Origin: Phoronis australis | Taxonomy: Eukaryota > Animalia > Phoronida | DNA: 64,000 bases | Reading direction: 5' to 3' | Assembly (NCBI GenBank): GCA_002633005.1 | Contig: NMRA01000810.1 | Coordinates: forward strand, 71,845 to 135,844 | Part shown: positions 1 to 64,000 of the stretch, piece after piece | Layout: every line of letters starts with the position of its first letter | Numbering within the stretch: position 1 is the stretch's first letter | Position numbers and translations under genes: made by a program | Notes under the pieces: generated by a model | The model's input: only the letters and a program-made list of their open reading frames with translations | The model's database searches: none | What the model was told of the DNA's origin: nothing

Positions 1-892
1 TCTGAATTAAATCACAAGTTTGAATTAAACAAGAAGTATGTTTTATGCTCCAGCCAGCACTGGAAAGCCTTGAATCTTCTGTTACTTCTAGCAATGATCG
101 TCGATTTAATTACCTGATGTCACTGGCTATCAATTCACTGAAGCTGTAACTTGGATGACTTTGTAAGTGCGACTCAACTGTAACTTTAACTCAAGTCAAC
201 TTCAAGTGACTGTCACTAACCCTTCCTTATAGTCTCTCACACTGTTATGGATTTTTCACCAATTCATGTTCATTCTAGAATTGTTCAGAAGGTTCCCAAT
301 CCTTTATTGACATTAGACTGTTCCAGGTTACGGATCTATATTAAACCCTGATATGTTGAAATCTGCTGACTGAGTATTTTGTTGTGAACAAATTACATCA
401 TCTCTGGCCTGACATCATAGGTCATCTCAATCAAATGATTTCTGCTAGTTAACAGATACAGCAACAAAATAAAACTTACACATGGGCGGCGCAGCACTGA
501 AAAAGTGGGGGTCTAAAGCCCCCTCGGCCCCGCTGTAGTGCACTGCTTATAGACCATGTGCAGCTTAGCACTGAAAAAGTGGAGGGCTATAGCCCCCAGC
601 CCCCTATGGTGCGCAACCCATTGTAGCAAGGAGTGTAATAATATAGTAAACTCCTTGCTTATAGTACTGAAACCAGTGTCTGTCTTCTCCTGAAAAAGGA
701 TTGTGATTTCTATTGAGTACCGGTTAATGACTTATTTATCATCTCATGATGAAGAGTAGAACACACCACTAGTTGCAATAATCTTGGGTCGATCACTGGA
801 AGTGCCCCATGTGCTGTTTCTAATGTGTTTTCATCACAACTGGTACACATTCATCTTTTGCACTAAGCCTTGGCAATACCGTTTTAGCTTAC

Positions 893-1094
893 CCCCATTT
901 GTGCCGTCCACCATAAAAACAGTTTCCTTGATTTCCAGAATTCCATCGACAGGTCCAGGGTCAGTACACGCGCTGCCATTAAAGTGTATTGTCCAACGAC
1001 CCCAACCAGGAAGGGTACCGAACACCATAAACGCACCGGCAAGAAATATGACGCGAACCGCAGTGTCGCCTGCTCGCTTCTCAAACTCGTGAGA
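893..1094 (-). CDS. Gene A exon 6: core of CTHRC1-like domain 2 (gene continues beyond window start)
   Basis: CTTATTCAG acceptor, GTAAGC donor; 202 nt, phase 0->1; SHEFEKRAGDTAVRVIF...GRWTIHFNGSACTDPGPVDG. Confidence 0.85.
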
Positions 1095-1421
1095 CTGAAT
1101 AAGACATGGAATATCATTAAAACATGTCAACCTAAGCATGACTGCATAAATCCATCGGCATCGTTACTACTTTTATCACATTTTTGTCACTCTCGTCAGT
1201 TGCTAGTACTGTAATTTCGATAATAGATGTCGCTATCGACATTAACCACTCTGTTAAAGTTCACAAATAGCCACAATTGCGGACAGTGTCAGCATATCTT
1301 AAAAATGGATTAGGCAAGGGAGAACTTGCTGAATCCTACATTCCGTGAACACCGACAAGATTGTTTAACTATTCAGATGCATAACATATGTGTCTCACTT
1401 TTAAACATTAAAGTGTCCTAC

Positions 1422-1507
1422 CCAAAGAGTTACATCTTTGCCGGCGTTGCCCCTCCAGGACCAAGTTTTTTGTTGAACATTGAATCTCGCATGTGAAGGA
1501 CATGTTC
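1422..1507 (-). CDS. Gene A exon 5: start of CTHRC1-like domain 2
   Basis: TTTCTTTTCAG acceptor, GTAGGA donor; 86 nt, phase 1->0; GTCPSHARFNVQQKTWSWRGNAGKDVTLW (NxxQxxW motif). Confidence 0.8.
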
Positions 1508-3184
1508 CTGAAAAGAAATGGATAAAATGGACTATGGAAGTATGCTTCAGGAAATAACAAAAAGTTTTGAACCGCCTTGTCTACGGCGGATATCAATACT
1601 GTATATAGTGATTGAAAATAGTAATTGCATATTACACGTGCAAGATATTCTGGCTTTGTTGATTATCGAGTCTCTTTCTAATTGTTCACCGAGATGGTGT
1701 TGAAGAGGCAGGAATAAAGAAGACAGAAGAGGACAAAATTAATGCTTGATCGATATTGATAAAACAACCTTCCGTTGTTGTAGCAAACTCATTGGGTATA
1801 TTAATTTTAATGTAGAGAAAATACAATCAAAGATCGTGACTTAGATTCCCGACAGGCAAATTCAACTTTGTCAAACTCCGCCACCAGCAAGTTGCCAACG
1901 TTATCGCCCTTTCCGTGGCGCCAGATTTCAAGTTTCCCTCTTTCGTCACCACTTTTGCACAGTTGTCGCCGCCAATTTTGCCCTCCCATTTGTTTGGCTG
2001 TTGCACGCCTGTATTTGGGGATCGTCAGATATGCAATTTCTCAAATAATAAACTCCATCAAAACTCACTGAAGCATCAATTTTTACAAAATTCGCTTGTG
2101 ATTGGCAAAAATCAGCTTTGAATGGGAAGTTTCGAGTCCGACAAGCACCATCCAGACAGGAACAGCATAGGAGAGAGAATATCCCTGTTACGGTAATTTA
2201 AACAAAAAGAACCACTTTTCAGTAACCCTGATCTAAATTAATATCTATTTACTTATTTACAAACATGATAACAAGTTACGCAAAACTTGGGACGAAGACA
2301 GGGTCGAACGTCCGCACCAACAGTCCAAAACTTGAAACTTGCGGCATCTTCAGTCTTCACTACCAAGGCAAGGCGTCCCCACTTGTTCCGTTGACTCCCC
2401 AAGTCCACCAAAATAATAGTCAAGTTCCATACACAAAACGCAGCTGTCCGCACCGAAGCAAAGTCTCACCACATGAACAAATAACGTTCAGTATTTCGAA
2501 AAGTAGAAAGAAAACATTAAGTCCAGCCTCAGTGTTCAGATAAAGCATGATACACGTCTGCTCACCATCAGCGACCAAATAGAACTCCGATAAAACTCAA
2601 AAGTGCCCCCTAGCGGGAATACCTAACATACAATTCCACAAGGGGGTTGGGGACATATCTAGAAATTTTCAGAATGCACCCGTCTTAACGCCACTTCTGG
2701 CTTATTTCAATTTAGGAGTGCATATCGCCCTTCGAAAGATTAGAGAAATCTCAGTGTATTATAGTCCACATTTCGTGTTCTCTAAAATTAGTACCCTTAC
2801 TGTACTTTTAGAAATTACAATGGGAACTTTGAGTGTATCAAGCTCTCCTGAGTCTCTTTGAAATGGACTTACATGTATATCCATAAGAACGAAACTGTTT
2901 TTAAATGGTACTGCTGAAATGTTTCAAAATCTGGGATTCGAGGACACTCAAGATTTAAATAAAACACTGCTAATTGAAAAATAAATTATTTTTAATCTCG
3001 ATTTATCCCTCTGTTTCGCTGTGTCTTGTTTTTATATCTTCCCGTAATTTGGCTGTCACCAGGAAAAAGTTTTGGATTTTGCACAGACACCTTCAAATCA
3101 TGAGAGGTAGGGATCTTTCCACATGTCTGATACAGAGGCAGTGAATTAAATAGCTCTGCAAATGGGCCAATCCTAACAGCTTAC

Positions 3185-3349
3185 CTTTCGTCTTCCTCAT
3201 GTCATTTTCTTCGAGTGTAATCGACAGTCCAATCTGGTCTTCTAATGGCCATCCAGTGCTGTGTTCTGGAGAATCACCTACTGAACATGGCTCGACGGCA
3301 AACTGCACTTCTGTTGTTCCCACCAAAATGTCGTCACAGATTCCATCGA
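3185..3349 (-). CDS. Gene A exon 4: end of CTHRC1-like domain 1
   Basis: CAG acceptor, GTAAG donor; 165 nt, phase 1->1; IDGICDDILVGTTEVQFAVEPC...HSTGW...ITLEE matches CTHRC1 EGxCxG..G.V.V.....C....TGW...IIIEE. Confidence 0.85.
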
Positions 3350-3589
3350 CTGTCGCAGAGAATGTTCATCGTTAGCACTTTCAATGAATTGTTTCATCAT
3401 ACCACACGAATTAGAGGAAAGGTTTCGGAAATATCTTGCACTTAATGTAATTTTTCACGCAAATGTCACGTCTCGTGCCAATTGACCTATCGCCAGGATT
3501 TTGACTGTCGGCTAAACTGACTAATCAGAACGCAGCATTTTTGACACACCTTCGTCTGCGTTTCCAATCTTCTATTTTATTCGACAAAT

Positions 3590-4230
3590 AACACGTTGTC
3601 GGATAGAGATAATTTTAGTCTATGGCTCAGCAAATTGTGTAATACGAATGGTGAAACGGTGTTGCTATGGCGTGTGTAATTCCGACAGTCGTTATGCAGC
3701 TCGAAAAGAATATCCCGTCATTTTTGGATATTCCATAAGACGAAAAATGATGTCGAAAGTTGTAAACGATGGATCCAACTGTTCCGACGGCCACACGAGC
3801 AGCTGAATTTGATTAATCTAAGGCTAAACAAAACTATATTTGTTCTAAGGTACGTACATTTCAGTTTGATGGCAATAGTGTAGGCCTATCTGAATTTGAC
3901 CCCTTAGTTTCAATCGTCTAGCCGCCTTTGTCTCAACACCCACTGCACCAATTACGGCTAATTCCGTGCAATAACTTGACTTTAAAGCACCCCTGGACCT
4001 ACCTGAGCTAGCTGTTTGCCTAGGGCAACATGAGTGTGCATGTGAGCTATGAATCTAAGTTTTTAAAGAAAGTATTTTGCTCGAAAGGTTAGAAAAGCAT
4101 AAACGGTGTACCGATTCAACCTACTTCTGGCTTTACACACGGAATCTTATGTAAATTTCATTTGGTGAAATTTAGCAGACGGCAGGATAAAAATATCCGT
4201 GAATCTTCATTGATTTCGTTCAAAATATAC
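3590..4230 (+). mobile_element. Degenerate THAP-domain DNA transposon fragment, copy 1
   Basis: From 3648 MVKRCCYGVCNSDSRY...RWIQL.RRPHEQLN...YICSK with frameshifts; homologous to 19330-19980. Confidence 0.65.
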
Positions 4231-6423
4231 TGCTCTTCGAAAAGCTTTGCCTATTGAACCCAAAGCAAGTGTCGGCATACTTGTACATTTTAGCCTATAT
4301 GAATGTTTAGCGTGACGTCATTTTGACTTCATGACGTTTTGAACCCAGTGTGACGGCATGTCTATTCATATTTTCGGGTCCAACTTGTGTCAACTACAGC
4401 CATAACACGTCATCACCAAACACCCGAATACTCAGTTATGTATACATTTAAGGATTGGTTTGTTAAAGACTGGAGTGCAAGAACTCGTTAGGCCTTTAAG
4501 TAAAGATTAATTTAACAGAAGTAGACGTGTCAGGGGTTTGAAGCGTGCACCGTTGCCGAGCCGGCTTAAACGTGAGCTGCGTTGTAGAAATGGAAGCACA
4601 ACGCGTCAAACTTGAACTTGTTGCAAGGTCAATGATTGTGCTACAATTTTCCGACTTATTCACCCTTTTTGTACGCTCATATATTTTTTGAAGAAATGCT
4701 GCAGTGCTAAAGCTTATGACATATTTTTCCGGTACAATGCAAGTCGTTATCGGGTCTATCCGTGCACCGTGGCACCACAGGACGGATCTGCATATCGGCA
4801 ATTGAGACAAAGTTTCATCAATTCAATTTCAAACACTTTTACTGTAGGTGATGGAAATTCACCATCAGCATTTAAACATGTCTCGATAAGACTTTCTAAA
4901 TTGAAAAACGCTCTCCTCTGTGGGTTATACTTGTCGAGCACAGGATTGGCAAGTTAATAAAAAAACTGATAGCTGAATTTGAACAATCTTCGGAGAGCGT
5001 GACACAATGTACATGTACATACCGGTATACATGTATATCGTTTGTTCGCAATAGAATTGTTTAGACCTCTGCAAGAAGTTGGATGATCAGCTTTTTCAAG
5101 AAAATTTTCTTTAACAGTGTTCTGGGGACTGTTTTGGGAAAATCACTCCTTGTAAAGTAAACAATATCTTGGAGAAAATATAATTTTTACACACAAAAGT
5201 TAATCCATATAGGACCACGAGCTGCTACCCACAAAAACACAATGCCAACAGCCTTAGTTTTAGTTCTTGTGATGAATATACATATTTGATGTCATTGCAA
5301 CCTACATGTAGCTTCATTGAATCAGTAAAGTTATGGCACACCTTGCACCAGGCCAACCAACTTATTTGTGTTAGTTGTCATGGCAACATTTTAAGGATTT
5401 TCAAAATAGCTCTTCAGGTTTTGACATACAAAAAATAAATTTGGGAACTCTATTGTACTAGATGCAGACAACCTTTATGTGGCTAAAACTATTTCAATTT
5501 TCCGGACTTGCTTTTTAGTGTATTAGTTATGGTACACTTGTAATAGTTGATGTTGTCTTTTCTTCAGCTTGTTCACATTCTTTGAAATATTGTTCGCCGG
5601 TGGTGTGCAGCTTATTGTATTACAAGTACTTTCCCATGTAATCGGTGCATTTTCAAGTATTCGGATATAGGTAGGACCTACTGTAAAATGCTTTGAGCAT
5701 GTGTGCATGCCTTCTGACATGAGTGTTTTCAAGTCTAGAAGTGCTAATCTTGGCCGTGAACAAATTAGCTCCCATATGTTTAATTAGAAAATTCAAGTCT
5801 CTTTGTATGGTTTTCATTCATCGTACATGTACATGTATATGATATGGCTCTCGTCCTGATTTTGAATAGTCACGATGACAACCTTGCATATTTCAGCTTC
5901 GCGATAGTTCAACGAGGGTCACTGTAACTATTTGGCCAGTGGTTGATCTTGCGATAGAAACAACAAAATTGTTGATAGTGGCATGCTAACTCTTGAGTTC
6001 ACCCTGCCAGTTTAAGTACAATGCAAGATCATTATATCTAAGCTTACATTTCAAGATACGAGAAGACGCTACTTGGTGTGAACATGCCATGTTGACTGAA
6101 AAGAGACGACGTGGCAATCTGAGCTGAGCAACCTTTGCTTCAAGTACTGGTTTAGGCCATGAATAAAGTTGGTTATAGTCTTAACACTAGTCATGTTGAG
6201 ATATGTGGGTCATGAAAAAACAACCGTTGGTATCAATAACAGCCACGGTTTCGTGTTTTTTAAGCTGCTCAAAGACACGTAAAGAAAATAAAGCAAAGTT
6301 TGAAAATACCTGTCTAAACACAAATATTAAATATACCATAACAATGTCAACAATTGTGTTTTGATTTGGGCCACTTTAACGCCAATTTGTAATAATTGTA
6401 GAAATAGGAAATGCAGCACTTAC

Positions 6424-6610
6424 TTCTAGAAGAGTGGTACCGATTCGTGGACGCGTAATTTGCCCACACTGCTTCAATTGGACCCGGATTCCTACACGGT
6501 TGCCCGTTGATGAGAAAGAACCAATAAATGCACGCGTTCCTCGAACTAAGAACGCCTCGAAATTGCACGTGCAGTGACGTGTGGTTTAGTTTCTTCTCAT
6601 ACTTTAAGTT
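6424..6610 (-). CDS. Gene A exon 3 (copy b)
   Basis: 187 nt with intact CAG/GTAAGT sites; NLKYEKKLNHTSLHVQFRGVLSSRNACIYWFFLINGQPCRNPGPIEA. Confidence 0.8.
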
Positions 6611-7705
6611 CTGCAAATATTAATAATAGTCGGTTTCACAGTTTTATTATTGTTAATATGATATTCACTTTCCGAAAAACAAATGCCACATGCATTGTAT
6701 TATCCCAGTCAGTGCTGCAGCTTGTCAAGAGGCATGTAAGCGTGCTTTCTACAATAGTAAAATAATTATCGACACGGTGGAGAACTCTTTGCAAGCGAAC
6801 AAAACGCGTTTAAAGATGCATGGAACACAAAAACTTGTAAAAATATCTTTGTAACAGATCGTGACGAATCTACTTCTTGGAGATGCTGGAGGGTTGTTAT
6901 CTCTGAATACTGCAAGAATCTCCTGAAAAATCGCCAGATTCACTTTTTTTGAAACACAGGCGTAACAGTTGATTTCTTTCATCCTAATACAGTTTTCTGC
7001 ATATTATATACGCGCGCATGCGCTTAAAGAAGTCGGACTCGCTGCTGCTTGAAATTGCCATTCTTTTGTTTACGTCCAATGGTTAAACGTGAAGGAGAGG
7101 GATGGAGAGGGAGAGAGATAGGGAGAGGGAGAGGTCAATCGTCACATTTTCCATATGAGGGATATGTGTCACGTCTATATCTTGCCATACCAAATAAGAC
7201 GTGCTTTGCCGTGTTAGAGAAAAATCAACAAAGTTACGAGCAGGTGACAGAACCAATCTTATGAAATTTAAAATTAAAGTAAAATGTTTTATCATCAACA
7301 GAAATTGAAAATCTTAACCAGCAAACTGTTACAATACCTGGAGACCAGTTTAACTTAAGTTTCAGTGGCGGAGAACTCTGAATAATGCCGTTCAGACTAT
7401 TTTTCTCGTCCTACACTGTACGCCCCTTTAAGGAAAGGTTTTACTTCGGACAGCGACTTCACAAAACTTCAGTTAAACTGTTATGCCTAGAAAACATTAG
7501 GTCGAACGAGGCGTTGTTGTTTAGCAATAGCATCGTGTAGATACTGCTGTTGCATTTTGAGCTTATGCTTTACATGTAGACGTACTGTGCTAGTACACTT
7601 ATTGCCGATGAACTACATTCGTTTGGTTTTGCTTATCACACCAAATCTTCCGCAAAGTAAACGTAGGATACGTGTATAGTGTAGTTATGTATACAAAATA
7701 CGAAC

Positions 7706-7800
7706 CATAAGAATCTCCGATCTCTTGGTTGAATAGAAACCAGGGTAATAAAAGTGTTGGACGTTGGTGGCGCCAGTGTCCGTACACCTCTCTGTGGTCT
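7706..7800 (-). CDS. Gene A exon 2 (copy b)
   Basis: 95 nt with intact CAG/GTTCGT sites; one substitution (I/M) versus copy a. Confidence 0.7.
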
Positions 7801-8177
7801 CTGAAAACAACAGTAAAAGGACATGATGTACTACTTGCATGATAAGGCCGCTAGGTGGTGACACAGGGGACACGCTATGCAAGGGCTAGAGGTTTTAAAT
7901 CTGCAGCCTGGCCATCGGACTTTCTTTTAAACATACGGCAGTGTACCTGTAATTGTTTTTCGTAATTGCCACACTATTTTTTAGTATTAATGAGAATTAA
8001 ATAATAGGGATGGAATAGGGGTGAAAACAAGTTTTAAACAAAAGCCAATGAAATAAATTTGTAATTTTTTTGAATGCGGAAAGTTTTGCATTCATTTACT
8101 TATTCATTTGCATGAGATACAGAAAATGCTATGAATGGGTATGAGATAAAACCTAAATCCTAATAAAATAATCTTAC

Positions 8178-8302
8178 CAGTGACTGTGCAGTTCGAAGTG
8201 TAGAAGTCCCAGTCCAGGTCGTCCACCAAATTCGGCGAGTCGAGACACGGAAAAAGTCGACACATATTGCTAACCCTGTTGACATTGAAAGTGAAACAAT
8301 CG
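8178..8302 (-). CDS. Duplicate of the 3' part of gene A exon 1 (PAN), cut off at a single N
   Basis: Near-identical to 12019-12143 (DCFTFNVNRVSNMCRLFPCLDS...); sequence stops at N 8303. Confidence 0.6.
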
Positions 8303-10289
8303 NATACAGGTTTCATGCAAGATGAGTAACATTTACTTTCTTATTTTATACAATTTTTCACGTTCCAAGCCACTTTAACAGAAGTAGACGTGTCAGGGGT
8401 TTAAAGCGTGCACCGTTGCCGAGCCGGTTTAAACGTGAGCTGCTTTCTAGAAATGCAAGCACAACGCGTCAAACTTGAACTTGTTGCAAGGTCAATGATT
8501 GTACTACAATTTTCCGACTTTTTTCACCCTTTTTGTACGCTCATATAATGTTTGAAGATATGCTGTTAAAGCTTATGACATATTTTTCCGGTACAATGCA
8601 AGTCGTTATCGGGTCTATCCCAAGATGCACCGTGGCACCACAGGACGGATCTGCATATCGGCAATTGAGACAAAGTTTCATAAAATCGATTTCAAGCACT
8701 TTTACAGTAGGTGATGGAAATTCACCATCAGCATTTAAACATGTCTCGATAAGGCTTTCTAAATTGAAAAACGCTCTACTCTGTGGAATATACTTGTCAA
8801 GCACAGGACTGACAAGTTAATAAAAAACCTGATAGCTGAATTTGAACAATCTTCGGAGAGCGTGACACAGTGTACATGTACATACCGGTATATATCATTT
8901 GTTCGCAATTAGAATTGTTTAGGCCTCTGCAAGAAGTTGGATGATCAGCTTTTTCAAGAAACTTTTCTTTAACAATGTTCTGGGGACTGTTTTGGGAAAA
9001 TCACACCTTGTAAAGTAAACAATATCTTGGAGAAAATATAATTTTTATACACAAAAGTTAATCCAAATAGAACCACGAGCTGCTACCCACAAAAACACAC
9101 ACACTGCCAACAGCCTTAGTTTTAGTTCTTGTGATGAATATGCATATTCGATGTCATTGCAACCTAGCTTCATTGAATTAGTAAAGTTATGGCACACCTT
9201 GCACCAGGCCAACCAACTTATTTGTGTTAGTTGTCATGGCAAGATTTTAAGGATTTTCAAAATAGCTCTTCAGGTTTTGACATACACATTAAATAAATTT
9301 GGGAACTCTAGATGCAGACAACCTTTATGTTGCTAAAACTATTTAAAATTTCCGGACTTGCTTTTTAGTGTATTAGTTATGGTACACTTGTAATAGTTCA
9401 TGTTGTCTTTTCTTCAGGTTGTTCACTTTCTTTGAAATATTGTTCGCCGGTCGTGTGCAGCTTATTATATTACAAGTACAGTACTTCCCCATGTAATCGG
9501 TTCATTTTCAAGTGTTCGGTTATAGGTAGGACCTACTGTAAAATGCGTTGAGCATGTGTGCATGCCTTCTGACATGACTGTTTTCAAGTCTAGAAGTGCT
9601 AATCTTGGCCGTGAACAGATTAGCTCCCATATTTTTAATTAGAAAATTCAAGTCTCTTGGTAAGGTTTTCATTCATCGTACATGTACGTACAGTTATGAT
9701 ATGGCTCTCGACCTGATTTTGAATAGTAACGATGACAACCTTGCATATTTCAGCTTCGCGATAGTTCAACGAGGGTCACTGTAACTATTTGGCTAGTGAT
9801 TGATCTTGCGAGAAAAACAACAAAGTTGTTGATAGTGGCATGCTAACTCTTGAGTTCACCCTGCCAGTTTTAGTAAAATGCAAGATCCTTATATCTAAGC
9901 TTACATTTCAAGATACGAGAGGACGCTACTTGGTGTGAACATGCCATGTTGACTGAAAAGAGACGACGTGGCAATCTGAGCTGAGCAAACTTTGCTTCAC
10001 GTACTGGCTTAGGCCATGAATAAAGTTGGTTATAGTCTTTTTAGAGTTAACACTAGTCATGTTTAGATATGTGGTTCATGAAAAAACAACCGTCGGTATT
10101 AATAACAGCCAAGGTTTCGTGTTTTTTAAGCTGCTCAAAGACACGTAAAGAAAATTAAGCAAAATTTGAAAATACCTGTCTAAACACAAATATTAAATAT
10201 ACCATAACATTGTCAATAATTGTGTTTTGATTAGGGACACTTTAACGCCAATTTGTAATAATTGTAGAAACAGGAAATGCAGCACTTAC

Positions 10290-10476
10290 TTCTAGAAGAG
10301 TGGTACCGTTTCGTGGTCGCGTAATTTGCCCACACTGCTTCTATTGGACCCGGATTCCTACAAGGTTGCCCGTTGATGAGAAAGGACCAACGAGTGCACG
10401 CGTCCCTCGAACTAAGAACGCCTCGAAATTGCACGTGCAGTGACGTGTGGTTTAGTTTCTTCTCGTACGTTAACTT
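10290..10476 (-). CDS. Gene A exon 3 (copy a): core of CTHRC1 C-terminal-like domain 1
   Basis: TTTGCAG acceptor, GTAAGT donor; 187 nt, phase 0->1; KLTYEKKLNHTSLHVQFRG...CTRWSFLINGQPCRNPGPIEA matches the CTHRC1 motif FxK...LRVxFxG...CxRWxFxFNGxECxxPxPIEA. Confidence 0.85.
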
Positions 10477-11545
10477 CTGCAAATATTAATAATAGTCGGT
10501 TACACAAATATGCTATTCACTTTCCGAAAAACAAATGCCACATCCATTGTATTATCCCAGTCAGTGCTGCAGCTTGTCAAGAGGCATGTAAACGTGCTTT
10601 CTACAATAGTAAACTAATTATCGAAACGGCTGAGAACTCTTTGCAAGCGAACAAAACGCGTTTAAAGATGCATGGAACACAAAAACTTGTAAAAAATATC
10701 TTTGTAACAGATCGTGACGAATCTACTTCTTGGAGATGCTGGAGGGTTGTTAACTCTGAATACTGCAAGAATCTCCTGAAAAATCGCCAGAATCACTTTT
10801 TTTAAACACAGGCGTAACAGTTGATTTCTTTCATAATAATACAGTTTTCTGCATAATATTATATACGCGCGCATGCGCTTAAAGAAGTCGGACTCGCTGC
10901 TGCTTGAAACTGCCATTCTTTTGTTTACGTCCAATGGTTAAACGTGAAGGAGAGGGATGGAGAGGGAGAGAGATAGGGAGAGGGAGAGGTCAATCGTCAC
11001 ATTTTCCATATGAGGGATATGTGTCACGTCTACAGTATATCTTGCCATACCAAATAAGACGTGCTTTGCCGTGTTAGAGAAAAATCGAAAAGTTACGAGC
11101 AGGTGAAATTTAAAATTAAAGTAAAGTGTTTTATAATCAACAGAAATTGAAAATCTTAACCAGCAAACTGTTACAATACCTGGAGACCAGTTTAACTTAA
11201 GTTTCAGTGGCGGAGAACTCTGAATAATGCCGTTCAGACTATTTTTCTCGTCCTACACTGTACGCCCCTTTAAGGAAAGGTTTTAGTTCGGACAGCGACT
11301 TCACAAAACTTCAGTTAAACGGTTATGCCTAGAAAACATTAGGTCGAACGAGGCGTTCTTGTTTAGCAATAGCATCGTGTAGATACTGCTGTTGCATTTT
11401 GAGCTTATGCTTTACATGTAGACGTATTGTGCTAGTACACTTATTGCCGATGAACTATTCGTTTGGTTTTGCTTATCACACAAAATCTTCCAGAAAGTAA
11501 ACGTAGGATACGTGTATACTGTAGTAATGTATGCAAAATACGAAC

Positions 11546-11640
11546 TATAAGAATCTCCGATCTCTTGGTTGAATAGAAACCAGGGTAATAAAAGTGTTGG
11601 ACGTTGGTGGCGCCAGTGTCCGTACACCTCTCTGTGGTCT
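11546..11640 (-). CDS. Gene A exon 2 (copy a): start of CTHRC1 C-terminal-like domain 1
   Basis: TTCTTTTCAG acceptor, GTTCGT donor; 95 nt, phase 1->0; ETTERCTDTGATNVQHFYYPGFYSTKRSEILI joins in frame to exons 1 and 3. Confidence 0.75.
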
Positions 11641-12018
11641 CTGAAAAGAACATTAAAAGGACATGATGTACTACTTGCATGATAAGGCCGCTAGGTGGTG
11701 ACACAGGGGACACGCTATGCAAGGGCTAGAGGTTTTAAATCTGCAGCCTGGCCATCGGACTTTCTTTTAAACATACGACAGTGTACCTGTAATTGTTTTT
11801 CGTAATTGCCACACTATTTTTTTAGTATTAATGAGAATTAAATAATAGGGATGGAATAGGGGCGAAAACAAGTTTTAAACAAAAGCCAATGAAATAAATT
11901 TGTAATTTTTTTGAATGCGGAAAGTTTTGCATTCATTTACTTATTCATTTGCATGAGATACAGAAAATGCTATGAATGGGTATGAGATAAAACCTAATTC
12001 CTAATAAAATAATCTTAC

Positions 12019-12316
12019 CAGTGACTGTGCAGTTCGAAGTGTAGAAGTCCCAGTCCAGGTCGTCCACCAAATTCGGCGAGTCGAGACACGGAAAATGTCG
12101 ACACATATTGCTAACCCTGTTGACATTGAAAGTGAAACAATCGTCGTCGAGGAGACACGCATCTCCACACGTCAGCCGAGAAGCAGCGATGACATTTTTG
12201 GCAGTTTCATCGATGATCCTCTTTGACTTGACACGATTGTATGTTCGCTGTCTGTCAAAGGAACTGACTTGGAAAACGCAAGCTGCAAAAAGACATAAAC
12301 GTAAAAAGTTACACAT
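12019..12316 (-). CDS. Gene A exon 1: signal peptide + PAN/apple domain
   Basis: ATG at 12316; hydrophobic leader MCNFLRLCLFAACVFQVSS; PAN-like cysteine pattern CGDAC...CFTFNVNRVSNMC...WDFY; ends at G|GTAAGA donor; 298 nt, phase 1. Confidence 0.85.
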
Positions 12317-15149
12317 TATTGTGTCAGGCTAATGGGAAGCCTTTTGCAGGAATGATACACCTACCTATTTGGTTTCCTATATATATAGAGAACACGAGTT
12401 GCATTGATTTTTGGAAAACACGCGAGAAGAGAGTTGAAGACTTTCTAAGGATACAACGCAAATTGCGTATTGAAGGTTCTGCCACTCATGTAATGTCACA
12501 AACAAGGAAACTAAAGCGAACCTTCAATAACGCAATCACTTCAGTTCATTTTTACTCGAAAAAAGAACTTCTCCGTGATAGTAAGTAGCAGCATATGTTA
12601 ATAAAACCAACGACAGATTTAATGCCGCTTTACATACATGTACATCAGCGTTTATTGAAACACCGTCATCAGAAGAAAAAATACAGTGGTCACCTTGCTA
12701 CGCACAACAACAAGTACATGTAGTGGAACACAGAAACCGTCATTTACAGGGGTGTTACAATACACTGGACTAGCAATGGCAACCTTTGGCGTCCCAGTTG
12801 CCTATTGACATTGAGTTTACACCAATTAATGGTTAGAGCCTCACGAATTTTAAGGTTCTTGTTGTTTCTGCTTGTTCTGTTATAGCAAAGTCATAGAAAG
12901 AGCATTGCTCATGACAATGACTGGAGCTCTGCAGATGAATATTAATGTGTGAACTTGTCTGAATTTAGATGTTCCCTGGTCCAGGTTTTCTAATGGCGAA
13001 CATCCATGTTGCACTGGTGTTCGATTTCAAGCACGTAAAGCGTGAACACAATTTAACAGGAAATCAATGCAAAAACAATCATTGGGATGGTAATACAGAC
13101 CCCCTAGTAACTGAAGATAACTAGACGTCACTGGTGTTTTGGTATATACCTATTCAGTCATTGGTTTCCTCTGATAGTATGCAGTAAACAAACCTCTTGT
13201 GTCGCAAATTCTTGGTCTGGTCCTTTGCAATCTTTCATGGTCCAACTTCGTGATTCATGGAGCTTTGCTTTTTTATTTAACACTCCAGCCCAGGTAAACA
13301 CGATTTGTTCCTGATCCTCCGCCCTCGGTTCCTTTCACACTGCTCCACTTTGTTTTCTTAAGTATAATTCATAATTTTGACTCTTCCTGTTTCGCATGAT
13401 TATTCTTATTCGAACTTATTTTTTCAATTCTCATCATTAATTTATTTATATAAAGGGGATCTTCTTGTTAGCTATCATAAGTCTTTAGTAGCCCCCCTCT
13501 TTATTTAAGTTGTAATTTTTAAGCGGCGTTTTACCTGTACATATATTTGTTAACGTAATTAAAAGTGTTACCCTCTATCCCCCTCTCTCTGTCGTCAACA
13601 TCATATTCCTGTCGGTCATCACATAGATGCGTATATGTATATACATAGCATTCTCTTCCGGCTGTTCAACGGCCTTCAACGGTCCTCTATGCCTAGTTCA
13701 TTAAAGAACGTCAAAGTTGTCAGTGCATACCAAAAATTCCCTCGGCTTTATCTCAAGCAAAGTGTCGAAATTAACGTTGAAGAATTTAAAACTAGGAACT
13801 ATTTCGCTGATCTGTCATCTCATATTACATTGTTGCAAATTTCATTAGCGATTTTCATCAAGCTTTGCCTTCAGGATTTTGTGACCGGTCCAGACCTTTT
13901 GCCATGTAGCAAAGAAATGACTTTTTTGAAATGATTCTCTTTATGAGTATGCAAGAACTGTGCATCTCGTTAGTATTCATCATGGAACTAGGGGAGTAGT
14001 ACTTTGTGATCAGAACGACCAGCAATTTGGTAAATTTGATTTTTCATTTTTGCCCACTCACTTATGGGATATTCTGTAGACACTCCTCTCAGATTGACTG
14101 CAATTCTTGCTCGTTTGCATTTTAGGGTTGTGTGTTTTGATCCTTGTTAACAAGTTGGTTTTGTATGTGTGGGGTACGAACTTTCTCATTGAGTACATGT
14201 ATGGACTTCTGATTAGAAAGGCCTAACATAATGACAACCCTAGTCTAATTTGCAACGTTGGGAATTTAGCAAACAATTTTCTTATGCTTGTTGTATTTCG
14301 TTGATTTTTTATTTTAATTTCTGCTACACATATTTGCTGGTTCTGTTAAATGTTGGCTTAAGATACAATTCCATTGTCAAAATCAATCAGTCGCCGAACA
14401 CCTGAGAATATACAACTTGTTTCACGACATGACATATTACGATTTCTCGAATAGCATCAATAACTATTTCATTCAGTTTGATTTTCGCTGCTGTTTTTCG
14501 TTGCAATTTTGTTTTCGTTGTTGTTGTTTTTCGATAAACATTATATCCGAGAAAAGTCTTTCTTTGCATGTAATTACTTAACGCACGCACTTTTATTCAA
14601 TACCGTATTCCATCTTTCTGTCATTGACATTGTGCGTGGCCAAATCTTTATTATACTATACATGTACTCTTGGCATCGTGAATGCTCTTTAACTTCATAA
14701 GATTCCATCCACTAGAAATGTATGAGAAAGCAATGGAAAGTTTTTGTTTTCACTGTTGAGTCAGATGTGTAAGAGATTGAAACAACTGACTGAACCACTG
14801 AGGCACCATTACAGCACTTCTATGTAGGCGAGAAAAGAGCGACAGAAAATTGACACGTCCTTTTCAAAATCAGACCTATTGCATAGCATTTTTGATTTGC
14901 CATATATATAGTTAACACTGACTTCTTTAAAAAAAACGAGAAAACACCTGTTGACTGGGCCAGATTACTTTGTAATAAATTGTATGGCGAAAAACAAGTT
15001 ACAAGGTTACAGTGCAAGCATTCGGTAAACGTTATTCCATTAAACACAAACGAGCGAAACCGAGCATCATTAAATGAATTGCTCGTATCTTTTTGTACTA
15101 TAATTAGTTCCTTGTTGACAGTTTCAAGGAAGTAATAGAAAAGCCGAGA

Positions 15150-15235
15150 CTAATTCTTCACTGCTGAATAGAAAACAGGGTAATTAAGGTGCTGGGTGTT
15201 AGTGGCACCAGTGTCTGTGCAACTCTTTCTGGTTC
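15150..15235 (-). pseudogene. Orphan diverged paralogue of gene A exon 2
   Basis: TTTTCAG acceptor then GTRKSCTDTGATNTQHLNYPVFYSAVKN*, similar to ETTERCTDTGATNVQHFYYPGFYS; stops early and no partner exons were found. Confidence 0.65.
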
Positions 15236-18200
15236 CTGAAAACACTGAATGACAACAGCTCATTACGCAGACTGGGTCCTCTCTGGTCCAGTTCAAGCAC
15301 TGGTCATTCATCAGAAAGGCGAGAATGGGTTCGGATCTCCAGCATGGCTTGTGCATTTTTTTCAACCTCACCTTTCAAGCACTCTGTAAAGGGGAACACA
15401 ACAATTTTAGTTAAATTACAATGTTTCCGGAGTGGCGCATGTACATGTATCATAATTACGTAGAATTCGGGACAGTCTAATTAAGTTGGGTAGTTATCGA
15501 CAATAATAAAAAAGCAAAATGACATTAACAACGGTCGCTTTTCCATTATTGAAACAGACTAGCAAAAGCAAACATCATTAAATGACTTACTTCGATCCTT
15601 TCAAGTGCTATAATTATTTCCTTGTTAGTAATCATTATCAAGGAAGTAATAGAGTATTAGGTTATGATATATTTTTCTAACATGCAGTTTCGAAATCGTT
15701 GCAACATATACACTGTACATCTGGACTCATTTTGTTTCAAGGATAAAATTTTCCCACTTAGTCTGTTCTGCCAATATATTCGAAACATCTTGAAAATTTG
15801 TCGCCCGAGAGATATTTATATTGGCTTTCTAACGTCTGAGAATTCCATTTACTATTGTTTTGTCAGTGTTGTATTAAATTTAGTATAAGTCTGCAAAGCG
15901 CATACATCATGAGCAACTTTCGACGATGTTTTGATTTCATGTCACTGAAAACAAGATTTTTCTGAGAGTGGTCCAAGCACCATTGAAATAGATACATGTA
16001 CATGTAGCATAATCTAGGATTACTTCAATTTCGTGGTCAACCACTTGACCATTTTTGAAAACAACCTTCTTGTTTCCGCTAGAGTGAGCACGAAATCTCT
16101 TCAATCATTTGACACTTACATGTATAGACATTATAGACAGTAGCCCAAGAATTTTAAGTTTTTGCTCGAGGTGCCTCAATTTACAAGGCAGACTAGTACA
16201 GTTGCGCAAGGCTCAAACGACTACAGGGGCCCGGTGTCGGTCTATGTCGTACAGTAAAAAGCCAAATGATGAGTTCAGTACTAGTGTCAATGTAAAGAAA
16301 GGCCACCTTAGCTAAAGAATGTCACACTAACACTGTTTGTTTGTTGCAGTGTGCCACATTTGCCTCGACTCATCATTTTACGATGACGCTTCCAACATTA
16401 CGTTTAAAGTTGGTTTGGATGTTTTGAAAGAAGTACGGTTTCGTAGAGAGTTAAAACTGAATAAAATTGCGCTTGATTTTAATAATAAATTTGTGACGTG
16501 GAACTTTTTCGGGCTAGAGAATGGACGATGTGGACATTCCAAAGTTCTGAACACTAGGTTTGTGTTGCGATTGTGTTTGAGACTAATATCAACGACCAGA
16601 ATCCATTTTAGTTCAGATAAAAGCGATATGAGGCCAACATTGACCCAGACATAACTTCATTGCGCACTCACTACACGTGCGTAGAAAGATCCAAGTTTCC
16701 AAATGCCGACTTTTAGAAGAAAATATTTGCAATGTTCACAATGAAGATCTGCTAAGAAACACGCAGAATATACATGTATGTCACCATTAATTCAAATCAT
16801 GAGTTTCAGCTTGACACTTAAAAGTAATTAGGGTGATTTGTGTCGTTTAAAACGAATCAATGATATCACCAAAGTCTGATTGTCGTTTCCTTGCTTAACT
16901 TGCATTTGGAAAAGCTCTTCATTAATTAATACTGTTCAAACATTCAACAGTGTTGATCAATAACGAGTGTGCACTGCTATTGGCGAAAAGTTACACGTAG
17001 GCCTATCGATAAAAAAAATCCTTTTACTTGCCGGTACACACTTAACGTTTAATGCTACTACGGATATGTGATTGGTGTAACAGGTACAGTACCCCAATGA
17101 ATTTCTCTGGCCGGGGCCCCTTGACGGTTAAGTCGACCCTGAACATGAATAGTCTTGAGCTTGTACATTGTTGACGGAAACTGATGCATCTTAGCACAAA
17201 AATAAGCAAATTCTTTACAACAGGTGTTACTTGATTATACTATTCAATAAAATACACGGTAGGTCTAAACTGTGAGTAGAATAGTATGTACATGTACAAT
17301 GTATACGGATGTAAACAACATTCACACGGAAATAGGTCACGGCGGAGTTCTCACTGGTGGCACTGCATACTCTTCTCCTTATATGGAAATGTACTTCACC
17401 TTTCCACTGAAACAGTTCAAAAAGCTCAATTATGACTCAATTCTCGAGAAAATATACAAAGTTCTGACCAACGTCAAAGAGTTCATTCAGATACATGTAG
17501 CCATAGGTTTTGGATTGCAACAGAAAGAGTTAGTAAGTAGTACTCTGGCCTGAAAAGTGCAAGTTGAGAAACTTTTCACGGGAACCTTTTTCCCGTCACT
17601 GGTGTCTACATTTTTTAGACTTGAATAACCAGAGTTCTACGCAAAACTCATTCAAAGCTAATGTAAATGGATAGCACAGAAAACATATTTGTCTTGAAAT
17701 TAATTGGCCGTCGTCGCAACAGCTACTCGAAGAGTGAAAGATTTGTTAATAGTATTCAGAATCGCTTGATATTTTGCTCAGACACACATCGGTCACTGTC
17801 TCCATTTGTCTTGATGGGTGTATTAGTAGTCATTTTAGCGACTTGCAAACCCTTTTCCAAATTCAGAACCATTAACATATAAACACTCGTGACGGTTTTA
17901 GGTGTTACATAGGGATAGTCAAGCAGGAACAACATTTGAAACTTTTGTGGGTAGGCTGTAAAATATTAATTTTGCTTTTTTTGTTTAGAACCAATGGTAG
18001 GGCCGTAAGAAGAGGGGGCCCGGGGGGCGTGTCCCTCCAAAAACTTGCAGGCGTCAGGGTTAAACCATAGCAACCGACATAGGCTTGGGACCGGGGACAG
18101 TCTATAAAAAAGACTACGATTACGGATACATTATACAACTCAGTATCAGTGCATGGTTTACCCTTTTAGGGCCCTGGCCAAGAAACTGTTGTTAGGGTCT

Positions 18201-18984
18201 CCGATTTTGCAGCATACATGTAGATCGTCTTAACGCACTGGAAAACGTGCCCTTCAACATTTCACACATTATTTCGAAAAATCGAGAAACTTCGTAAAAC
18301 GAAGCTTTTGCGGAGCACATTAATTCACTGGACTTTAGATTCGATAAGACAGTTATCCAAATGCTTAAATGCAAGTATAATATTTTCCAGAGGCCCACTG
18401 CAAAGCAATATCAAAACAATCGACCCAAACAACCAAAAATGTGAAAAATACAATAGGATTGACCACCATCAAAAAATTGGAATTTTGAAGAACGTGAAGA
18501 TCACTATTTGTGTATTACGCAAAGAGGCTACTTCCTATGGTTAGTTATAAATAATGTTATTTTTCCAACAGTATCAAAAGAATAGTATTTCTTTTGAAGG
18601 TCGTTACTAGAAACTGTTTGTAATGAATTCACAAATGTCGAAAAGACTGGGAGCTATTATTTGTATACATGTCGAAGGTGATTACTCAAAGTACTTGCAA
18701 TAATAAACAAATATTTCAGCATTTTTGGAGTTCATGTTAAACTTGTGAATTGTTATAGGTACCTCGGAAATGAGCAAAAATACACCTTAATATGAATGCC
18801 CCATCCCTCATTTTCCCCGGGTTACCCGTTAAAAATCTGTGACCATTCCGTTTTGATAAAAAAAACTTCGTTGTTTTCTGTCTTACGTTTGTGTATGTAC
18901 GAAAACCGACAGGTTAATAGATGAGTTTTGGAAATAAGAAGCTAACATTTTAAGAAATGATGATGTTTCAGTGTATTTAGTTCA

Positions 18985-19185
18985 TGCCTGAATGACATGG
19001 TCCAGTGGGACAAGTATCCGCTTTCTTTACTCAAGGTCGAAGGCTCGAGTCATACTGGGGAACTGATTACCTGGAACTACATGTACATGTATTTGTAGAT
19101 AGTTCCAGGTAATCAGTGTAGTAAGACCACATGAGCGGCCTTCTCACGTATGGTACAACAGTGTGTACCAGAATGTACGGCAATT
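18985..19185 (+). mobile_element. Possible degenerate tRNA-derived SINE
   Basis: A-box-like TGGTCCAGTGG and B-box-like GGCTCGAGTC at tRNA-like spacing; no intact cloverleaf. Confidence 0.3.
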
Positions 19186-19329
19186 ATTTTGTTAAACCAA
19201 GCGAATTATTTACAATGCTGGTGACTTTCGGTTACGGGAAGGAGGCCTTTGTCGGACGACTACCGAGTGACAGTTCGTTTAGGACATCACCAGTGTCATG
19301 ATTAGACACTACAATTTACCGAAAAAACA

Positions 19330-19980
19330 ACACGTTGTCGGGTAAAGCTTATTTTAGTTTATAGCTCAAGAAATTGTACAATAAGAATGGCGAAACAGTC
19401 TTGCGTGTGTAATTCCGACAGCTATTATGCAGCTAGAGGAGAATATGTTGCCGTCATTTTGGACATCTCCTAATAAGCCGAAAAATGATACTGAAAGGTG
19501 CAAGCTGGCTCAGACTGTGTAGTCGGCCACACGACTAGCTGAAATTGGCAGTGTTGCTTGATTACTCGAAGTCTACACACGTGTACAAGCATTTCCAAGG
19601 ATACGCACATTCAGTCTGGTGGCTATATTGTAGGCCTATCTGATTTAGACTCTGGAGTTTCACTCGTCTGGCCTCCTTTTTCATGACACCTACTGCACCA
19701 CTTACGGCAAATTCCGATCATTAATTTGACTTAGCCGCAGCCCTAGACCTACCGGACCTAGCTGCTTGCCTAGGACCACATAGGTGTGAGTCTGAGCTAT
19801 GAATCTGAGATTTTAATAAAAAATTTCGCTCGAAAGATTAAAAAAGCATGGGCAGTGCTATCCACTCAACCTTTTTGCTAGGGGAATCCCATCAGTTGTG
19901 ACCTACTTTTCATTTGGAGGAATTAAGTAGACGGGAGAATAAAAATATCGATGAATCTTCACTGATTTTGTTCAAAATAT
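19330..19980 (+). mobile_element. Degenerate THAP-domain DNA transposon fragment, copy 2
   Basis: Colinear diverged match to 3590-4230 (gtgtgtaattccgacag, tgtaggcctatctga, gagctatgaatct, tgaatcttca). Confidence 0.6.
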
Positions 19981-22016
19981 CATGAAAGCTATGCCATCGT
20001 TCAGATCATTACGACTTCAAGGTACATGTACGTACCCAGCTTTACACATTTTAAACACATTGCATGAGTGGCCTTGTCATTTGCAGGTGTTCTTTGGATT
20101 ATCTCTGGCTCCAAAATACTTTTCTTCCAACATTTATTTTTTCAAAGTCACATTTACAAATTCTCGTATCATGAACGTTCGAATCACTGTTGAAAAGCAT
20201 CGCCTGTTGTCTTTGTCGAAGCGTTTTCGGATAGTCCAAAAAACACTCTTCGATTCCATCAGGAACGTGGTTCAGCTACAGTGCATTTGCCTCCGACATC
20301 TTGTTTGTTTGTAGGGTGTCACGTGACTTTTTGCGGGAAAGTCAATCTTGCAAATAATTTTAAATTCTCTCCAATGATAACTCATGGACTTATATCGTTA
20401 TAGCTAAATGTAGGAAAAATAAATCTCGTTAAGTATGTTATTCTACAAGCACAAACTCAGGGGTCTCGGGGGGCTCGAACAAACCCCCCATTTGGCGAAG
20501 TGGGCAAAACTGTCCGTCTCAGACAAACAAAAAGTCTATTAAAAAGGTAGGAATTCGGTGAATGCAGAATTCATAGCTCATAGTTTATTGTTTTTGTTAC
20601 AATCAAATCCAAGACGGTTGCCTTTTTGTTTCAAAAATCTCACTTGAACGCTTTTTAACATTCATCTTTTTCCAAGTCAACCTGTCTGATTCTACGCTGC
20701 TAAATCCTCATTATTTCCATCCTCAGCACCACCCCCACCACCATTTCCACCGTCATCAGCGTTGTCATCATGATCATCGTCGCCGTCAGTTATAGTCACC
20801 AGTACACTAACAGTAGCCCTGTTCTCGTAAACACATATTTTCCCCAGCGTTCTTCGTGGAGTATTGTTTCATGCAATCATTGTCGTTTTCATAGTCAACG
20901 ACAACGGCGTTGTTGGGTCGGGAATAAATTCGCCAATAGCGTTGGTTATGTCGTCATCTTGTTAGCACAGTTTTATTTCATTATAAATTTCGAAGAGTTT
21001 TCAGTTAGTGAAATATACAGTTAAGACGATGAACCATTCCATAATATTGAAAGATAGTTGAAAAATGAGGAACGGCCGTACGAGAATACAAAATTGAATC
21101 ACAAACTGAGCATTTACATGTACATGTACGCAACTAATGTGTCATTTCAACTTCGATGAACTTCCATTTTCATTTCGTAGCTTCTGAAATGGAATTTATC
21201 ATAGAAATACTTCTCCCGTGTTGACCATAGCACTGGAATATAACGGTGAAATCAGTCTGAAGTAAGGACTTTACCGCAAAAAAGCAGATTTATGTTAACG
21301 GCGAGGGAAAGTCGAGGACACTGGAAACAGATGATCGTGTCAGTAAAGAAACACATGCTCGATATTAGATCACAATTTCCTGTGAGCATTTTAGTTTCTC
21401 AGTGTCGAAATACCGGACGCATACTGTACATGTACATGTATGTAACAAATCGCTTTTGTTTGGCTTGAATTAGATTTTGCCTTATTTTCCAGGGGACGTT
21501 AGGTAAGCAATTGACCTGTTTATGGTGGCTCAGGTTAAAACTATTGAAGGCTAAGCAGCTGCTAATCGTGGTCATTTCAACGGGATTTGGATCGACGAGT
21601 TTGCCCAACTTGCATCCGTGTTTAAATAAATTGAACTCTCGAAAAACGTTTCCGCTCATATTTTAATACTAGAATACTCGAGAAATTACCACTAATAGTG
21701 TAGTCGAAAAATGGCACCCCGTGCACCACCGGACTTCAACTTTAAAGTTGGTATTTTATGAAGGAAATTATGGGTGAAAACGGAAAAATGATATTAACAA
21801 TGCCTCACGCATGTTTTTTATGCAAATTAGAGCCAGCATTACCAATTTTGCTATATTTCGCAATATCTCACATACTATTTCATATAGTTGAAAAAGCTAA
21901 ATGTCTGGGCTTATGTTCTGTGGGTCAAACATTACATCAGAACTACAAGTAAGTGATAAAAGTTATCTTTCAGATGCAGAACACTCAACATATGAAAAAC
22001 CACTACCGCGCCTTAA

Positions 22017-22577
22017 AGGATCATGCCACCCAAAAACAACCTATTTTGTATCAATTCAGATCGAGTAGTTCCACTCGATAACGCCACGTACGGTTGCGTT
22101 ACCTGACACCTGACGGCAGACGGAGGTGTTGAAATTATCCAATAACGTCATTGGTTTCACACGCAGTCTGTTTAGTAGTTCACAACACGCGTTACTAGTG
22201 ACAGCCCATCGTTTAACACCAATAAATCATCAAACTTCGATAATACACCGAGTTTTTATAAAAACGTGTTGTTTTATTTCGCTGTTACGGATTTATTGGT
22301 ATTTGGACACACCATAGCCTACAAAGTTCGGTAGGCCAATTTACCAAGGCCCGCTTTCCTCGCAGTTGCTTAGTTCGGACAAGCGGGAACCGATGTCCCG
22401 CAACATAGCGTCATTCACTTTACAAATGAACCACTGACATCGCTGCGTCGTTTCTCACCTTCCTCACAGGTTAACGTGACACATCTCGGCAAGGTAAGGT
22501 CGACCGTATGCTAGGCGATGTGGATATAGACTGATTAAGATGGTAAAAAGACTGATAAAATCGGGTGGCATTCTCCT
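22017..22577. mobile_element. Non-autonomous TIR element with TTAA target duplication (Kolobok-like)
   Basis: ttaa|AGGATCATGCCACCC ... GGGTGGCATTCTCCT|ttaa. Confidence 0.75.
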
Positions 22578-24426
22578 TTAAGATCTAGTGTCTTTCATCA
22601 CTGTACTCAGTCAGGTTGTTCACGAATCCAGTCATTTCGTTATCCTTTTAGCTAAAATTTATCAGTGACAAATACATGGCAGCCGATTGAGGAAAAAGCA
22701 GTGCTGTAGTAGGGCGTAGGCGCATGTAGGCGCAGCCAACCTTTTAGCATTTGAATGTAGCGCCTACGCACCGTAAGTTACGTTCAGTGGTTTTAAAAGG
22801 TGATACTATGGGCTTTGGGAGCCTACTTACATGTACCTCTAATTTAACCACTACACCACTGGGAAAAAGACGAAAAGCAAATTCTTGGCGCTATCCACTT
22901 TAAAAAATGTATACTTGACTTACTTTAAATCTAAAATTTTGCAGGTATGGGAACAAACACAAACTCGTCAATAGGGTCCTACATACTTTTTACAAAGTGG
23001 TGTACCCTTGAGAAGTGCTTGAAACCCCAGCGACTGTTGCCTGAAGCTTTATTTCATGTGTTATCGAGAGTTCTGGATTCAGATTAGCTTCCCGCATAAG
23101 AGCCGCGATAAAGCCAGGGAACCTTTGGACAAACCTTGAATATTTTAAGTGAACGAGGCATCTGCGAGCTACAGTTAAGTTCTGTACTTATGAGCAAAAT
23201 GATTGTTTTGAATCAACAAAGTGCATACTATGATAATGAATCTACGGATAAGTTTGCAGTAGTCGAATAAATTTCTCTGAATTCAATAAATGAAAACAAA
23301 ATACAAACAAAAAGGCTATTTTTGTAGGTTAAAGAAGGTGTTCTCCAAAACTCTGCTAGGATTTTTAAAAATGTTCCATTTTTGCATGAGAGACTAACCA
23401 CATTTTAAGAGTTGGTTTTTTTTCTGATTCTCGTTACATTTAGTCATGTGAAGCACGAGGGGTCCTGAAGTAATGATTGTAAAGATGGCCGAGTTGAGCT
23501 GACAAGAAAGTCTAATTGAGAGAAAAGTCTTTACAGTTATGAATTCACTAGTACAGTGTCTGCTGGAAATGTCCCCTTCGGCATCTCCAGTGTAAGCACA
23601 ACTCGAGTTTTTTGAAAAGTTTTAATGGTGTATTCTTGCAAAGGAAATACATAATATAATAAACTTTGAACTCGAAATACATTCCAAACACTAAAATGTA
23701 AAAGGCTCCAGTTTCCCTTCTTTGACAAAAGAGTGGCCACGGAAAGGCGTGGGACCACCTTGAAAACACATTTACAAAACTGAAAAATACGAAAGCATGC
23801 AGATTTTCATGCAGTCAGCGTTAACCAACAAGTGTTGAACATTAAAATCAATGAACTCGCATTTCACAAACAAACGCAATCCACTCACCTGGAACTTCCT
23901 GCTCTCAATTTACACCTAACTGCAAATACTTAAACGATAAACATCTGAGACATTGGAATAATAATAATATCATTTTCAGGCAATTTATTCCGGAAATTCG
24001 ACTCGAGACATATGAACATGCATAACATGGCAATGTGTTTTAGATAACACAGGCTACACATATCAAAATCTCTTTCGATACTAGCAGAAACGCCAGTTGT
24101 GTGAGCGGTTATAAGTGTCACGCTTGCGGACGCTTTGAGTTACTCCTACCCTGCTGGCGTTTTCGAACTCACATTGTAGTCAAGCCTCAACTTCAAACTA
24201 CATGAGCGCCCAGGATAGGCCTTTTTAGTTGCATTAAAGATAAGAGACATGGAGCGCCAACGCTCGCCAAAAATATCTTTTAACGATTCCTGACGAAGGT
24301 ACCATCTCGCAACATCTAGTTCAGAGTAATTCACTGTGAGAAAGTTTCAAGAAAAATTACAAAATTCATGGTCCTTGAAATACCAGCGAAGGAAAACTCT
24401 GTGGTTACTGCAGAGTTTTTAAGTAC

Positions 24427-26137
24427 TAGTCCACGAAAGCACCAACCATGAGCGGCAAGTTGGGGGTCAGCCGATTTTCACCAAATTTGGCACATATGTA
24501 GTCCTATGGGATCTATAAACAGCGGTAAAATATTTCCTCAAAATAGTTTGTTTTTCTAAAGTTATAGGTTCAAACACATTTTACGGTTTCGCAGCCATGT
24601 TTTCACGGTATAAAAACTGTCCAGTTTTAACTGTTCATATTTTTCCTTGAATGAAAGCTATTGATTTATTATTCACTTGGCATTGTTTAGTGGTGCCTAT
24701 AGATTGTTACACAGATGTCTTGAAACACGATTCCGATTTACCNNNNNNNNNNNNNNNNNNNNNNNNNNNNNNNNNNNNNNNNNNNNNNNNNNNNNNNNNN
24801 NNNNNNNNNNNNNNNNNNNNNNNNNNNNNNNNNNNNNNNNNNNNNNNNNNNNNNNNNNNNNNNNNNNNNNNNNNNNNNNNNNNNNNNNNNNNNNNNNNNN
24901 NNNNNNNNNNNNNNNNNNNNNNNNNNNNNNNNNNNNNNNNNNNNNNNNNNNNNNNNNNNNNNNNNNNNNNNNNNNNNNNNNNNNNNNNNNNNNNNNNNNN
25001 NNNNNNNNNNNNNNNNNNNNNNNNNNNNNNNNNNNNNNNNNNNNNNNNNNNNNNNNNNNNNNNNNNNNNNNNNNNNNNNNNNNNNNNNNNNNNNNNNNNN
25101 NNNNNNNNNNNNNNNNNNNNNNNNNNNNNNNNNNNNNNNNNNNNNNNNNNNNNNNNNNNNNNNNNNNNNNNNNNNNNNNNNNNNNNNNNNNNNNNNNNNN
25201 NNNNNNNNNNNNNNNNNNNNNNNNNNNNNNNNNNTTGTGCATTTCCCAAGAGTTTCCAAAGTTGTTTTTCTCCGCAATTTGTAGAAATACCACATTCGAT
25301 GCGACTGGCAGTGCCAGATAAACAGATAAATTCGCAAACCCGCACTTTAGGTCAGCCATCATTCAACTAACGCATTGTAAGCTTTAGTTTGGTATTCAGA
25401 CGAGTTGGATGAACAAATTTAGAATTATTTCATATTTTAGTGGGAAATGCTAGTGTCCTTAAAATTAATTAGAAACATTTAAGCAAACCAATTCCTTTAA
25501 TTGTTGTATTATACCACGGCCTATTAATGCGTAAAAACGGCGCACAACCAGTGACTGGTTTAACATGACAAATACACATACGCGGTCTGAAAATAGTGAA
25601 ATTCAGACACCTATTACCACGCTTGCCTGAAGGGCTGACAAAGTTTTTATTGTATTAATTTCAAGGGCATGGAGTCTTCTACATGTCTATGTTATTATTT
25701 TTAGTTTTCTCGCGGGGGCAGCTTCGCTATTAGGGCACAACTTACTGCTGGTTTTTCACAAGAAGGACATGTACCTCCACGGAAACAGTCCCAGTGTTAC
25801 CATGGTAACCGATATTTCAGTGTCGGTGACGTTTTTACTGACATTGGTCACGAACCTATCATGTGATATCAAAATTGTTCAGAAACGATTCTGTTTAAAG
25901 CAGAAACTGGAGTAGTAAATTTGGTAAAAAATGACTCATCCCACATCAAGAAATTACCTCATTTTGCCCCCCAGAACACTTCCCTTGTATCTCCTAAGCC
26001 ACCAAACTTTGTGGTGTCATACTTCACCCAATTTCTCTCATCCCTAATGTGATTTATCAGACTAAACATGGATCTGAATGGCTGACCCCCCACCTTGCCG
26101 CTTGTTGGCTGTACAGTGGTCGGTGGATCCGTGGACT
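24427..26137. mobile_element. TIR element spanning an assembly gap
   Basis: AGCGGCAAGxTGGGGGTCAGCC at ~24451 is inverted at ~26080-26102; outer AGTCCACG is also inverted. Confidence 0.55.
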
Positions 26138-26550
26138 GATACTTAATCTCCCTCCCACTTTTAATAAGTGCGAGCATGCACTCACAGGCAGTTGCTTTAA
26201 GTCGCTTGAGGTCAAAGATCACATTTCCCTTATACGGGAAATGTGCTACAACTAAGGCTTGCCTTAACAAATAAGGGGAAGTGCTTTGCCTTGCGGGAGA
26301 CAACTCAACGAAGTGACGAACAGTTGACAGGTCGTTTTCAGCAATTTAAAGTAAAATAAAATGCTTTGCTGTCAACTGAACTGAAAATTCGTTACGAACA
26401 AACCCTAAAAATACCTGATGAGCAGGTTGAATTCTGTTTCCGTGGTAGAGAACAGCTTTCAGTATCGCAATTTAGTTTGCTTATCTCGTTCCAGCTCTCT
26501 TTAATCGTCTTTTGTGGAACTGAGTTCACGTGTTTTGAAATCAATGTTCC

Positions 26551-27083
26551 AGGGAGGGAATCAACAATTGATCGGACTTCAAAACCCTTTGCCCGGACTT
26601 CAAAACAACTGGATGGACTGTACATGTAAAATCAAATGGTGGGTGTTCCAAATTTGGTGGTCAGAAATCAAAACGAGTTGGCCAGTACCGGCCTCGTACC
26701 AGATGGCCACAAAACAGTGGTTGGCCGTACCTAAAACGGGTTGGCCAGTGTTTAGACACAATGGCCGAACAAATCGCCAATTTGGAACAAAATAAACAAA
26801 CTGAGGTACCAAAATCAGCATCAGATGTCACTTGAGCGGAAACCTTCAAGGCGAGTCGCTGAGGAGCCGGTCCGGACGTCGTGTTTGATTACACGGACGA
26901 CTCAGTGGTTGTAGTACCGGCGTTTTGGATCCAGCCAACTAGATTTTGGGGGTGATGCCGTTGCGTTTTGAAGTGCAGACAACAGGTTTGATCACCGGTC
27001 GTTTGGTTCTGCAGTCCAGCCGACTGGTTTTAAATTCCTGGAAGTGGTTTTGAAGTCCGACTTACCAATTGCTGATAACCCCT
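26551..27083. mobile_element. MITE-like foldback element
   Basis: Imperfect inverted ends caattg..tcggacttcaaaacc / ggttttgaagtccga..caattg. Confidence 0.6.
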
Positions 27084-27518
27084 TGTTTTCGCTCAAATGC
27101 TGCTCGGGTGGAGAGGAGACATATTAACTGGTAGCGAAAATGGCTTCTTAGTTGTGAACATCCTTTCTGTCGGGCTTCAACACAAGCGTTTTCAGTGATG
27201 ACGTATTGTTAACATACACCTGTAGTAAGTAATGTCACGTGATGAGACCCATGACTTAAAAGTTACATGGACATCTATGAGAAGCCAAGTGACAATTTCA
27301 CATGTTCACAGTTGAATCACGTGTGTAAGCGATCGAATCAACTGACTGATCCCGTCACCATAACTGTACAGTATACTGTCCACAACAACTGTACACTTGT
27401 ACACACAACGATGACGAAACAGAATATCTCTTTCCATTCACTTTAAGATTTGACTTATGAAGCTAAGCTTGATGACGTTAATGTAATGCACAATGCCAGT
27501 GCAACTGCAGCACTGAAA

Positions 27519-27664
27519 TTACTCGTTTGCGCACACTTCTTGGGCAACAATGCGACACCCGTTACCATAACACGTGTATGCATCATTTTCCTTTATTCCC
27601 TCACAAGATTCGACGTACATCTGGATTGTAACCTCCCCTGCCGGTAACTTGCAGAAACCATCGA
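27519..27664 (-). CDS. Gene B last coding exon: end of terminal CTHRC1-like domain and stop
   Basis: TTTCAG acceptor, phase 1; IDGFCKLPAGEVTIQMYVESCEGIKENDAYTCYGNGCRIVAQEVCANE*. Confidence 0.8.
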
Positions 27665-28407
27665 CTGAAACAAATGAAGCAAATTGCAAAATCCATCAAG
27701 TGCGCTTTCATACTGAATCATTTTCGGTGGTCAAAGCACAGAAATCAGACCTTTCGCACACCGATGGTTGAAACTGCTCTCCAAACAATTTAGCGAATTC
27801 CATTCCGAATATAGTGACACTGGAACAACGCGGATCTTCTAGAGCAACCCCCCCCCCCTCCCGCACACTATCCATGGGGAAGTGAAGGCATCAAGATTTT
27901 TCCTATGGAACTACGACCAAATTACCAATATANCCCTCCCGCACACTTTCCATGGGGAAGTGAAGGCATCAAGATTTTTCCTATGGAACTACGACCAAAT
28001 TACCAATATATACACACACGGAATTAAAATTATAAAGAAAAGTGACCGTCACTGATGTTACCAGTGGCGGATTTAGACGGAGGCCAAGGTGGCCATGGCC
28101 TCCTTAAGATTTTCCCATACTCCATTCGGCAGTTCAGGAGTGCGAATGCCTGACGGGCAAAATCCTGGCTAATACTGTGTCCTGGCCCCCTTAACTCAAA
28201 ATCCTCAATCCGACCCTGATTAGCGACAATAATACCAAATCGAAAAGGCATTAACTTGATAAATTCGCAATTTTCAGCTTGGCCACCCCCCTGAAGTGAT
28301 CAGTGATAGTTTAAGATGGTTGCGATATATGTTTTGCTTTCTTCTAACACGGATTTGTCATCAAAACTGTACAAGTTTTGTCCATATGACAATAGGCCAA
28401 TACTCAC

Positions 28408-28609
28408 TGATCATCATATGAACACTATCGTCGACTGCCCGTTGTTTGTACATGTACTTGTAAATGCCACCGACTATTGGTCCCGGATCCCGACATCGTT
28501 CACCGTTCACCAGGAATCCCCACGTGGAACACCATCCGCTTTGACGCAGGTTACCTTGATAGTAAACGCGGAGGTAACTGGTTGATGACTGTTTATTGAA
28601 CGTTGCTTC
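28408..28609 (-). CDS. Gene B exon: core of terminal CTHRC1-like domain
   Basis: TTGCAG/GTGAGT sites; 202 nt, phase 0->1; EATFNKQSSTSYLRVYYQGNLRQSGWCSTWGFLVNGERCRDPGPIVG. Confidence 0.85.
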
Positions 28610-29267
28610 CTGCAATAGAAGAGGATTCTGTTAAAAATATATTAGGCAAAATTTTGGATTTCGCTTAGGTCATGTAACGTCGTAAAATATGTCTCGTCTC
28701 GTTCTTTACACAGTTTAACAGTGGTCTCCGTGTTCAGAAGTGACTGGCAGTTATTTCCTTAAAAGAAACTTGCAAAATGTTCTGTCAGGGCGCTATCCGA
28801 GGTTTTATGAAATTGCTGTCAAGAGATAACAGACTGCCAGCTCTTGGAAAGCATTTTTCTAAGGGACAATTGGAGATCAGTTTCGTAGCGGTATAGTGGC
28901 AGATCTAGGATGCCATAAGGGGAGGCAACATGTTGCCTCGGGGAATTGGACAAAGCGCGATCATTGCATGTGCACAGGCGGCCTGGAAATTGCGGGGGCT
29001 GGCGATGTGGTCCTTCTGTTCAGAAAATCTATCGGTGGACTAAATAAAAGAAACGGGGCCACGATTCCGCACCAGTCTGTGGTCTGAGCCACCCCTCATC
29101 CACTACAGGCTCTCATTACTGAACTCAATATTTCCTCAAGCTTGAAGCTGTTGCCGTTTCGTTTTGCTTGCATCGGTACCGGTAGGTACGCGGAATAATG
29201 TCTCGTGGGATATTACTTTATGTACGCCACTCTCGGAAGGTTTTGTGTATATATTGTACGCAAGAAT

Positions 29268-29420
29268 CAGGGGCGGATCCAAGATTTTGAATGGGGAGGC
29301 AGGGCAGAGTATTAGCCAGGATTTTACACGTCAAACATTCGCACCCCCGAACTGCCAAATGTAATCTAGGAGCATTTTAGGGGGAACATGGCCATCTTGA
29401 CCCCCTCTAAATCCGCCACT
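29268..29420 (+). repeat. Short interspersed repeat family (other copies ~28062-28220 on minus, ~44964-45092 on plus)
   Basis: Shared CAGGGGCGGATCCAxGATTTTGA...GGGCAGAGTAT...CCCCTCTAAATCCGCCACT. Confidence 0.7.
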
Positions 29421-29956
29421 CGGAATAAAATGCACCGACAATATGTCAGTGTAATATCTGAGGCAATGAACATGACGTCACAGGAGTCGCTATAAAACTA
29501 GTACCTTTATAATTTTCATGAACAATTGTAATGCTTCATGAAACGGAAAAAACGGAAACTTAATTCTGTTTAAGAAAACAGTGATAACGTTTCTGAGATC
29601 TCCTCTTCAACATTTACATCGAATAAAATTTGAGCACGAGATACTGATACCGGAGATTTTCTGTAGATAAGCCCATGGTAAATGATAAAAATCTTGTCTT
29701 TTAGTAGCACCAAATAAACGCCCGGGGTCTATTCGTAAAAGAGGGATGTGTGAATAAAAATTCATAGTTTTGCTGATTTTAATTGTTTTACTTAAAACTT
29801 TGTTTTTACATTTTATGTTGATAAATGCATAGCACACCTCTCAGGTGATTACGACTGATAACGGAGGTCTGTAGATGACATTTTAAAATGTTCACTTGTA
29901 CTTCCTACCCTGGTGGAAACTTACAATAATTAGATAAAAGAGCATCAACTTCTTAC

Positions 29957-30054
29957 ATATGGTAAAGTTCCGTTATCTGTAGGGTCACCCTTCTCCCAAT
30001 ACCATTACTGAATGTTGAAATCAGTGACGCTGCAGCTGTGTTTCTCGAGAAGGT
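29957..30054 (-). pseudogene. Gene B exon: start of terminal CTHRC1-like domain, with in-frame TAA
   Basis: TTTCAG/GTAAGA sites; 98 nt, phase 1->0; DLLEKHSCSVTDFNIQ*WYWEKGDPTDNGTLPY; stop at 30005-30007 where gene A exon 5 has Q (FNVQQ). Confidence 0.7.
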
Positions 30055-31448
30055 CTGAAATCGGACAGATACGACTGCTTCACAATGCAGTATTATTTAT
30101 AGTACTGGGGCCGCACCGTCTACAAACATGTTTATGCGCGGCTATAATGACATATGTTTTCTAACAACACAGGCCTCTGTCGATCACAGCTTCGTCAAAT
30201 CAGTCTCACAATTTCGGAAATACGCACGTCCCAGTGCACCGTGTTCAAACACAAGAGGTCGAGCTCTATTACGAAAGTATAGTACACGCGAAGCGTGAAC
30301 CGACTGAAGCCCAAGTTGTCTTTAACAGCACATGCACTTGAAATGTGACTGTAAAAATGAAATTTTTTTGGATAATGAAAAATGAAGGAGAAACAGCCGG
30401 TGAGAAAGTATAAAACGAGAAAGAACGCCGTTGGTTGCCTGGAAAGACCATGAGCATCGTGAAAATTGCATCACTCTGGCCTGAACATGAAAGCTACGCT
30501 TGCAAAAGTCATCTTATTTTAGTACACCTTTCGGTAAGGCAAACCGTGATCTTATCCTATAAGAATCCTATAGGATCCTATAGGATCCCACTGAATATTT
30601 TCGTATGGGAGTATACCTTTCGGTAAGGCAAACCGTGATCCACCAATTAATACTGATCCACGGGTGTAGCAAGTGGTCTCTAAACTCCGGTACTACAGGT
30701 GCTAAGGACACCATTCATATAAAGACTAATCAATTGGAAAGGTAGCTTCGACCAGAAATATGAGTAACACAGGTTACTATAAGCATGTGTGCGATGCGCA
30801 TTCATGGAACAGATTCGCAAGCAAAGCCGCCGTTTCGAGACATGAACAAACCGTTCTCACAGCTAAAACCGAGGGCTATTAGACAGCTTTTCGATGGCGA
30901 GCCCCGATCTTGTCATTGTTTTATCTCAATGCAGCACATTTTAATTGTAAAGGCAACATTTACGGACAATCTTCAGCTGCCGCTGTTGTTTCTCCGATCT
31001 TACTCATCGAAACCAACGCGTACTGTATTTATGGAGTCGTTTTTAGGAACACACTATTGTTCTGACTCGTAAGCAATATTATTGGTCTTGGAAGTAAAGG
31101 GAATCTGCATACATCGTTTTGAATACAATTGGAATTTGGTTCACGTGAAAAGATCCTGTTATTCCTGGATCACTTCGCATTAGCATGTCCAAGTCGTATT
31201 ACATTGTTTCTACGCTCCTTTGCCGGCTCTTGAATCGAAAGCAGACGATCTTCAATTAGATTAACTAGATTTGTACCTCAGCAATTTTTTTTAAAAAACC
31301 ATTAAGTTTGCCCATCTAGGAGAAAAATCCAGTCTTCAAACTATTACGTTGCAAGATAACTTTCGATTTCAGCTTTGACCGATTTCGGTCTTAACTTTGG
31401 TCATTAAAAAATTTCAAGAATCTGGGCTCAGACATTTGGGTCTTTTAA

Positions 31449-31496
31449 GATCAAAATCTGACGAAGTACTTAAAAGTACTTCGTCAGATTTTGATC
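31449..31496. repeat. Perfect inverted repeat, 23-bp arms, 2-nt spacer
   Basis: GATCAAAATCTGACGAAGTACTT-AA-AAGTACTTCGTCAGATTTTGATC. Confidence 0.95.
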
Positions 31497-32009
31497 CAAG
31501 TTAAGGCAGAAACAGTTTCACAAAACGACCGCTAGGTGTTATTTGGCTTTTTGATAAGCAGACTGAAGACATTGTCGTTTAACTTCTGTTTCATGGGTCT
31601 TTCTGTTGGTCAAACCTTATTTACTGTCACGTATTAATTCGGATGTTATCCCACTAGACTTACATGTATGAAGTTCTGTTCACATGTGAGGCTCTGCTGC
31701 TCTAGACGAGCTATAGCGAGCTCTGCAGCATTTCCAGTGTTCAGAAAATCTGGTTTCCAGTGGTCGTAATGGTTGACCGATGTAGGATTCGCTACATTGA
31801 CTCAGAATTTGATAAACGATGTTCTTCTGTCATTGTTTTGACCTTGGTCAGGCGTCGACCACGATATACATGTAAAGACAGCGACGTAGCATACATGTAC
31901 ATCGGTGAATCAGATTGCACCCTCATAGCACACGCCGCCTCCTTGCTTCTGAATTCACGTGTGGTCAAATACACAAAGGAGTTGGTCAGCAACCCTTGAC
32001 CATTTTTAA

Positions 32010-32920
32010 AATGTGCAAATTAAGGCCGCCATTATCCAAAATTCTATTTTTGCTTATAATTTCTTTACCAAGCACTACAGGCAGGTTATTTTGATGCTTT
32101 CACCTATGTTTCCATGGTCAACAAATTTAACAGTCAAAGTTTTTGGGTAGATACATTGTCAATTTGCATAGTTTAAGCAGATTCAGGCAGGCATTATTCA
32201 AAATTTGACTTGTTCTAATATCTATGGTACCAATCATCACAGGTGAATTTTCATGATATTTGCACCTATGTTTCTATGGTCAATTAGTTTCATGAACTCA
32301 ATTTACATGTTGTTGCATGATAAATTTGCATAATTAACACAAATCAAGGCCACCATTTTTCAAAATTATATTTTGCTTAAAACGCCCATACCAAGCACTT
32401 CACACAGGTTACTTTAATGTTTTCACCTATGCTTCCATGGTCAGTGAATTTAATGGACCATGTTTGCGGGTGGATAAATCGTGAATTTGCATAACACATG
32501 CAAATTAAGGCCGCCATTATTCAAAATTCGACTTTTGCTTATAACTGAAGTGCCAGGCACCCCAAGTCATTTATTTTAACGCCTTTACCAAAGTTTCTGT
32601 GAAATCAGTTTGCAAGCTGTTGCATGATGAATTTTCATACTATAAACAAATAAAGGACATCAGCATTCCAAATAATGTTTCTGCTCATAATTTCCTTACG
32701 TACATGTAGATTATTTTCGAATTGATCTTATGTTTTTATGGTCATAATGAATTTGCATAATTGGCAATTTTCACAAATTACAGCTGCCATATTCAAAATT
32801 GTACTAGTGCTTACAACTGTTGCATCAGACACCAGAGGTAGTTATAAATACTTGCACCCATGTTTCAGTGGTCAATGAATTTAATGAAATCTGTTTGCAG
32901 GTTGTAGCATGATAAATTTA
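32010..32920. repeat. Diverged tandem repeat, ~155-bp unit, about 6 copies
   Basis: Recurring GCAAATTAAGGCCGCCATTATTCAAAATT...CACCTATGTTTCCATGGTCAA...AATTTGCATA. Confidence 0.8.
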
Positions 32921-34295
32921 CAAAGTCTCCTAGTTTTTTAATGATGAGGTATGAAAGCATTTTCTGTAGTGAGTGTTCTGCAGTTTGATAACTTAAATTC
33001 CAAAAAATATTGCCTATTGCCCTGCACTCCTACAGACCATAGAAAAGACGAAGAGTAGTTTAATGACATGGGTGAATGTTGGAATGGGGCTCGGACCGAT
33101 CAGTTTGTTGGGACAACATTCATGAGGTACGAATACAGTAGTGAGGTAATAGTAAGGAATTGCCCTCAAAGAAGAGGCTCTTAAGCTTTGGGCACAAGTT
33201 GCCATTTGTCCTACAAGATTGGAACAGATCTTGGAAAGATCTTGTACTAAAAACCTATCACACGGAATGCACGTACCCAGGATATTGCACGAATCTGTCA
33301 AAAGTATGTAGATACCAGCATCGATCTATTGGATCCCATGTCCATCCCAAAGACGCAGTGGTAAACATTAGCCGTGACAGGATTGCTACTCTAACAGTTA
33401 ACGTACGTGAAACAATAAGCATTTGGGCAGGCAATGTTATCAGACTTCAAGAAAGGCTGGCAGTAGGTTGGGAACACAGGTAGATAATCGCTGATGAAGA
33501 TCCTTGTCCCTTAATATACATGTACATGTAGTACAGGCATATTGGAGACATCACACGAGGAAGCTACATGTAGCTCCTTATTGCGCAACAGGACGTGAAA
33601 TGTGTATATGAACTTAACAGATTTTAGGTTGTTTCGGATGACAAAAATGTATTAGTCCTTCCTGTGCATTACTAAGACAAGCCACAGCTTCAAATACCAC
33701 AACCATGAAATCTTCTGGTAAGCGTAGAACAGTCGTATACATAAAGTGAACGCAGGAAACATGTAACGATATTGTCATCAGCGTAGCAGTGCATCGATAC
33801 CGTAAGCTATTGTGTCAAAACTACGTCCCGCTATACTGTCACTTACTGTCCGTAAGCGCTATGCAGATGTAAAAAAATGGTTGGCTGGGCCTACACCCCA
33901 CTGACATAACGTAACTTACAGTCTGCACTACGTAGGCGTTACGTTTAAACGCCAAAAGGTGGTTGGTTGCGCCTACGTGCACATGCGTCCCACAACAGCA
34001 CTGTTCTTCTGGCTGCGAAGGATTTAAAGTGCTAAACAATGAACCCAACTGGAGCAGATGCGATGAGACAGCATCTATACAGATGGCCATGCATTACCCA
34101 AAAGGGGCTTGCAAATTTCTAGCTTCCAATAAATCTGCCTACAACTGCTGCTCCCCTACATGTACATCCTAGCAAACGGTTCGGAAGCGCGCTGTCATCG
34201 AAATGCTCTCAAAACAATCCTTCGATCTAAGCTGTGAGTATCAGGTTTAAGTCTTGTTCTTGCATCTGAAACAAAGAGACACATAGAGAACATAC

Positions 34296-34445
34296 CCACT
34301 GCGTAAGGAACTCCCATTCTTACTTCCTCGACAATAAATCTGCTTAAAGTGTGCTCTGTTGTAACACCTTCTAAGGAGCCGCTCGTTTTCACGTGCAGTG
34401 AGACGGTTAGTTTACCGGAAGGTAGACCTCTGCAGATGCCGTCGA
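34296..34445 (-). CDS. Gene B exon: end of a CTHRC1-like domain
   Basis: TTTTATTCTTTTAG acceptor, GTATGT donor; 150 nt, phase 1->1; xDGICRGLPSGKLTVSLHV...SRFIVEEV. Confidence 0.8.
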
Positions 34446-34880
34446 CTAAAAGAATAAAATAAAACAACGTCAGCAGTTACCGGGAATTTCCGTAGATAAG
34501 TCCACCTGATGAAATGCCCTTGGAGCTTTACTTGGAAAATTATGCCGAATAAAGGCCCATGGCGTTTGTTTGGAGTTACAACTTCTGGAGTCAAACGTCA
34601 AGATAGTGGGGCGTTTATTAGGAAGTTTCCTCTTAAAGTGGTAGGTTGAAAGCTATTTAGTTGCAGTTAATATTTGTACACATGTGTTGACTGCTAATAA
34701 AATTTGCTTGTGAACCACATTTATTTTTATTTCATCCAGCATGTTCGTCTATAATTCGTTTAAAATACACTCCCCTCCCACTTCCACACAAAACTTGGAG
34801 AACACAAAATGTTCAACTTCGGCTGTTTTCGGAAAAACGTCACGAAAGGGAGGTGACCCGATCATTGCTGGGTCTGTCTA

Positions 34881-37800
34881 CCCGGGTGAGAATTTGACAC
34901 GTTTGACACGCTCTAAAAACGTGGAGTATTGGAACGCTCTAAAAGCGTGTTAAACGTGTAAAACGTGGCGTGTTAAACGTGTAAATTGTAGCGTGTCAAA
35001 CGTGTCAAGAACATGTCAAAAACGTGTAATTTTCGTTCCAATACTCTACTTTTGACACGTTAGCGTGTCGAACGTGGCGCTTTTGACACGCTAGCGTGTT
35101 GAACGTGGCGCTTTTGCCACGCTAGCCTGTAATCTGTCATTGCCATGGTGCGACCCCACATTTAGCCTGAGGCCGTGTACAAGCCATAATTTTGCTCCAC
35201 CATCCACCATGGGACTCCATAGACCCTATTCACGCCGATAGGAGGCGCATTCCAAAACGAGGCTCGCTACGATAGCTCTGTTAGCTTATCGGCGTAGTTC
35301 TGTGTTTCAGACCGTGTTGTTGCGTGAACGGCTAGAAAAAATACGGACACGCAACTGTCTGCTTCACAATCTCTAAAGTTGGACGTTGAGATTCGGAGGC
35401 GTTGGGTCGTTGCCGCGACGAAGCAAAATATGTCCGTGTAAAATTTATAAATGTTTTCGAAAAGTTAGATCATACATTGTATTTTGTGGCATGTCGGTCA
35501 GTTGTTAAGCCTGTAACGACTGGAGAATGGGCCAGCCAGGCTGTGTTTTCATGACAACGGATTTAGGAGAGGTCCTAAAATTACATTGTATATCAGATCC
35601 CATTTTTTAGTTCGGTTGCAAATTGCTGACTAGCACACGTGCGCAACCAGGGCGGGTCTTGGGGGGCGAATAGACAACGCATAGGCGCTGAATGAACCCC
35701 GCCCGTTTTTTTTTTTAGTCAACAGGTCCGCAAACCCAAGAATTCAAGACCCCTGCATCCCCAGAGTTTAGGCTGGGCGCGCGCATCTGCCGAAATGCTG
35801 CTTATTCCTGAGTCCTGCCCCCCTAACTGAAAAACCTGGATCCGCCCCTGCTACGGGTTGAAACATTATAATTTTTCTTTCCAAAAAGGACTGGGCCCTA
35901 AATCCCTCAAATTTGGGGCCCAATATCGGCCCTATTCCCCTCTCAAACACATTGAAATATCACGCGAAATTCCCCCCACGAGGCATAAAAATTCCCCAAG
36001 TGAAAAATCTCTCTGAGTTCACATCACCTGTAACCACACAGGTGACAATTTGTAAGAGCACAAAAGGCTACTTTAAATTGAGGCAGAGCCTATGAGAGCA
36101 GGGGGTGCTATTGATGGTGATCGGGAGGTAGAATGTTCCCGCCCTCACTCGGCAAAAAAATCGCCTCTCAGTAGGCACTGGCACCGTTCCCCTCGGATGA
36201 AAGAGGCTTCTGCAGAAACATGATAACTACAGTATGATTACATTGTCCAGTTAACTGAAATTGAGTTCTAAAACGATGTTATGTTTTGGACGAACGAATT
36301 AGGTGTTTTAATTTTAAAATTCAACTTGGTGCAGATTGATATTTGAAATCTAACACATGAAATAGACGTAAGAATTATTACAACCAAGAAAGCATTGATG
36401 GTCAAATAACTTTTATTTTCAATTACGAGCCTGGTTTTTTATTTCAATAAAAATATATTTGATAACATCAATTATTCTTTCAGACCAGTGACAAATCAAC
36501 TGTTAGTCCCAGTGAGTGCATAGGATCAGGCTATGCTTGATGTTAATATTCTTGATCAACAAATTAAACCAGATGTGACTAATTGCACATGAGAGATACC
36601 GCTGTCGAATATGTCTTCAACTCGTCAACAATACGAGCAGATGACCTGGTCCGCGTAGAAAGTATTTTGATCAACAATTTACAAGAAAAAACGTAACCTT
36701 GCATTCAGCATATTACCTAATCCGTAACACTACGATCGCCGCAATTTGGTCACATTTACTTTTCATGTTTGAAACCTAGTTTTCCGAAAAAAATTAAACC
36801 CTTTCGTCAGACAACTCTTTGGCGCCTTAAGTTGTTCTCTAATGTAATTTTCTACTTCTCTGTGGTTAATTGTCGAAACATCATTAAAATTTAATATCCA
36901 GGTTGGACTCGAAAGACCGGCTATTTAACTCACGCAATGTCTACTTTCGCTTTGTTTATCGCAGTGAGCCTCGCTTTGGATCTTAATGGCCGCCGCGTGA
37001 ATAGGGTCTATACTAAAAGCAAATGTATAAAGGGATTTCTTCCTTAAGTCACTGTTTATTGTAACATTCAAATAATCCAAAATGTGATACTGATATAGAA
37101 TCTCTAAGATAATGTAACTATCCAATTCTTACCACATACAGTTGTCACTAAATTTCATTACATCTAGAATAACATTAACACAGAAATAAGAAAATGGTTC
37201 AACATACAAGTTCGACGTGCTTAAGCTGCTATGTACATGTATATAAGTTAGCTTTTGAGTCATGACAAATGCTTGAATACAGTTTATGAAGTAAAGAACA
37301 GACGCACTTTGTAACATTTTTGAATTACCACGATTCAACATTTGGCACAACATCGAGTTCTTGTTGATTTTGCAGCCCAAACCTCTGCAAACAATGTTTT
37401 ATCCTCATTCAAGCTGACACTAAATGTGAGTTGATCCTATAACAACAATTATGAATTGATATACTACTGAAGATGATAGGCGTTCCAACTTCATATATTA
37501 CCTGCACAGTCAACAGTTTCTACTGACTCTTTTACAGTCAAACGTACCCTTAAAAGGAAGACCATTTGCAAGAAAAAATATCAAAACACTGTCAACCAGA
37601 GTTAATACATACCGAACTTCTGTTAGAGCTGCACCACACTCTGAAACCATACTTCATAAGTGCTCTCCTGACACAACTGCACTACCTGACACCTAAACCA
37701 ACTCTAACTCAGTATGTGGATATTCGAAAAGGCAGTGAAATCTTTTGTTGCAAATTTTTTGATGTTATTAACGGAACATGTTTAGTCATTCAAATTGGGT

Positions 37801-38194
37801 GATTACCTTCCAGTGGTCTTTTAAGAACTGCCAAGCCTATTTAAATTGTATCTTTATTGAAGAGTTCTATCATATTTTACATGTTTGACAGGCTAGCGTG
37901 TAAAATTTTACACGTTTGACACAATAGCGTGTCACATTTTACACGTTTGATATGCTAGCGTTTCAAATTTTACACGTTTGAAACGCTAACGTGGCAAATT
38001 TTACACGTTGGACACGCAAGCGTGTCACATTTTACACGTTTGACACGCTATTGTGGCACATTATTACACGTTTGACATGTGTCATGTTTTTACACGTTTT
38101 ACACGTTAGCGTGGCAATTTTGACACGTATTACATGTTTTTTACACGTTTGACACGCTCAAAAGCGTGTCAAACGTGTAAAATTCTCACCCGGG
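34881..38194. mobile_element. 3.3 kb TIR element with subterminal tandem repeats (CMC/EnSpm-like organisation)
   Basis: Termini CCCGGGTGAGAATTTxACACGTTTGACACGCT are inverted; arrays of ACACGTTTGACACGCTAGCGTG-type units at 34895-35125 and 37875-38180. Confidence 0.75.
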
Positions 38195-38283
38195 CATAGC
38201 GTCCACTGCTGTGTGCCAAGAGGAGTACTTTTTCGAATTTAGACGGATTTTTAGATTAAACTGGAGTAGCTATTTGAAGAAGA

Positions 38284-38517
38284 ATGCCGGACTGTTGTGT
38301 AGTCAGAGGCTGTGACAATAATGATACACACCACGGGCACAAGTATCCCACTGATCCAAGACTGCGTCGCAAGTGGGAAGACTTTGTGAAGTCCACGAGT
38401 GGAGCATCGCCGAATTCGGTAGTACATGTATGTAGCGAACATATTTCTACGGGCTGCTTAAAGGACGACTGCCTGCGATTCGAGTATATACATGTAGTTG
38501 TAAACCAGTTTGAGTAA
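38284..38517 (+). mobile_element. THAP zinc-finger ORF, probably transposon-derived
   Basis: MPDCCVVRGCDN...HKYPTDPRLRRKWEDFVK...HVCSEH carries the C2CH THAP signature with conserved P and W; no downstream transposase seen. Confidence 0.7.
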
Positions 38518-39000
38518 ATCGGTACATGCTGTCGCTTTACGGAAGCTAGTGGGCCTTCGGCTAGTTGTATCTAACCTAACATTCAAAATGGCGGATAGAA
38601 TCGACGGACACTGTCGGACAGGATTACTACTTGACGTAGCCAGTAAATTGCTTTTCTTTTGATTTACAATTTTTCAACATAAGTGTTCGTAGGTGGATGT
38701 GCTGAATAGCTTTATGCTCGTTACCTGTCGTTGCAATCCATTGAATTTTAGCCTAGTCGATCGCTAGCTGAGCTGAATGAACAGTCAAAGGCTGTCGCAC
38801 CAATTTATTTTTCGATTATGCAAAAATTCTTCAATATAATCGGGAAAATAATGTATTTCGCTGAATAAAAGTTGAAAATTATCAAAATGGCTCCAAAGCG
38901 TCATAATGACGTCAAAATGACTAAACGTTCCTATGGCCATTGATACTTTTGAATACTTTTTATGCCATGCGTAAGCTGAACTTTGAGACGGGAGAGTTAA

Positions 39001-41103
39001 AGGTGCTATGTGAATACGCAAATGAAATACGACAACCCCGGGTCTTCCGGTGTGCCGGAAACCATGCGAGAACCCGTTACCATTTCAATCTCGCGGAAGT
39101 CTCCGTTTGCGAGACTATTTTTTAGGAAAATATGGTCATCGTTATCCTAATGAGACAAGACACATTTTTTGTTATTTGTTCAGTTCAAAATCAAAAACGA
39201 TTGCGTAAAATTTAGAATTACTAGGGTTTTCTATATGTTCGCACTTGCTCCAAAGTGTTTCAGTTGTGGAGTTTTCTTTTGAACTGCGATTCATTCACAA
39301 ATTTTTCTTTCCTGATTATACTTGTACGCACAGTTCTTCAGGAGGTCACGAGGTGGCACGGGCTACATATTTTAAATAATCACGGTTTAATGAGACACTA
39401 AGCATCTTTAACGGGTCATATTATTTTAAACCTTTGTTCCTGACTGCGCTGGATATTTCATTTGGAATGATGTGTTGAGTTTTTCTGCTTGGTCTCGACA
39501 CGAAAAGTAAACTTGAGTCATGAGCAACAACTTGAACGTCAACATGTAAATTTATCTTAGCCTTGGGCAAAGAGCTGAATGAAGAGGCTAGTTCGCAAAG
39601 CTGATATCTACTTAAATTTGAAATAAAACAACAGACATCCAATCAAAATGTGTCAATGGTCATATAGTTGTTAACTGGCAGAAGATTGGAAAGTCTGTTA
39701 CGCCTCGTTAATTTACTGTACAGACAAATGTTTTCAGTGGCTGGCGACGAAAAACTTCATACGCTGTGACTGAAAAATAGAAAGGAAATTCGTAGCGAGA
39801 TTTATCGACTATCTGTCCGCCATTTATCACTCCGCTCAAGATGTTAACTAATGGTTGCGAACAAAAATAATGTTTGAATTTTTAGGATAATCTGCGACAA
39901 AAAGTCGATGCATTGGTGTGAGACATTCTACAGGCCCACTGTCACAAGGAGTGGTGTATTTTCACCGCCCTCGCTCGGCCAGCATACCTCGCTGCGTGAG
40001 GAATTTTGGAACTATGTGTAACGTTTTTGTTAACTGCAATATTGTAATGCCATTTTTCGTAGTGGCCACGTGACCACTTGTTGTTTCACCTTTAACCCTT
40101 AGGCGGCTCTCCTGCTGGTCGACGTGTATTCAATCCATGCTGGCATTTGCGCATTCAAAACTATGACTTTTCGTTTTCAGAACCCCATTTCCGAATATAT
40201 GTCCGGGTGTTAATTTGGAGTTACTGAAACGCCTGAAATTTTTCAATTTTCGAATACACGCCCACGGGCTTATCTACGGAAAATCCCGACACGGCGTCGG
40301 CGGCAGCACGCGCACCACTACAGCAGATATCACCCCTGGTTTTTCTCAGTCAATTCGAAGCCACGAAGTCACGACCTAATCTCAAATATTCCATGTCAAA
40401 GCAAACCAGCGATAGCACTGCTAATAGAACTTCATAAAAAAGTTCAAAATAATTACGCATTCTGTGGCTAAGTCTCTTGTAGCCCACTGACACCATTAGG
40501 TTGTATAAACACTGACTTGAAGTTATACAATGTATAATATAAGGTGTGAACAAAAGGCAAGACGATCAAATATAACGTTTATCATGTTTTTTCTTCTGAT
40601 ATGGACAGCCACAGGTTTTAATTCTCACTGACCGGTGCTTTCAGCTTTTGGTGCGATGATAAAGTTAAAGATTCTATGTCTCATTTAAACCGTGAATATC
40701 CAAATTTCTATCAAGCGCCACCTAGTGACTTGCTGAAGACCTGCGGTACACTGAGTATGATCAGGAAAAATTGTAAATAAATTGCGGTTTAAAAAAACAC
40801 CACAATTGTTACATTTAAAAACAACTGTTATCATAAAAAACCTAATAATTCCAAATAATACACAATCTTTATTTGATAATGAAATACTCAAATAATATTA
40901 TCTGTGTCTTGTTTCATTAGGGTAACCATGAGATATTACCATACTGATTTACATAAAGATAGTCTCGCAAACGGAAACTTTCGCGAGATTGTAATGGTAA
41001 CTGATTCAAAAACGGTTTCCGGCACACTGGAGACCCGGGCTTGTTTGTAAACTAGCACTTCATTTACATACTCATAATTTAGTGAGGCATACATGTAGCA
41101 TCT
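39001..41103. mobile_element. Non-autonomous TIR element with TTAA target duplication (Kolobok-like)
   Basis: ttaa|AGGTGCTA ... TAGCATCT|ttaa; long imperfect inverted repeats 39036-39165 vs 40903-41040. Confidence 0.7.
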
Positions 41104-41117
41104 TTAATCGCCGATTT

Positions 41118-41596
41118 TCACAAGTCTGAATTAAACAAGAAGTATGTTTTATGCTCCAGCCAGCGCTGGAAAGCCTTGACTCTTCTGTTACTTCTAGCAA
41201 TGATCGTCGATTTAATTGCCTGATGTCACTGGCTATCAATTCACTGAAGTTGTAACTTGGATGACTTTGTAAGTGCGACTCAACTGTAACTTTAACTCAA
41301 GTCAATTTCAAGTGACTGTCACTAACCCTTCCTTATAGTCTCTCACGCTGTTATGGATTTTTTTCACCAATTCATGCTCATTCTAGAATTGTTCAGAAGG
41401 TTCCCAATCGTTTATTGGCTTCAGACTGTTCCAGGTTGCGGTTCTATATTAAACCCTGATATGTTGAAATCTGCTGACTGAGTATTTTGTTGTGAACAAA
41501 TTACATCATCTCCGGCCTGACATCATAGGTAATGTCAATCATTTGATTGCTTTTAGCAAACAAATACAGCAACGAAAGTAAAACTTATAAATGGGA
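41118..41596 (+). repeat. Second copy of window positions ~12-486 (gene A intron after exon 6)
   Basis: Direct, high-identity match (aagtatgttttatgctccagccagc...catcatagg); ends at N 41597. Confidence 0.9.
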
Positions 41597-44500
41597 NGGT
41601 TGACGACAACATTGGGGCAGATTTAACTCCCGCTGTGCCCCTTAGTGGCAATTTTATTTTTTCTATTTTCCTCCATATCTTTGGAGTTCCTTGACGGTTT
41701 TATGAAATTTGACAAATAGGTTTCTATTAATGAGGCGATGACGCATTTTTGTTTTCAGATGGATTTGACGTTGGCAGTTTTTCATTATGTTTTAGTCTGT
41801 TTTTGGCATCTATCTCTCTATCGGCCAAACCGCTCTAAGAATTGTTTTGAAAATTGGTAATTGTGTCCCTACTAGTCGGATCATTGTTGGCGATTTGTGG
41901 ACAGTTTGATTACTAGAGTGCCCCGTAGTATCATTTTGCTTTTTTCGCATCTGCATCTGTTTCTCCTTGCTAATCTAATTGTACATAGCTCTGTATTTTA
42001 TTCAGTGTAATTATTTCCTACTCACTGAAGTAGTGCCTCAGTCTTTTGAAGATGTTTAAATAAATAAATGAATAAATAAATAGATCATTTGAAATTTGGC
42101 AAGTGTGTTTCTTTGAGTTTGACAATAGTTGACGACGTTTGTATGTATCTCATTTGTTCACGGACTTTGCAGGTGTGTTCCTATTGAAAGGAGCATTGCA
42201 GACTTGCTATGCATCCCCTAGAGGCTGGTTTAAGTTTAAAATAGCAATCATTCTTTGCATCTGGGCTATATGAGATGCACATGGTGGTACATATCAACAT
42301 TCTATGTTGCTCTTGTTACTTTCGCAGGAANNNNNNNNNNNNNNNNNNNNNNNNNNNNNNNNNNNNNNNNNNNNNNNNNNNNNNNNNNNNNNNNNNNNNN
42401 NNNNNNNNNNNNNNNNNNNNNNNNNNNNNNNNNNNNNNNNNNNNNNNNNNNNNNNNNNNNNNNNNNNNNNNNNNNNNNNNNNNNNNNNNNNNNNNNNNNN
42501 NNNNNNNNNNNNNNNNNNNNNNNNNNNNNNNNNNNNNNNNNNNNNNNNNNNNNNNNNNNNNNNNNNNNNNNNNNNNNNNNNNNNNNNNNNNNNNNNNNNN
42601 NNNNNNNNNNNNNNNNNNNNNNNNNNNNNNNNNNNNNNNNNNNNNNNNNNNNNNNNNNNNNNNNNNNNNNNNNNNNNNNNNNNNNNNNNNNNNNNNNNNN
42701 NNNNNNNNNNNNNNNNNNNNNNNNNNNNNNNNNNNNNNNNNNNNNNNNNNNNNNNNNNNNNNNNNNNNNNNNNNNNNNNNNNNNNNNNNNNNNNNNNNNN
42801 NNNNNNNNNNNNNNNNNNNNNNNNNNNNNNNNNNNNNNNNNNNNNNNNNNNNNNNNNNNNNNNNNNNNNNNNNNNNNNNNNNNNNNNNNNNNNNNNNNNN
42901 NNNNNNNNNNNNNNNNNNNNNNNNNNNNNNNNNNNNNNNNNNNNNNNNNNNNNNNNNNNNNNNNNNNNNNNNNNNNNNNNNNNNNNNNNNNNNNNNNNNN
43001 NNNNNNNNNNNNNNNNNNNNNNNNNNNNNNNNNNNNNNNNNNNNNNNNNNNNNNNNNNNNNNNNNNNNNNNNNNNNNNNNNNNNNNNNNNNNNTCGTTAC
43101 GGCATGTGCAACCGAAAGGAAAACAGTGTACACGGGACAACATAAAGACTACTGTAGTAAAATACAAAACGAGATTCTACGACAAGATGTCTGCACTCGA
43201 GATCACGTGCCGAATATCCAGTGAGCATGGCAATATCCACCAGTATCCCAGCGGAGTGAGACGCACAGTACCACAACAGGTATATATGGCTAATGTTACA
43301 GAGTCAATATCTCATGATTACACACCGAAATTCAAATCTCGTATACACCTACACTCATTGTCTACAGTCTCTTCAGTGTATGGGGTCAATCATAGATTCA
43401 ATAGTCCTTATCTGCGGAACAGTGGAGATAGGTCAACGGAGTTCATGTTTTGAGCGCAGTGGTCAGTGAGCACTGTCCCGTTTGCAGAGCAAGAACGTTC
43501 TATGACGTATAAACCAGTCCAAATTAAAGCTAATAAAATCTGTCCTTCCACTGCGCTCCCCTATAGTGCATGATGAGGTTGGAGTGATCGTAGAATCACG
43601 AACCGTCGCACATCTGGTGCACTAATCGGTAGCATTTCTCTAGTCTCATTCAACGTCCTTCGGTGAACACAGTGACATTCTCTGTCAAGTTGCTGATACT
43701 ACAGCCCACAGAGACACGCTTTTTCATGCGCGGTGCTCTGCATAACTCTCCTCATAACTCCTGAATATCGCACTGCATCAGCAGGGCTCGACATAACGAG
43801 CTGCAGGTCGCATTTGCGACCTGAAATTTGGAAATGCGAGCTGAGATTTTTGTCAGCTCGTATAAAGTCGCAAAATGCGACCTGGAATTTCCAACGAATG
43901 CGAGCTGAGTTTTTACACTTCTCAACAGATACCCGGCGAATACGAATCAGCTCTTGTTAATCCGACCGTTATTTGGTTGTTGCCAAATACAAGTTCAAAG
44001 GAACACTAACCGAGAACAGCCCTCCCGATGACTTGTAAGCAAGTCGCGTGAACATGGGATATGCAGAATCGATCTTTGACGCGTTTCATTGGCTAACACT
44101 TTCGGCCACTTTTGTAAATTCCCGGATTCGCCGAAGAAAGTTTCGGGCCAATGCTTAACACGTGATAAAACTTCACAAAACAACGGTGTTTCTATTAATT
44201 CTTAAGCGATCAACTTACCAAACATTGTGGTGGACAAAAATGTTTATTTTTCACATAAGATGTCCTTATTACATGTAACAAATATCCACGACAACATCCC
44301 TGATATCGCACTGCGGCACCGTTAGCGCGCAAGCGGTCTCGGCAGACAATCGTGACTTAGACTGAGATGTGCTTCTCCTTTTTATCGTATTAAGACAGCC
44401 AAAGTGAAAATTACAACCTTATTAATCGCCAAACGACGGTCACGTCTTTACATTCAGTTGCCAAGAAATTCTCAAACCCTTTACTTGTTTCTGGGGCTAC

Positions 44501-47127
44501 GCGCGCGAAATATGATTTGTCTTTCACACGTTGTTGCCACAACGTAAAGTGTAGGCCTACTCCAGCGATTCAAGTGCGTGAACTCACGCGTGCGCACCAC
44601 TTCAAAGAACAGCGACAGTCCTAAATGAAAGAGTATACCGACTTGGGTCTGGTTTATTTGAAAATGAACTCAGATTCCCAGCGGTTATAAAAGACCCGAT
44701 GTCCCGGGACCGATATAACCCAGAGGTTCAACTTAGTGAACTGCTCCCGGCAACTTTTCGCTCCCCGAACCACCGTCGCCGTAAAATGTTTAGACTCCTA
44801 GTATAGAAACAACCTTATTCCGGCTGAAGCGGGCAGTTAAAAACAAAATCATTCCGGGTCGCTAACGATATCCAGAAAGCCCTACTAGTAGTGGAGTTTG
44901 CCTCGCAAAATCGTATAATTATAATGTTTCTTACCATTGCTTTTCACACACTCGAATTAAATGCAGGGGCCGATCCAGGATTTTGAGTTAGGTGGGCTAG
45001 GGCAGAGTATAAGCAAGGCCGGGTTGGCAAATGGAATCTGGGAGAATTTTAGGGGGGCATAGCCCCCTTGGCCCCCTCTAAATCCGCCACTGCACAGTCA
45101 TCGGAATGGCAACGACAAAAATTGGCCACCATGAGCGATCTCATTGGGCCAACATGCTGCCTGCAGCCGTTTATTTGTTGACAGCATACCAAATTTTGTC
45201 TATATGAATGTATTCATTCACGCGCTGTGGTGGTGGATAATTGACGTCACTGAGACTGGCGATTAGCAAAAGGAAGATTCATATCAGGTATCTCAAAACC
45301 GGCGAGACTCTCGGGAAGGTTTTTGATCGTGTGACCGTCACGTGGACAAAAAAAAAGATAAACGGGAAGCGAGTTCGGTCAAATTTCACACTTAAAATGC
45401 GTCCAGCCGGAATCAGAAATTTTAGTGGACTTTGAGAAATAAACGTTTCTCAGCCTAGTCCGGACCCCGATCGAGGTGTCACAACTATAGCCGGTATACT
45501 GTCACGAAATACTAAAACCCGGATCTGTCTTGTCACTATAAACTTCGCCAATCGATCGAGGTGACAACCCCACCACTTCATGTTCTATACTGCACCCCAC
45601 GGTCGAGGTTCATGCAGCACCGGCCGTGTGATTGCCGTTTGAGATGTATCTCGCCGAGCGACGTGGTGTGCCATTGTATGCTGTGGCGATTTCTAGTTTT
45701 CCTTGTCGAATTGAAATTCGACCATAGATTTTGGTGAAAGGACGGGTCTCCATTGCTGAGCGGCCACCTAAATCCACGCCTAGAGGATGTGCGCGTGGGA
45801 GTGTGTATCCCTTATACCCAAGAGCCAGATGGCGCGGTGATCTCAAGCAGTGATAATGAACTTGCGGAGCCATGAATTCACTTTACACATTTGACTACCA
45901 CACCAACTTCATAACGAGTGGTCTAAATCAAAATTCTGTTGTATTGTAATAGTAAACCGCGGTTTCACATGGCTGAGTTGTCATGTGGCCAGCGAGTGTA
46001 GTCGGAACAGGTACTCACTCAACTTAAATCCGGCATAAATTATCTAACGCGAAGCTAAGGGACATTTCCTTGTTGTTAATCATAGCCATACAAAACGTGT
46101 CGCAATTGTTTACACCACTCGGTCGATCAAGCAGCCGAAACTATTCTTAATGTATTCTCTGGCGGCTATTCTTGAGATCGCAAGCAATGCATAGGTCACG
46201 TGAGGGAGATGGCATTCCTGGGCTGGAGTTCAATGGCTACACCTAAAACTCGTTTACAAAATGCACGGCATTGTAGACGTTTTTAAGCCAACCATACGTA
46301 ATTTCTTGTACTCCCCCTATTTTGTCCACATCATAGTGCACCGAATCACTTTATCATCCACGGGTTAATATCAATAGTTAATGAGATTAAAAAGGCCAGT
46401 TTTCAGTCATTTCTGTAAGACAGATTTTTACGTCTTAGCCGTTTAATCGGCGATATTTACGTACATGTACATGTACGTCCCAATGAAATGAATGTTTAGG
46501 TTTTTGATGATTGGTTTTAGAATCATCGTTTTGTAACAAATTTTAAGAAAATTGGATGTTGACGTTCGATATCCAGTTTTTCAATATTTTAATAAAAACC
46601 TTTAAGGTTTTAATCTATTATCTTTTTCAAGAGAAAAAGTGCGCTAAACTCTCAATTTATGTCTGCCGCCCAGCTGTCTATAGGAAGAGTTCCCTTCTCC
46701 AGATAATCTAGAACCGGAAATTTGAAGCACGTGCTCCCAATCTGAAATTGAACTTCAAAAGTTTGGTTCCATGAAAGCCGAACGCTCCTCAACCACCAAG
46801 CGTCCGATATGTTTGACCTAACTTTAATGTTTAAAGATCAGTTATTCACAAATAGTTTAGTCTGGAAAGAAAATGGTAGCTCAAATAAAAAACAGCGAAT
46901 TTGGCACATGCCACTCGTTGGTGAATGAAAAGACGCTTATAAAAATTATTTCTAAAAAGTTTTAATAGTAATGCAATAGACTCCATTTTAATGACAATAA
47001 ACAGTTTGATATTTGAAATTTGTCTTGACCTGTTACCTTGTAAAAGAACTTCATTTTGCTTACTTGCGATGCTGGCTTCCCGTAGTATCAGAAATACAGA
47101 AATATTAAAACACAAGTTGTCCAACTT

Positions 47128-47651
47128 ATACCCCCGTCACACCAGAGGCGCGGTGCCACTAAGGCTTTGGCCAAGGGATCGCAGTAAGGTACCCAGTGTA
47201 CGTTTTCGGTGATTGCACGGCGATTGTACTGCTGACGCACGGCGGTGATGGAGGTGCTTCTGTGGTCCTTGGACGGTACCACTGCGGTCTTGACGGTACA
47301 TGGTCGGCGCACCGTAGGGGGCTGGGGGGGGGGTTTATAGCCCCACTTTTTTCAGCGCTAAGTCGCACATGGTCTATAAGCGGTGCACCACAGGGAGCTG
47401 AGGGGTTTTAGCCCCCCACTTTTTTCAGTGCTGCGCCGCCCATGCGGTACCACTGCGATCCCAGTGCGGATTGGCCCAACCCGTGGTGGCACTGCAGAAG
47501 TTTTGTACATGTTAAAATTTTGCGACATGCAAACGCGAAGGTCCGCGCTTTGACTGTTTTCCTCGGTGCTACGGCGATCATGGCGGTGCGAAGGTGGCTT
47601 ATTCCGTACAAGCACCGCAGTTGCACAGCACCTCCGGTGTGACGGGGGTAT
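47128..47651. mobile_element. MITE (Harbinger-like termini) with a nested insertion
   Basis: TIR ATACCCCCGTCACACCxGAGG; GC-rich internal inverted structure. Confidence 0.75.
47299..47444 (-). mobile_element. ~145-bp mini-element, with an inverted copy at ~481-622
   Basis: Termini CATGGxCGGCGCA/TGCGCCGCCCATG flanked by CGGTA direct repeats; reverse complement matches 481-622. Confidence 0.7.
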
Positions 47652-50600
47652 TTCTACAATAAACAAAAACATGAATGAAAATGATGACATATTCATTTCC
47701 CACACTTTTTGTTAATTAATTTCCAGATAAAATCGATGATGCTTAACAAACCAGCATTAAGCGTAACACGAGTTCATTGCTTTCAAAATGGAGGTGACTT
47801 GTCTAAGATTCTAGCAAATAATCTGGTTTTGCGATGTATACAAAGGGACAGTGCTACGTGTGGATAGCAAATAATTTTGTTTTGTGATATTTTGTTTTGT
47901 GATATTTACAAAGGGACAGTGCTGAGAGTGAATATTCATTGTTCAGTACGTGTATGCTGGTGTCCATGGAGATAAAAACAACAGCACATTTTAGTTTTTT
48001 CTAATATCTTATTCATAAAAATCATAAGTTTCCGGGGAATGGTACTCTGCTTTTAACTACAGAGTGTTCAATCGAAACAGGACCCCCGGTGTAAACCAGA
48101 CATCCCGCACCTTCAAAGCAGCTAACCAGACCGAAAAATACGACCCCCTATCCTTAATGAGGAATCCCGGGGATCGGACAGGAAACACGTCATTCAGTTT
48201 TTAAATTTTCGAAGATTCTACAAGTATTATCCAGTTTTCGGCATTTGTTTGTTGAAAATTGTCAATAATAAAACGTAATTTATGTTATACTGAGTTCGAT
48301 ATTTGATTTTTATCGATAAAACTCGGTCAACCTGTCTGTGGGCGACTTTCAACATAATCTTTACTCTCAACACGTTGTTATCGCGGTGAATATTTCAGCT
48401 TTTTCGATAGTTTCTCCAAAATATTTTCAATTATGAAAAGCAAAAATATTATTTGTGCTTTTGAGTGCCACAGTTGATTAATGCCATTATATATCTTTAC
48501 AAAACGGACGGCGTTTTAGTGTATGTTGATATACTTCTCGAGATAACATTAAATCATTTTCCGGAATTTGAAATGGATTGCGAGAATTATTCACTCAAAA
48601 TACATGCACCGTCACCGTTCTTCAACTCGTCATCCTAAATTAAAACGGAAATTGTAATTTCTGAATTCAACGCAGCATCCACGCTCTGCTTTATTGGTGG
48701 ATCACTGCAGCGAATTTGTTTTGAAATTCAGTTTGATGGTATTGAAATACTAAAAACTTGTAACCAAATGAAAGCACTTCGAATAATTTGTTGTATGACA
48801 TGTACGTAACCCCGGCGTGGAAGAAGAAAAGTTGATTAAAATTGGGAAAAGAGACACTGGCCAAAAAGGTGACGTAATAGTTCATGGTGCCGAAAGGCGA
48901 CGCAAAAATCGCATCACAACTTTAGCAGTAGAATAACAACTGTAAAATGCCAACCAGTCATGAGTTGCCATAGTAAAACAACATACCGCAACAACTGTTG
49001 AAAGTAGGAAGATTTATCATCATGTGAAATTGAAACGTATCATATGAACAGAAAGTGGGAGTTGTGTTTCGTATCCTGTTCGACACCGGAATTCCTGTTT
49101 TAAAAGCTGTGTTTCGTGTTTTTCGGGTGGGTAAGCTGTTTTGAAGGTGTGGGATTCTGCTTTCGCCTCTGGGACATCTGTTTTATAACAGGTTTCCTGT
49201 TTCGGTGAAACACTCTGAAATAGCGCTCACATCTAAATAATCTTACTCTTGAATAAAATTGGAATTTTGAGATAAAAATTTTATCAGACAAATCTATGTT
49301 GTTAAATACCCCACACAAATTTCAAATATTAAACCTTGTGTTACAACATACTATTACGTACTAAAAGAGGCTTTATCGTTTTGCGGCCATAACTTAAGTT
49401 GGAGATTGCAGTTGAACGGTATAGACGACAGTTTTGACAAGAACCAGGAAACAACAAAATTCATTGCGTTTTGTAATGTTATTACAAGGCCACCTTCTTC
49501 ACCATTTTAAATGGTTGTTCAATTTATGCGCACTAAATCACACGTCTTAAAATATACAACGCCTAGGATTTGGCTGAGCGATAGACTCAGTAGTGTCCGG
49601 CTACATGTACGTTTGCGAAGGTAGGCCTTACGTGTATCGTGTCCGATTCCGCACTCATCCGAGTTAATTTCTTTAAAAATATTTTTCTCACAGAGAATGT
49701 CCCTACCTGTTGTGTTACTGTGGACGTAATCATTGGTTGACCATGTATAGTATTGTTTGGATAGTAGTGTGCAATTGTAATTACTCCCGTACGTTGTACT
49801 CCGATTACTTCTTTGGTCACGTGACATTGACTTTTACATGTATATGCGTTTTCCCGCAGTCTAGGCATTTGTTATCGATGAGCAGCTCACAATACAGGTG
49901 TGTTGGTCATAAGCTGATTTTGTATGTAACGACGTTTTTACGATTGCAATTTTTCTGTGCTCAACTTCGGAAGTGCCGCACGAAAGCAATAAACATGAAC
50001 CGCTGTACTCGTTATAATTTACACGCCTGCACTGAACCACAACACTACCAACTTTTTTAAAATAAGACTGCGGTTTCAACTGGACAACGAACTGACATCT
50101 TTGCATGTTACGTTTACAACGATAGATTCCTGGCCCCAGGGTCCAATATCCTTCGAATATAAATGTCTAGGTTTTACTCTATACATGTCAGGCATTCGTA
50201 AGTTTTCGAGTCGAGCTCCAAGTACACTAGCCTCGTTTACCGAAGGACTGACATATTTTTCCCCGACCATCTAATGTTTAAATTTTTGCAAGTGAATTGA
50301 ATTCTTCAAAACAGTTAAATTTGCACGCGTATCAAATGCTCTGTTGAAGTTCAAGGACTTTATTCATTTGCCAAATTTAACTTTGATCTGGGAGCAAACA
50401 CATACATGTATCGATTTATTGATTAATTCAAGCATCAAAGACGTTGTTTCCTTTATCAAGGTGTGGCGACCTGTACTACGTGTTTGGACTGGTAATGAGG
50501 AGTACGGCGTAGTCATGAGCAATTTGGTGTCGGAATACAACACCAATCGAACAAAATTGATTTTAAAATGTAGAAATCGATTAGAAAGTTTAATTAGATA

Positions 50601-53600
50601 CAATTCTGCCCAATTTCTTAAGAATCGTGGCAAGCACGTTAGTGTGGCCAGCAACGACGGCCCAGTGCTACTCGGTAGTCGTCTGGTGCTGTGAAAAAAT
50701 CAGGAATATCGTTGAAAGTTTACTATAAAATGATGCATTATGTCGTTAATTTAATACATTTCAGATTGGAAGTAATATTTTATAGTGATGTACATGTGCT
50801 GCAAACGTTTCAGCTAAAAGTGTGTATGGAAAGTGCGATTTGGGCAAACAAACGACCGTACGGACTCGCCCGAGTCAACTGTACGGACTCGTCACGAGTA
50901 GACCTTTGAAATCTGCGCGAACAAGCCAGTGAGCAGGTTAAGAATTGGTCAAATTTTAACCCGAATAGACCGTTGAACTTGATAATCACCAACAGCTTTC
51001 AAAGAGTATAGTCCCATACTAGGTTACTTAAGAAAGATTGGTTGTATTTGAAAATGGTGTGTAAAGTGATAACACAGACAAGAAGTGTTAGGCCATTGTG
51101 GTTGGCCATTTGGGCGGAGTGAAATCGCTGTAAATGCATTTTACACTTTTTCCGATCAACCAACTGACTTCAAGTGCTGTTACTGCTGTGTTGACACAGA
51201 TCATTTTGTTGAAGTAATTGGCCACGGTATCGCAGATCACGGCGATCAAGTACAAATGATTTGATATCTAACATTGCATGAACACAGCGGTTTGGGATGT
51301 TTCAGCGTAAAAAATATAGGCGCATACCATGCGCACAGCCAGACAAAAAAATGGGGGTGCTAGAATTTCAGAAAATGTGTACATTTTACTAAGATTCACG
51401 AGGTACGTTCAGAGCTATGAATTGTGCATTCGCCAAATTTTGGTAGTTACTGCCTCCTGTCTCGACTTTTACTTTTTCGGAGTTTTTGTTTCTCAGAGAC
51501 CGATACAAACTTTTACACGGAAAATTTTTGAGATTCACTCCATCCATGCGTTTGTAATTGAAAGAATGTATACACAAAATGTGTGGCATTTTGTCACTGA
51601 GGTTTAGTTCCACTCAGAAAGGACGTGAACTGGCGTTGGAGAAGTTCAAAGAAATGAGGGGTCCTACATTCCAAATGTGGAGATCGGTGTAACGAGTCTT
51701 TCTCGTACCGTGCGGTCTGTCGTATATGACTTTTAAATAGTTCCTCCAGTTTGAAGTCTTTGCAATAGTCGGCCAATTTTAAAGTTTATTGTTGGGCAAT
51801 TTACGTGGTTTACGCCGTAGAAACCAACAAATCTAATTTACTTCTAGGAGCTATAGTCTGTGCAGTAAATCGGACAGCAGCAAGTTTTTAGCCGGGAATC
51901 CGATTGCAGAGTCATTTGACATTGTTTATTAGGATACTGGTTTATATGTATAGAATTGAGTTTCTTTCTGCAAGTATTGATGCATAATTAGACCACAACA
52001 ATAGGTTGAAAACACAACCGGCTCAATGCGAAACCGTACAGTTGCTCATGACGAGTTCGGACAGTCACAGTACGCGAAACTCGAGTATGATGAGTCCGTA
52101 CAGATATTTTGAGAATAGGTGTCATAAAATGCCACATAACTTTAGCTACAAATTACAAATATCAACTATACTTCTCACGCGCGTTTTCTATAGTTACATG
52201 GGTCGTGCTCAAACGCAAAAAAATATAAACAACAACAAATGAAAAAAATGACACTTGAGTTTATCGTTTTGTAAACAGTATAGAGACCGTCCCTATTAAT
52301 ATAATTAAGGTCACATTCAACGATTACTCTTCCACTTAGTGCATGCCAGCAGTTGCACAAAGAAACGTGTAACAAGGTAAACGATGTCATGAAGTGCGCC
52401 TTGTTCGGGAATTTTTGCCAATTTTGCTCATGAATACGCGGTACTCCTCATGACCAGTCCAAACGCATAATACAGGTCCCCACACAGTGTTTATGTTGCT
52501 TTGGGTTGAGAAGATTTTTCATGTCCACGGGCTTGAACATTACGTCAAAAACATGATTGAATGTCAAAGATTTTTATTAGTGAATTTGCTTCACCTTGCA
52601 ACGTGTCATAGATGGACATTGTATCAGCGGTTTACTCAATACTTTTATGCCGAAATTACTACAGTTGAGCTTGCCCAAACTAAATTCTAATCATATTAAA
52701 CATTGACAGCAAGCGAATTTACTGATTTTGAAATTGCAAAATAAGTTTCACGGCAATCCTGTTTCGTGTGCAACAAGTTCGTAACTGCTAAATCATGATG
52801 AACCAAACCCAATTAGTAGGAAAAGTCCGTGAGTATTACAACACATGACTGATATCCTCAAAAAACGACCAAAAAGCTAGCGACTTCGCTAGCTCTTGTT
52901 CGCCAAGAGCAAAATGGTCATTGATGTGAACGGTTTTAAGTGCCACTTACACTGACGACGGTTTGAGTTACGCCAAAGCTGGTTGTGTTTTCGCTAGCAT
53001 GTCGTAGACAGACAACATAGTTTACTTCAAAAGACAAACCTGAGCAGGGGCATTTTTCTTTCCTTGTCCACTTTTACTCTTTTTGCCCACACAACACAAC
53101 ACACCACACCGCAACACAATGTAGCACGAAACATAATAATAATCTAAGGTTATGCAGGACCCTATAAAAATGACCAAATTTGGCTGATCTTAGAAAACCA
53201 TATTTCAGAAAAGACTTATTGGATTCATATAACACGTTCATTTCCATGTAGTATTCAAAAACGCCGTTAGGACTAGTTTTTAAAATGTTTCACTTTCGCA
53301 TGAGGGATTACCAAAATAAAAATTTTACGATGTTCATAAAAATTCTTTAAATTTTCATAAAACTAAAACGAAATGATATCTTAGAAATCTGAAACCTTAA
53401 GAACTTTCCGTTGAAAATAGAAATCCATATGTTCGCAAGAGGTAACCAAATTCCGTGTTACTAAAAGCGGAATTTTACATTTTGGGAAAATATCCAAACC
53501 AGAATACACAGTTTCAAACTCATTCATTCAACGAATCTCTTGAAGAAGACTATAACAAACAATGGGAAATTTTCATCCGTCTTTTTGGAGATCGTACTGA

Positions 53601-54286
53601 TTATTTTATGTGTACTTGAATATTTTTTCCTTTTTAGGTTCCACTATACCGTACGCGGTTCTTTTATTGAATAAGAGGAAATATTGCGAAACGAAATCAA
53701 TAAACTTAAAATACCGTCCCTCCGCAGTACGACAGCCGTCATCACAAGATAGGCTTACATGCTAAGTGAAATTCTAACATCCGGTTATTATTTTTAATCG
53801 ACCTCGAAGTCATGTCAAACACGATTTTGTCTAGCAACCGCGAAACAGTCAAACCAGTATATCTTGTGCAACCAATGGTTACTGCAGTCATAAAATATGA
53901 GACTACAAAAAGAAATACTCGTAACAATACTCGTAAACGCTACCTCTTACGTTAGATGAATTTCAATGTAGGCAGAGTCCCTTAAGTCACAGAACAATCT
54001 TCTACAAAATCATGAAACTTCAAATCATGGCAGTGTTACAAGTTTATTAAAATAAACAACTTAAACATTTGTCACCGGTTGGAACTAACTACCACCAAAC
54101 ATCTAACTAATAGTTCATGATTCATTCTATCTATATACATGTATAACAATACAAGGATAACGTTTAAACATACAGATCAAAGTGCGCAGACGTAATACAT
54201 TCTAATTACAAAATATCACTGTGCATATGATACATATTATATCTACACATCGCGCAGAAACTCGCGTTGTTCAGTACTACATAACG

Positions 54287-56247
54287 TTATTCCTCCAAGT
54301 ACTGAAATGTCTTCACCACACCTGTACCACGCTCCACTACAGACACCTGACCCGGGGCCGGGAGACATAAACCAGTTGGATACTGGACACCACCAGGGGG
54401 CACGATCACGTGTGCACGTGCGTTGTTGTATAAAATCACCTGATCATTGAAATAGTCTGCCACCAGAATGTGACCGTGTGGGTCTACACACACACCGCGC
54501 GGGTAGTTACTCAGTTGATGGGTCAGTGTGGATACAACGGCCGGCCGTGTCGGGTCTATTACATGGACACGACCGGGGTTAAACTCACTGACCACCAACT
54601 GACCACAGTTGTTCATACACACGTATCGTGGTGTGAACTTACTCAGCCCCAGGGTGGGGCCGTCCAACTGTTGGTGAATATCACAGTTAAGATCCGTTAT
54701 AAGTACCCGTCCCCCGTCTCTATCACACACAACCAGTCTGTCACCGTGACATGTCACATAGCCCTCACCTTTATACACATCACGCCACACCTTCACCACC
54801 TCACCACGGCCATCATACCTGACAACACCCTTAATGCCGTTGTCGGTGATGAAGATGTGACCATCTTTGTGACATGTCACGTCGTACGGCTCCTGCAGTT
54901 TGTGACGAGTTTGTTGTAACTTCAACTTTAGTTTAAAGTCGTGTTTGTCAAACACTTTCACAGTTTTGTTGCGCACGTCTGTTACAACAAACCCCCCATC
55001 ACAAACTGCCAGTCCACAACACCCAGACTCCCTCACCCCCTCACCGCGGCTGGTAAAACTACCAACACTACCCGCAGGCTCTTTAACAGTCAGTGGTGGA
55101 GTGACAGGCTGAACGGGTGATTTGGATGAAAGATGAAGTTGTGACACTTTTGTGTNNNNNNNNNNNNNNNNNNNNNNNNNNNNNNNNNNNNNNNNNNNNN
55201 NNNNNNNNNNNNNNNNNNNNNNNNNNNNNNNNNNNNNNNNNNNNNNNNNNNNNNNNNNNNNNNNNNNNNNNNNNNNNNNNNNNNNNNNNNNNNNNNNNNN
55301 NNNNNNNNNNNNNNNNNNNNNNNNNNNNNNNNNNNNNNNNNNNNNNNNNNNNNNNNNNNNNNNNNNNNNNNNNNNNNNNNNNNNNNNNNNNNNNNNNNNN
55401 NNNNNNNNNNNNNNNNNNNNNNNNNNNNNNNNNNNNNNNNNNNNNNNNNNNNNNNNNNNNNNNNNNNNNNNNNNNNNNNNNNNNNNNNNNNNNNNNNNNN
55501 NNNNNNNNNNNNNNNNNNNNNNNNNNNNNNNNNNNNNNNNNNNNNNNNNNNNNNNNNNNNNNNNNNNNNNNNNNNNNNNNNNNNNNNNNNNNNNNNNNNN
55601 NNNNNNNNNNNNNNNNNNNNNNNNNNNNNNNNNNNNNNNNNNNNNNNNNNNNNNNNNNNNNNNNNNNNNNNNNNNNNNNNNNNNNNNNNNNNNNNNNNNN
55701 NNNNNNNNNNNNNNNNNNNNNNNNNNNNNNNNNNNNNNNNNNNNNNNNNNNNNNNNNNNNNNNNNNNNNNNNNNNNNNNNNNNNNNNNNNNNNNNNNNNN
55801 NNNNNNNNNNNNNNNNNNNNNNNNNNNNNNNNNNNNNNNNNNNNNNNNNNNNNNNNNNNNNNNNNNNNNNNNNNNNNNNNNNNNNNNNNNNNNNNNNNNN
55901 NNNNNNNNNNNNNNNNNNNNNNNNNNNNNNNNNNNNNNNNNNNNNNNNNTGCAATGACATACATAACAGAAGACATTGGTCGTTTTAGGAACACAGTCGT
56001 TCAGGTGATTGATGAAATGATTGAAGGCAAAGCCAGCAGCGCCATCTTTTGGGATGTCGAAAAGTCGATTGCACCGTGGACATGAAAACTTGCCGCCTTT
56101 GCCTCGTTTGTCAATAAATGTTTGTAAGCATTCATGACAGAACGTGTGAATACACGGCAGTTGGCGGGGTGTTTTCGGTCTTTCTAAACAGATGGGGCAT
56201 TCTAACAGCCTTCGAATGTCGTCTGCGTCCTTGGAGCTGATAGCCAT
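54287..56247 (-). CDS. TRIM-NHL protein (RING finger, B-box start, gap, NHL beta-propeller)
   Basis: C3HC4 RING LECPICLE...LPCIHTFCHECL...CPRC; B-box start FCYVCHC; after gap 55156-55949, NHL repeats (PYDVT...IFITDNG; PRGVCVDPHGHILVADYFND; PTGL) and stop at 54287. A splice acceptor ~18 nt upstream of the ATG implies a 5' UTR intron. Confidence 0.9.
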
Positions 56248-56344
56248 ATTCTATTGGTCAGTGACCTGAAATGTAGAATTAGTGTTAATGTTTCACAAAG
56301 CAATCGACAGAATCTACCGTAATACTGCTGAAGCTACGTTTACA

Positions 56345-57929
56345 GCATTTTTTCACTCAGGGTGCAAATCTAGATTTGTTTATGTTATGCAATCGTGTTG
56401 ACAGAATTCCTTCACCTCTGGTAGATATTTGTATGATGAGCTTGTTTTAGCACTGATACTTATGACATTTACGCATTTTAAAGTACAAAAAAGGTTAATT
56501 ATGGCCAGAGTAATCCTTGATGTTGTTGAAAATAGCCAGAAATCCATCATTATTTTGTTTCACTGAAACATTCCTTGTTTTTAATACACATGGCATTTAA
56601 TTAAATCACACATTTAATTGAAATTTAATGTTTTTTCATGATATTAACGTGTATTTCTTGTTTTTCTTCAGGTGATTGCATGTATCTGAAATGTCAAACA
56701 CAATTTTCAGGCACAATGGCAAAATGATATCAATGTTATGCAAAGAAACACTAAATTTGCATGTGCTCTTTCTCTTACATTCATGGCTGGAAAAGAAAAG
56801 CATTACTTGTGTTTTGAACTGAGTTTTTTAATAGTTGATGGTATATAGAATTTGATTTAGAAACCACATAATTATACCAGATGTCCTGGTGATTGGATTC
56901 CTCAACCAAATAATATCACGGTCACCTAAAAAAATATATTCTCCGTAGACCTGTTTGAATTCCATCAAATTCTTCCATAAATAAAAGATATTTGATACTG
57001 CACATTGGGAATCTTGAAGCTATTTTTGGCCCACAAAAATATTAGACCAATTCCTGGATTTGAATTTATCATAAGCAAAAATGTCTATTGTATTCTCGGT
57101 AGCCCCTGTATACGCTGTAGCTCCCAACTTTGAATTGTTAGCACATGGTTTGAAAAAACTTGTATCTAGGAGCATTTACTGAGGAAATGGAGCCAAATAA
57201 ATTCTCCAACACCAGAAAATATACAACTTTTTTATTTATGGGTGGGATTTGAGGCAAGTTTAGCTAAAATCACTTTTCCCCTTTAAACTCACTATTGGTA
57301 AAACATGAATATTCTTTGGTCATTCAGAAGTGTTGGTATTAACAAGTAAATGAATTCTATTGCATTTGCTCAAGTATTCATCCACTACATATTTTGTATT
57401 CTCCGTAGCCGCATTTATGACACCTGTGCTAAGTGACACATATGCATACAATATTTACTGATGATGAAACGTTTTCCTGTATTTCTTTGATGGTAGTTAA
57501 TGGAGTTAGACATTCCTTTTGACAGTGATGTGACTCTGATGACAGTTAAGTGCTAAGTATGTCTAAGTACAATTGCTATGTTTTATTTGTATACTCACAC
57601 CTTGTGAAGCATACACAGGTGTGAACCTATCTTTTAACTACATGAATTAACAATATTAAACTTTCTAGTTCCTAAGTCAGATTTAAGTCTTTTTTCCAAA
57701 ATGGATGTGACAATACCAATGATGTATATAATATTCTCCGTAGCCCACATTTTTCTTTGTTATTTCAACAGGCCAAATCTCAAAAACTAAATGAGGATAC
57801 TTCACAAAAATTTAACCTGATATTCCATGTGTCATGTTGATTCCAATAACCGAAGTCTCAAAGCTGAAATGAAAACTTCATAAAATGCCATTTCTGAAAC
57901 AGAAGTGTGCACCCTGAGTGAAAAAATGC
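56345..57929. mobile_element. Non-autonomous TIR element upstream of the TRIM-NHL start codon
   Basis: Perfect 22-bp TIR GCATTTTTTCACTCAGGGTGCA; internal repeated motif TATTCTCCGTAGCC. Confidence 0.75.
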
Positions 57930-60900
57930 AGATTAGCACTTTTTAATTTTCACGCCTACAATTTTTTAGTTGACAAATTAAGGGCCTTCGATCGTCAAGC
58001 AGTCTCCATAAATCTAACGGCACATCTAGTTAAAAAGTCCCTACCTCAAAGCCACACCCTTTCAAAATGTACCCCTTCAAACCATAACATTAAAAAAACC
58101 GGACCCTAATAAAGCTGGTATTGTTAGTTGTGCTAGGGCATGCCGTCACTAAGACATATTGTTCGAATGATAAGTATCTGCTTTGACAACGCAAACAAAA
58201 CACTTTTTCATATCGAAACCGATACCAGGAAATGGTGAGTCACCAGTCTAAGGTCAGGCGCTTGTTCGTGATCTCTATTAGATACATGTATGTCTACATG
58301 AAGGATATGCGGTCTTGATGGATAGAATAAGAAAACGGCAACTGAGTGAAATGAACATCAGAAAACGTGTAGTTTCATTTTGTAAACCATGAACTGCCCA
58401 AGTTGGACAGCCGGCTCGCCGGGTTAGCATTTAATTCAGGCCTAAGTTTCAGTTGTTCTACACAAGGAATAAATGTGCTCAAATCAATCGTGCCAGAAAT
58501 CATAAGATTTGGACAATATTTAACATATGCAATATAATGAGGTGACAGTGAAGTGACCCAGCATGGCTGCGGCAAGCACTTAAGTAGCACAGCACGTATT
58601 CAAGCGTACGCGGCTATCAACCGCAAGCGCGATCGATATGTTGCCGTCATCGACATTGCTAGCATCATAGACAATTCTAAAATTAATGGTTGAACAGAGC
58701 ACTGCTTTAAATGCTGAATCAGTTTGAGCCACTGAATCAAGGTCAGTATTTACTGCATTCAAAAAGTCAAAGCAGGAGTCCTCGATTGTCAACTCATGCA
58801 AACAGAACACCAGGGTTGAGAAAACGGAGTACTTCGAAAAAGAGCGGCCGAACGCGTGATTGAAATGCCAGTCGGAGCGAGCGAGATAGACCTCACGGCA
58901 TTTCTTGTGTTCGAACTGGCATTTGCTGGGGTTACGAGGAGTACCGCAGAGTACTTTTCCTTCCAAAAATGAAATGTTTTTATGTTGAGGCGGGACAGCA
59001 AGACAAACCCGCCAAATCGCAGGCCTATGCGTCCAATTGTTTAACCAAATAGGTAGCCTTAAACAGTTTTTGACGCCGCTATTTAGTTTTGAATTGAGTT
59101 AAGAAGTTGGCAATAAAACGTTTTACAAAATGGCAGCTACAAACCTTAGGATGAAAAAACTCCACCCAGCAGTCCGACAGGTTTGAAAGATACGTCCATA
59201 CGTTGTGGTGTCATGTGAGAATGTGGCGGGATTTATCGTCTGAAAAAAACACCCCGTGCAGCTCTTCAAGTACCCAATCAACAAAGGCTTTCATGTCACG
59301 TGCTATATATTTTCTATATATAACTCACTTGTCATGTTGCTATTTTTGAAGGACTACTACGTAACATTTGGTGAAAATGGCTATGTAAATGTCAGCGGGG
59401 ATATTAAAATTTCCCGCGTTTTCAAAGAATAATCACAAGACAAAGGAATCATGTGCACAGATGGCGCTATCTTATTGCCACACCTGGGTAGAATCGGTTC
59501 AGTCAACGCTAGGACCTCGATAACATCATGCACGCGCTCAGCCTTTAGCTTGGGGGGGGGGGCTCGAATTTCTGACCAAGTGGACCTTCTGCTAACAAAA
59601 AAGCCGGATAACTAAAAAAACGGGGTACCATTTTCAGTACTGTGAACTGTGCGTCTGCGCCTTTTTAGTGGACTTTCGTCTCGTTTNGCGCATGAACATT
59701 CAAGACTTCGTGAGATTTACATGAGATATTGTTCTGTATTTTTGAACACGTGATTTTCGATATATTTTAGCGAACTAAGTTAAGCGTTAAGGAACTCCAG
59801 GTGTCAGGGAGTAACACGGGTCGAAAACAGGCCTTCCAAAAACGGCATGTAACCGGTTTCTTTTGTCCTAAGCAAACGAACAAGGTCGGGGCCCTGTCCC
59901 CTAAATAAACCTACTCCTCAGGTGTTCATCATACACAAAAGAGTATTACATACCAATCACATTAATTAAAGGGCAAATTCAGGTCGTTGGTCATCCCGCC
60001 GATAGATTTTCTTTAGTGAGGTATAACTACGAGGTGGAGAGGCATGAAATACAATTCACCCACAGGGCCTCAAATCTCTGAGTCACTTTAGGATCCCGTT
60101 AATACCTTTTACCGATTCGAATTTTTGGAAGTGGCATGATATCTTTCACGCGTTTCTAGTGATAACACTAACCTGTAGGTACATGTATGTATATGCACAT
60201 GCACCTGCACATACACACATATACATACAATTACTGTACTTGGGTAGCACGCTTCCGTTATGCAAAATTGGTTAAATACACGAGACTTTATCTTAACAGG
60301 AAAGCCACGTAAACAAGCGAACCTGTTTGCTGTTCAGTCAAAATAGGCTTCTCGAAAGAATTCAAAATGGACTCCAGTGCTTTCAATCGGAGCACATCGT
60401 GTTCTACACATCAAATTGGCATGTTTTTCATAATTCCTTGACATGTGATTTTACGTTCATGACAATGCGCAAAAGGTTCCTGGATGACACAATTTTGAAG
60501 ATGCATAAGTAACCGTTTGAGAAATGTAACATTGATTGACATTTGAACGAAGGTATTCGTTCATAGGGCTTACAAACTCATAAACATCACTAGGACGTCC
60601 TATTCCGATAATAAATAATGACATCGAGATAATCATCGTACTTGAAATTTTAACAATGTCCCTGATGGTGTTTTAATGGCGTGTTCGTTCTGGAGTTAAT
60701 TATTGGGCATAATATTTTTGTGAAATACCTTTTTGGTCACACCGATGCGACGGCAGATGATTCACAATTAATTTTGGACATGAATCGACAAATATGGCGG
60801 TCTACAGAAGCAGGTCTACACCAGGGCTTGTTTTATACGTTCAGTAGGATTACATTATATTAATCACTTTATTTAAAGGTCAAAAAGCCTTGACATATGT

Positions 60901-63900
60901 AGCATGTGACAACTGACGTGCAAGTGTCCCAAGTCCGGTTGATATCAGGTGACATATCCCTACACCCCTGGATTTATCACTTTAGTTATTTGCATGTATG
61001 AAATACAAATTTTGGTCAATTTTAAAACGGTATACTTCAAGCACAATTACTATGTGAGATTCTTCTCAGAAAGCATCATGTATTTGGCAACTAAGGGAGT
61101 TTGATTGTCCAAGCACAAAAGGTCAATAAATTTGTTATCCGACTAAACTCATACCCTGTTCACATGCTGTCTAAAACGCTATCGTTTTCTTTAGCACTCA
61201 TCTTCCGCTAGCAGCGAAAAACGCCAATAATGTGAACTTTTGCAAGGATCACTTGCTTTGCTGCATTTTTGAGCTATGCCGCAACTACAAAGATTTCCCT
61301 TGCAATTTTGTAGACAGTCCACAGGCAAAACGTGCCGCGCATGTCACAGTTTTGACTATTTTTTCAAGCTGTTAAGTTTGCCGAGGTAAACCGACACCTC
61401 AGCCGAGACCTAGACAGCAGCACCACTATCAACAGCAGAGAAGAGGACAATCCCGAGAGCACATCATCTACAGAGGAAATCGCCGTCGAAATCCCAGCGG
61501 CAATCACGAAGGAAGACACACGAATGTACACAGAATTGACGAGGGTGACATGGCAACAAATATGATGGAACAATGTAGTATTACGGACGTGTTCGGTATA
61601 AATTCAAATATATCTTCACCAATGCTTGCAGTGATGCAATGTCTCTAATACCGTCACCCGGGGACCCTATAGCAATGCACACTATTTGGATATCGGACGA
61701 CATGGCGTAACAGTTTGGTGGCCCACCGCTGCCAAGCTAAATTTAATTTAATTGCTAAGAAAAAACTATATGTTTCAAACGTAAATTAGTTTCAAAGTAA
61801 AACATGTTCAAAAACAAAATCCGATAGAAAATAATTTTGAAAATGTTTCGGTCAACAAATTTGAAAGCAAAACGTGTTTAAATAGGAATTTTGATATAAA
61901 GCAAATTTCAAAATATTTTGAAAGTAAACAAATTTAAAAACGAAAAAAAAAAGTTGAAAGTAAAACGAGATTAAAACGAAAAACGATATCAAGCAATTTC
62001 AAAAACATTTTGGAAGCAAAAGAGTTTAAAAAATATATCTTTTTAATTTGAAAACCAAACTAAAATCACTATATAGCAAATATAATACATCGATGGTTTG
62101 CAAGTAGTCAGTGAGTGAATTGCCCTGAAAACAAAACCAACGTTAGTGTTGCGTGAGGGGATTAGTCACCTAAAAACAGAAATTAAGCAGTTGTAAAAAT
62201 ACATGAAGAGCTTACTCGCCGTTATCAAAAAAGTCATGAGAAAATTNNNNNNNNNNNNNNNNNNNNNNNNNNNNNNNNNNNNNNNNNNNNNNNNNNNNNN
62301 NNNNNNNNNNNNNNNNNNNNNNNNNNNNNNNNNNNNNNNNNNNNNNNNNNNNNNNNNNNAGTTTAAAAAATATATCTTTTTAATTTGAAAACCAAACTAA
62401 AATCACTATATAGCAAATATAATACATCGATGGTTTGCAAGTAGTCAGTGAGTGAATTGCCCTGAAAACAAAACCAACGTTAGTGTTGCGTGAGGGGATT
62501 AGTCACCTAAAAACAGAAATTAAGCAGTTGTAAAAATACATGAAGAGCTTACTCGCCGTTATCAAAAAAGTCATGAGAAAATTAAGATAGGTTTTGGAAT
62601 TGTCAGTAATGACAAAAATTTCCGTAACTGATTCCTACCCGGAAATGAGTGTACAGACGCAATTGCCATTGCCCGCTTATATTGGCTGGACATGGCTCTT
62701 CTCCTTATTTTACTTGCCCTAACTTCAACACAATGCGCTCATACACAGAAAAATACAGGGACACGCCACGTGACCAGTGAAACAGTGAACTGGTGAACAT
62801 ATAGTTGCGAACCTAAATGTACCATTTGGCTGTTTGCATTCCACACAGTTACGAGTTAGTTTACAGTTGTGAACCAAGTGAAATTAACGGTTTATTCTTG
62901 CCATAAAAATTGCACGGACGTTTTGACTTTTCGAGTTTATTAGGATGTTGCGTGCCAGTATAAAAAATATTTCGTGCTTCTGGGTTGCTGTGATAATCTG
63001 CATTTTATTTAAGTAGTCTCAGTGTGCTCTCTGTTAAACACACATTCTTCGCTAATTCGCGTCCGCCCTTTTATTTCTCCTGCGGGTAGTTAAAATTCAA
63101 CTTTACTTCTTTTGCTAACTTTCAGCAGCACATCAAAAAAAATCATAATTTTGTTTCAGAATTTTCTGGAAATAAACAAGCAAGTCTGAGTTTTGTACGT
63201 TTATATTTATGTACATAACAAGTCTCAATGTGTTGTGACATTAATGATTTTTGAGGAAGAGCTAGTGTTCAGTAACGAACAACCCCAGAGTGGGGGCACT
63301 CAATTTGAACGAACATGCTTATTTCAAACACATAAGCGCGAGACATTTCTGTGAAACAAAACTGTTTCGGGCGACCAATCTTGTTAGTGTAAGGTGTCGA
63401 TTTATGTACGACAGGTCAATATCTGTTTTAAAGGTTACGCAAAACCAAGATATAATCCGTTAAGTGTGTGTTTCATTAATTGTAGGTTCCATGCATGCAT
63501 AGTCTTATCTATTTTGTGATTTAGTGCAAGGTCCACTCTCTATGTGACATCATCGTACCGATGGAATACAGACATGTACATCTTAACTTCTCCGTTTTAT
63601 GGCTCTAACACAGTTTAGGGTAAAACAAAACCTCGGCTACCTGGGCTTGCTAAAAATCTCCCCAAAATACAAAGACGTGTCAATATTATCCGGATAGCCT
63701 TGCAGACATATCTGCTAGTATGTTGCGAAATCCATTTGCGGAGAGACGAAAACAGAGGCGTGCGATTGTAAATCACTAAACTTTGTCTATATGTTTGTTT
63801 CGGTCATCCGTGATACGTTGGCCTCTCAGGTATATCGCATTTCGCAGAAAGGTGAATAATGCTGTTGAGTGAGTTGTGTTTACAGGAGAATAAAGTCTAT

Positions 63901-64000
63901 ACAAACGTTCGACAATGATCAGTAATAATTTCTCTATATTAAGAAAGGCCTCCCACACCCTGTTTACTATTATCTAGCTGCATAAATCCGTACAGAGACA

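Follow-up and report, generated by a model that had tools for sequence, protein, structure and literature searches.

A collagen-less Phoronis australis gene with a PAN module and tandem CTHRC1_C domains

The locus and its first six exons

The window, that is, the whole stretch of Phoronis australis DNA analyzed here (64,000 nucleotides), carries the following six exons of one gene:

12019–12316, minus strand: exon 1, with ATG, hydrophobic leader and PAN/apple-like module
11546–11640, minus strand: exon 2, a linker together with the beginning of CTHRC1_C domain 1 (phase 1 to 0; without Pfam match)
10290–10476, minus strand: exon 3, central part of domain 1 (phase 0 to 1; PF25815, E 2.5e-7)
3185–3349, minus strand: exon 4, last part of domain 1 together with a linker (phase 1 to 1)
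1422–1507, minus strand: exon 5, start of domain 2 (without Pfam match)
893–1094, minus strand: exon 6, middle of domain 2 (PF25815, E 9.6e-7)

These exons had been proposed in an initial annotation, and at those positions we found matching phases and a 344-codon frame without a stop. Sequence inspection of the splice sites showed AG at 5/5 acceptors and GT at 6/6 donors. The exons, the frame and the domains are real, but the model was incomplete, as four further probable exons at 34445–27520 had been missed. Likewise, exons 1–6 are correctly read as a complete CTHRC1_C domain and part of a second, but the family form has three.

The leader of exon 1 is hydrophobic (best 9-residue KD mean 2.89, hydropathy only) and is likely a signal peptide; the protein is presumably secreted. 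The PAN domain claimed to follow it was confirmed. Exon 1 matches PAN_1 at E 8.7e-4 and 19.5 bits, just below the cut-off of 21.4, and the same profile is above the Pfam cut-off in four relatives, though under it in the window gene. The four cysteines of the core (C50, C54, C60, and C72) are invariant in 7/7 alignment rows. A Foldseek search with the PAN model returned the PAN domains of plasminogen, HGF and SML-2 as best matches, none of them at E<=0.001, and nearly all top rows were PAN-bearing proteins. The window gene has both the PAN fold and its four-cysteine core.

PF25815 scores above cut-off in exons 3, 6, and 9, the last being one of the additional exons described below, while exon 4 alone matches CTHRC1_C at E 0.0023, under the Pfam cut-off. 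Among the family's domain positions, exon 5 fits domain 2 best (14.1 bits vs 1.5 and 3.6). Exons 2, 5, 6, 8, and 10 and the whole domains 2 and 3 each score best at their expected family position; exons 3, 4, 7, and 9 and the whole domain 1 do not. The claim that the domain had been multiplied holds, domains 1 and 2 aligning to each other at E 1e-8. All three domains share the same 1-0-1 pattern of intron phases, from which we infer that a three-exon block lying between phase-1 introns would have been repeated by duplication. The collagen repeat is indeed absent: the gene model contains no run of three or more Gly-X-Y, and no six-frame segment of the window contains a run of five or more. The Pfam C1q domain had no match in the window exons or in 30 relatives, and the family profile found no C1q chain among PDB sequences at E<=1.

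Displaced exons, duplicated sequence and RNA

In the assembly order, four probable exons that would complete the gene lie upstream of exon 1, and two stretches of duplicated sequence were detected:

34296–34445, minus strand: exon 7 (probable, displaced), last part of a CTHRC1_C domain (E 3e-8 against the family profile)
29957–30054, minus strand: exon 8 (probable, displaced), first part of domain 3
28408–28609, minus strand: exon 9 (probable, displaced), central part of domain 3 (PF25815, E 5.4e-8)
27520–27664, minus strand: exon 10 (probable, displaced), last part of domain 3, with the stop codon (PF25815, E 1.5e-5)
41118–41595: duplicate of window 12–486, which lies in intron 6 (94% identical)
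4511–8302: tandem copy in intron 3, 3.8 kb, 94% identical to 8374–12143

The phases are continuous from exon 6 through exon 10. Exon 7 alone has no Pfam match, and its EEVRMG motif matches the family's linker between domains 2 and 3. An earlier donor within this exon was rejected, since the family linker EE[VT]RLG spans that point. Exon 8 contains an in-frame TAA at 30007–30005. This stop, early in domain 3, may leave this allele with a two-domain or a non-functional product.

The copy in intron 3 is joined at a single N (8303) and contains the exon 1 tail (8301–8178), exon 2 (7800–7706), and exon 3 (6610–6424). It is likely a second haplotype remaining in the assembly. We rejected it as a part of the protein, as in-frame splicing sets half a domain inside domain 1. 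Codons of the two copies of exons 1–3 differ by 10 amino acid-changing and 3 silent differences. The intron 6 duplicate (475 bases) has the same 94% identity as this N-joined one, and its copy at 41118–41595 is the very end of the contig holding exons 7–9. Because 41118–41595 duplicates 12–486, we placed the block 25235–41596 downstream of exon 6. Other gaps within the window are likewise flanked by duplicated sequence. No PAN or further CTHRC1 exons were found in 41598–64000.

Four RNA runs of the same label were used, whose reads lie mostly on repeats. The junctions of exons 1–6 were not confirmed, as no joint was seen for any of the five. Exons 1–6 have almost no reads across three runs, and the mean depth of the exon 1 bin is about 0.06. 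Exon 9 has 7 and 12 reads in runs X1 and X2, with near-identical reads over 28510. The only joint seen at exon 8, carried by 7 reads of run X2, connects the acceptor at 30054 with 33927 and not with exon 7. Reads on exon 9 with a near-empty exon 1 fit a 3′ bias, and also separate transcripts.

We read exons 7–10 as probably the misplaced 3′ half of the window gene and joined the two halves. A somewhat unlikely alternative is that exons 1–6 and 7–10 belong to two gene copies, the first continuing past the left edge of the window and exons 7–10 being what remains of the 3′ part of a tandem paralogue. This would take the assembly order at face value, agrees with the uneven RNA reads on exons 9 and 1 and with the joint into exon 8, whose start at 33927 is repeat-rich and has variant letters, and recalls the tandem Cthrc1 duplicates reported from cnidarians in the available text of Leclere 2020 (PMC7058181). 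However, the shared 475 bases run up to the end of a contig, with the 6% divergence also seen in the N-joined duplicate; duplicated flanks also occur at the other gaps of the window, and the 5′ half of a second copy was not found in 41598–64000. Were there two copies, the architecture and the single-chain head discussed below would stand and the stop codon would belong to another gene.

Relatives and the predicted trimeric head

A search for the same architecture, as the initial annotation had suggested, returned relatives. P0001, P0004, and P0005 have PAN_1 above cut-off followed by three CTHRC1_C domains, which corrects the two-domain architecture as the family form, and P0009 has PAN and two CTHRC1_C domains; none of the four has a Pfam collagen match. 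P0004, P0005, and P0009 come from RefSeq as uncharacterised proteins of Lingula anatina; P0001 is a single 611-aa ORF on a 2,632-base contig. The ten-exon chain, with X for the stop, aligns to residues 105–538 of P0001 (E 2e-46, 30%). P0001 and the Lingula proteins XP_013395411.1/XP_013395410.1, XP_013399537.1, XP_013419939.1, XP_013412331.1, and XP_013388928.1 resemble the window gene in having PAN with 2–3 CTHRC1_C domains where complete and in common inter-domain linkers, at 27–32% identity. P0001, P0004, and P0009 carry additional Cys-rich sequence separating PAN from domain 1, absent from the window gene, and the window copy differs from the Lingula-type proteins by its stop in domain 3. 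In a quick tree with long branches, the three window domains all group with the Lingula-type proteins and Bugula P0036 in a clade of 21 rows (SH-aLRT 96), where their branch lengths are 1.3–1.7 against a median of 0.66. Lingula has several divergent paralogues. Judged by PAN followed by tandem CTHRC1_C domains with shared linkers, the window gene belongs with this Lingula-type PAN and tandem CTHRC1_C family. Its taxonomic range is a lower bound because homologues were sought by weak word-seeded searches (exon 3 against longer proteins, 0/2 candidates; P0001, 2; alignment A2, 2).

We found no description of the PAN and CTHRC1_C triplet form in the literature searched, where Gerdol et al. 2018, on Lingula immunity, could mention it. 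The architecture had been called unrecognised; this stands for PAN with the triplet, but the collagen-less state in Lingula and Phoronis appears in a footnote of Leclere 2020 (Table S3). In its available text, this work defines Cthrc1 by collagen plus the C-terminal domain and only footnotes the collagen-less Lingula and Phoronis proteins. It describes canonical CTHRC1 as three chains that trimerise via the collagen helix, with a C1q-like trimer that rests on ab initio modelling (PMC7058181). The window gene is like CTHRC1 (PF25815) in the sequence of the C-terminal domain, the hydrophobic leader and the C1q-like fold proposed there, and unlike it in lacking collagen and having PAN in front. 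It likely has three diverged domains per chain, whereas CTHRC1 has one domain on each of three chains.

AF2 was run on the relative P0001, 30% identical to the window protein, with a 9-row alignment (pTM 0.69; 158/611 residues under pLDDT 50). The top five Foldseek matches of the model are single-chain or fused C1q/TNF-type trimers. VIA-align superposed it on 5hzf with Z 24.6 and rmsd 3.2 A over 335 aligned residues, and gave Z 24.2 to 4dou, 23.7 to 5kca, and 21.4 to 4zch, the next row being at 7.2; sequence identity to these C1q/TNF structures is just 7–9%. The matched proteins are engineered single-chain trimers of the C1q head (5hzf, 5hkj), adiponectin (4dou), Cbln1 (5kca), and APRIL-BAFF-BAFF (4zch). 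They share the overall geometry of the P0001 model (Z 21–25, rmsd 3.2–3.8 A) but are laboratory fusions at that same low identity, whereas the window gene is natural. Fold neighbours of the single domain include the TNF-like lectins PLTL and Bc2L-C at Z 6.6–7.2, a value near 7 being in the range that the tool labels common. Predicted as three separate chains, the P0001 domains gave complex scores of 0.21, 0.35, and 0.22 (mark 0.34; the alignment was not used). In P0001 the jelly-roll domains are predicted to pack as a three-fold C1q/TNF-type head.

Domain counts follow the same number. Among collagen-less multi-domain matches with a lead of 50 or more residues, 14/17 have 3, 9 or 15 domains (12/15 after merging entries of the same cluster) and three of the 17 have two; this count excludes 12 matches starting inside a domain (8, 19, 3, 5, 3, 3, 2, 3, 3, 2, 2, and 2 domains). 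Collagen is present in 10/14 single-domain matches with a hydrophobic lead. In the proteins with 9, 15, and 19 domains, those three apart score 172–195 bits vs 85–90, and in the 15- and 19-domain proteins a longer linker follows every third domain. Because P0001 superposes on single-chain trimers and 14/17 counts are multiples of three, what stands in for collagen in trimerisation is likely the triplication and not PAN. The claim that PAN occupies the place of collagen therefore stands for position only, the job of collagen (trimerisation) having likely passed to the triplication, and we rejected PAN as its functional substitute.

Function and meaning for the family

We favour, with somewhat better than even confidence, a secreted protein of PAN and likely three CTHRC1 heads that forms a single-chain trimer for glycan or microbe recognition. 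In this mechanism three different domains of one chain would close the head without collagen, and PAN would be a separate binding module ahead of it. A shared fold alone shows no function. Taken by itself, a multivalent glycan- or microbe-recognition role is tentative and a little short of even; it is drawn by analogy with the TNF-like lectins among the single-domain fold neighbours and with bivalve three-C1q-domain proteins, for which binding of LPS and peptidoglycan is reported (PMC5519582, PMC10672478). In the available accounts, these smultiC1q proteins (HcC1qDC5/6, CfC1qDC-2; PMC6835236, PMC5519582, PMC10672478) resemble the window gene in being secreted and collagen-less, with mostly three tandem C1q domains and binding to microbial surfaces. 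They differ in sequence family, C1q and not CTHRC1_C, and no PAN is noted in those accounts; they are a parallel solution, and the window gene is not one of their members.

It is very unlikely that the three domains, strung like beads, trimerise between chains into a fibre or network, as in mucus or matrix. The trimer packing comes from prediction and the two-domain forms P0009 and P0036 would be unable to close a head alone, but the pTM, the 335-residue superposition on single-chain trimers and the period of three in long repeat proteins argue for the closed head. A role kept from CTHRC1, as a secreted modulator of growth-factor signalling or of matrix deposition (shell or cuticle included), is doubtful; here PAN would anchor the protein to a glycosaminoglycan or a receptor, in the manner of HGF. 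[quoted passage not shown] Against this, the long branches of the window domains, the divergent Lingula paralogues and the excess of amino acid-changing differences between the copies of exons 1–3 resemble a fast-evolving recognition family. The same 10:3 ratio is also near-neutral and, together with the long branches, the stop in exon 8 and the almost read-less exons 1–6, could point to a decaying copy of a real family that makes no working protein, which we consider unlikely. Exons 1–7, 9, and 10 keep open frames and intact splice sites in 30%-divergent sequence, and the two-domain Lingula form P0009 stops at a similar point. Moreover, two cysteines invariant in other family members are both missing from window domain 2, and such a joint loss, if the two are paired, suggests selection.

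The recognition protein that we favour may belong to a wider picture, for which we see the balance as even. Lophophorates would possess a diversifying and so far undescribed family of recognition proteins, secreted and derived from CTHRC1 by triplication of an exon block, with a natural single-chain heterotrimeric C1q/TNF-like head of three different binding faces, plus PAN. The collagen-less rule of three (3, 9, and 15 domains) would recur elsewhere, in partly microbial-looking sources.

CTHRC1 is a subject of research on fibrosis, arthritis, and cancer. By sequence, the family profile of its head domain matched no solved structure in the PDB. As far as the model goes, natural single-chain triplets would give independent support for the CTHRC1 domain as a C1q/TNF-type trimer, and they would be simpler targets for crystallisation and ligand screening. 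Collagen-driven trimerisation would have been replaced by triplication within the gene, in parallel to the bivalve smultiC1q proteins. If the lophophorate family is as we describe it, the CTHRC1 domain would be an obligate trimer, with a collagen-free route to its first structure.

Exon structure and domains of the six-exon model

The initial annotation proposed six phase-compatible GT-AG exons in one open frame, and our analysis agrees: once spliced, they encode 344 stop-free codons, with AG at all five acceptors, GT at all six donors and matching phases. The exons were scanned against Pfam one by one.

Exons of the six-exon model and their Pfam matches
12316-12019, minus strand: exon 1, PAN_1 (E 8.7e-4; 19.5 bits, below the cut-off of 21.4)
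11640-11546, minus strand: exon 2, no match in the single-exon scan
10476-10290, minus strand: exon 3, CTHRC1_C above the cut-off
3349-3185, minus strand: exon 4, weak CTHRC1_C match
1507-1422, minus strand: exon 5, no match in the single-exon scan
1094-893, minus strand: exon 6, CTHRC1_C above the cut-off

The CTHRC1-like domains announced for this protein are recovered in exons 3 and 6. The PAN domain falls below its threshold; its four core cysteines are unchanged in all seven rows of the alignment. The predicted model of exon 1 is modest (pLDDT 61); PAN-bearing proteins make up nearly all the top rows of a search with it, none at E<=0.001. The leader is hydrophobic and the encoded protein is presumably secreted. 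As first noted, the collagen repeat is missing: no Gly-X-Y run of at least three was found in the six-exon model.

RNA data comprised three raw-read runs (X1, X2 and X3) and one contig set under the same species label. On positions 1-16000 nearly all reads lie on repeats, and depth in the bin of exon 1 is about 0.06. None of the five proposed junctions of exons 1-6 has an RNA joint among the joints listed, which leaves the six-exon model without RNA confirmation.

Probable further exons and duplicated stretches

Window profiles detected extra CTHRC1-type exons at 34445, 28609 and 27664, and a family-derived profile weakly indicated another near 30000 (E 0.09). The frame continues through all four, with AG/GT sites.

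Probable further exons
34445-34296, minus strand: exon 7
30054-29957, minus strand: exon 8
28609-28408, minus strand: exon 9
27664-27520, minus strand: exon 10

The two-domain reading of the gene described a real feature but an incomplete one, a likely triple-domain variant with probable further exons at 34445-27520. Exons 7-10 repeat the 1-0-1 phase pattern of domains 1 and 2, and the ten-exon chain ends at a stop after 541 codons. Intron 6 contains a stretch, positions 12-486, with a 94% match at 41118-41595; this match stops at a contig end just before the N at 41597. To the right of 41596, window profile searches found no PAN or further CTHRC1 exon. We consider it probable that exons 7-10 complete this gene at its 3' end and are misplaced in the assembly; the competing explanation is that they are the remnant of a paralogue. 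The chain carries an in-frame TAA at codon 411 (30007-30005), and a positional test gave a mixed answer, with the best fit at the expected family position for five of nine exons and two of three whole domains.

At position 28510, in exon 9, reads with 0-1 other differences number 7 in X1, 12 in X2 and 0 in X3 (26500-42300). A joint of seven X2 reads reaches 30054, the predicted exon 8 acceptor, from 33927 with 7 letters between, and we read it as a splice from a donor after 33920. These observations show that the 3' block is transcribed in part; joints between exons 7-8, 8-9 and 9-10 were absent among those listed. A candidate extra exon with a strong donor lies at 33920-34008 (minus strand), where intron 7 is rich in repeats, and the seven X2 reads appear to splice it to the exon 8 acceptor.

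The window contains eight N gaps. Positions 4511-8302 are a 94% repeat of 8374-12143, with a single N where they meet, and duplicated flanks recur at gaps 27933 and 62247, which suggests overlapping haplotype contigs. Exons 2 and 3 are both present in the copy at 4511-8302, along with the end of exon 1; the copies of exons 1-3 differ by 10 amino-acid-changing and 3 silent codons. Sequence flanking the gaps at 8303, 27933, 41597 and 62247-62359 either occurs twice or overlaps with other contigs, at 94-100%, which suggests a short-read assembly of heterozygous DNA with haplotype overlaps left in place. Gene counts from such an assembly may be inflated.

Other features of the region were also observed. 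A degenerate exon 2 copy (15150-15234, minus strand) has an AG acceptor of its own and contains a stop; it lies some 3 kb upstream from exon 1 and is possibly the relic of an earlier local duplication. A unit of about 31 bases forms tandem arrays at 37860-38190 and 34880-35130, whose related, inverted ends (34881-34912 and 38163-38194) may be termini of a non-autonomous transposon. An apparently intronless TRIM-NHL-like gene (54290-56250, minus strand; zf-C3HC4, a RING finger, E 5e-10; NHL repeats, E 3e-13) is broken by the N gap 55156-55949.

Relatives and the predicted trimeric head

A profile of four window exons was searched against 1.84 billion representatives; the best 150 of 365 matches were used, and 30 of these were scanned with Pfam. 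The architecture sought in other sequences, in which tandem CTHRC1_C accompanies an above-cut-off PAN_1 and collagen is absent, was found in 4 of the 30: P0001, P0004 and P0005 have three CTHRC1_C domains and P0009 has two. The RefSeq proteins of Lingula anatina include P0004, P0005, P0008, P0009 and P0020, labelled there as uncharacterised or CTHRC1, and P0036 is a Bugula protein with two domains. P0001 is a 611-aa ORF on a contig of 2,632 bases, consistent with an assembled mRNA; the ten-exon chain aligns with it across residues 105-538 (E 2e-46). In a quick tree with long branches, all three window domains fall in a 21-row clade with the Lingula, Bugula and P0001 relatives (SH-aLRT 96), and the nearest named relatives of the window gene are lophophorates.

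Other arrangements occur among the matches. P0003 (Oscarella) and P0083 have four CTHRC1_C domains (one + three) after a collagen stretch, with a fibronectin type II insert in P0003; they may stand midway between the canonical architecture and the triplets. CTHRC1_C is fused to RING and TRAF zinc fingers in P0024 and to folate-receptor repeats in P0012; these fusions may be real or gene-model joins.

AlphaFold2 prediction of P0001 from a 9-row alignment (pTM 0.69, low confidence in the N-terminal quarter) places the three all-beta domains as one body. The top five Foldseek matches of this model are single-chain or fused C1q, adiponectin, Cbln1 and APRIL/BAFF trimers (E 3e-8 to 3e-6). VIA-align superposed it on 5hzf with Z 24.6 (rmsd 3.2 A, 335 residues) and on the other top trimers with Z 21-24, the next row scoring 7.2. 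An independent domain count agrees with the trimer model: among 156 proteins 33 were multi-domain, and after setting aside 4 with collagen and 12 starting inside a domain, 14 of the remaining 17 had 3, 9 or 15 domains. In the 9-, 15- and 19-domain proteins, similarity is about twice as high between domains three apart. Because of the trimer superposition, the triplet counts and this period-three similarity, triplication likely stands in for collagen as builder of the trimeric head, to which PAN would have been added as a binding module.

The large proteins P0006, P0007, P0156, P0011 and P0017 carry between 3 and 19 CTHRC1_C-like domains, arranged strictly as triplets; the leaders of P0006, P0011 and P0017 give the impression, from sequence, of being bacterial-looking.

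Relation to known families

Leclere et al. 2020 (PMC7058181) define Cthrc1 by collagen plus the C-terminal domain, model that domain as C1q-like, and mention further collagen-less proteins of Lingula and Phoronis in a footnote. In its supplement, which uses other gene ids, the five Lingula accessions looked for do not appear, 'PAN' occurs only as a primate genus and 'apple' is absent. In the open full-text literature searched, we found no description of PAN with tandem CTHRC1_C. Lacking collagen, the window protein lies outside CTHRC1 by definition, and by sequence it is not a C1q-domain protein; its predicted build, by the model of its relative P0001, is nevertheless that of a single-chain C1q/TNF head.

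Bivalve proteins with three C1q domains bind LPS and peptidoglycan (PMC5519582, PMC10672478), and the oyster has 21 genes for secreted multi-C1q-domain proteins, most with three domains (PMC6835236). By analogy with these binders, and given the lectin-type fold neighbours and signs of fast evolution, the window protein may have a recognition role. The window feature is real: a variant of the CTHRC1 family that lacks collagen, bears PAN and likely has three domains, one already present in public databases, unnamed.
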